From Bugula neritina (taxonomy: Eukaryota > Animalia > Bryozoa), in assembly GCA_964035545.1 (NCBI GenBank), contig OZ037773.1, forward strand, positions 6,601,751-6,665,750: 64,000 bases of DNA, given 5' to 3'. The translations under genes were made by a program, and so were the position numbers. The notes under the pieces are model-generated. The model was given only the letters and a program-made list of their open reading frames with translations. It ran no database searches and had not been told where the DNA came from. Position 1 is the first letter of the stretch. Every line of letters starts with the position of its first letter. Positions 1-64,000 of this stretch are shown here, piece by piece.

Positions 1-335
1 ATTTGAATTTCATGTATTAAACTTATCATCAGTTTTAACACTTGTTGAAATCAATAATTTTCCCCTGGGTTATATATAGCCTGTATACGTACTGTTCAAT
101 AGGTAACGTGAAAGTTTTAACCTCTGTTGTTAATACGCAAGTAATGGCGGACTTTGAAAAATCAATATTTCTACTTTGTTAAATGATGTTTTTCATCAAG
201 ATTATATACGTGTTGTATAACTTGTTTATCAACAGTTGACGTGTTCTATTATGTTTTCTAACAATATTTAGCATCTGTTGAATGTTGTTCACATTAAACT
301 GTGCATATTTTTGAGAAATTGTTTTGCTTTTAGAG

Positions 336-692
336 CAGGGCTGTCCAACAGCTGGACCCAGGGCCAAATGTGGCTCCAGCCTACATTTATGTGGCCCTCA
401 AAAACATAACAAATAAATTTATTTTGTACAGTAAACATGAGTTAAAGGGAAAAATCACGTTTTAAATGTCTTATTTGTATGCATGCTAATAAGCATGCAA
501 CTTGCAGTAACTATTGAGACTTCATTTTGTAATTATTCGTAGGAGTTTGGAATAAAATATTTTGAAAATTACTAATGCTCTTGTCCCCACCCACCCCCCC
601 CCCCCAGCTTGAACTAATGGTTATAATGTCACCCTCGCCACCAGAATATTCTCTTTCAGTGGTCCTCGCTCTGAAAAGGTTGGATACCCCTG
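336..692. mobile_element. hAT (Charlie-like) non-autonomous element / MITE
   Basis: Terminal inverted repeats CAGGGCTGTCCAAC (336-) and GTTGGATACCCCTG (-692); flanking 8-mers TTTTAGAG (328-335) and TATTAGAG (693-700) match 7/8 as a target-site duplication; no transposase ORF. Confidence 0.75.
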
Positions 693-1277
693 TATTAGAG
701 TTTTTCAAATTTTGGATTGAAGTTAATAAGCTTATTATATCAGCAAAAAAAAAAAATTTCCTAAAGAAAATCAAACCGAACTGGCTTTAATGGAATTTGA
801 CCTTTCATTTATTGCGGCACAACGCAATCATTAAAGCTATTCTTTCTTTATAATTTTATCCAATGAAACGGAGTCATTTATTCTTGGCATTTATGTTATT
901 GTGTCATCAAAACTGCAAAAATGTTTCAACTACTATAATGAAAGGTTTTTCAATTGATATGAGCGTTGAGTAGACAATTCTAAGTTCTTCATTGAGCATA
1001 CTCTTGTAATATACAAATGATATTATATTGCTCAAAACAAAACTTGCTTTTCAAACAGAAATTATATTTATATGTAAAGTTTTTATCAGCAAATAAATGG
1101 TTTTTAGTCACATTTTTCAAATTTTAAATGCCTATCAGAATGTTATTTGATACTTCATAACTGCTTCTTTACTAGCTAAATGTTCACCCATCTATACTTC
1201 CCACATCCAGCTTTATGTATAAATATAGTTTAGTCTAAGCCACTCTATGATGGTAACGGGATCTATGAAATCCATTT

Positions 1278-1352
1278 ATACCTACAGCTAACATATTTAG
1301 TACCTACAGCTAATATATTTATACCTACAGCTAATATATTTAGTACCTGCAG
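1278..1352. repeat. Short tandem repeat, ~21-22 bp unit TACCTACAGCTAATATATTTA(G), ~3.5 copies
   Basis: Directly visible. Confidence 0.8.
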
Positions 1353-2236
1353 GGTATAATATTGATGAAGTTATCTTGGTTGACTGACATCCAATGACTT
1401 GCAAGTGGGCTTATTTGTGAACAATCACGCTGCCGTATATTACGCTGCTAAAGCTGTGCGGCTGATGACTTATAAATCAATACACTGTATCAGATTCTCA
1501 CATTCTATTTATTTATATTCAACTCCAAACTCTTTGATTTTGTGCTTTTCTAGCGAATAGCAAGGGTAGTCTTTCTGAAACTCCGAGTCACATTACTGTT
1601 GTCACATGAGCACTGTTGTCACACCATCACTGTTGTCACATCATCGTCTGCAACTGGATATTGTAAGTTATATAAGTTATTTGATGAATTTTTTTAAGAA
1701 TTACTTTTCAACAACTTTTTTATGATTTAGTTTTTATTTTCCATGCAACTTACAATATTGAAATTATTTTGTATTGTAAAAATACGTGACTTATCATTTA
1801 AATAAAAAATTATGTTTCAATATATTCATTTGTTATTTAATTATTGCATCTGCATTCTGCAATCCTTAACCCTTAGACCTAAAATAGACATAGAAGACTA
1901 GGGTCTCAGGCCTAAAGTCATTAGGTTCGCATCTTACCAATTTTGTACATCAATAAACAGCCAATAGACAAAGCTCAACTGCTTCTAGAATTGTAGGCCA
2001 ACCTAGAAGAATATACCAACCGTATACAACCATGTGTTATATACAGTTATATTATATATATAGTTTTATGTTACATAGTTTTATTTTATACAATTTTATG
2101 TTATATAGTTTCATGTTATACAGTTTTATGTTATACAGTTATACGTTATATACAGTCTTATGTTATATACTTATATTTCAGAAGCTCAGATGCGTACAGA
2201 GTTTGATTGGTTACAGAAGTAAAAGGAACTATTAAA

Positions 2237-5200
2237 ATGATCAATAATGAGGTAACCTGTCCAGACACATTGCATATCTTTACTTAGCTAAAGGTTCTGG
2301 CTTGGAGTTTGAGATGTTCAAAGCGCCTCCCGTCTTTTATTTTAAATGCTATCACTTCACCATATTGCTTGCTGTTTCAAAACTTCTGAATTTATGTGAT
2401 TTCATTTTCTTGGCCATGAATTTTAAATACTGTATTCATCCTAATAGTATAAGAAAAGTCATAACCTAAAACCCTCGTCATAATTACATGGTTTGTTTTT
2501 TATAAATAACATTCTGCCAATATCTTGTTTTATATTATTATATTAATTATTTGACATTATAAATGCTATATTTGAGCTCCACCTTTCACTGATTAAAACT
2601 TTTATCAGTTAGGTTGTGCATGTAGATTGTCTATTACACCAGCTGGTGAACTCACACCATTTTTAGTTTATTGATTTTATAATATTGTAAGAATGAATGG
2701 CTCTCATGACATATTAAAGTTAAATTATTCAGTGATAAGTACGTGAGGTGTGATCATATACTGGAATATTAGCAAAAACAATTAATTACAATAATTATAG
2801 TTCTATAATTAGGTACAAAAATGATAAGCGCCAGTTTTTACCTATCTAGTGTTAATCTAGCGTTAAGTGCTTGATGAAAATTCAAAAAAGATCATTTCGT
2901 AACTATGATAACTATTCATCAGTTGAGATTTTGAGAAATATTTAAACGAAATTTTATCTGCTGTGAAAAATATTTGCTAAAATATGTTCTATAGTATAAA
3001 TAATTATTCATTTCTACTAATAAATTAAACAAAACATTATTCAAACTCTACAGGGAATCGTTTGCACTCATATTATTTTCATTTTGATTTATTCGGTAGC
3101 CACTGCTCTAGATGAATACAATTATAACAACTGTATCTCACATAAACCTGATGTTGCTAGGGAGTAGCAATAATTTATTCTGAATTACCGTATCTGCTTT
3201 GTATAGCAGGTCTTTCACTGGCTGATAACTTTTGTTTATATATAAAGATTTTTTATAGAATTCTTGCTCAGTTGTAGTACCACTTGTCAATTTTCTATAA
3301 TCAAGTTGTACCACACAGTTCAAACTGAGGCACTATGGAGAAATTTTTGTCACTAATAATTTCTAATGCACATGTGTCCATTTTTAATTTATACAATTGT
3401 TTATTATCTGAACAAATTAAAACTGATTTATCTCAACTGTTTGAAGGCAATATGCTGAAAGATATTGTGATTTACACGATGTCCGTAGGTGCGTAGAGTG
3501 CAAAAATTTACCAGATATTTTCAATATTTAAAACATATTTTGGAGCACTATTTTTGGTAACAATATCATTCTGCCATCTGAACTTCTATATTACTGCTGC
3601 CAGGTTGCATAACAGCCATTAGCCATTACACGTGTTCCCTTCAATACAGCTGAGGTGACCAGGTCATAGTATAGCCTCAAGTCCTCACCTTATTATGTAG
3701 ATAACAAGGGACGAGAGGTACCACCTCAACACAGAAGATGTGATGTACAATGAAGGGTGTGATGGTGGTACAGGAGACCAGAGTCTGTTGAGGTCTCCGT
3801 GGAACCAGACAAAGGCCGAGCATGTACTTCAAGAAGCTCAGGCTCATGAGGATAAACACAAGAAGACTGTCTGCAACAAGATACAAGGTAGTATAAGCCA
3901 ATGATGTTATGTTAACTTCATTTATAACAAAATTGTTTAACCTTCAACCTTATTGGTTTGTAGGTGTCTGATATGCTAGGGATATTATATATCAAATTAG
4001 TTATAAATGTTGTAAAGGCTGTGTTTTAGCTGTTTTATGACCTAAACTCAAAACCAGCTTGATAAACCTACACTTTCTAAACTAGTGTTCCCTGATTGTC
4101 TCAGAAAACTCGTATATTAAATGTCTTTGCGATACTTCATGTAACAGCAGGTTAAGCTGCGTCAAATTAAAAATATTCCCTCAGTTCTGTCATATTGCAA
4201 AGTCCGCTCGAAATGAAATGTCTGCGTCAATTCTGCTTGATGGTTTATTTTGACAGTCACACGTTTCTTTGATAAAAATAGTTTGAGAGTTTATTTTTCT
4301 ATTCAGTAATTTAATTTGGAGAATATCAGTCAGCTGATACATTTCCTTGACTTCCTTCTACGTTACGTCTCGAGTTGCAGCAGGAAATGAGCCGTCTGTG
4401 GTGTCAGATTATAATTGACATCAAGTGGTTTCAGATTGACTCGGTATTTAAGACAACCCGAATTAAGTATTTCTCAGTTAGACTTCGTAGTGTCATTGTC
4501 TAATACCTGTCTCTCTAGCATTTTATACACAAATTCTCTCACGTTGTGGTCCTACAGAGGTAGTCATATTCTTATCACACATTCCGTTGTTGGTAAATTA
4601 GAATTTAGATAAAAACCTAGAAAAATAGAGGTATAAAATACTACATACTTTATTGGTGCTGAAAGTAATTATTATTTATGTTTTACTAACTGTTTAAATA
4701 ATGTGCTGTTAATTATTAGATTTTCATACTATTGGATAACTAGATTACGTTGCAATTATTAGCATGTTGTCCACCAATGTTACGCACCTTTTTCATGCTA
4801 TAACTACAGTGTTTATTAGGGTTACATGTGATCTGGTTTTGTTATAATGCCTGCTAAAGTTATATATTTCATTTGTATCACTGTTTATATCTTGCATGAA
4901 TATTTGTTAGGCGCAGTTTTCCCAGTGATAGTCATGGGCATCATCTTGGGACTTGTGGTGATGCTGTTCATAATAAACAACTCTAGTGCCATAACAGCAG
5001 CAATAGATATTCCTATTCCATACAGCTGCAAGGATTCCTGCAGGTATTACAGGGCAGACAATTCCCATGTGTTTAAAAATTGTTCCAGTATCATTCGTTG
5101 AGTATTATAAAATAGAAGCAATAGTTTGCTAAAGCTTTGCATTTTGGTTTTTATACAGTTTCGGAATTACTTTTGATTATTCAGCATTTAATGTTTCATT

Positions 5201-8200
5201 TTCATAGAGAAATGAATAATTTTTCTTACCTCATTTCCAAACTAGTGGGGAAAATCCAGAATTCACTTACTGTTAATTGCTTCATTCTGTCGCTTTACAT
5301 AAATTGACAGTGCAGCCGGTACTTGATCGATGTGTCATACCATTGTATAAACTGACACCTGTTTGCAGTGTGTCATTGGTGGAGAGTATCCCAGAAAACC
5401 TGACATATCCAGCAGGTGCCCCAACTCACAGCTCAACCTACTCGGCATGGAAAGATCTCATCTCATTGGCTAATCAATCTATAGAAATAGCATCCATGTA
5501 TTGGACGATGAGGAATAAGGAGACTGGAACCACATCACCTACAGCGCAGCAGGTACTAAATGACTTATAAATGTTTGTTATTTCATCATAATACTCATAT
5601 GTAGGTTCAAAGACCCCCCCCCTCTAATCTACTCCGGTCATTTACTATATGCAAAAGTAATCAGTATTTTAGCATGTGTTTTCTCTACTGAACATTTATT
5701 ATGGTTGATGAAATTTAGACTAATTATCAAATCTGTTTTCATAAAACTTATATTGTGGCAAGAAATGCAGGGTGCCTCCATATATGACATCACCTGCCAG
5801 TCTAGGGCATGTTGTCATCATACACCTGTCCAGGGCACTGTCATCCTGTGTCACTCTAGAGCAGAATAGTGTCATCTGTGGCATTGTTTGCAAAGTGCTC
5901 TAAGTTCCTTTAAACTTTTAGTGCCAGCAAAAATTTGTTACGGTTCATATTTAGGTGCTGTATTTAAAATATGTGGATGCAAACAATGCATCTAGTCTTT
6001 TAGTTATTACTTTGAGATTGTAAATTGATGGGCTGATTTTATTGTTTTATTTTGCTAAATCAGGGAAAAAATGTTTTAATAATTGTAAACTTTTCTTTGT
6101 TCCACAGTAAACCCTCTGCAAGCATTCTTTTAGATTCTGCTAGAAATTATTTATTTTTATACATAATAAAGTATACAAACACACACACGCACGCACACAC
6201 ATACGCACACACACACAACACACGCACACACACACAACACACACACACACAACACACGCACACAAATATTATTCACCTGTGTTCTTACCTGCTACCTTCT
6301 GTTATTCAGGGGGAGGAAATATTTCAATATATCAAGTTAGCCTTAGGTCGCGGTGTCAAGGTCAGGATAGTGCAAGATTCCGAGCAAGAGGAGACGAAAT
6401 TACTGGCTAAACTGGGTGAATATACTTGTCATTAGCTTGTAACTATCTGTCTAGCATAAAAAAGCTTTGAAATTCTTATTTCGCGCTATTGGGAGTTGCC
6501 TCCTTTAATGGAATAGGCCATGGAAAATACAGACTTCAATAACTTGCTGGCACCAAGATTTATTCAGTTCTCGTCCAACCAGCTTCAATCATTCATGACT
6601 TGAAGCTGTGGGATGGCAAGCATAGGTTACTTTTTCAGTGACAATAAAATGTTTGCATTGTGATTTTCTTTGTCTCTAAAGCCTGAGCTTTTTTGTTATT
6701 TTCTCAGGGGCTGACGTGAGGACCCTCAACGTTTCTCGTCTGCTCGGCGCTGGAATTCTGCACACCAAGTTCATCATAGCGGATAACCAGAGTTTCTACG
6801 TTGGCTCTGCCAACATGGACTGGCGCTCTCTCACACAGGCTCGTAATATTATCTAAATATTTTTGTCATCAAGTTTAACCAATCGCATCAATGTGTGGGT
6901 CACAGTGAATCTGGTTCTATTAATAGAGTTAGAAAAGTTTCAAGTGTAGCTAATATGTTTACATAGTATTAGAATTTAATTCAAATTTGGGTATCAAGTC
7001 ATGCCAGGTAAACACTAGAAGTATAAAGTGCTTTTATTGGTAGCAAGCTGGTATCACTGGGTGGACAACTTCCATATGTGTCTACTCTGTATTCCAGGTC
7101 AAAGAATTGGGTGTTCATGTAGACCGATGTAGCTGCCCTATAGTTGACGACATTTATAAAATATTTGAAATCTATTGGCTGTTGGCGAAAGACAACAACT
7201 CCACTATTCCAACTCCTTGGCCTCAGTACCTTGATACGTATTATAATATCTCAAACCCTCTTGACATGGACCTTGGGCTTAACGAATCAGCTAATGTATT
7301 TCTTTCCGTAAGTTTGTTGCTTGTATCATTCGTAGAACCAAATTTTAAAATCTACTTTCATTAAAATAAAGGCTTGATTATAAGTATGCTACAAAGTTGG
7401 TAGAAACATACTATGTAATGCATTCATAAGTATATTTTTACTGTATGAAGTGCAGTTGTTGTTAACATACAGTAGCTTAGTCTCAGTTCCTTATTACTAT
7501 AGTAGCCTAGGTTTTCAGCTATTATAGCTACTGTTGCATGTAATATCTTAAGCATGAATGGACATAAGTGAATGTGATTGCACACATGCTTCTTATTGAA
7601 GCTGGTCATCACTCTTTTCTCTATTTGTAATTGATTGAGCTGATATACACTTGCGTTTGATTGGTTGAGCTGGTATACACTTGCGTTTGATTGGTTGAAT
7701 GATTTCTCACTTGTGATTGGTCGAGCACTTGTTGGTGATTGGCTGTGGTATTGTAGAGCTCGCCTGCCGATTTCTGCACAACCTCTAGAACTGTAGATCT
7801 CAATGCAATACTACAAATAATGGACGACGCGGAGGAGTTTGTACACGTGGCCGTGATGGACTTCTTCCCAACTACTCTGTACATGCACCCCGCCAACTCC
7901 AATATGTATGTTTTTATTGGATCTATATCGCTTTATGAGGAATTTGGTCAAACTTATAATAAATAATCTCAACTAGGGCTAAGCAACAAATCAAACCCAA
8001 TACGTCTGTGATGTATACACCCCTGGCCTAAAGGTTATTATAGATGTAATATTTGCGGGAATCATTTGAATATTCTGAAATATTCTACGGGGATGGGTGT
8101 CATATGATGATATTGTTGAGGTCTTGCCATTTAAAGCAGGATTTTTGCGTGTGAAACCATATGCGATGAGTGAGGGAGTTACCTGCCCTACACAATACGT

Positions 8201-10290
8201 TGACAGCGGCAGCGAAACTGGAGTGGCCAATAGTATTTGCCAATGGCTTTGCTGCCTTATGTTATCTCATTTTTCAATCTCACTCACAGTGCTTAATAAC
8301 CCATGATAGATTCAAATAAAAATGCAAATTAAAGGCCAGAAATGAAGTCACTGAATATTACTCATATTGCAAGAGCTTTTTGGCAGTATTTATTCAGTAT
8401 GTTGGCCACCATAAATCTGCACAAAACAGCCATAAAGTTTTTTACTAGCAATTTGTATGGAATTTTGCTTCATGTAGCCAGACTTTTACAGTGGCAATTG
8501 AAAATAAAGTTGCCATTTGCCAGCTGGTAACTTTCAGTATGCATGCACACTTCACTACAATAATTATTACATGTAGTTAGAGGTTGTGTGCACTTTGTTG
8601 CTATACTAATTATTACATAAGGTTGGTTTTAAGGAAGTATGTTTCTGTATAAATTGTGAGTTACATCTCACTGTGCAAAAGCTGTATTATTGTTTACTAT
8701 ATCACAATATAATGTTCATTACTATATTTCACTAGCAACAAATGTGAAAAGCCGAAACCAAGGCCGTGAGTGGCTGTTGTACGAGCCTGCATTGTTGTGT
8801 GCAGTATGAGAGTTATCTTTCCTATTGTTGTTTCTCTGTATACCGTTACTAGCTGCTCTTCTTTGCATAAACATATTTTGTACAGGCATGACGTTGCTAT
8901 GCATTGTAATTTTATTGCTATGTTTGATATTTGTACTTCTTGTGATCATCTTTTCTGTCCACTTGTTGAGTTCTCATGACGTTCTGCACCAGCTGGAGGT
9001 TGTCCTTCTTTCTATGCAAGGTTCAGAGTTGGTATTTATTGTAAAGTTTACTTTTAGCAACAGTTTTATACCTTCCAGCACCTTTACTCCTGGTTTGTTC
9101 TTTCAGTGTTCTCAACATAGCATTTCATGTGTCAATAAAGTTGCCATTTAGTAGAATGTCGTTGTGGGCTACTCACTTTTCTCATGATCAAAGAGTGGTG
9201 GAGACTCAAATCTTGCTAATTGGTAGTTTTAAGTGAAAATTGATTCCCTGTCTTCATGTTGGCTATAAGTTTAATTTAATTTTATTTATATTTAAGTAAA
9301 TTTCATTTAAATATAATTTTTTTTAGCATTTGGTTTATTTAATTAATTTAATTTAGTATAAACTTTGTTATTTGGATTTAATAAGTTTAATTGGTCTGCT
9401 GCAGATTTCATTCAATTGGTCTGCTGCAGATTCTGGCCTGATATTGACAATAAGATGAGGCAGATTGCCTTTGAAAGAAACATCCAGGTGCGACTCCTAG
9501 CGTCGTATTGGAATCATACGGACCCTGTCATGTTGAACTACCTACAGTCTCTCAAAGTGTTCAGTAGTAACATTGACGTGGTGAGTCATATCTCTCTTTT
9601 ATCTTTTTATCTTCAACTTATTATCACTGCGTTTCTATTACTTAGCATTATGTGAATTGATGCTCATACAGTGAATTTAGGGTTGTGGTTTCATTTGATG
9701 CAACTGTTTCTAAACACCAATGAAATTCCCATTCGCATAATATGCATAATGCGAAGCTGGGAGATGTAGTGATTGTCATTATCCTAACTATCTATCAATA
9801 AAGATAAATATTTTTATTAACAGGAGTAAAGATAAGTTAAGATGTATTGTTGAAATTTTTGCTGTTGAGTCATCTTAGCATCAGCTTACTGCTTAGTCAC
9901 CCTTGATTATCTATGGACATTATTTTTTACTGATTCATGATGCCCTCACAGTTATCGTATTGTGTTTTATAGAAAGTGTTTGTGGTGCCCACATATGGTG
10001 ATCAGGCAGAAATACCATTCAGCAGAGTCAACCACAACAAATACATGGTTACTGACAGGGTGGCATATATAGGTGGGTGTGTCTATCTGATATATGTAGG
10101 TGGGTGTGTCTATCTGACATATAGGTGGGTGTGTCTATCTGATATATATGGGTGTGTCTACCGGATATATATAGGTGGGTGTGTCTATCTGATATATGTA
10201 GGTGGGTGTGTCTATCTGATATATATAGGTGGGTGTTCTATCTGACATATCGGTGGGTGTGTCTACCGGATATATAGGTGGGTGTGTCTA

Positions 10291-10331
<41 letters not shown>

Positions 10332-10844
10332 TGGGTGTGTTTATCTGATATATATGTGGGTGTGTCTACCGGATATACAGGTGGGTGTGTTTATCTGATA
10401 TATATATAGGTGGGTGTGTCTATCTGGTATATAGGTGGGTGTGTCTACCGGATATATGTAGGTCACATAGACATCGATGGCTAAATCATGCAAAATGTTG
10501 ATCGGGTGAAATTTTGACATTCATAAAGAATAAATCTAATTTTACTTCACTTTTCTCATATTCAAGTTCGTTTCACATTCAACCAATCACAGACTGACTA
10601 TGTTAAAATTAACCAATAGCATGTCATTTTAGGAACTTCAAACTGGTCTGGAGATTATTTCCTCAACACTGCTGGTGTGGGGATGATATTCAACCAATCA
10701 GATTCAAGCTCACAAACTGATATTAGGCATCAGTTAAATGACGTATTTATGAGAGACTGGGACTCAGAATACAGTAACGACGTTAACGGTCTGTACAGCG
10801 CCTTCAACGGGTTGCAGCCAGAAGTTTCCACCCAACCAGTATAA
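2237..10844 (+). CDS. PLD3: PLD3/PLD4-family 5'-3' exonuclease (phospholipase D superfamily, type II membrane protein), ~525 aa
   Basis: Phase-consistent exons: 2237-2251 (tentative start MINNE), 3701-3887, 4911-5043 (TM helix [21 protein letters not shown]), 5369-5552 (LVESIPENL...IEIASMYWT), 6310-6415, 6708-6838 ([11 protein letters not shown]...[17 protein letters not shown]1), 7098-7307 (VKELGV), 7757-7905 (SSPADFC), 9430-9580 (FWPDID), 9973-10072 ([14 protein letters not shown]2), 10633-10844 ([10 protein letters not shown]...FMRDWDS, TAA). The first exon is the least certain; a possible non-coding exon lies at ~1554-1662. Confidence 0.93.
6178..6264. repeat. Imperfect (CA)n microsatellite in PLD3 intron
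   Basis: ACACACACGC... run ending ~45 nt before the acceptor at 6309. Confidence 0.9.
7630..7745. repeat. Degenerate ~27 bp tandem repeat (TGATTGGTTGAGCTGGTATACACTTGC) just upstream of PLD3 acceptor 7756
   Basis: Repeated TGATTGG / CACTTG cores. Confidence 0.7.
9671..9757. repeat. Dispersed repeat family fragment, copy 1
   Basis: Core TTTCATTNGATGCAACTGTTT...CATAATG(C/G)GAAGC shared with 57556-57664 and 63652-63740. Confidence 0.65.
10065..10462. repeat. Minisatellite (~25-27 bp, ATATATAGGTGGGTGTGTCTATCTG) that starts in a PLD3 exon and repeats its splice donor
   Basis: First unit spans the real junction ATAG|GTGGGT at 10072/10073; about 14 units with an embedded (AT)n. Confidence 0.92.
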
Positions 10845-12492
10845 CCATCTCTAATCAATAGTCTTAGCTATTTCCTTGTAGTGTCAGCCATTTCTATTCG
10901 AATGAAAGTTTCAGCAAGATTTTTAATCTTTGATGATTTATCCTATGCATATAGGTTTTACCCAGGAGGTATATATTTTGTATACGCAAATGTGTAACAG
11001 CCATCAGTTTATACTAGTATTATTTCAATGTAACAGTGCAAGCCCAGTTTACTGCAAGTTTTTATTCTAAATGTAATGAACTTTGAACATAGATATTGTT
11101 AGTTCCCAGAATGCAATGTGTTTCAGTTATGTGTTGAAATGTTCATTTGTTTCTGTGTGAAGTTGCAATACCACTATCATATCAGTGCCAGATTCATCTT
11201 ATCTGATGACATCCTTCATGATAGCAATGATAAGCTTTGATAAGCTTCTTGATATTTGACTGATTTAGACTGCAAGTATGTGAGATTACCTTTTACACTG
11301 TATAGATTGTGGGTTTCCCCTTTCATATCTTTATCACACATTTATCAGATACTTATATTTATAAGTTATCAGTTTGATTATAGATATCCATTGTTTCTAA
11401 TACGATTGTTGTCACAATTTATTATATTTGCAAATTGTGTTTTGTCTTTTCTTTTTTGTGCCCTTTTTTACTCCAAAACTATTTGCATAAATACAATTAT
11501 CATAAAGTTTGCATTTTTTTTGGTTTCACAAAGTATATCATGGTCCTGTGTCCATACTGTAGTTATGATGTAGTCTTAGTGTAAGTTTTTGTCCTCGTTT
11601 TACTGCAAACTTTTTTAAAAGGAGACTGTGCAGGTTTTGATGCTTTAGTGTACTAAAATAACTCATTTTTCAACTCATTTAACTCACTGTTCAGAATATT
11701 TTATATCTTTTGTATTTCCTTGGTATATTTTTCAGCTTTGCAACTCAATGCTTATGAATAAATGTTATGTATTTTTCTAATTATTTTTCTCTTGTTTTGT
11801 AGTTGTTTTATTACAAAATATAGTTTTAAGCTTTTAGCAATGGTGCAGACCTTGTACTGGTTTGTAATTCAATCAGACATGCTTATACACGCTTATACAC
11901 ACTTATACGAAAGTACACAAGGTGACTCATAACCTGTCTTAAACATTTTTACTAAATTACCAATTATTGCAATGGTGGCTTTGCTTCATTTCTTGCTTTA
12001 AATAAATGAATATATTATGCATATTCCATCTTTCAGTTTGAAGGGGAGGTACATGAGAAATGCGAATAAAAACTCGATGCAAGCTTGAAAAAAATTTTGT
12101 TACTCCTTTGTAAAGGTTTCTTGAGTGCCATTAAGCAATACACATTTCATTTTTGCACCAAAACCTTGTAATTCGACAATGTGAAAAGTGGCTTACTGCT
12201 GAGCACCTATCCACTGAGCGTATATCCTTTCATGTATAGGCTTTGAAACAATTTAGATTCATGGATATCAACAAACTATGATATCATGTGAACCAAAATG
12301 TGTCCAACGCCTGTTCGCTTAGTTTAAACCTTGCAACATGATGTCTAATCTTATTCACTGCATTACTTTACCAACCAAAAAAAGAGAGGCTGTGTTGAGG
12401 AACGGAAACTATCTGCAAGGAAAAGTCAGCTGTCCAAAGATACGCAAATGAGTAAGAACAGGTGATTGATAACTCGACATGCAGACGTCAAC

Positions 12493-13646
12493 ATGGCTTC
12501 CTCTATACTGGCAGCTTTTCTAGTGATCGTATCTATTGGTGCAACTTCAGCTGTATCATCTACAAAATATGGCTTGTTAAGGTCGGTCAACCTATTTAAG
12601 TTAGATATTACCATCTATGACCTAAGTACAAAGTGTGGTGGTATACTGTTATATGAATGTAGTCCATTTCAAAGTTCATTTGCACCTGGAAGTTCAGATT
12701 TCCTACCCTGTTGTGTATTATCTTTTTGACATGTTTAATTTATCATTCACCTATAATACTAATAATACTAAGAACAGTTTCTTTCTTTACCAACAAAACA
12801 CCAGTTTACTTGCTTCTGTGGTCTACAAAATCGAAATTAACTTTAAACATTTTAACTGTTTGCATGCGTATAGATATATTGCTATATAAATTTGTTGATA
12901 TGGCTGCCTCTATAATATAAATAGGTTCCAAGTTTCAGAGCTAACGGCTCGTTTGGACAGAGACTGCCCCGGATACTTCAATCAGCAAGTCAATGATTTT
13001 GGTAAAAGACAGCTTAGCAGCATTTCTCAATGGGAGTATGAGTAAGTGCAGTGAGCATAAGTATATAAACTGTTACAAAGCTTTCTGGGAGCATCAATCT
13101 TCATAATGCATACTAATAATTAACAATAATAGTATTGTGGATCTATTCGAATACTGTTGGTTTTTGATATTTAACTTTTATAGTATACTGAAGGACTCTT
13201 ACAATGCTCTGAAAGTTGCTTACAACAAATGCACAGCAGGAAGAACTTCTCCAGCTTTTACTACCAGCCGTCCATTTCCATGGGGAGGACGAACTTACCC
13301 ACCAAGGACATCTTTCTGGACATATCCTCCAAGGACCTCCTTCTGGACCTATCCTCCAAGAACATCTTTCTGGACATATCCACCATACCGTTCCACTGAA
13401 AGATGGTCAACCTCTACATTAAACAGGTGGAAGTACTCCCCTCGCACTTTCCCTACAAGCTACCCAACGAGACGAACCTACCCAACAACTGGCGCCACAT
13501 CTCCTTCTACCACCAGATCCACCAACTGGTCTACCAGGTCAACTGGTGATGTCACAACTTCAACAACTCCATTTGAATGGGAGTCAACTACTTTTATTCC
13601 TTTTGAATGGGAATCCACTACATCTATTCCTTTCGGTGAGAATTAA
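12493..13646 (+). CDS. Orphan secreted protein with TYPPRTSFW tandem repeats and Ser/Thr-rich tail, ~214 aa
   Basis: Exon 12493-12571 (signal-peptide-like MASSILAAFLVIVSIGATSA; donor probably G|GCTTGT), 12939-13041 (ELTARLDRDCPGYFNQQVNDFGKRQLSSISQWEY), 13184-13646 (ILKDSYNALK...TYPPRTSFW x3...FEWESTT x2, TAA); AATAAA near 13705. Repeat units differ only at synonymous positions. A donor G|GTGAG at 13635 could extend the gene further 3'. Confidence 0.72.
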
Positions 13647-14827
13647 ACTCACCATCGCAAAAAAAAACATTAGAATTTTCCTGTGTATAGCTGATCTGAT
13701 GAAAAATAAAAGCTAATGAGTTTGCTGTTTTGTCTATTGCACTGAAACACAATCTGTGTTGCACAACAATACATTTTATACAACATGTTTGTTGTCGCCA
13801 AAAACTATAATAGCTTAGATGTTTGACTTACCATTATATAAAACATAATATATATGTAAATAATGCAATGTGAACATAAATATCTCCATAGCAACGGCCA
13901 TGCAGCCTGCAGATATTATAGTTTCAAGCAAGTAAACCAAATATCAAGCAGCTGTGTGTAAGAGACAGTCAGTTTGTAAAATGTCTCAAGGTCTGGGAAA
14001 GTCTATGCCGGGCAAAGTACATTTAAAAGTAGTCAATTAATAGCAATAAGCAAACAGGTTTCTATAAAGCAATTAATACTCATATGTCTAGCTTGACTCT
14101 GGCGAGAGAAAACTGCATGGAGTAAGAGCTAGATAGAAACAAAATTAAACTCACTACAGCTGTGTTGAGTGAATGAAATCTGTGAATCTTTGTAATAGAC
14201 TATTAGGTAGCAAATATATATAAAGAAAGGCTTGTGTTTGAGATGAAAAATGGTGCAAATTAGAAGCTATTTTCTTATTCAAAGTTCTGAGTTATAAATC
14301 AAATGTGAAAATAAAACAATTATACAAAATTTAGATTACAAAAATTATTGAACCTACGTAGCTACTTCTAAAAATCAAAACTCACCAATATAGGTTAAAA
14401 TAAAAAAATTAGGTTATTGGAATTAGGGTGGGAGATTTGAGAATGAATAAGTTATTATGGGCAGTCTTATAATATGATAGTAACTCATCATTTCTTATAT
14501 GGCATTGCAGCATGCAGAGTACAGGCTATTAGTATAGTTTATGGTTATAAAGTACCATCTAATGTATATGTAACATAGTAAAAATCTATTAAAGGTCCTC
14601 ATGCAAAAAGCCCGTGAAACAAAGAAAAGCAAACAACGAAACTCTCTCCTAATATTGTACAGTATTCAACTTGACTTAAACTTAAACTCCTCCTCACCAT
14701 AAACTATGTTTATGTTACCAAACAGATCATTGTTTATAATGTAGGAGTTAATATATAGGCCTAATGTATTAATATAGACAAAATAGACTTTGATGGACAG
14801 AGTTTGTCCCGCTTGAACATTTCATAC

Positions 14828-16586
14828 CTTTTATAGTACACACTTTTATAGTACACACTTTATAGTACACACTTTTATAATACACACTTTTATAGCACAC
14901 ACTTTTATAGTACATACTTTTATAGTACATACTTTTATAGTACACACTTTTATAGTACACACTTTTATAATACACACTTTTATAATACACACTTTTATAG
15001 TACACACTTTTATAGTACACCCTTTTATAGTACACACTTTTATAGTACACACTTTTATAGTACACACTTTTATAGCACACTCTTTTATAGCACACTCTTT
15101 TATAGCACACACTTTTATAGCACACACTTTTATAGTACACACTTTTATAGTACACACTTTTATAGTACACACTTTTATAGTACACACTTTTATAATACAC
15201 ACTTTTATAGTACACACTTTTATAGTACACACTTTTATAGTACACCCTTTTATAGTACACACTTTTATAGTACACACTTTTATAGTACACACTTTTATAG
15301 TACACACTTTTATAGCACACTCTTTTATAGCACACTCTTTTATAGCACACACTTTTATAGCACACACTTTTATAGTACACACTTTTATAGTACACACTTT
15401 ATAGTACACACTTTTATAGTACACACTTTTATAGTACACACTTTTATAGTACACACTTTTATAGTACACACTTTTATAGTACACACTTTATAGTACACAC
15501 TTTTATAGTACACACTTTTATAGTACACACTTTTATAGTACACACTTTTATAGCACACTCTTTTATAGCACACACTTTTATAGCACACACTTTTATAGTA
15601 CACTCTTTTATAGTACACTCTTTTATAGTACACACTTTTATAGTACACACTTTTATAGTACACACTTTTATAGTACACACTTTATAGTACACACTTTTAT
15701 AGCACACACTTTTATAGTACATACTTTTATAGTACACACTTTTATAGTACACACTTTTATAGCACACTCTTTTATAGCACACACTTTTATAGCACACACT
15801 TTTATAGTACACTCTTTTATAGTACACACTTTTATAGTACACACTTTTATAGTACACACTTTTATAGTACACACTTTATAGTACACACTTTTATAGCACA
15901 CACTTTTATAGTACACACTTTTATAGTACACACTTTTATAGTACACACTTTTATAGTACACACTTTTATAGTACACCCTTTTATAGTACACACTTTTATA
16001 GTACACACTTTTATAGTACACACTTTTATAGTACACACTTTTATAGCACACTCTTTTATAGCACACTCTTTTATAGCACACACTTTTATAGCACACACTT
16101 TTATAGTACACACTTTTATAGTACACACTTTATAGTACACACTTTTATAGTACACACTTTTATAGTACATACTTTTATAGTACATACTTTTATAGTACAT
16201 ACTTTTATAGTACACACTTTTATAGTACACACTTTTATAGTACACACTTTTATAGCACACTCTTTTATAGCACACTCTTTTATAGCACACACTTTTATAG
16301 CACACACTTTTATAGTACACACTTTTATAGTACACACTTTATAGTACACACTTTTATAGTACACACTTTTATAGTACACACTTTTATAGTACATACTTTT
16401 ATAGTACACACTTTTATAGTACACACTTTTATAGTACACCCTTTTATAGTACACACTTTTATAGTACACCCTTTTATAGTACACACTTTTATAGTACACA
16501 CTTTTATAGTACACACTTTTATAGTACACACTTTTATAATACACAGTTTTATAGTACACCCTATTATAGTACACACTTTTATAGTA
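14828..16586. repeat. 15-bp satellite (TTTTATAGTACACAC)n, roughly 115-120 copies, with recurring variant blocks
   Basis: Directly visible; it generates the spurious YYKSV / VCTIK ORFs; ~3 more copies resume at 17894-17938 after the insertion. Confidence 0.97.
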
Positions 16587-17893
16587 GGAGTAACGGGGGC
16601 ACAACGGTCATAGGGGTACAAAAAGCCGGCCAAATTGTGAGAGAACTAATTGACTTAGAGTTATGATTTTTTTTCATAAAAAGATATTGACATAATTATT
16701 CAGCCTTTGTAGTTTCAACACTTACGGAACATACATGTTGAAAAGGCGAGTAAAAAACTGTTTTTACCTACTTTTTGTAAAATTTTTAGGATGTCGTTGA
16801 AGCCTTATAACTTTTCACACTCATAGGCAAGAAGCCTAGATTTTACTAATATTGTTGCCATTGCTTGTCTTTACAATACTTAACTAATATAACAGCAAAC
16901 ACTGAAATAAATTTTCCTTGAGGCACATTTATTTTCAATTTGGCCACACGGGGCACAATGGGCCACCTGATTATTGCACCCTGATCACTGTTATTAGTTC
17001 GTTTGCCCAAAAAGTTGGTTGAAATGTTACTAAAATCTATAGATATAGCCATTTCTGACCTTTTTGTAAAATATCAAAGACATCATGGTAAGACTACAAA
17101 ACTACAAGTTGAAGCTCCCCTAATACATACATCTAATGAGGTTAAAGCTTTGCCATTTTATACATAATACAAAACTTTCTGCTGTTGCTACTAGTAGATA
17201 GTCATGATAAACATTATATATTACACCATTGAGGGAATATACATGCATTTGACAGAAATAAATTGTGATTTGCTCATTTGCTCCCCCCTCTCCCTTCCGT
17301 ACTCCAGTCACAAACCTCAGCCATTCATGCACCTTAGCTACAGTTCATTGAAAAAAGTTCACTCAGAATTTTGTAGTACATTTTAGTAAAGTTTTTTTTT
17401 AATAAACCTTGCTCTGAAGTGAAAATAACAAAACTTTTTAGTTTTAAACAGTAATGATAATGGCACTGCAGAACCGAGTGACGTGCGTTTGATTTTGCTT
17501 TCCTCTGCTATCCGTAGTGGCACAAACTGTACAGCTAAAACATGAATTTTGCTGTAGATCTGAAAGAGTATCTTTATTTATTTGTATTATTAAATAAATA
17601 AAGATCAGATATAACAAAATACGCAAAATTTCAATATATTTGTTGTGTCCCACCCAGTGGCCCATTGTACCCTGGTACTGGGGCACAATGGGCCAATTTT
17701 TTCGTCATGAAAATTTCATTATTCTGAAAGTTGTGAAAGAGATAGAAACAACAAACTGGTACCTGTAATAGACAACAGATGCAGCATTAAGACTAGAAAT
17801 TATTGAACTAGTAACTTGAAAAACAGGCAAAAGAGAGCAACAAATGCAAAATTCGGCCCGTTGTGCCCCCCCCCCCCCCCCCCCCGTTACCCC
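16587..17893. mobile_element. Non-autonomous TA-targeting DNA transposon (probably Tc1/mariner-pogo superfamily), ~1.3 kb
   Basis: Left end GGAGTAACGGGGGCACAACGG, right end CCGTTGTGC(C)nGTTACCCC; TA duplicated at 16585-16586 and 17894-17895, splitting one satellite unit; internal TIR-like motifs GGGGCACAATGGGCC at 16950 and 17680 and inverted GGCCCATTGTACCC at 17659; no transposase ORF. Confidence 0.88.
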
Positions 17894-20089
17894 TACATAC
17901 TTTTATAGTACACACTTTTATAGTACATACTTTTATAGATGTAAGTTTTCTATAGATTCAGAAGGAGTTCTAGTCGCAAAGTCATTAGGTTTAAGCTTCT
18001 CCTTGTTACAAAAGATTTAACTCCGAGCTACAAACCTGACTCTAGTATGGATCGAGTTTGTAGAAGCTCAACTATATTACACAAATAAATGTCAGTGTGA
18101 TCATGTTTTAACAGTTTGGGAAATTTTTGGTGAGATAGCCTTTGAAAACCATTTCTTATAATAACTTTTAATAAAAAGCCACATTGAAATTATTCATTAC
18201 ATAACTTCCTTGTTAATTTTCATAATAATATATTATTAGAGTTAAAAAATCTATGAAATACTTTATTTATGCACCTTTAAAATATTCATATATATATTCA
18301 TTATATATATATATTCATCTTAGAGAATTACAACACTGCTTTATAATAAATTTTGCTCTCATGTCCTGAATGAATTAGAAATTTTTGGTTGCATGGCTCT
18401 AAAGTCAGCGGTATTACAAAACTGATAGCAAATAACGCTGACTTTCACTGCATGCTATTCTTAACTGCTGCAGCACACAGCTTAATCACTGAAATGGTTT
18501 TAAGTTTCAAATTCTTTCTCCTCCAGCTACTACTTAGTTGCACAATAATGACACTATTTATATGCAGTGTTTTGTTATTCAAATTGGGTGCTTGCAACTA
18601 TTGTCATAAAATTGATTTATTCTTAAGCTCCATTGCATGTCTTACATACTTTTTCAAACACCATTATAGAAGCCTGCTTTCGTTGCTAAATCAAATATAA
18701 TTAAGTCAACAGACACTTTGTTAACAAATAATTGTTGCCTAACTACTATTAAACCATATATTGATTATTATTCAGATACAGGGAAGTTTTGAAGTAGTTG
18801 AAACAAAGGTATACAAGGTATACACTGCTAAAAAGGAGCTGAAAGTAAGTTACCGTCAATGTTAGAGTAAACAATAGCTATAATAATACAACGTTTTTGC
18901 TCCATCTCTAATCTAAAACACAACTTTTTCTAAATTTCTTTGTTACTGCACCTACATGGAGTTATGTTATATTTGAAAATTTTTTATGAGTCATGCTTAT
19001 ATCTGAAAAATTTCCTATAAGCCATGCTATCTGAAAAGTCTTATGAGTCATGCTATCTGAAAAGAGGTTGGTTAGTTGTTACTAGGGAAATTTCACCAAA
19101 GAAATAGAGTCAACTTAGGAAACTCTTCCATGGTTATTCCTTATAAGATATATTTAGAAATTTTTGCTGAAAATAAAAGTTCAAACTTAAAATTGTGAGA
19201 TTCATCGAGTTGAACAATAGATTATGTAAGCCATTATATATCGATAATACCATTATCTACAGACAAGCAAGGCCAAAATTTGGTTCTTTTATTACGCGGC
19301 TGTGTGTGAGACTTAGTACTCTGTCTATCACTAGAACAGGTCTCTGGACACACCACTAACATATAACCTGGCAGTGAACTCTCTTCATTGCTTCTAGTTA
19401 TAATTTATATTCTTAACCTCTTCCTAGCTAGGCCTGTTAGTAAGAATGCTATAAAGATGAAGTGATAAGCACACATGTATATTTACTATACATGAACATA
19501 ATATGCTTGCGTACATTAAATGCAAAAATTTAAGAGTCTCTAGAACCACACCTTAGGGCAAAGCATTACAAATCAAACAACAAAAAATAGCAGTATGCAT
19601 GTATGCTGTGTAATAAGGAATAATTACATTTAATGTAATGTAGCCGTGTGTAATAAACTATGCTATTATTACGTGTGGGAAAATATTATATATATTGGTA
19701 AAACTCAATATACATTGAAATATAACCAGTAGTCAAACTATATATACTATTCCCACTATTTTGGGAAAACCCCTAAAGGGTATACCCATCACTCTGCCCT
19801 AAATTAAGCCACACCCCACCATAATATCCCATGGCATTCAATAGTGCAGGTGGAATAGTAAAATAGTGAAATAGCAAAATTAATGGTGAATGGTTTGACC
19901 TAAAGCTCCATGGAATGTCAAAGAGCAAAGCTTCAACAAGATGCCAATATAGCCATTATATAGCCAAATTATTGACAGGTTTCTCTGACTAGCCTGTTGG
20001 ATTTTTTCAAGTTTATGTGTTATTTATGCATGATTTATTTACAAGTAAAATGTGAAAGTTAATACAAAATATTTCCAAAAATAGAGTAT

Positions 20090-20127
<38 letters not shown>

Positions 20128-21008
20128 CAGTCATTTTCTTTGTGACAATTTTAGCAATGACCTAACTTAAATTTATGCTTGTTCAGATCAGTATATTTTT
20201 ATTCCAATATTTAATTTATTTTTTAGTTAAACACTTTGCCCTAAAAATGGTTTCAACTTCAATTTAAACAGGAGAAAGTTTAAAAAACAGGTTGATTGTA
20301 CAAGAGGGTGTTTTATTGTTGTTTCCTAACTTCTGGCTCTACGGCATATTGGGTGCTGAAATTAGGAGTCATTTTAGGGTTCAATTCATTTCGTAAATTC
20401 ACATGTGGGTAAATAAATAAACTTGAATTGCTTTTCAACTTTTTTACTTTGCTTGACAAATGTAATATATTGCTTATTTTCCACTTCCAATCCAAAACAG
20501 ACTTTAATACTATTTATACTGGACTTCCTCGACTCAACTTAATAAACTAAATTACGAAACTGAGTGTAATTACTGCGAAGCTATCTATTTTGTGCAAATA
20601 TAATAACTTCCAATAAGAGTTTGTTTGGCTTTCTTCAGCTTGCCACTTCCTTTATAGTTCAATTTTTAAGAAAAGAGATAAAGATGATTCGATAAGTCTT
20701 GTGTTTTTGTGCACAGTATCATACTAAACTTTAGGAGGTATCTTGCGTGAACGTGAACGTGAACGCAGCCTATTGAATTGGCACAAGTCCAATGGCGTGT
20801 GCAGTGATAAGCAGTTTGTAGTATTCAGCAAATTTGAATACACGTAGTATAAGCATAACCTTGACGAGGGTCTACCTACTTATTAGCTGTTAGGAAAACG
20901 CAAACACTTGGTGATGCTTTAATGAAGTACAATTATTTCAGTGATAGCTATCAAGTACAGGTATAACTGAGTTAATACCACTTTCAGGGGGTTATGCGGC
21001 TGGACTAG

Positions 21009-24000
21009 ATGGATTCACTACAACCAGTACTACTGCTGCTGCATATGGTCCTTCTGACTATCATATCAGCAGAAGACATATTGTGGCTCTGTACAGGGAA
21101 AGAGTCTGAGTATACTGCAAGGGATTGTGACGGGGATAAGTATGACACGTATGCCTGTTACTTCGTGGAGCACTTTGTCCAGTATAAACCTTGTAATGAC
21201 ATATGTGACAAGGCAGCAGTTGGATCATCCATGAGTATGAAATGCCAGGCCTACTGTCCAGGTTGGTGGCTAGTTTACAGGTTCATAAACTGAGAATTGT
21301 TTAGTGAATGAAAGTAAATCTCCAATTATCTAAGTAGGACATCACCCAAATACTTTTACTTGCAACCTCATGTTTATGTATTATGGTCCTCTATTTTTAA
21401 AATTTATAAATATAATCATAATGAACAGTCAACTTCTTTCAAAAAATGAAATTTTTCTCTGCTATATTTCCAAAATTAGCTTTGTGTAAAACTCCTCAAA
21501 AATCTGTTATATGCAGCTTTACTTTATAAACTAACCAGCTGTTGGAGATATTTAAAAGTTATGAGTCTGAGAACACATGCTAGAAGTTTGACTGTTTGAC
21601 GAAAAAAAAAAATATGAATCTACCAAATGTTACGTCTGCTGCACATAGCCTACATGCTTATTCGCAGTTTTGGTTATTTATTATAATATGAACTATTAGT
21701 TTTGCTAATTCATACTTTTACAGAATATGTGAGGAAGAACTGCAGAATTGGAAAGCCAACCCCACCGCCTCTAATGACCACCACTGTCACTACCACCACT
21801 ACTGCTAACATATTTTACATGGTAGACAACTCCAATCCTTACTCAGAGACTGGTGCCTCTTTTACAGGGATGCTTGTTACTGCCCTCCTTGCTGTTATTG
21901 GTTTTACAGTTCTACTAGCAATTGTTACCTGCCTGGTTTGGTATAAGTTTAAGGTACGAAAGCGGCAGCAACAGTCTTATGCCAGGCCAGAGAAGCTCAT
22001 TATAGAGTCAGCTATGCCTCTGCAAGGTAGGTTACAGATTAGCTGTAGTTTGTAAGTAGAATAGCACCATCTCCCGCTTTATTAAAGGAACTCAAGCTAC
22101 AAAAACAAACAATAAACTTTAAAGATAATATTTGCTCTCACAGCTTACGCAAACATTATCAAGTATGAAAGCTGTTGATAGCATCTTGGTTATTAACTTT
22201 TCCTATAATTACATGAGTGTACAGTTGAATGGTATGAATTCTTGATCTTCAATTTAATTGGTGCTTTCAACTCAACCTACATAAAGACCATTAGGCTACT
22301 TCGTCAATAGATTTCAAAGTACTTTAACCATTGCAGTGTAACAACTTCCTTTTCTGACTTTTATGGCAATATGGAATGTAAATAGTGACAAGTGCAGCAC
22401 TGCACAACTGATTATATCATAAAGCATAACAAACTAGACATTCATTGCATGAGTTAAGGGGGGATGGGTTGAGTATCTAAACATTGATTTGCACATTCAG
22501 AAACTCACTAAAGAACTTGCCATCAAATATATAATAGACAATGACCATTTCATCAATAACTTTCTGAGTCAATGCCCTTCTGGAAGATATCGAACCATCA
22601 AATATAGAGGGGCATGGGGCAGAGATAGCTTCTTGCGACATCTTGTAAATACTTTAAATGAGCTTCTATTTTAAATAATCCAACAGAGTTTTGATTTTTT
22701 TTTTTCTCTTATTTTTGTTCATTCCTACTTATTATAGCCAGTATTTACACTGAATTTTGCAACGTGTTGTCATGTTTGTGATATGTAATAAATCAATCAA
22801 TCAATCAATCAAGTGGGAAAAGACAACTCTGAAATATATTCTGATTTGCCTGATGAGTGTCTTCACATTAACATTCTGATAGCAATTCTGGTAGTTGATG
22901 GTTGATGGTTGATGGTTGGTGGTCGGTGGTAATGGTTGGTGGTTGGTGGTTGGTGGTGGTTGGTGGTTGGTGGTGGTTGGTGGTGGTTGGTGGTTGGTGG
23001 TGGTTCAACTATAGCAACTGTCTACTAGCTACACTAACTAATCTACATAACATAGAACTGGTTTCAATACACAAAGCTTATCTATAAAGTGTAATATGAG
23101 ACATGTTTTGGCATCTGGCCATTAAATCATAGTGTTTTGTTAGTTGGCTAACATCCAATGTGGAATAAAGTTTTTTGTTGTGACTAGATCACCAGAAACA
23201 GTGAATACATATTACCGTGATAAGCCTAGTCATATACACACTAGTGCTAGTTGTACAACTAATATATAAAGTGCTAGTGTTAACTACAAACTAGGAGTTT
23301 GTAATAACTTTTCTCATAAGAAAAATATGATATATTATTCTGCAAACCTAAACTAGTGGTTATGTTGTGTTTATATTTATTTTAAGGTAGTACGACTTTG
23401 CTAATAATTATGATATATGCAAGGTGTACTTGCATATGAAAATCTATGCCTAGAAACAACTTACTAGTAAACCACTCCGTAGAATGTAATATGAGACCTC
23501 TGTAGTTACCTAACTTTAGTTGATATTTTGAGTATTTCGTATGAAAAATGTGTCATATGTATTTGATAAAAGCAATTTTGCAATAAGACATTAAAAATAT
23601 CATAACTTTAGGATGTACATTTGAAATATGTATGAATATGTGAAACTTTAAGAAAGGCAAAAGTTAGTTTTTACCTGCATGCTAGTCCATATTGGCATTG
23701 AAATATATGGTTTCATTTAATTTTAGTAAATCTATTCCATGGGAACAAAACATCTAACCCAGCTGGAAGTACTTGTCCATTTAGGTGCATGTGGAAGGGA
23801 GTGGGGGAACTGGGATAGCCTAAGTTCTTTAATTTTCTTCGTAAATTTTGGTGAAGTGTCAGAATATAACTTCTTTTGCCACAAATTTTAGCCCAAAATG
23901 TTGAATCATATAACTGTACCTACAGTGATCAGATAATCAAAGCATTGTGCTATTTTCTCACTGTATTTATGCAACAGTTTCAGAAAAGGATTGGGATAGC

Positions 24001-24741
24001 AACAGCAGCTACAGAGTACCTTTTCAGGTAGAAGTTGAAGGTGATGATGATGAAAAGAAAAGTAAGCCAGTATATGAGATGTTTTAGTATTGATGCATTA
24101 TGTTGTTATATCTAGATAATACAATGTGCCATAAGAGTAAGTTATCTATAGTAATTGTAAACAAAATTCCAGCAACTTGAATAAGTTGTTGTTCATTTGT
24201 AAGTCAGTTGAAGTTTTACTCATAGTTATATATACTAAAAAAATGCAAATTGTTCTTAAATCTATAATATATTCGTTTCCATTTTAGAAATTTTAGCTTC
24301 GTTTTACTTTCTAGACTCTCTTATAGTATTTGATTTGCAATTTCGTTCCTGCCACTGCATAATGTTGGCAATCAAAGTTGAAAATTTAGTTGTTCCAAAG
24401 TTATAAATAATATATTTCTAATGTAATAGAAATAAACTTACGGAGTACTCCATTTTTTATTGAAAATATTAATACACATATAATAAAATATCTATAAAAT
24501 ATGGTCTAGAATCTACAAGTAGTGTTAGCTATGCATATAAGATATAAAAACGATTTCAAGTACATTTTTAAGCAAATTTGAAACTATTTTGACTGAAACA
24601 TATCATAATTATAGTTTTCTGTTTAAATAATACCTTACATAACGCATATAATTTTGTTTACTAGTTTTGAACTTTTTCCCATATATTTTTGTAGAGGTTC
24701 TACTGGATAATTTGACCAACAGAATGCAGGAAATGGACTAA
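21009..24741 (+). CDS. Type I membrane protein with one cysteine-rich domain, Grindelwald/TACI/BCMA-like TNF-receptor candidate, paralog A (~228 aa)
   Basis: Exons 21009-21261 (signal peptide; C..C..C..PCNDIC..KCQAYCP), 21724-22026 (EYVRKNC, Thr-rich stalk, TM MLVTALLAVIGFTVLLAIVTCLVWY, basic KFKVRKR), 23978-24061 (VSEKDWDSNSSYRVPFQVEVEGDDDEKK), 24695-24741 (stop); all phase-1 introns. Topology is clear; the family assignment rests on cysteine spacing only. Confidence 0.75.
22793..23005. repeat. (TCAA)n and (GGT/GGTT)n microsatellites
   Basis: TCAA run at ~22791-22812; TGGTTGGTGG run at 22895-23005. Confidence 0.85.
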
Positions 24742-26068
24742 TCCGTAAAGTTATAGAATATTCTGGCATATTAAGAATATTCTAACATGTTTTTTGAAAA
24801 TAACAGATGTATAAAAACCATGCAAAGTGTTGCTCAGTATAATCTTACTGTTTAAAAAATCAAAACTTCTTGAAAAATGATCTTTGGTGATTATATGATT
24901 GCAATTAGCACATTTTATACACTGTGATATTACACCATTTGTTTTTGAAAATATCTGTGATTGTGCATATAGATTATGTATTCTTCTTTTATTAGATTGA
25001 CTTTGTTCGATTCAATTTGCTCTGATCCAAAAGTATAAACTTATTGCAGCTGCATTTTAATAATTAACCATGATGACTGCAGTCCTCCATCCCATGCAAT
25101 ATTCTATATCGTACTTTGTCAGATATGTTTTAAGAGATGGTTTTACACCTCAAACAACGTAATAAATAACAAAATTGTGATACCCATTCCGCAATTAATA
25201 CAATAATATGAGTAATATATCTAATATGAACAAGCTAATTAAGTCCCTTTTAAATTCAGATTTTACAAGTAAATTAAAGTATAATTTAAAAAAGCCTTAT
25301 TAAAATAGCAACTTGATAACAGCAATAAAACAGGTAAATTTGATTTTAACAAACCGGTGAAAAAATAGTAAAACATGTATAACAAATCTCTTAATAAACA
25401 GCTAAGGACAATTTTCCACACAATTGAACAGGTTTTTTATATTTTAAACAATCACACAGTTTTTGTTTTTTATACATTTTTTTATGATTTGAACGTGATT
25501 TTTAAAAACAAGTTTTAATGTTTTTTTTTATTTTCTGTGTAAAATATAATAATTTGCATATCAACGTACATGATAACATTATTTATTGGTCTAATTCATA
25601 TGACTAAATTTGTTGGACTGCATGCAACTGTTTATAAAAGTAACCATTTCCATTAGTGGAACTATTTGCAGCATCACTACCAGGGGCAAAGTTTAAAACA
25701 TTAAAGTAATCTTTTATTGTAAGAGTTGTGAATTTGACATAGCTACAACTGACAGGCATAAAGGGTAGGTATAAAAACCCATTCAAAATACACTGAGTAT
25801 AATACATAACACAAAGGTCAGCAGTGTTATCACTAACAAATTCTTTAGTGCTGACCTTGGCACACATGAAAGAATATAGATCAAAGGGCTGCTGCTGTTT
25901 CAGCAGTCAGCAGTTGAATTGATAACTGGTAAATGTCAATAGTCATATAACATATATGCATGGTATTATACTCTGCATATATTATGATGCACAATGTCAT
26001 AAGCATTTCAAAGTTTCTAAATGTTATGAGAAAAACTGAAATGTGTTGCGGTTCAGTGATGGTGTCTG

Positions 26069-26130
26069 TTAGCTTTCCATAGCCTCAGAGTAGGTGCCAA
26101 TTATAGGTTCTGGTAGGGGTGGGTAGCAGA
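26069..26130 (-). pseudogene. Decayed duplicate of the SMU1 terminal coding exon
   Basis: TTAGCTTTCCATAGCC-TCAGAGTAGGTGCCAATTATAGGTTCTGGTAGGGGTGGGTAGCAGA aligns to 32223-32296 (TTAGGGCTTCCATAGCC...TCAGAGTAGGTGCCTATCAAGTTCTGGTGCGGGTGGTGGCAGA) with a ~14 nt deletion and small indels. Confidence 0.8.
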
Positions 26131-27399
26131 AAAATAACTAATGTTTGAATACCAAAATATATAGAGTATTGGGAGAGATATTTAGTATTATAACATCAGA
26201 ATAATACCCAGTGTATTAATTAAGATATATAAAGTTAAAACATGCAGTGGAAAAAGGATTTCACTTCACATTACTGTTTTTTATAAAAAGTCTAACAATA
26301 TTATTTTTTTATTATCTCAATTTATAAAAGCACATTGAAATGTCACGTCCAGAAAATAGAAGATCGGAATTCAGAAGCTAAAAGACAAATATCATGTTTT
26401 ATATTTTCAGCTACTGTTTCACTAACATATTGAGCTTTATTATACTCATTAACTTCTAAAATAAACATATTCACTTTTCAAATAAAATAAGCCTAGGTCA
26501 AATGTTTAACTTTATGATGCCATGCAATGCAATACATACAGCACAACACTATATACACACAATATAACACAATACAATACTTCCCGTACATATACAGTTA
26601 TATATGTGCACTATGCAATACAATACTACACAGTACTTAACTATGTTATATATGCACAGCACAGCACAGCACACATATAGCCTATATGCAATACAATATT
26701 ACACAATACAATACAATAGAACATACTATCTTTTCATATGAAAGTCAATATACAAAAAGGAAGCTTTTTTGTTTCAACATAACATTTCGAATCTATCCAC
26801 GCCCTAGTTTCTGTTAGGGAGCTCACAAAATAAACAAGATTCTAAAGTTCGTCAACCTATAGAAAAGTAAGTACTATATTATAATAAACTCCAACAGCAT
26901 TGCAAGTTAAAAGTTACTAAGGAAAATCGAAGATATTTTAAGAAAGTTTTGCTGAGGTAAAATTGCTTACATTAGCAACAATAATGTGGTAATAAATATG
27001 GCACAAAGACTATACAACACTACCATGCTGTGGTAGCTCTGTATTGCTGACTTTAACATACGTATTTTCGGCTTTTGCAAACTTCTTAAACATATATGGC
27101 ATAAACTTTAGAGTATACTTTCACTTTATTTAAGCTTATAAATGCAGTTTAGAAAAACCAGACATCATATCTGACTTTAGTAGTTGTAGTACCATAGACA
27201 AAATGGTTTAACATTATCATTACTAGTTAATGTTAGTGCTCTGCTCCAACACTTGACCTTCGGAGTAACTGATTGGTCTTAGCTGCTATTACATGATAAA
27301 AGTGCACAGCATGCATTAGTAGTGGTTTGCCTCAATAAAACTATGACTTCCTTATCATTTACAGCCTGTAGCTTATCCTGTTATCCTGTAGAACTGACC

Positions 27400-28498
27400 A
27401 TGGATTCACTACAGCCAGTACTACTGCTGCTGCATTATGTCCTTCTGACTCTCATATCAGCAGAGGACACATTGTGGCTCTGTACAGGGAAAGAGTCTGA
27501 GTATACTGCAAGGGACTGTGACGTGGATAAGTATGACACGTATGCCTGTTACTTCGTGGAACACTTTGTCCAGTATAAACCTTGTAATGACATATGTGAC
27601 AAGGCAGCAGTGAGATCATCCATGAGTATGAAATGCCAGGCCTACTGTCCAGGTTGGTGGTTAGTTTACAGGTTCATAAACTGTTAACTTTATACTATTA
27701 CTAACTAAATCATCCACGATCCAAATAGGTTAAGGACTATAAGTATAAGTATAGAAGTATATATAGCATTATCAGTCATCCCCAAACTCTTACTTTAGAT
27801 TTTAGAAATATTATATAATCGATAATGTGCGTCAACTCAGCATTTAAGCTGACCATAAAATTTTGAGAATACTAATAAACTATATATACTATGTTTTTAT
27901 TGTAAAAGCCTTCCAAAAGCAATCTAAATTTTTGTTATTTCCTATATTGGAATTACATTTTATTAGTTAACTTGCTTTTGTGTATGGTCTATGGTCAACT
28001 TATTATTTCACCAACTGCATTATGAGGTACTTTAACCATGTGGCAGTTATCATGTAATGTATAGCAAGTTATGTGAACTTTAGTAGACACCAACAGATTC
28101 TAAAACTGTTCAGCTAATAGTGAGACACTAAAAGTGTCTTCTGCTAAAGCTGGTTGCCTAAAGAATAATATTTGTTTCCACAGAATATATGAGGAAGAAC
28201 TGCAGACTGAGGGAGGCAACTTCACAGCCTCCGGCAACCACCGCTGTCAGCGAGTCTTTACAGGCCGCTGACAAAGCTTACTTGGAGGTCAACTCAAACT
28301 TGAGTAAGGGAGAGAAGCTATCGCCTGTCTCAGCAAACATGCTTGTAGTGATAGTTGCAGGGCTCTCGGGGTTGGTTGTGCTGGGAATGGTCATAGTAGT
28401 TGTGGTTCTTGTACTATGCAGAATATCAAAGAGACGACTACAGAGTTCTGACTCCAAGCAGCACCAGTTTTATGAGGTGCAGTCAGCTCCCTTGCAAG
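27400..28498 (+). CDS. Type I membrane protein with one cysteine-rich domain, paralog B (3' exons unresolved)
   Basis: Exon 27400-27652 nearly identical to 21009-21261; exon 28184-28498 (EYMRKNCR, stalk, TM MLVVIVAGLSGLVVLGMVIVVVVLVLC, tail ending SAPLQ|G). Candidate further small exons near 29148, 29508 and 30079 could not be fixed. Confidence 0.75.
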
Positions 28499-31400
28499 GT
28501 AAATTTATTAAGTATTGATTAAAGTAACTTAATCCTGAGTAACAGAATGATTATTCAAGGTAAATTTTATCGCCCTGGGAAAGCAACTTACTTTAGTTCC
28601 CCCACAATTATATAGTATTTGTTCTGCAATGAATATAAAGCATTAGTTTCATTCAATCTTTTATTGACACGAATAAACAATGAGAAACACTGTAGGCTGA
28701 TAGTTTCCAAAGTATTATGTTCTATAGTAAATCAATACATCGATTGACTGTATGTTGAGTTAACTTTTTATTTTCTAAACTAAGCATTCTCTAGTTACAT
28801 AAAACCTAGACTGAAGTTTCGAATTACCTTTTGTCCAATTATTATTCTTTGGAAATTAACATGGAGACTTATATATTGTATCTTTCAAATGCATAACTTC
28901 CTCAATGATTACAATATTAGTTATCATTTACCTATCCCTTATATAATTTAAAAAGTACCTTACACCAATTACTGGCAAGGGAATTTCCCTATGTCGCCAC
29001 ACAGCTACTCGGTGTGATGCAGTAGTGCAATAAGAATATTATGGTGAAATCTTTAACTATGTAGCAACTAAAACAGAAAATGGATTACTTTTGTTTCAAG
29101 TTTTTTTACTAGCACCTTAAGCTTGCTAGGGGATGGGTAGATTGCAGATAATATTAGACTCAGCCGTAAGTAAATATAACAAAGTAGTGTAGTATAGTGC
29201 AGGTAGTAGAAATAGTACAGCTATACAGCTATAATGATAGGCACTCATAATGTAGGAAGAAAGACTTGGAAATGGGCCAAGTAAGCTATTAAAAGGGTAT
29301 AACGTGTCTAATCTGCTGGGTATTATTTATAAGTATATTATAATGAAAGGCTAGAGAAGTAGTATAATTGTACTAGCTACGCCATTATAGTGCTAACAGA
29401 TGCAGCACATTATAAATGTGTAGTTATCAAAGATAGATAGAATTATATATTAACTAGATAATAATCAATAATGTGCTTTTGTCTATTATAACACTCTTCT
29501 CTTTAAGTGTCCACCCTCGAGATAACCCTTAGTGGTAAGAGTTAAACTGCCTCAAACCATGCTAAAATGGTTTGAGGTCTTTTACTATGACACATAATTG
29601 GATGGATTTCCTGACATCACCAGCAACATACTTAAACCCATGACTACTCTGTAACCACTATAAACCATTGTTACTCCCTTTCCTTGTAAATTATAAGTCA
29701 GCTTTGTATATATTAACTAACTAACATGACAGCATCGTTAGTATTATTTTTACATGTATAATACCATGATGTTTACATTTCACGAAATAAATTACTTTGT
29801 CTGAAAACATCGATTACGTTCTCAGAAAATATGGCATAGTGCCAAGAGGAAAAACTGTTTGACATTTCATGATAAATGTAGCTTATAAAAACAGACTCTC
29901 GGACTGATAGTTATGGTGACATTTGAACTCATCATCTTGTGATAATCTAGTCAGGGCTTCCATAGTACAGTTTGTCATATTGTGGTGATACACCACCCAA
30001 CTATGAAGTAATAGCATAATATGTATTATAACTGTATTAATAATATTACTATATGATGGTATATAATGTTGGCTTCAGTTACCATTGCAAGACTCGCTCC
30101 ATTATATCTCTGATTCTCAGAATATTTTGAAAGCAGATATTTCTTAAATATGTACATACTTTAGATATGTGCATGCTTTAGATAGATATAAATATATTGA
30201 TAATAGTTTCAGAGAAGGACTATGATGGCTGCAGTGTTTATAAAATGTCTTTCCAAGTAGAGTTTGAAGGAGATGATGATAAGAATGGTGAGCTTTTGTT
30301 ATATAATAACATGGTATGTGCCTGCTATGTTTTAACATTCCTATAAGATATTGTTTAGAGTTAAGACTTTAGACCGTAGCCTAAATCTGTATAGTCTAAA
30401 ATCTTGAATTAACTTGTCTTACATGCTTATACACTCTATTGTTTGGTATTTTCAAAGTTCAAAGTTTAAAAAGAGTTGCCAAGAAAAAATATTTATAAGA
30501 GTAGTCATGGAAAGAGTTGCTTCAACTTTCAAGTATTTGGTTATCATTAACAATGTGGGTGGAATGTGGAATCCATAGATATGGTAAATTGAGCTGAAAT
30601 ATTTTATACAAAAGAGTCACATTTTTAGGTGATGAAACGTGTCATATTATATTAGAGTATTGAAGCGCAAAATTTTTTTATAGAAAAAGCTCTACTAGAT
30701 AACTCTGCCAACAAACTAAAGGAGATGAGTTAAGGGGAATAAAATAATATTTATTATTGGCTACAGAGATCTTCAAACAAAACGGAAATAAAAAGTTCAG
30801 TTGTAGCCTTATTATTCAGCATCTTTTCTAAAATTTGGTTAAAACTTTAAAGAAACCCAACTTGTGTGACTGCTAGCTCATTATTAAAGTTTTACGTTTA
30901 TAATTTCTTTGCTTCACACAGTTTAGTTCAGGAACATTTACTCCCCGGTGTACAACATTATTTACAATGTTCAATCTTTTGAAAAAAAAACATATTTTCA
31001 AAATTAGATCTATCAGCTAAAAATAATATTACATATACCAATTTTAGCCTATGCATGTTTTGTAAAACAAATTATACTTTTAGAGTAGAACAGTTAGAAA
31101 TAGAGAAAACATAAGCTTTTTATTTTTGCCAAGGCAATATACCTGTGCAGCTACTTGTTGTTTTTCTACATTCAATGGCACCTTTGCTTCTTGTTCCAAT
31201 CTGTTAGCTATACATTATAGTATGTGGGAATAAATTTTAAGATCAAAATTTTTGTCTTTGACACTCATATTACAAAATAATGTATAGGCATGCAGTAAAA
31301 GTTATATTTTTACCAACTATATTGCCGTAACCTTTCTTTCACGTTCGTATAAATGGCGAGGATAGAGATGTTGCCAGGGGATGTTATGGAGGTTATTCTT

Positions 31401-32222
31401 TATTAGTTGTTGGTTATCAATGAAACTGTTTAAATCCAATATGAAGCTTTTGTGTCACTCGTTTCCTATCAGGATACTGACCCCAAATATTTTCAATTAT
31501 ATAACTGCTAAACAATTTTTATTTTTATATAATACTTTTTAAAACCTGTAAAATTAGTATTCTAATTACCTGACAAGTTTAATCTACCAATTTATATACA
31601 CGTATCACATTTTTTATACCTAGAAATTGTTAGGATATCTTTTCCAATATGATTATAAATAATTTTTATCAACATATGAAATAAAGATAGTTTTGTAACA
31701 TAGAATATGCAATATACATATATAATGCAACACTGTAAAATGTTGTCATTACTTATAAGAAATAGGTTGAGGAATGTAAATTCTATAACAGCCCACGAGT
31801 CAAATGCAAGGTAACCGAGAAGGGAAATATAACACACCAGAACTCAAAGGCTACAAGCTGAGATTTTAGGCTATTGTATGCAAATCTATCTATCTTTGAG
31901 GAATACTTCACCAGATTACAATTATAGTAAAAAGTATACTCAATGTGCCTAACGAGATGTGATCGTATGGCAAAATATACTACTCATTATTGTGTGACAG
32001 AAAAGTTAACAAGGAACCTTTTCTTAGCCCAACACTACACAGAGTGAAGGTTATAAGCCAGTGAATTTATTTATTACAAAGTATATCAGGGTTAAACTGT
32101 TAATGTTGAATTTGACATACACGAACAATAAAATTATAACTATAATCTACAAGTATTGTAATACATAAAGTCATAAATTCCCATAAATATATACAGTTAG
32201 ATGACCATCAGTTTCGATAGCC

Positions 32223-41061
<8,839 letters not shown>

Positions 41062-41270
41062 AGCTTTTTCTTGTTATAGTGATCTTGCAGTGAATAGGGA
41101 AACTCCGCAGTAAATAGACGTACTCCGCAGTGAAGCGACTGAACTTGAGTGAGTGGGTAAATTCAAGGATTTTGTTTTTGGGGTGTTCATAATGAGGAGA
41201 CAACTCTTTAAACGTATAATGTTTAAACCATTGAACTATAATTATAGTTTCAGTTCAGTGGTTTGAACAA
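41062..41270. promoter_or_regulatory. Putative bidirectional promoter between SMU1 and the InaF-motif gene
   Basis: Divergent start codons ~700 bp apart; duplicated ACTCCGCAGT motif (41102, 41122); donor-like GA|GTGAGT and GG|GTAAAT at ~41149-41160 suggest a short non-coding first exon on +. Confidence 0.45.
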
Positions 41271-41767
41271 AGAATTTAAATGTAATATCAACTCTAATAT
41301 TATTTTATGCATTTATTTATTTATTGCTTGTAGCTTTTGTTATGTTAATATTATGTTTCATGATTAAATTAATGAGCATTTTTCTAGAGTATTCTTAGAC
41401 CTGCAGTCGATTAACTACTAATTATTGATTGGTGCAGAAAGCATCTGCTGCAGTACCCTTGAGCTCTACATATTATATGCACACAAGAACGTAATCTACG
41501 ACTTCACCATATGTATAGTTGAACCTATAAACTTGCAGGCTTATTAGACACATTAGCACATAATTGTAATGAACTAGATTTATTTGCACGTATATGCCAG
41601 TATACATTACTGAAGCTACAGTATCGCTTACCGCAGCTAGGTTCATTTATCGTGAAGTTACTATTACATTTTTATTATATAGATTCAATTTCTACAAGTA
41701 TATTATTTAAATTGAACAAGTAAAAAGTTTATGGAAATTGAAATAAACTACTATAGAACTAGTAAAA

Positions 41768-41998
41768 ATGGACACCACAACTACTAATAATGTTAATGGA
41801 TTAAACTCAAATCACAAGAAAGCGCAGATAGGCCCAACAGACTCTCATTCATCTATGCTAGCCAATGACAAGGATGTGAAGAAATGGTATAGACTGGCTG
41901 TGGTGTTTCTCTATCTGGTCAGCGTCTCACTGGCCTCCATCGTTCTAGCGATATATTACGTTGTGTTCTGGGATCCTCTCCTAGAATATGACAGGTAA
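41768..41998 (+). CDS. InaF-motif-containing small membrane protein (INAFM-like, putative TRP channel regulator family)
   Basis: KKWYRLAVVFLYLVSVSLASIVLAIYYVVFWDP matches the InaF motif (KW.RL..V..Y..SVSLA.I.LA.YY...W.P); good AAAAATGG start context. AG|GTAAAA overlapping the stop may allow a spliced extension. Confidence 0.85.
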   Translation: MDTTTTNNVNGLNSNHKKAQIGPTDSHSSMLANDKDVKKWYRLAVVFLYLVSVSLASIVLAIYYVVFWDPLLEYDR

Positions 41999-44863
41999 AA
42001 TGATGAATATTTTATTCTTATTTTAATTTATAGATAATATTTATTATAAATGCGATTCTCGTCACCCACGAAAGACCACTAAGTGAAAACTGACCATTTT
42101 ATAATTAATGTGATATTTTATTTACCTCTTGCACTTACATACAGAAAACATTATGTATACATGAAAGCATTCCGAAAAGTGCAAACAGCTACTTCAATTT
42201 GTCAGCTCTGAATATCCAAGTTTTAAAAATAGCTTGTTTTGTTGGTCTCAAACACATTTATTGATACAGATACTTTGTAGTTACAGGCTGATGGTAGATA
42301 GATTCCGTGTAGTTCATCATGTTTTTACGGGATCTAAATCAAAACTTATCTTTCTCACCTAGTCCGGGATGGGTGACGGTGCGATTTAAACCAAAATCAG
42401 TTTTTCCAAGTTTCTACCAAGTGTATCTCTTAGTATAAAGAATGTTGCTTTCTGTGTTGAAGGTTCAACCAGGTCAACAATTCTGACGCAGCCAATCAAA
42501 CACTTCAACACAGCTCTGGTCAAGACTTCTATACGAGTTCTTCAGTGCAACCAGCATCTAACATCACACTTGATTCGGACTTGTAAACTTTGCTGTCCCA
42601 CAGCAAATAAGTGCATTGTATGTATACCCAGCACATATCCTATATCAAACAGTATATTCCATATACTAAACAATATCATATTCAATCATGTCATTTACCT
42701 TATCATATCATATCATATATCGAAACTTCCATTCTATTCAAATTTACTGAAATACTGTATATTTTAATGATAAACACTACTTAATGTTTCAAAAACTATA
42801 ATATGACTAATACTTTACAATAAGTGAAGAATTTTCACAGGAACAGTTTCTCTGTTATAAAAAAGTGGATATATTCAAAGATAGTTTTTTATTTTGTAAT
42901 AAACATGTTTGGATATCTTTTACAAAAATAGTAAATTTTTCTTGCGTAATAAATCTTGCTGATCAACAGCAAAGTATTTGCTAGATTTCTTCTCTGCACA
43001 AACACAAGATGGTTGTACGTTACGACATGATGCTATAGCCTAAGAAACCACAGCCTATTTTTAATATGTTAGTATGGCTAACTGTAATTGTAGGTAAATG
43101 TATTATAGTTACTTTATAATCTTATAAATCTTATTATTATTTAATAAAAGAGAGTTCTTTTAAGACTATTATACAGATATGATTTTGTATAGCTGTATGG
43201 TATATATAAATATAGTAATAATCTAGTCCCTTTAATAAACAAGCATTATAAAAACTTGAAAGCAGAAAATTATCTAATACATGCTATAATAATATGATTG
43301 CTATAAATTTGTGCAAACTTGCATGAATATTAAATAGATGACACATACATTCTATAATATAATGTATAATTATATTACTGAGGCACATAAGATGTACTCT
43401 TTTTAGACTATTGGTTTTATATTATCAGTGTATTATATTAGATGTCTTTTCACACCAACTATAGATATCAAGTATATTGCACATCCCTTCAAGACAGAAT
43501 CTTGTTTTCTCAAATATAATAGCTTTGTGGGCATGAAGTCTTCCTAATATGAACATAAAAGAGTAGACACAGTAATCTCTTGCAGGTATAGGATACATCT
43601 CAGACTAAAACACTTACAGTTATCTGCAGTAAAATCAATACTTCTTCGCATACAAGCCGTATATTCTAGGAGCTTGGCCAGAGTTTTAAAGCTATACACA
43701 TATGTGAACTAGGGGCATTCCCTAGCCCACCCCAATGGTTATTGAAGCTGATGCACGACTGTTTACAATATAATATGATGAAGGAGTTTGGCAGAGCTAC
43801 ACTGACCGAAATTGACATTTCAATCAATAATTACCAGGAATACAGTTGAGTAATACATACTCTGTAGGCATAGATACACTGTGATGAGCTGTAGGAAGAA
43901 ATGCCAGGCTATATGATTAGGTGTGGGTTTCTCTCATTAGCTCCATTAGTATTTGTTTACTAATAATTCACATACATTGCATAACTTGTTGAAAAACACA
44001 GTTCATTACCTCTAGACATTGCTGTGCTGCCGAATGACTACAGATCTTCTTTAAAGGCTTTGAGAAGAGCTAAACTGTTGAGTCAGTGGTTATTCTCTGA
44101 AGATCTCATCAGTTTTTGCAACAAAAGCATTTCTAAACAACCATGACCACCGACTAAACTTAGAGTATCTATGTTATTGAATACATGTACATGCTTCATA
44201 TTTAGTGAAAATAAGTTGCTAGCACAACGTCCTAAATAAAATCTATACATGGCAGTTTATTTACAACTATAACAACATAATATCTTACACAACTGGTTTC
44301 AAGGATAAGAAAATATTATGGTAAACATGACAAAAAGGCGATTGTTTAATTACAAAAATATAACTGGAAATAATTGTCTATGCAACAGTGCAGGAATGAC
44401 ATAAACAACAATATCATTATAAATAGCGTGCATTTACATTAGCATAACAGAAATGCAAGTCTCAAATGTGAGCTGTAAAGCAAGACTAAAAAAGGGGAGA
44501 CAATTCCATCCCATTTATAAACTCAAAGAGAAAAGCATTGTCAGATTAATGAATTATACATAATAAGAGTTCTATTAAAAAACATAAGCATCTGTTGAAA
44601 AAGTCGCAACCTAAATATGTTACAAAATACATTGTGAACAGATTTGCCGTGATTATAATACATTATGCAGACAGGAAATTACATCATCGTATCACAATAG
44701 TCTCAGAGATGACGTAACAGATCTCCATAACCGCAACTAGCAACATCCAAAGCAAATCAGTGATGGCACAAGAGATCATTTTAAATACAATTGGAGAGGA
44801 GAAGATGGAGGAAGGAAGTGCTGATCGGTTGCCATAGAAACCGTCACCATGGAGACTGACTTT

Positions 44864-47800
44864 CTAGTCGTATAAGTTAACTGACACAGCTGTCTGAGGA
44901 AATGTCATGGAAAGAGTGTCCTTCAGGTATTCCGCTTCACAAGAGTCAACATCTAGCCTGTGGAACACATTATACAGGCGTGGGACACATAGTAGGAGTG
45001 TGGAACACAAGCTATCATTACATGAAATAGGCCGTAAACCACTGCTTAACTAATTCATATCCACTTCCCAATAAACCACCATTCCATAATGTCACTTTAT
45101 TTTATAAATAAACTTAGTTTCAAAATTAACAGTTGAAAGTATTTCAACATGGAAATTAGCAAGCTGGTCACAACTATCTTGTCACCAGCGAGTTTCAACA
45201 TTAATGTCACAAATGGTTTGAGTGACAGATGCTAGGCCTACGTCTACGGAATACTAAAATAAAGGTATTGTTTTATGGTAATCTAACAAAAACCAATGAA
45301 TGAATGCAATTTCTATCTGTTTGCAAATTTAACAGTCACCGAATTTCGAAAGTACTCCGAGACACAAAGTATACACACTCAGCTTCTAGTGAAGTCAAGT
45401 GAGAAGAGCTGAACAACAACTAGTCACATCCTGTCAGCTAACAACTACACAGCAGCAGCCTGGAACACCTGCTGGCAGATGGCATTCAAGTGCTGAGCTC
45501 AAGCTGACACTGTGACACCAGTGACTACTTGTATACTACATTTCCTTTAAACTAAATAATGAACGCAGTGGACTCACCTAGAATATGATAGCTTCAGTTC
45601 TTCAACTTTTGTACACCTCTTGAGCACACCAGTTAACTCAGTGTCCACGGTCTACAAAAGTATTCAACTAATGCTAATTTTTGAGTGAAATTATTACTCT
45701 CAATACAGGGCGACACAACTCCTTATGAGAAACACAAAGCAATGTTTACTACAGTGAGCATGTTTAAATGAAAGTATGATTTTACTCACAAGTGCAGATT
45801 AAAGAAAAACAAATGTTGGAAAGGGGAGAGGAGTTAGAATGGTGGAAGGTAAGACATATATGCGTATTTACAAACTTATCTTTCCATTTCACACGCAGAC
45901 ACACTAACTCACACACACGCATGGAAGACTGTATCTTATATTATTAGCAGTTCACATACTGACAGTGTGAGCAATGCATAACCAGCAACCCAGCAAATGA
46001 AATTCACTCAGTTGATGTACAGACCATAACAACTGCTCAGTCGGTGTTATATAATTTGTAGGCTAAACTCAAACTCATACTAACATAGCCAGAGGTTCTA
46101 GAAATAAAATAAATATGGGGGAGTCAGCCCACCTTTTCGTCCTCGCTCATCATCCCGGACTGAGAGGCAGCGACCTTAAGATCCAGACGTCGCAAGGCAT
46201 CAGGGTTGGTGAATGCCATGACCTCCACTATCTTCAGTATGTGAGGCGCTGAGAATTGCTGTAGAGATAAATGAGCTAAGGAAGGGCTTGTGGCAATGCT
46301 ATCGAGAAAGAATTCATCGTCGGAAGAAATTCCACCAACCAGATGGAGGGAGGTGAGATTGGGAAGGTTGAGTATTCGCTTCAGGTGCTGTTGATATAAT
46401 AGACAATAATATATATAGAATGGGGTAATTATTATATCTATATATAGCACAGTGCATGGCGAGATAGCCTGGACTATCCAACAAAACACATGCAATAGAA
46501 GTGGAACACATAATGCAGAAGAGGAAAGTTGCATATTGGATGCACATCCAAGTTTGAACACTCATTTGGAATGTATTTTTACATATTGAGAAGAATGAGC
46601 AGAACTTCTCAGTATGACAAAGAGTGTTGAAAAGGCTTTAGCATCCAGAAATTATGGCCACATGACAATAAAATATTGCAAGAACATATATGATAAAAAC
46701 GATTATGGAATAGCGTAGATTACCTGTGGAGAGAGCCAGCTGCTGCCTTCTCCTTTGGCAGCATCAGCTGACACGGTATTCAGGGAAAGAACGTAGAGTG
46801 AGTTCAGGTCAAATATGGCTTCTAAAAGGGGCTCGGGAGGGTGGAAACCAAACCTAGGCAGCCGCTGTAGAAAAGAGGATAACTTACTGATTATATAACA
46901 ATGTGAATGAATAATTTGATAATGTTACAAGATATCTATAGCTACACTGGCATTCTAATAATTTTTGGTTTAACATGTTGTAACATAGTTAACAAAATCT
47001 AGAGATCACTGCAAGTGAAGGTTAGTTTTGAGAGTTGTCTGCTCAAAAATACTCAATTTCTCAGAGAGAACACAACTTTAAACTAGAGAATTATTTTACG
47101 GTAAACCAGCTTTTAGCATTACCAGTTATGTTATACCATTAAAATGGTACAGAAACTAAATTAATTTACCAGAACAGAAATTAGCATTCAATTTCAAGTC
47201 ATTTGATAAAACAAAACCAATTCAACATCAACTAAAAAGATATGTAGATTAAGTAAATCTACAGCTAGAAGAAAGATATTGTAGTCAATAGATTTACATA
47301 AGAAACTGGTAAAAATTTACAATAACCTTACATAAGGCTCAATCGTACTTTCATAATGATTTGCTTGAAAGTTATTTTGCTTTCTTTCATTACAGAAAAA
47401 TATATCCTTCTAGTCCAGTAAACAATGTCAATTTGAATAAGTAGATTCTAAAACTTGAATCTATTTAATGATACAAGAAAATGCTGAGGGGGGGACTTTT
47501 TAAACAATAAAATATGTATTTATTGTTCATACTGATCAAATATTTACATATTATACTAATATATTTATTATATTGAATTAAATTGATATATTTATTATAT
47601 TATTGGCATAATAATTCTATTTATATATTTAACTAATATATTTATTATAGGCTTTGCTACAGGAGCAAACAAATCCCACAATGCCGTGGCCTAGCGTGTC
47701 ACAAAGCAGTAATAGACTTACCAGCTGTTTCACTTTTGCTCTCTGTAGAAGACTAGTTAAATGAGGAATAGCTGAAGGTGGGAGTATACAATAGGAGCTA

Positions 47801-50800
47801 TAAAATATGTTTTCATTCTACAAGATAAATAAAAATACAAATTATAATAGTAGAGAGTTATAATATGTCAATGCAGCTACACTATTGGCTAATATTGCAA
47901 GTATAGAAATTATGGGAAGCGCTGGAAGAGGCAAAAAGCATAGTGACAGTAGTGACAGGTGGAAGTATTATATTGACACTATTTTCCATAAAAACTCTAT
48001 ACTGCGAGGCCATCGTGTTTACGGCTGGCATAGAGTTCATGGTAATCTAACTTTGCTCAGTTTTTGACAAATTTGTGTTATAAAACTTGATCTTTGCTCA
48101 AAAATTATACTCATGGTTTCCACCAAGACATATTTTATATTTCCAGCATGTTAGATGGCAGTTCACTCTGAGCCATGCTAGTCATTCATCTATTCCCCTT
48201 ATAGAGTATTTCACAAGTTTAAAAGGTAGAAGATGCACAGAAGAAACGGGTTTACAATTATTTTCAACACTAGTTACCAGTTAACTAGTTGTGTAATGTA
48301 TGAACAGCATATAACCGCTATGAGTCAGTCGTCATAAAACATTTACACAACATAAAGTGGGTATTTTCAGGCAGTTTTTGAAATGGCAACCAGATGTACG
48401 TTTTTCAATGTTATACCTTCATAGAGCCTGCATGTTTGAAGGAAATTCAATTTAATCTAATTTAAAACAAACTTTTTCTCAATACAATAAAATGGTGAAA
48501 CAAACAATTTGTTGGTTTCTTCAAGCAACCTAGTGCTACAGAGAAAATAATACGAACCAGTGAGGGGTCGTGGCATACAGCCCGCCATAGCCTACAGACC
48601 CGACTGGCACTCAGTCTATCTTGCACCGACAGGTGTCTGAACACACCTAGTAGGACGCCATAAACATCGCCGGTGAAAGAGAAGTTGACTGGACGACGAA
48701 CGACACTGCAAGAAGATTGCATATGATTGGTGGCTACAGCGCACTCATAAATGTAATGCAATGATTCCACACAAGTTTTAAATCAGTTTACTGTTGCACA
48801 TGTTATGTTTAACAAATATCTCTCATGTGCTTGAAGCATACAAAAGTGCTATATAAAACACTAGAACTGATTGGGATACTTTTAAAACTGAAACTAATGT
48901 TGGTGCGCTAACTACAATTGTTTCAATTAAGCACTGAATCCCAATCTGACAAAAAAGATGAAAAAAAAAACAAAACAGAGTTCACCAGAACAAACCTGGT
49001 AGGTGATGGCAGTTTGACAGGTGGCGCAGGTGCTGTCTCTGTTTGACACTCTGCATTTTTCCTGACGGTGACACCTGGTAGTCTGTTGGGCAGTTGAGTT
49101 GACGGAATGATGCTCTGAGGGCGTATAGCAGGCGGCGAGTTCACCACCATTATCTTGGGGGAGGAGACAGCGACATTGGCACTCGTATTCTTCACGACTA
49201 CAAGTTGATATTACACACAAATGAGATACGGTTTAGCAGGCTATATTGAAAATTGCCCTATTCAAATGCTATAAGTTGATACGAAAATACAGCAAAGTCA
49301 GTTTAAAGCGTTTGTGAATGTAAATGCTGTGTAGATCAGAATGTGCTAGCTCAAAAATAGTTTTTCAATCAAGAAATATATTTAATGCTATATGTGTATG
49401 AATATAGACAGAGCATATTTGAGAATTGTCTCCCTTTACACAGAATGCTGTTCACATACAACAAATCAAGTTGTTGTTGAGGTGGTTCACCTCTTCTCTT
49501 TCTAACATGTTCAAGTAGAACTACTTAAACATTACTTATACAGCATACAGAGGGAAGAAATAATGGATGAAATCACCAACAGACCATCTTCTACTGAACG
49601 CAGCCGTCAACTTACTTTGAAGCTGGCCACTGGCTGATCTACTGACAGCCACGCTGTTACCAATAGAAGCTATGCCGGGGCTGATGACCAGAGAGCGGAC
49701 TGGCATGGAAGACGGAGTCGTGTACCTTGGCTTCGGTGTTACAATTACAGGACTGGGGCTGGGCGTCCCCAGAGAGGGTATCACCACGTAGTTCCCATTC
49801 TAACAAAAGTTGAAACCACTGAGTAACATTGAACTACCACAATAACAGTTACTACTGCTACTAGTACTATTACTACTGGTGCTACTACTACGAGTAATAA
49901 TACTACTAGTAAGTACTACTACTACTACTTCTGCTACTACTACTACTAGTACTACTACTACTACTTCTGCTACTACTACTAGTACTATTACTACTGGTAC
50001 TACTACTTCCCCCAGCATCATAAGTAGAAAAGCTAAACAATAGCAGAATAGCAAATTAGTTGGTGACACAAAAACTTAATAGCTCAGTCACTAGTGATAT
50101 AAATATAATACTTACACTTACTCTATAGTGATATAAATATAATACCTACACTTACTCTATAGTGATATAAATATAATACCTACACTTACTCTATAGTGAT
50201 ATAAATATAATACCTACACTTACTCTATAGTGATATAAATATAACACCTACACTTACTCTATAGTGATATCAAGGTGACACTTACTTTAGGAACAAGAGA
50301 TCTGAACAACTGGGATCCAGGAACCCGCGCCACTGTAGGGGTGGAAATCTGACCGACTTGGGGGGCAAGAATCTTTGCCGTCTGGCAGGCAAGTCTACCG
50401 TAGGTCTTAGGAGCAATCTTGGCGTTCTGGTCGTATAATATCTACAGTCACACAGCAGTTGTATTGATCACAAAGTAGGAATGAATAGTTCAAGAGGATA
50501 AAGAAAAAGTAAGAAGCAGATGGGCCTAGGACAAGAGCAGGTGAAATAGAGCAGGTGAAATAGAGCACAGACAAGCTATATTAGCTCAGTGTAGAAACAG
50601 AGTATAATGAGAATATCACAATCTTATTAAACAGAGTGAGTGTGACAATCCTTCAAAGGACTTGGTGAGATGCCAAAACAGCGCTGTCGGTTGGGCGGGG
50701 GAGGGGGAAGGTAGAACTTCTTTTACCTGGGACATTGATTCAACCCCGACAGCACTTTTGTTCAGATTGTTGAGTTTAAAAGCCTTTGTGACATCAGGCT

Positions 50801-53800
50801 GGGCGGAGAGGGACGTGTGAGTAGTGGGAGCAGGGGCTAGTTTCATCTCCTTGACCTTCTTCTGGTAATTCTTTACACCTAAAGTTATGCACATGCTGTA
50901 TACAGTTAAAGTAATGCACATGCTGTATGCAGTTAAGCTTACACAGAAATATTTCAGCTGTACTAATATTGATGGTCATGTCAACTCCTAAATCAAGCAA
51001 GTTTATAGTCACAATCCCTGTGAGAAAACCCCTGATGGAGAGGTTTATTTTGTTAAAACAAGCTATAAGGACACGGGAGCAATTATGACTGGATGCTCTT
51101 CCTAATATCACCAATAACCTTTACTGGGGCTCAAACCTATGACCATGTCAACTACAATTAAACTCATCCAAACAAACCCGCAGTAGCAAAAAGTAACTAT
51201 GCTTGTATTCCAAATTATTGAGTGACAATGAACAAACTCCGTCCACAGTAAAACTTCGCCCACGACACTCGGATTTTCATAATATTTCTGGTCACATGAC
51301 CTACACTACATACAAGTCACATGACCTACACTACATACAAGTCACATGACTGGTCACATGACTTACTTGTATTCGATTGGTTAGATTCCGCGACTTGCTG
51401 CTCATACAGAACTACAGACGACAGCATGTCTTCCAGTATCTTCTGCACACGCAGCTCTCTGAAGGAGAACTCACTTAGGTCAAGGTCACTTGATGAGGGG
51501 GCCTCAGGCTCTACCTGTTACACAACATACAGAGTTAGCATCTAATCTAGCACGGATATCGGCCATTAGCAGCTGAGTTGGAAAGGTAATCACCAACATG
51601 TTCCCACTGTACCATAAGCCTATGTTCTCACATAGGCTTATGGTACAGTGAGAACATGGATGGATGCTGAGAGTAGACGAATCCCATTGAAATATTGATG
51701 CAGGTAGCCTATGCTCTGGAATATGTCTAATAGACTGAGGGTTGAATGTGAAAGGTGTATATTAGTTGATAGTGAAGATACGTAACAGGCATTTTTGCAT
51801 TTCCATACAAATCAAATATGTCCAGTCAAGACTAGAAGGGGCTTGGTGTAGTTTCAGACCATGTGGGACGGTACCTCGACAAGTAGTAACTGAAAATACC
51901 AAAACTTTCCATAACAGCACAACACCATGAACCAGCAAAACAGCCCTTTTTTGAGTTCCATTTTGTTGCCCTGTGACTACCGTAAGGGCACGTCACTTAC
52001 ACTAGCGGAATTCTCTAATCTTTCTGAATCAACAGTTCCCGGTTCCTTCTTGATGACTAAACCATTGCGGATATCAGGTGCCGGCGTATCTACAGGTTCT
52101 TTCTTTACGGTTAAAAGTTGGCCAGGTTGTGCTGCCGGCGTCTTGGAAGAAGTATCACTTCTTTCAAGTCGCAATGAGACCTCCTTATAGCAGTCCAGTA
52201 GAGATTTATATTTTCTCTGAAAAAAGAAAAGTAACACTGGTTTGCGGACGTTGGTCATCAGCTTATATCCAAAAAAGTGACATGAAACTGCAGAGAAATG
52301 ATTTGCTGATAGTAACTACACAATATCAGTAGTGAGCATATCATGGGAATAATACGAAAAAGAGAATTGCCATATCACTAGATTGCATTGGCTGTAAGAA
52401 ATAAGCCTTCTGACATCTATGAATTCAAACAATTCTAACCAAGTCCTTAGACGAGGAATAAGTGTACACGATTACAACAAAAACCGGGTAAAACCTATTG
52501 AAGAGCCAATAATGGACAAGCCTCTTATACTCACACGGGGCGCAAGTGGTGCAGCAGGTGGTGGCTCTTTGTCAGCCGGCAGCGGCATTTCTGACGGCTT
52601 CAGCACAACATTATCTTTGATATAGATCTTCACCCCTGCATGAGTCAGTCATACGGTGTTAGCCAATCACATGACACATATTATAGTGTTAGCCAATCAC
52701 AGGACACGTATGACAGTGTTAGCCAATCACAGGACACGTATTACAGTGTTAGCTAATCACAGGACACGTATTACAGTGTTAGCCAATCACAGGACACGTA
52801 TTACAGTGTTAGCCAATCATAGGACAGGTATGACAGTGTTAGCCAATCACAGGACACGTATGACAGTGTTAGCCAATCATAGGACACGTATGACAGTGTT
52901 AGCCAATCACAGGACACGTATGACAGTGTTAGCGAATCACAGGACACGTATGACAGTGTTCACACAAAAAAATAAATTCTCGAATCATTTAAGATAAAAA
53001 GTAGTCAGCAGTCCTCATTATTTAATTGTTTATTCAGTCTGTAGTGTATGGTGAGAGTCTGTAGTGTATAGAGACAGTCTGTAGTGCATGGAGACAGTCT
53101 GTAGTGCATGGAGACAGTCTGTAGTGCATGGAGACAGTCTGTAGTGCATGGAGACAGTCTGTAGTGTATGGAGACAGTCTGTAGTGTCTGGAGACAGTCT
53201 GTAGTGTTTAGAGACAGTCTGTAGTGTTTAGAAACAGCCAGTAGTGTCTGGAGACAGTCTGCAGTGCATGGAGACAGTCTGTAGTGTATGGAGAGAGTCT
53301 GTAGTGCATGGAGACAGTCTGTAGTGTTTAGAGACAGTCTGTAGTGTTTAGAAACAGCCAGTAGTGTCTGGAGACAGTCTGTAGTGCATGGAGACAGTCT
53401 GCAGTGTATGGAGACAGTCTGTAGTGTTTAGAGACAGTCTGTAGTGTTTAGAAACAGTCTGTAGTGTATAGAGACAGTCTGTAGTGCATGGAGACAGTCT
53501 GCAGTGCATGGAGACAGTCTGTAGTGTATGGAGACAGTCTGTAGTGTCTGGAGAGAGTCTGTAGTGCATGAAGACAGTCTGTAGTGCATGGAGACAGTCT
53601 GTAGTGTCTGGAGACAGTCTGCAGTGTATGGAGACAGTCTGTAGTGTTTAGAGACAGTCTGTAGTGTTTAGAAACAGTCTGTAGTGTATAGAGACAGTCT
53701 GTAGTGCATGGAGACAGTCTGCAGTGCATGGAGACAGTCTGTAGTGTCTGGAGACAGTCTGTAGTGTCTGGAGAGAGTCTGTAGTGCATGAAGACAGTCT

Positions 53801-56800
53801 GTAGTGTCTGGAGACAGTCTGTAGTGTCTGGAGAGAGTCTGTAGTGCATGGAGACAGTCTGTAGTGTCTGGAGACAGTCTGTAGTGCATGGAGACAGAAT
53901 TTACCAGAATCTTCTTACCAGTCTCTGTTCTAATTAGCCGAGAAGGATCCACCTTGAATGTCTCGTTGTTCAGCTTCAGAGCAAACGGAGACTTGGTATC
54001 AATTTTATTGAGTATGTGTAGAGGAATGGTGATGAGACGCCCCGACTTGTTACTATCTTTGGTGACAGGCTGTTCCTTGAGCAAAGCAGAAATGTTAGCC
54101 TTGGCTCCAGACTCCTGGTACAGCAAAAGTAGCAAAAAATTTTCATTCACTTATTGATCAAAACAATTACATAAAGAAATAGCAGATCAGCATACAAGAG
54201 GGCAAAACTCCCAACACGTTTATAAAATAAAACCAAAGTTGAGAATTGAAACCAAATTAATACAAATTCCAGTAAAGAATGTAGATCATGATGGCATGCC
54301 TACTTGTTATTTGAAATTGAAAGCACAAGTAGCTATAAACTCATTTAGTCTCATTCCATTAAAGTAAAAGTTACTACTAACAGAGAGAGCGTCTGTTGCA
54401 GTAAAATATCCTTGAAAGTAGATTTTGTAACATGGAGTTGCGAACCCTTGAAGATTGACAACCGTCAACTTACTGTTCATGACAAAAATAAAACCCTCAA
54501 ATGCCGTTACGCATTGTAAAACTAACATATCTTTGAAGTAAGTAACAGGAAGTAGTATATCATATAACTCACACTAGCTACATTACTCTTTACACCACCA
54601 GAGGGCACTTTCCTCGACTTCATAATACAAAGCTAAAAGACAACAAATATCTATGAGTACCCCAATATGTGGAACTACTTTGGACAAGAGTCTACATGCA
54701 CAGTTTACCTTTGTATACAAGATACTGATAATACACTATGCATCTTCCTAGAGCCCTAGACTAAAGTTGCCTTTATACCTTCACGATTTTTGGTCAGAAT
54801 TTCAATTTGGCCGGGTTGAAATTTCACCGAGTTGCATTGCATTGTAAAAGCCACTCGTAAAATTTTTTGTACTGTGATAACTTAATCGGCCAATTTTAGA
54901 ATAGGAGTAATAACTCCTTGTAAACATCGTTATTTAGTTATTACTTTGGCGATTAGACAACGTACTTATACGGTTACAATTATATAGCCTACGCCTTCTC
55001 AATTATCGCTTTTATGCTGTCCGCTTCACTAATTCACGACGTTTATAAAGGGCATCAAATAGCTATTATGCGAGTCAATTTTCAATTTCAGAAAGTGAGC
55101 AACCGCATCAATATGATTTCAACGAGTTTCAGTTTGACTATAAAAGGGCACCCGGACAAGCATCATTAACTTAAACTCGGTACTTTTTTCAGCAGAGCCA
55201 TAAACGCAACTTAACTGGTGTACTTCACTGGACTACCAAAGAATCTGACGAAACTGTTTCTAGTTTACATGTACGAAAATTTGTGACCGTATGATGCCCT
55301 TTGCATATCAATGGCACTAACAAACAGTAACACACAGTGACACAGACTAACATATTATAGTAAAATATTGACAAAGTCACCAAGATGGAACAGTTAACAA
55401 TAATTACTAAAGCTGCACATACTTGTAAACATTTAACTAACTTTACAAACTCAGCATCATACTAATACTACAGCTGAATATACACTAATTTTATAACTTT
55501 ATCCAATTAAATTCAGAATAATCGAAAGCAATTAATAATAAAGAATATTAGTACAAATTCAAAAATAAGATCAACTGTCTAGTAATTTGATGCACTCAGA
55601 CGACTTACCGAGCATACGAAGAGGGCATCTTTGCCACTGGTGGACCAGTTGATACACTCCTGGTGGTATAGTAACAGACAGACGCCACACTGCACAGTAG
55701 GGGTGGCCTTATTCACCCCCACACAGTTGCTGGTGCAGGGCTGTGGGGGCTACAAACAATATCAATGTTTACATTATGAGCAATAAATTGCTGCACCAGA
55801 TGTATGATAACTCCCGATTAAAATTGACTTCTCACATGCCATTTTTTCACAATTTTCATAAAACGACTGAAATCATTACAAATTTAAAAAAGTGTAATAA
55901 AACAGATTTACGGGAAGCTTGTGCAAACTTATCTCAAAATATTACTCAAATTTGCCAGACAGCTAATAAATACACAAAACCAATTTCAAACAGGATTAGG
56001 TTTAGGAAAATTGTCAATTTCAGTGTTACGTCATATAGCTTCATAACTGTCCCTTACTGTATTCCCAATACACTTTACGTGCAAATAATGTAAATGATTT
56101 TCAACAAACCTATTCAGCAAAAGTATAAAATATCTCGCGAAACCTCCAATTATTTTCACCTACAGCTATTATAACGACACGTTTTTCGAATAATTGAATT
56201 TTATAGGAACAGTGAGTGAGCCTGAATAGTCTGTATCCCTACCTTAAGAGAGGGGGGTTTACCAGCTGGCCCCACAACCTTCAGAGTGTTTGTTTTGGGC
56301 AGTATATTCAGGGTGGTGTTGCTGCTGTTGGTTAAATACTGCTTGGCTCTTTCTAATGCAGATTTGTCTGCTCTAATCTTTTTCATTGGCTGACTGGAAG
56401 GGCCATTACTCACGTCACGTTTCGCTCGAATAGGTCTAAAGGGGGATGTTTTCGGGGTGGCGGTTTTGGACTTGGACTACAATAGACATCACTTTGCAGG
56501 TAATAACACTATTAGACACAATAATACCATGTATAACCAACTGTATTAATGTACAAACACAAAGTATAGGAAGTTGACAAACTACCAATTTGGAGTTACA
56601 TGCTCAATATAACCATAAACACAATTACAGTACTCCCTCCATATCTCACTAAGCTGTGGCCCCCGCAACCTCAATTCGTGACATAGCAGAATACCAGATT
56701 TAACTCACGGATCGGTTAAATTCGGCCATTTTGTTCATATACACACATACAAAGCTCCGAAATGAGAGTCCAAGCCTTTCCCACGAACTATGGAGTTTTG

Positions 56801-59800
56801 TGAGAACTAGATCCATGAGATATATGGAAGGAGCACTGTATGTTATGGTAATTGGAGTGAACTCAGCGTGAACTACACACTGTGTATTCATTCAACGGCA
56901 GTAAGATACACATCTATTATCATCCAGGTATTCTTAAAAACTACATCTGCTAGCAATCTCTGAATACACTGTGTAAACAATTTGAATATTCCTAGCAGTA
57001 GAAATTTCAAATGAAACTGTGCAGAAATTAGAATTTTTTTAAAGCACTGCAAAGGGAAATTATAAAATTACAAATCTTAATTGATAACATAAATATAAAC
57101 TTGTAAGGAATTGCAAGCAAAAATCAATGGTCTAAAAACCCTAATCGTTATGAGAAAATGTAGCAGAAAAACCTACAGTGTGAATTCAAGCGCCATGACA
57201 AAAAATAAGTCATACTTGCAACAACACCAAATAAATTTACATTAAACATTTAAATCACTGAAACTGAAAATTGAGCAAAGTGAAACCACACACAACAAAG
57301 AGAAACAACCCAGAATACCTTGGACGATGGGCGTGGCTTAGGAGTAGGCGGAGTTTCCGGGGAGGTGGTAGCGGAGCTCGTGAGAAAGGCGGACATACTG
57401 GGAGGAGTGCCAGAAGGAGTGCTGGACTCAGACTTCACTTTCACTGACTTTCCTGTGGACTTCTTCTCCGATTTGACATCTAAACATACATTTAGTTGAT
57501 ACAACTAAATAAGAGTCACAATCTCTGAATAGCACTAGTTTCTGTTACTTCGGATGGATGAATTTGTGGTTGTTGTTTGCATCAACTTATGGTTCTGATT
57601 TCATTCGATGCAACTGTTTGCAAACATTGAATGAAAAATTCATTACATAATCATAATGGGAAGCTTGTTAATCAGTTTGACTTGTTTGTTGTAACTTAGG
57701 GAACTCCTGCAGCATAAAACCCTACTATACCAGATATAGGATTCAGTTGAACTAATTTATGACAAACTGGAAAAAACTGCTGTTTATCTGAAAATTACAC
57801 ACGGTGTTATTTTATCTACTGAATTTAAATGTGTGTAACAAATTGATCAAGGGGGAAATCGACAATATACAAAAATTCCAATAAGTTATAACCTACTCAT
57901 TGTGATTGTGATTTGATAAATATTATTAATAAATAATTTGACCTTCAGCTTTCACTGACTTTAGTTTATGATTATCAACAATAACAACAGAATAATAATT
58001 TAATTTTCAGCAATTACAATATGGTGAAGGTAATTTGACTTATCAGAAAGCAACATAATGATTATAAACAAAAAAATATGTTAAATTGTCACACATTTAG
58101 TAAAACTAATCTTATGACAATATTTTTGGAAGAATGGACAAATATTTTTCAAATTATTGTATTAATATAATTATATACAAACTAGTGTAGTTTAAACTAT
58201 ATATAATAAAGTTCTGGCTACGACGAAAGTTTTAAACACCTACAAGGTTGTAGAATAGGCAACTCTGCATAAAAAGTGAACTTTCAAATTTGGCAGTTAC
58301 CAGTCCATTGAAATATCACTTTATAGTTCAGCATGTACTTTAAAAGACACAGCAAAATCATGTGGTTTTATTACACTTCACAAAAGCTGCTGCTTGCTAA
58401 ATAAAGGAATCTGATATATATTAGGTAGAATATCTTTACAAGGCATTAAAAAAACTCTAAATTCTGAACTTATTGTCCCAATATTTAGAGGATGTATTAT
58501 AAAACAAATATATAAAAGAACAAATGAATATTAAAATCCCATGCCACTAGGATGGCAGAGCCATTAATAGAGGCTAATTCAAGTAACCAAGATAAACAAA
58601 GTAGCCATTTTTAAATTGATAATAGCCGTTAACCTAGATATGCATGTTAATAGAGGGGTGGGGGGAGAGGGGCTGTCTTCTATAACCAAAGGATTTCAGA
58701 AACACAACTTTAAAAGAACGGAACAGCTGCAACTACACTGCATTAAGTTGCAAATACTAATAGCAGAAAACTCACCAACTTTCCGGCCACCAACTTTCCC
58801 GGCCAGTCGGACAAATTCTTCAGGGGCTTTATAAAACGCTCGTTTAGCAAAACTGAAGTTATCAGACGACAGGCTCGGTACGTTCATGTCAAACACTGCA
58901 AAGGCAAGAGACAGAGTTGATGGTATTGGCAACTCGGAGGGCATGAAAAGGCGTTCAAAATGGAGAAAGCTACTCTAATTTCCAAATAATAAAAGTTGAA
59001 AATTACTGCAATCGCGTTGCAATGCTAGCATTGCTTTGCTAGTTACATAATAGGTAGACACGTTCGACACATTACACTAATGACTCTCACAACTATGGTC
59101 TACCCAACACATCTATAGGATTGAGACTAGAATATTCATCAGAACTGATCAATAGACAGCCATCTCTGCCATTCAACAAGTTTTCTACATTCACACCGAT
59201 ATATATACTAGTCTACTTACGGAATTCTTGAATCTTTACTACTGACCGCTGAAAAGAAAACAGACAGATATCAGATTATCCATCACATAGATGTGAGCAA
59301 GACGTATTATAGAAAATGCGTTATCAAGAAGAACTTTACAGGAGAAGCAAATCCCAAACACTACTAATATTTCGAGTTTGAGATTTGAGTTTACACCTAC
59401 TAGTTTATAGCTGAGAACAATTAGCCACTAATGAGTTGCAAGTGGCTATCAACTAGTAGAATAAGTTATAGCTGAGAGTAGACCTAAAGTCCTAAAAATA
59501 GAACTATCATAAACTGGAGCGTACGAGAAGGGTACGAAAGGAGGTGCAGAAGAGGGTGGATCCAACCATCAATCTCAGTTGTCAAGCTGCAGCTAATCTA
59601 GTTGATTTTCTTTTAAAAATAAAACTACTTCAACTGGTTGTTTCCTTCCCGAGTTGCCGTTAGGTGTCTTAAAATCTAATACTTCGCCACAAATCTCTAA
59701 GATATAATAACAATTCCCACTTGTTTGCTGACACTGAATGTAGTGATTTAGCCAAAATTAGTATTACTCTCTAATTTGAAGCAGCATAAATAACTTTTCA

Positions 59801-62800
59801 ATATTCAATCCAAGAACAACAGCAACGCAAAGTGTCTCTACCTCTCCCTGCACCATACTTACGTTTGGATAGAGAAATGCAGCTAGCTCTATGTACATCC
59901 CAAAAGTTAAAATGATACATGAACAGCTAAAAGTGTGCTTCCCCCTTGCCAGCTAGAGCAAGAATGATTTCTACTTCAAGCTAATCAGCTGTACATTGCC
60001 TGGATGCAATGTCAAAGGAAATCCAATGAAAGAGGTCAACATTAGTGATTACATAATAATATAAATGGTGACAACAACTACCCTCACATACACCTGTTGT
60101 GAGTATGACTGATAGATAATTATTTATGTCCTGCAGATGTTATGCTAACCACTGTCTAGCATTATCGAACAAACACTTGAGACAGCAGCTAAGCACAATT
60201 AAAAGGAGTTAATTGAATCAGTTTTTTCATGTGTATTTATAGTATTTTATAGCATTTCACAAAAGGTATTCTACAGCAGATATGGCTGGATCAACTAAAA
60301 GCAGAAAATTTACATAAATTGCTTGAAGACCACTCGACTACCAAAACCTTTTGTTCAACTATAGCAAGCTGTATTGGCTGAGTTACATTTACTTCGAAGT
60401 CTCCAGGTATAGGCTCCATGAAACCAGCAGCAAAAAGAATAAAATTATTTCTTTCCGGGGTAGAAGCAATGGCAGTACTCGGCTTCGAGGACAGAAATGT
60501 TGACAAGTGTCAAAAGTGTGGCATAGCGACACAGTGCCCTATGCGTCACAAATGTGTCACAGCAACACAATGTCATGTGTGTCACTGCGAGACACAATGC
60601 CTTAAGTGTCATGTGTGTCACTGCGAGACACAGTGCCCGAAGTTTCATGAGTGTGACACAGCAACACAATGCCCTAAGTGTCACAAATGTGTCACAGCAA
60701 CACAGTGTCATGTGTGTCACTGCGAGACACAATGCCTAAAGTGTCATGTGTGTCACTGCGAGACACAGTGCCCTAAGTGTCATGAGTGTGACACAGCAAC
60801 ACAGTGCCCTAAGTATCACGGGTGTGCCACGAAGACACTGTAGACTAAATGTCACAAAAATAAAGCAGAAGTCTGACAACAACCTCAGCACCAGCAGGGT
60901 AACTTGTAGCATATAAATTGTTAATCTATTTTTAAACTCATGGGTCTAATATCACAGCAGGATATCTTAGTCAAAGCTTATTGGAAAAACCAGCATGCTA
61001 TTTTCGTCTCAACATTTTTTGTTTAATTATACAACAATCACAATGTTAGAGTACAACTTTGATGAAAATAAAATCTTATTAAAAATGCAGCATTTTTTGT
61101 TACAACATTTACAAACTTCAATTTCATGCAATTTCAGTTATTCATATTTTTTTGTGTTTTGTACATGGGTCAGTGTAAAGAAAAACCCTACACTGAAAAG
61201 CAGATACGATTGAGTAAAAGCTATACAAATGCCTGTGAGTCTGTACCCCCTCCCCTTACTTTCACCTACACTAATCTAGAACTGAGTATATACACACAGA
61301 CACACCTTCCAGGGTGAATAATAGTACATAGTTAGGAATATGACACAATCAATGGTGGTCATAGCACTAGTCTAAAAAACCAATGAATAACAAGGGTTAA
61401 CTATAAAAATATGCTTGCTAACAATAGCCCATTTGCCCATTTACGAGGAGGGCTAATGGCTAATAAATTACAAAAAGTATGCTATTTTAAAAGATATTAA
61501 AAATGATTTGTTGGATTCGGAAACTAAATGGTAGGGTAAAAGATTTCACTACTTTTAGAAAAACAGCAAGAGAAAGTTCAATTTTCCTAATCTTACAATA
61601 ACTTTGTAAGAAGATGTATTTAGAATAACAACTGACCAGTTTAACAGAGCCGAACTCTTTAGGAGCGTAATAGTAGGTGTCTGCAGCGGTGTGCTTCCTT
61701 TCCAGGTGACCAATATCTACATTCTGCGGGTTTCTTAAAACCAACTCTCTGATCCAGCCTGATACATGGTACGTAGAGTATATAGTAGTTACAGTACATG
61801 GTACATAGAGTATATAGTAGTTACAGTACATGGTACGTAGAGTATATAGTAGTTACAGTACACGGTACATAGAGTATATAGTAGTTGCAGTACATGGTAC
61901 ATAGAGTATATAGTAGTTGCAGTACACGGTACATAGAGTATATAGTAGTTGCAGTACACGGTACATAGAGTATATAGTAGTTACAGTACACGGTACATAG
62001 AATATAATATCATATAGTATATAGAGTACATACTATACAGTATGTATACAACATATACATACATATATAAAGTACAACTTCTGTATCTTCAACTATGTTA
62101 TGCGTTAGTAGAGAATAAACTCACCGTGTTTGAACGGCTCTAGCAGGGCAGCTGGGGGATCCTCCATGACCATAGAGGGGTGAAGGTCACTGTGAGAAAC
62201 TAGAAGAAATCAACACGAGCTGGGTAAGATAATTCTAAAGGGTGGAATATGTAGAATACCGACTATCATTAGTAATTATACAGACTAACAGGCATAGTCA
62301 AGAGTTGAGAGAAATGAAACATCCATACAAAAGAAGAGATCATTACAGGTTAACTAAGAGACCCACAACAAGCAAATGAAAACAATTACGAATAAATTTA
62401 GCATAAAAAAATGAAGGTTTACATTCACCTAATGTTATTTTAACTTAGAAACTAGCGAAAGATGATAAAATATTCCATTTTTACATTTATTTCAATTAAA
62501 ACTATGTTCATATTCAAAATAAAATCCTTTATAAACAATGTTGATAACCAGTTTTACTACAACGTATCTATCTCAGACTAAGTTTTACTATAACTGCCTA
62601 CGTCTCGCATTATAACTAAAAATAGATAGCAAGAACCTTTGACTAAAACATCGAAGCAACAGCTTTACCTGCATTTAAAATATTTTAATATTCATTCATT
62701 AGAAGTCATTTAGAAGCGAAAAAAATTACAAGTTTTAAATATTGCAAGACCATCCAAGTCTTGATATTTTAGTATTTGTTCATTAAAAATCAGTTGCAAG

Positions 62801-63524
62801 TTTCACATGCTGTACAATATGAGGAGCATACAACCACATGAGGAGCATACAACCACATGAGGAACATACAACCACATGAGGAGCATACAACCACATGAGG
62901 AGCATACAACCACATGAGGAACATACAACCACATGAGGAACATACAACCACATGAGCATGCAACTCCTAACACCAACTCACTATGAGCCTTCCCAAGCGC
63001 TGACTTGCTGACAGCGGGCGGAGCTCGGGGTTTGAAAGAGTCTGAAGAGAACTTCCTCTTCGTCTCGGGAGTCCACTCGTCTTCGGCTTCAATGACCCCC
63101 TGATCTGTGTACACCTCTGCCCAAGATGGCCGCTTCACCACTCGACCTATCAGATGCGCAATGAACAACAAGTGATGCAATACAAGTCTGTAATGCAAGT
63201 TTCGACTTCAGAAAACTATAAAAAAAGGACAAGGCAGTTACATCCAATATTTTAAAAGAAGTCAGAATTAGATGTTAGTGAGGGGCTGTTTAATTGAATC
63301 ATCCACAAACAAGCGATCTTTTCTCACAGGCTAAGCATTTTAGGAGAGGGGGGAGGGGTTAAGGGCCCTTGTTAAGCTTCATTTATTTATTTAGTATGAT
63401 CTGTCATCACCTTTCCTACTAACTCTCATTGGGGTCCATTCTTCGTCCTCATCGCTGTTCCCGTCAATCAGCACCCTGGCGGCAGATGTCACTGGAGAGC
63501 AATTCTTCAACATGTCATCTATAT
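44864..63524 (-). CDS. MBD-PHD-F-box-LRR-like protein (5' end outside the window)
   Basis: Exons 63411-63524, 62982-63146, 62125-62199, 61637-61758, 59221-59248, 58776-58895 (MBD: EPFKHGWIRELVLR...DTYYYAP...KLRSVVKIQEFL...DNFSF), 57319-57479, 56243-56476, 55609-55740 + 54573-54632 (C4HC3 PHD: CTSNC...CGVCLLLYHQEC...CSLC), 53919-54114, 52535-52635, 52001-52216, 51367-51514, 50727-50878, 50286-50441, 49577-49799, 48996-49197, 48558-48705 (F-box: VLLGVFRHLSVQDRLSASRVCRLWRAVCHDPSL), ~47723-47797, 46724-46864, 46133-46387, 45578-45651, 45340-45408, 44864-44957 (LRR-like LxxLxL segments, TAG). All junctions are phase-consistent except the one right after the F-box exon. Confidence 0.82.
49845..50008. 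repeat. (CTA/ACT)n imperfect microsatellite
   Basis: Directly visible; source of the spurious Val-rich ORF 49800-50069. Confidence 0.9.
50092..50270. repeat. 34-bp minisatellite (~5 copies) containing donor consensus AGA|GTAAGTGT on the minus strand
   Basis: TAGTGATATAAATATAATACCTACACTTACTCTA repeated; ends ~15 nt from the real donor at 50285. Confidence 0.9.
51597..51658. repeat. Hairpin, ~28-bp arms with short loop
   Basis: CATGTTCCCACTGTACCATAAGCCTATG-TTCTCA-CATAGGCTTATGGTACAGTGAGAACATG. Confidence 0.85.
52655..52960. repeat. 30-bp minisatellite (ACAGTGTTAGCCAATCACAGGACACGTATG), ~10 copies
   Basis: Directly visible; begins ~20 nt from the acceptor at 52636-52637. Confidence 0.93.
53035..53897. 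repeat. 20-bp minisatellite (CAGTCTGTAGTGCATGGAGA), ~43 copies
   Basis: Directly visible; begins ~20 nt inside the intron from the donor at 53918. Confidence 0.95.
57556..57664. repeat. Dispersed repeat family fragment, copy 2
   Basis: GGATGAATTTGTGGTT...AACTTATG...GATTTCATTCGATGCAACTGTTT shared with 63652-63740 and 9671-9757. Confidence 0.65.
60505..60855. repeat. Compound tandem repeat (GTGTCA / GACACA-rich) with a ~120 bp higher-order duplication
   Basis: Directly visible; intronic in the minus-strand gene; produces the Cys-rich ORF 60418-60843. Confidence 0.85.
61763..62000. repeat. 32-bp minisatellite (TACATGGTACATAGAGTATATAGTAGTTACAG), ~7 copies, abutting the MBD exon acceptor
   Basis: Directly visible; starts 3 nt from the acceptor at 61759-61760. 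Confidence 0.92.
62820..62958. repeat. 19-bp minisatellite (TGAGGAGCATACAACCACA), ~7 copies
   Basis: Directly visible; ~22 nt from the donor at 62981. Confidence 0.92.
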
Positions 63525-63651
63525 CTACAGAGAGAAGACAACTATCATCACACTGACGCAGGGTGATGAGATTAGATTACCAAGTACAGTTTGTAGAAAT
63601 GTTCAATCTTTGCATTTCCATGAATTCGCATTATGCGAATGAAAGCTTATA

Positions 63652-63740
63652 CGGATGAACTTGTGGTTACGGTTTGTATTAACTTATGTTTGTGATTTCA
63701 TTGGATGCAACTGTTTTCAAACCTCGGATGAAAAATCGTG
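63652..63740. repeat. Dispersed repeat family fragment, copy 3
   Basis: CGGATGAACTTGTGGTT...AACTTATG...GATTTCATTGGATGCAACTGTTT; preceded by small hairpin ATTCGCATTATGCGAAT. Confidence 0.65.
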
Positions 63741-64000
63741 TAGTGAATACAGATTACTAGTTGCTGAAGAGACTGCAGATGTATTCTCATTTAAATTGCA
63801 AGAAATATTAGCCAACATTTCCAACATTTATCGTTTATTGTTACTATGGCTATCAACATATAGGCTAAGTGGTGATAGGTAATAAATTTATTTAAGCCTG
63901 AATTTTAACTTAAAAGGTCTGCATTACTGATGAAATCAGGGGTGACAACCCCTAACTACTACACCCAGTTACACCGCAGATTGCATTCACATTGTTGTGG

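What the first reader, a model, noticed from the sequence alone, without database searches (positions are those of the whole stretch)
44864..63524. MBD-PHD-F-box-LRR protein: candidate methyl-CpG-directed SCF ubiquitin ligase adaptor
Seen only after splicing: an MBD split over four exons (one of 28 nt) retaining residues equivalent to both arginine fingers and the Asp/Tyr pair (VLR...DTYY...KLRS) with a lengthened loop, a C4HC3 PHD split over two exons, a long low-complexity linker, an F-box and LRR-like repeats. Known: KDM2/FBXL19 use CXXC-PHD-F-box-LRR to target unmethylated CpG. Inference: this is the mirror-image design, coupling methylated DNA (gene-body methylation in invertebrates) to ubiquitination. 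I recall MBD plus F-box fusions being noted in invertebrate surveys, so the family may not be new, but I know of no functional characterisation.
Basis: partly seen in the sequence, partly recalled or inferred. Interest (0 to 1): 0.72.

Follow-up and report, generated by a model that had tools for sequence, protein, structure and literature searches.

The report
Bryozoan-type MBD-Fbox chromatin ubiquitin-ligase adaptor gene
This is a real 25-exon gene whose protein joins a methyl-DNA-type binding domain and a PHD-like zinc finger to an F-box/leucine-rich-repeat ubiquitin-ligase adaptor; it belongs to the "MBD-Fbox" family, noted in 2019 across protostome invertebrates but never studied functionally.

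Summary
The minus strand carries one phase-consistent gene: 25 exons, all AG/GT, no in-frame stop, 3,936 nt, 1,311 codons.

The four MBD exons, including the 28-nt one, tile the family MBD alignment head to tail. The PHD-like C4HC3 finger is split over two exons. The F-box exon alone passes Pfam's cut-off.

A colinear Watersipora subatra protein (a bryozoan), and proteins from molluscs, a brachiopod, crustaceans and a priapulid, carry the same order of domains. So does a transcript-like contig.

The family is not new. De Mendoza et al. 2019 named it "MBD-Fbox"; I found no functional study.

The MBD is closest to the BAZ2 TAM domain, which does not read methylation. It still keeps the Arg/Asp/Tyr/Arg residues that MBD2 uses on methyl-CpG.

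The F-box/LRR part resembles FBXL17 and SKP2, not KDM2B. The "mirror image of KDM2/FBXL19" is therefore an analogy, not shared descent.

No RNA data exist for this locus. Methyl preference and SKP1 binding remain inferred.

Verdict: a new member of a known, uncharacterised family.

The parts
63411..63524 (-). Exon 2. Acidic stretch, conserved with the Watersipora orthologue. Exon 1 lies outside the window at window-equivalent 65039-64469.
   Evidence: Acceptor AG and donor GTGATG, phase-consistent. Matches P0003 residues 204-243 at 47% identity by tblastn. Exon 1 was found.
62982..63146 (-). Exon 3. Conserved basic/acidic region before the MBD.
   Evidence: Matches P0003 residues 243-295 at 51% identity. 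AG/GT borders.
62125..62199 (-). Exon 4. MBD piece 1: N-terminal helix and the Pro-Phe before the Gly-Trp.
   Evidence: 65% identity to P0003 299-324. Tiles the family MBD alignment A3.
61637..61758 (-). Exon 5. MBD piece 2: first Arg finger, lengthened loop, Asp-x-Tyr-Tyr, hairpin.
   Evidence: 72% identity to P0003 324-366. Tiles A3. The residues are invariant in the family.
59221..59248 (-). Exon 6. The 28-nt micro-exon, MBD piece 3: second Arg finger (Arg-Ser) and the start of the helix.
   Evidence: Borders ttttcag and gtaagt read. Phase-consistent. Tiles A3. The one listed difference in run X1 is a synonymous third-position change.
58776..58895 (-). Exon 7. MBD piece 4: the Asn-Phe-Ser-Phe end of the core and a TAM-like C-terminal extension.
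   Evidence: 54% identity to P0003 366-413. Tiles A3.
57319..57479 (-). Exon 8. Ser/Thr/Pro-rich linker with hydrophobic-Lys-x-Glu motifs.
   Evidence: Phase-consistent. All three listed differences in X1 are synonymous.
56243..56476 (-). Exon 9. Basic linker, conserved with the orthologue.
   Evidence: 45% identity to P0003 473-547. All three listed differences in X1 are synonymous.
55609..55749 (-). Exon 10. PHD-like finger: zinc ligands Cys1 to Cys6, including the His.
   Evidence: Pfam PHD 19.1 bits, under the cut-off of 24. 61% identity to P0003. Ligands are invariant in eight family members.
54573..54632 (-). Exon 11. 60-nt exon holding the last Cys of the finger.
   Evidence: Found by an AG...GT in-frame scan. 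Matches P0003 just after the Phe-Val-Cys-Ser motif.
53919..54114 (-). Exon 12. First part of a conserved beta-rich module of unknown fold.
   Evidence: 67% identity to P0003 638-694. The module is also in Lingula and Batillaria.
52535..52635 (-). Exon 13. End of the beta-rich module, followed by a Pro-rich stretch.
   Evidence: AlphaFold2 model pLDDT 75. No fold match: best Foldseek E-value 0.59, best VIA-align Z 4.0.
48996..52216 (-). Exons 14-19, the long low-complexity linker: 52216-52001, 51514-51367, 50878-50727, 50441-50286, 49799-49616, 49197-48996.
   Evidence: All have AG/GT borders and consistent phases with no stop. One exon also matched P0003 weakly; a second resemblance was seen by eye only.
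48530..48705 (-). Exon 20. F-box. The 3' border is uncertain: 48558 or 48530.
   Evidence: Pfam F-box-like 40.2 bits (cut-off 24.3) and F-box 30.9 bits (cut-off 20.5). 51% identity to P0003 1128-1178.
47722..47771 (-). Exon 21. First LRR-like stretch. The acceptor was chosen only because it keeps the reading frame.
   Evidence: Read by eye. Phase-consistent. No orthologue match, so this is the least certain exon.
46724..46864 (-). Exon 22. LRR-like repeats.
   Evidence: Phase-consistent. Its end runs into the next exon in the same way as in P0003.
46133..46387 (-). Exon 23. LRR-like repeats.
   Evidence: 36% identity to P0003 1247-1338. The same region of P0003 aligns with SKP2 over F-box plus LRR.
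45578..45651 (-). Exon 24. LRR-like repeat.
   Evidence: AG/GT borders and consistent phase.
44864..44957 (-). Exon 25. Conserved C-terminus and the stop codon TAG at 44866-44864.
   Evidence: 53% identity to the last 38 residues of P0003.

Best explanation
What is shown (about 0.93 confidence): this is the orthologue of the protostome 'MBD-Fbox' family in a genome that looks bryozoan. It is one 25-exon gene encoding 1,311 residues.

The domain order is:
- a low-complexity N-terminus;
- an MBD of the BAZ2/TAM-like subtype that still has the canonical Arg...Asp-x-Tyr...Arg residues;
- a PHD-like C4HC3 finger;
- a small conserved beta-rich module;
- a roughly 370-residue Ser/Thr/Pro-rich linker with SUMO-consensus-like motifs;
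- an F-box;
- about six LRR-like repeats.

What is inferred: the protein most likely acts as a chromatin-tethered substrate receptor of an SKP1-CUL1 (SCF) ubiquitin ligase.
- The MBD holds it on DNA, probably at methylated CpG in gene bodies.
- The PHD-like finger adds a histone-tail or other protein contact.
- The F-box recruits SKP1.
- The LRR part presents a chromatin-bound substrate for ubiquitylation.
For: One gene:
- All 24 junctions are AG/GT with consistent phases and no stop.
- The gene matches Watersipora XP_067940016.1 (P0003) in 13 colinear pieces, from the start of exon 2 at 63525 to the last exon at 44867. P0003 residues 2-197 match exon 1 just outside the window.
- This is the only locus in the genome that matches P0003.

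Family:
- MBD, F-box and LRR sit in one protein in Hyalella, Penaeus, Petrolisthes, Lingula, Batillaria, Sinanodonta, Ylistrum, Mya, Octopus and Priapulus.
- A 3,921-nt contig carries an uninterrupted 1,226-codon frame with the same domains.
- The family was named MBD-Fbox in PMC6673714.

MBD:
- Pfam MBD scores 42-51 bits in other phyla and 20.5-23.9 bits in bryozoans.
- The family profile hits BAZ2B TAM at 8.9e-13 and MBD2 at 5.6e-9. The Arg, Asp, Tyr and Arg residues align with those of MBD2 and are invariant in the family.
- The AlphaFold2 model (pLDDT 77) matches TAM and MBD structures.

F-box and LRR:
- The F-box exon passes Pfam's cut-off.
- F-box plus LRR of the orthologue aligns with SKP2 and FBXL17.

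Selection: 10 of 12 listed exonic differences in DNA run X1 are synonymous third-position changes.

Context: DNMT1 is present, and CpG observed/expected is 0.42 across the window.
Against: - No RNA data exist for this locus. The only run holding it is DNA with even depth over introns and no splice joints.
- The MBD exons and LRR exons do not score in Pfam on their own.
- The MBD's nearest relatives, BAZ2A/B TAM, show no methyl preference. Bryozoan copies also carry 8-12 extra residues in the DNA-facing loop.
- The F-box match always starts at profile position 8 or 9. The usual Leu-Pro motif is replaced by Gly-Tyr/Phe-Gly/Asp-like residues in all members seen.
- The PHD-like finger never reaches Pfam's cut-off, scoring 13-20 bits. 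By my reading of the alignment it lacks the Trp residues of H3K4me3-reading PHDs.
- The exon 20/21 junction is not fixed by any homologue.
Confidence: 0.5

Rival explanations
1. The architecture is the same, but the MBD works like a BAZ2 TAM domain. It would be a general DNA or RNA anchor with no preference for methylated CpG, so the ligase adaptor would be placed on chromatin by the PHD-like finger, the beta-rich module or partner proteins rather than by 5mC.
For: - BAZ2B and BAZ2A TAM are the best sequence and fold matches.
- TAM domains bind methylated and unmethylated DNA alike.
- The MBD has a TAM-like N-terminal helix and C-terminal extension.
- De Mendoza et al. place MBD-Fbox with BAZ2 and SETDB, outside the methyl-binding clades.
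- The loop is lengthened in bryozoans and in Lingula.
Against: - BAZ2 proteins have replaced the Asp and Tyr (Glu-Val-Ala in BAZ2B, Glu-Thr-Trp in BAZ2A). Every MBD-Fbox member keeps Asp-x-Tyr and both Arg residues, exactly as MBD2 does.
- This genome's own BAZ2-type locus has Glu-Val-Phe at that site, so the two lineages are under different constraints.
Confidence: 0.27
2. The F-box/LRR part is a docking platform rather than a degradative ligase receptor, as in KDM2B within PRC1.1. It would bind SKP1 and other partners structurally, and the protein would act as a recruiter or scaffold for a chromatin complex.
For: - The F-box start is atypical, with no Leu-Pro.
- The long linker carries SUMO-consensus-like motifs typical of transcriptional co-regulators.
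- By established knowledge, KDM2B and FBXL19 act largely as recruiters.
Against: The F-box/LRR part is nearest to FBXL17, SKP2 and FBXL3, which are true SCF receptors. No KDM2B chain is among the matches.
Confidence: 0.15
3. The MBD/PHD exons and the F-box/LRR exons belong to two adjacent genes that the spliced model, and automated models in other species, join wrongly.
For: - There is no RNA evidence at this locus.
- Two Watersipora paralogues carry the N-terminal half fused to STPR repeats instead of the F-box, so the halves can be separated.
- The linker exons are poorly conserved.
Against: - Phase continuity holds over 25 exons with no stop.
- The same order in one protein is seen in at least 14 species from six phyla.
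- A 3.9-kb contig has one uninterrupted frame containing MBD, F-box and LRR.
- Linker exons 8 and 9 show only synonymous differences in X1.
Confidence: 0.04
4. The locus is a decaying or silent copy without function.
For: Only the absence of expression data.
Against: - The frame is intact over 3,936 nt.
- It is a single-copy locus.
- 10 of 12 listed exonic differences are synonymous.
- Functional residues are conserved.
Confidence: 0.03

Closest known systems
MBD-Fbox family (de Mendoza et al. 2019, Genome Res 29:1277, PMC6673714)
   Same: MBD and F-box sit in one protein. It is a separate MBD lineage beside MBD1/2/3, MBD4/MeCP2, BAZ2 and SETDB, and this genome has one locus of each of those four types besides this gene. 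Members occur in arthropods, and here also in molluscs, a brachiopod, a priapulid and a bryozoan.
   Different: The paper only names the family in a tree and a presence/absence figure. The items below were worked out here:
- the invariant PHD-like finger;
- the lophotrochozoan beta-rich module;
- the LRR part;
- the bryozoan loop insertion.
I did not compare directly with the paper's Strigamia or Parasteatoda sequences.
BAZ2A/BAZ2B TAM domain (PDB 7WIN, 7MWL, 5AGQ)
   Same: It is the best sequence and fold match of the MBD. It shares the Pro-Leu/Phe-x-x-Gly-Trp-x-Arg-Glu start, the Tyr-Tyr-Ala-Pro and Lys-Leu-Arg motifs, the Asn-Phe-Ser-Phe end and a C-terminal extension.
   Different: BAZ2 has lost the Asp and Tyr that read 5mC, and it binds without methyl preference. 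BAZ2 proteins carry DDT, PHD and bromodomain, not an F-box. The genome has its own BAZ2-type locus elsewhere.
MBD2 / MeCP2-type methyl-CpG-binding domains
   Same: The two Arg fingers, the Asp and the Tyr sit at the aligned positions. The predicted fold is the same.
   Different: Profile similarity is lower (39 bits against 51 for BAZ2B). The loop between the first Arg and the Asp is 8-12 residues longer in the window's copy than in relatives from other phyla, and there are extra N- and C-terminal elements.
KDM2A/KDM2B/FBXL19 (CXXC-PHD-F-box-LRR)
   Same: The design logic is the same: a CpG-state-reading DNA-binding domain, then a PHD-type finger, then F-box and LRR.
   Different: No CXXC domain was found in the exons or the orthologues. 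The finger and the F-box/LRR part do not match KDM2 or FBXL19 chains in the PDB searches. The resemblance is convergent or modular, not orthology.
SKP2 / FBXL17 / FBXL3 (FBXL substrate receptors of SCF ligases)
   Same: F-box followed directly by LRRs. The orthologue aligns with SKP2 over about 230 residues and with the FBXL17 F-box.
   Different: The E-values are weak (0.002-0.05). The Leu-Pro start of the F-box is missing. Those proteins have no DNA-binding domain.

Membership tests
MBD-Fbox family | MBD and F-box encoded in one gene product, MBD first | tested here: met
   Phase-consistent 25-exon model. Colinear with P0003. Same order in members from other phyla. RNA proof at this locus is lacking.
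MBD-Fbox family | MBD groups with the family's MBDs rather than with MBD2/3, MBD4/MeCP2, BAZ2 or SETDB | tested here: inconclusive
   The window's MBD exons are 54-72% identical to Watersipora's and align without gaps to family members. The genome has separate loci of the four other types. No tree was built, and the sequences of the 2019 paper were not to hand.
MBD (Pfam PF01429) | Profile score over the gathering cut-off of 21 bits | tested here: inconclusive
The window's exons score nothing singly. The bryozoan orthologue scores 20.5-22.1 bits, its paralogue 23.9, and other phyla 42-51.
MBD (Pfam PF01429) | MBD fold | tested here: met
   AlphaFold2 on the orthologue's MBD gives pLDDT 77. Foldseek's top 28 hits are all TAM or MBD structures. 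The window's own joined MBD was not folded.
Methyl-CpG-selective MBDs (MBD1/2/4, MeCP2) | Two Arg fingers plus the Asp and Tyr at the DNA interface | tested here: met
   The residues are invariant in seven family members and present in the window's exons 5 and 6. They align to those of MBD2.
Methyl-CpG-selective MBDs (MBD1/2/4, MeCP2) | Measured preference for methylated over unmethylated CpG | not testable with these tools
   This needs EMSA or ITC. The nearest solved relatives (TAM) lack such a preference.
BAZ2 (TAM-DDT-PHD-bromodomain) | DDT and bromodomain present; Asp and Tyr of the MBD replaced | tested here: not met
   No DDT or bromodomain hit in the exons or orthologues. Asp and Tyr are kept. 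A separate BAZ2-type locus exists at contig 4, 1.268 Mb.
PHD finger (Pfam PF00628) | C4HC3 zinc-ligand pattern | tested here: met
   Seven Cys and one His are invariant in eight members. In the window they are spread over exons 10 and 11.
PHD finger (Pfam PF00628) | Profile score over the cut-off of 24 bits | tested here: not met
   19.1 bits for the exon, 12.9-20.1 bits in relatives. Even so, the top-ranked PDB matches of the family profile are PHD fingers, and non-PHD chains appear only low in the list; the best is SHPRH at E 3e-4. I therefore call it PHD-like.
F-box (Pfam PF12937 / PF00646) | Profile score over the cut-off | tested here: met
   40.2 bits (cut-off 24.3) and 30.9 bits (cut-off 20.5) from exon 20 alone.
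F-box (Pfam PF12937 / PF00646) | Leu-Pro start of helix 1, and binding to SKP1 | tested here: not met
   Matches begin at profile position 8-9 in every member, and no Leu-Pro is present. SKP1 binding itself is not testable here.
FBXL-type LRR domain | Leucine-rich repeats following the F-box | tested here: inconclusive
   The window's LRR exons and P0003 give no Pfam LRR hit. Relatives hit LRR_14 at 26-31 bits, below the cut-off of 40, with E-values of 1e-6 to 1e-7. P0003 aligns with SKP2 over F-box plus LRR at E 0.004.
KDM2/FBXL19 | CXXC zinc finger, and specific similarity of the PHD and F-box/LRR parts | tested here: not met
   No zf-CXXC hit. No KDM2 or FBXL19 chain among the PDB matches of the finger or of the F-box/LRR part.

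The most novel reading that the evidence does not exclude
MBD-Fbox proteins may be true 5mC-directed SCF ubiquitin-ligase receptors. On this reading protostomes have a direct, so far unstudied route from gene-body DNA methylation to ubiquitylation of a chromatin substrate such as a histone, a polymerase or a transcription factor. The PHD-like finger and, in lophotrochozoans, a beta-rich module of unrecognised fold would supply a second chromatin contact.
Probability: 0.3. Interest if true: 0.8.

Novelty: new member of a known kind. Interest (0 to 1): 0.42.

Why it matters
What gene-body methylation does in invertebrates is an open question, and few readers are known besides MBD2/3. This family couples an MBD that keeps the methyl-reading residues to a ubiquitin-ligase adaptor. 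It is conserved across protostome phyla that retain DNMT1. In the held literature it appears only as a name in one 2019 paper.

The present locus adds several things:
- a complete bryozoan-type gene model;
- evidence that the finger and the LRR part belong to the family's core;
- a lineage-specific beta-rich module;
- a clear caveat that the MBD is TAM-like overall.

Together these make a simple binding test the decisive experiment.

Tried and rejected
- Pfam on single exons. Only the F-box passes. The MBD and LRR exons give nothing.
- Six-frame MBD profile over the genome. It finds four other MBD loci but not this one.
- RNA evidence. No RNA run holds the locus. The single run X1 proved to be genomic DNA with no splice joints.
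- KDM2/FBXL19 homology. Rejected, because neither the finger nor the F-box/LRR part matches those chains.
- The idea that this gene is the genome's BAZ2 orthologue. Rejected, because a separate BAZ2-type locus exists and there is no DDT or bromodomain here.
- Beta-rich module. No Pfam hit, no PDB sequence hit, best Foldseek E-value 0.59, best VIA-align Z 4.0. It stays unassigned.
- An alternative exon 20 donor at 48558 with a next exon starting Trp-x-x-Ile. No phase-compatible exon was found, so I kept the donor at 48530 and the acceptor at 47771 as provisional.
- The metagenome protein P0011/P0022. It shares the finger, F-box and LRR but shows no MBD in Pfam. It probably lost its upstream MBD exons to a gene caller that does not model introns.
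- Joined model. Exons were searched singly by reference, and the Watersipora orthologue stood in for the whole protein.

Full report
**Observation**

The region 44864-63524 is AT-rich (35-44% G+C) and intron-rich. I read the sequence directly and checked the borders by script.

- The gene has 24 exons inside the window plus one outside it.
- Every acceptor is AG and every donor is GT.
- All phases fit and no exon has an in-frame stop.
- The coding sequence is 3,936 nt, or 1,311 residues.

It is not the start of the gene. The orthologue's first 197 residues match an open frame at window-equivalent 65039-64469, which begins with Met and shows 51% identity. The ATG at 63513 is therefore internal.

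**Domains, exon by exon**

Exons were searched singly by reference, and a natural orthologue stood in for the whole protein.

- F-box. Exon 48705-48530 alone scores 40.2 bits for F-box-like (cut-off 24.3) and 30.9 bits for F-box (cut-off 20.5).
- PHD-like finger. Exon 55749-55609 scores 19.1 bits, below the cut-off of 24.
- MBD and LRR. These exons score nothing alone. A six-frame MBD profile scan of the whole genome finds four other loci but not this one.

**The orthologue**

A search of 1.84 billion representative proteins with the F-box exon returned 15 hits. One, P0003, is a 1,389-residue uncharacterised protein of the bryozoan Watersipora subatra, XP_067940016.1.

It matches the window in 13 colinear pieces from 63525 down to 44867:

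| Piece | Identity |
|---|---|
| MBD exons | 54-72% |
| Finger | 61% |
| Following module | 67% |
| F-box | 51% |
| LRR | 36% |
| C-terminus | 53% |

Pfam finds an F-box and a borderline MBD in P0003 (20.5-22.1 bits). This window's locus is the only place in its genome that matches P0003. On this basis I infer that the genome is bryozoan or close to it.

**The split MBD**

The four exon pieces are 62199-62125, 61758-61637, the 28-nt exon 59248-59221, and 58895-58776. Aligned with seven family MBDs, they tile the domain head to tail with no overlap. The only residues left out are the two split codons, Gly and Leu.

The finger's last Cys lies in a 60-nt exon, 54632-54573. I found it with an in-frame AG...GT scan, and it matches the orthologue just after Phe-Val-Cys-Ser.

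**The family**

Word searches from the Watersipora, Hyalella and Lingula proteins found members with the same order of domains:

- amphipods: Hyalella and Trinorchestia;
- shrimps: three Penaeus species;
- a crab: Petrolisthes;
- a brachiopod: Lingula;
- a gastropod: Batillaria;
- bivalves: Sinanodonta, Ylistrum and Mya;
- octopuses, where the protein is mis-named 'serine-rich adhesin for platelets';
- Priapulus.

In the members I scanned, the MBD scores 42-51 bits and the F-box passes its cut-off.

One member, P0036, is encoded as an uninterrupted frame (positions 190-3870) on a 3,921-nt contig of run SRR19075495. This looks like a transcript, because the gene is intron-rich elsewhere.

The literature search found the family named once. 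De Mendoza et al. [quoted passage not shown] No other paper in the library uses the name. I found no functional work.

**What kind of MBD**

A profile of seven family MBDs hits these solved structures:

| Match | E-value |
|---|---|
| BAZ2B TAM (7WIN) | 8.9e-13 (51 bits) |
| MBD2 | 5.6e-9 |
| BAZ2A | 5.9e-9 |
| MBD4, MBD3, MBD1, MeCP2 | weaker |
| SETDB2 | 0.0035 |

An AlphaFold2 model of the orthologue's domain has pLDDT 77 and pTM 0.69. It shows the MBD core plus an N-terminal helix and a C-terminal strand. Foldseek ranks BAZ2B and BAZ2A TAM first (E about 2e-5, TM 0.53), then MBD4, SETDB2, MeCP2 and MBD2.

TAM domains bind DNA and RNA without methyl preference (PMC10783490). However, in the alignments BAZ2B has Glu-Val-Ala and BAZ2A has Glu-Thr-Trp at the position where MBD2 has Asp-Val-Tyr. 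Every MBD-Fbox member keeps Asp-x-Tyr and both Arg residues, and so do the window's exons 5 and 6.

The window's copy has 8-12 more residues than relatives from other phyla between the first Arg and the Asp, and 3 more in the hairpin. This probably explains the low Pfam scores in bryozoans.

The genome also has one locus each of the MBD2/3, MBD4/MeCP2, BAZ2 and SETDB types. The window gene is therefore a fifth, separate lineage, as in the 2019 tree.

**The finger**

Seven Cys and one His are invariant in eight members from six phyla-level groups. The first pair has an unusual Cys-x3-Cys spacing, followed by a conserved Pro-Ser-Leu-Gln-type stretch.

Pfam PHD never reaches its cut-off, scoring 12.9-20.1 bits. 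Even so, the top-ranked PDB matches of the family profile are PHD fingers; non-PHD chains appear only low in the list. The best matches are SHPRH, SHL, KDM5B, Spp1, TAF3 and BPTF, and none is KDM2 or FBXL19.

By my reading of the alignment, the Trp residues of H3K4me3-reading cages are absent. That is inference, and the ligand is unknown.

**F-box and LRR**

The orthologue's C-terminal 270 residues match these chains, and no KDM2B chain:

| Match | E-value |
|---|---|
| FBXL17 | 0.0017 |
| SKP2 over F-box plus LRR | 0.004 |
| FBXL3 | 0.05 |

Relatives hit the LRR_14 model at E-values of 1e-6 to 1e-7, though below its cut-off.

In all members the Pfam match starts at profile position 8-9. The Leu-Pro that usually precedes helix 1 is missing. 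SKP1 binding is therefore likely but not shown.

**Other parts**

- A module of about 60 residues after the finger (exons 12-13) is conserved in the bryozoan, Lingula and Batillaria. It folds with pLDDT 75 into five strands. It has no Pfam, PDB-sequence, Foldseek or VIA-align match of note.
- The linkers carry several hydrophobic-Lys-x-Glu motifs, which fit the SUMO consensus. That is inference from the sequence.

**Is it under selection and expressed?**

No RNA run holds the locus. The one run found, X1, covers introns and exons evenly and shows no splice joints, so it is genomic DNA.

Its contigs differ from the window at many places. Of the 12 listed differences that fall in exons 6, 8, 9 and 10, ten are synonymous third-position changes. 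The other two are conservative changes in the variable loop of the finger. This supports the reading frames, including that of the 28-nt exon, and argues against a dead gene. Only 40 of the 75 differences were listed.

**Context**

A DNMT1 gene is present. Its RFD-domain exons lie about 10 kb upstream of the catalytic exons on contig 1. Across the window, CpG observed/expected is 0.42 while GpC is 1.1. This is the signature of germline CpG methylation, so a methyl reader would have a substrate.

**Mechanism**

Shown:
- the gene structure;
- the domain order;
- family membership;
- conservation of the methyl-reading residues, the zinc ligands and the F-box core.

Inferred:
- The protein sits on DNA through the MBD, most likely at methylated CpG.
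- It gains a second contact through the finger.
- It recruits SKP1-CUL1 through the F-box to ubiquitylate a chromatin-bound substrate held by the LRRs.

I put this at about 0.5. The main rivals are methylation-independent anchoring as in TAM domains (0.27) and a non-degradative scaffold role as in KDM2B (0.15). A mis-joined pair of genes (0.04) or a dead copy (0.03) is unlikely.

**Comparison and novelty**

The design parallels KDM2/FBXL19, but the parts are not specifically related to theirs. The 'mirror image' is an analogy.

The gene is a new, bryozoan-type member of the already named but functionally unexplored MBD-Fbox family. The scan's earlier notes near this place concern other genes and did not bear on this one.

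Noticed in passing
window-equivalent 64469-65039 (L012:469-1039, minus strand), just beyond the window's end: The true first coding exon of the gene. It has 190 codons, starts with Met, and is 51% identical to residues 2-197 of the Watersipora orthologue. The window cuts the gene.
   Followed up: yes
window 49850-50007, 50092-50270, 50880-50936, 51291-51350, 52656-52960, 53035-53897, 60505-60855, 61763-62006, 62819-62956: The gene's introns, and some exon/intron borders, hold at least nine tandem arrays with periods of 3, 19, 20, 25, 27, 30, 32, 34 and about 36/135. The largest has 43 copies of a 20-mer. Several run right up to exon borders, for example 61763 beside exon 5 and 53897 beside exon 12.
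   Followed up: partly
window 52656-52960: Ten copies of a 30-nt unit that contains a CCAAT-box-like word (GCCAATCA). They lie in the intron between exons 12 and 13. Whether this is a regulatory cluster or just a minisatellite is unknown.
   Followed up: no
P0016 and P0017 (Watersipora subatra XP_067939754.1 and XP_067939755.1): Two paralogues carry the same N-terminal half fused to STPR DNA-binding repeats instead of F-box/LRR. P0016 has the MBD, finger and beta-rich module; P0017 lacks the MBD. No such copy was found in the window's genome.
   Followed up: partly
window 52535-54114 (exons 12-13): A conserved beta-rich module of about 60 residues after the finger, shared by the bryozoan, brachiopod and gastropod members. 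It has no match in Pfam, PDB sequences, Foldseek or VIA-align.
   Followed up: yes
G000 contig 303, 10518-11471 (L007): An intact, intron-less 338-residue cytosine-5 DNA methyltransferase frame scoring 236 bits against the bacterial-type profile, on a small contig. It is probably a bacterial symbiont or contaminant contig in the assembly.
   Followed up: no
G000 contig 4 at 1.268, 4.692 and 12.327 Mb; contig 5 at 3.052-3.054 Mb (L001-L006): The genome's other MBD loci look like one each of the BAZ2/TAM, MBD4/MeCP2, SETDB and MBD2/3 types, judged from their motifs. With the window gene that makes the five animal MBD lineages.
   Followed up: partly
L011 (metagenome scaffold, ENA ERZ23486774), protein P0022: A G+C-rich relative with the same finger, F-box and LRR. 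Its called protein begins with junk and then the Asn-Phe-Ser-Phe end of an MBD. It is probably an animal contig in a metagenome whose upstream MBD exons were missed by a gene caller that does not model introns.
   Followed up: partly
P0041, P0042 (Octopus bimaculoides, O. vulgaris): Family members with MBD, F-box and LRR are named 'serine-rich adhesin for platelets' in public records. This is an annotation error caused by their low-complexity linkers.
   Followed up: no
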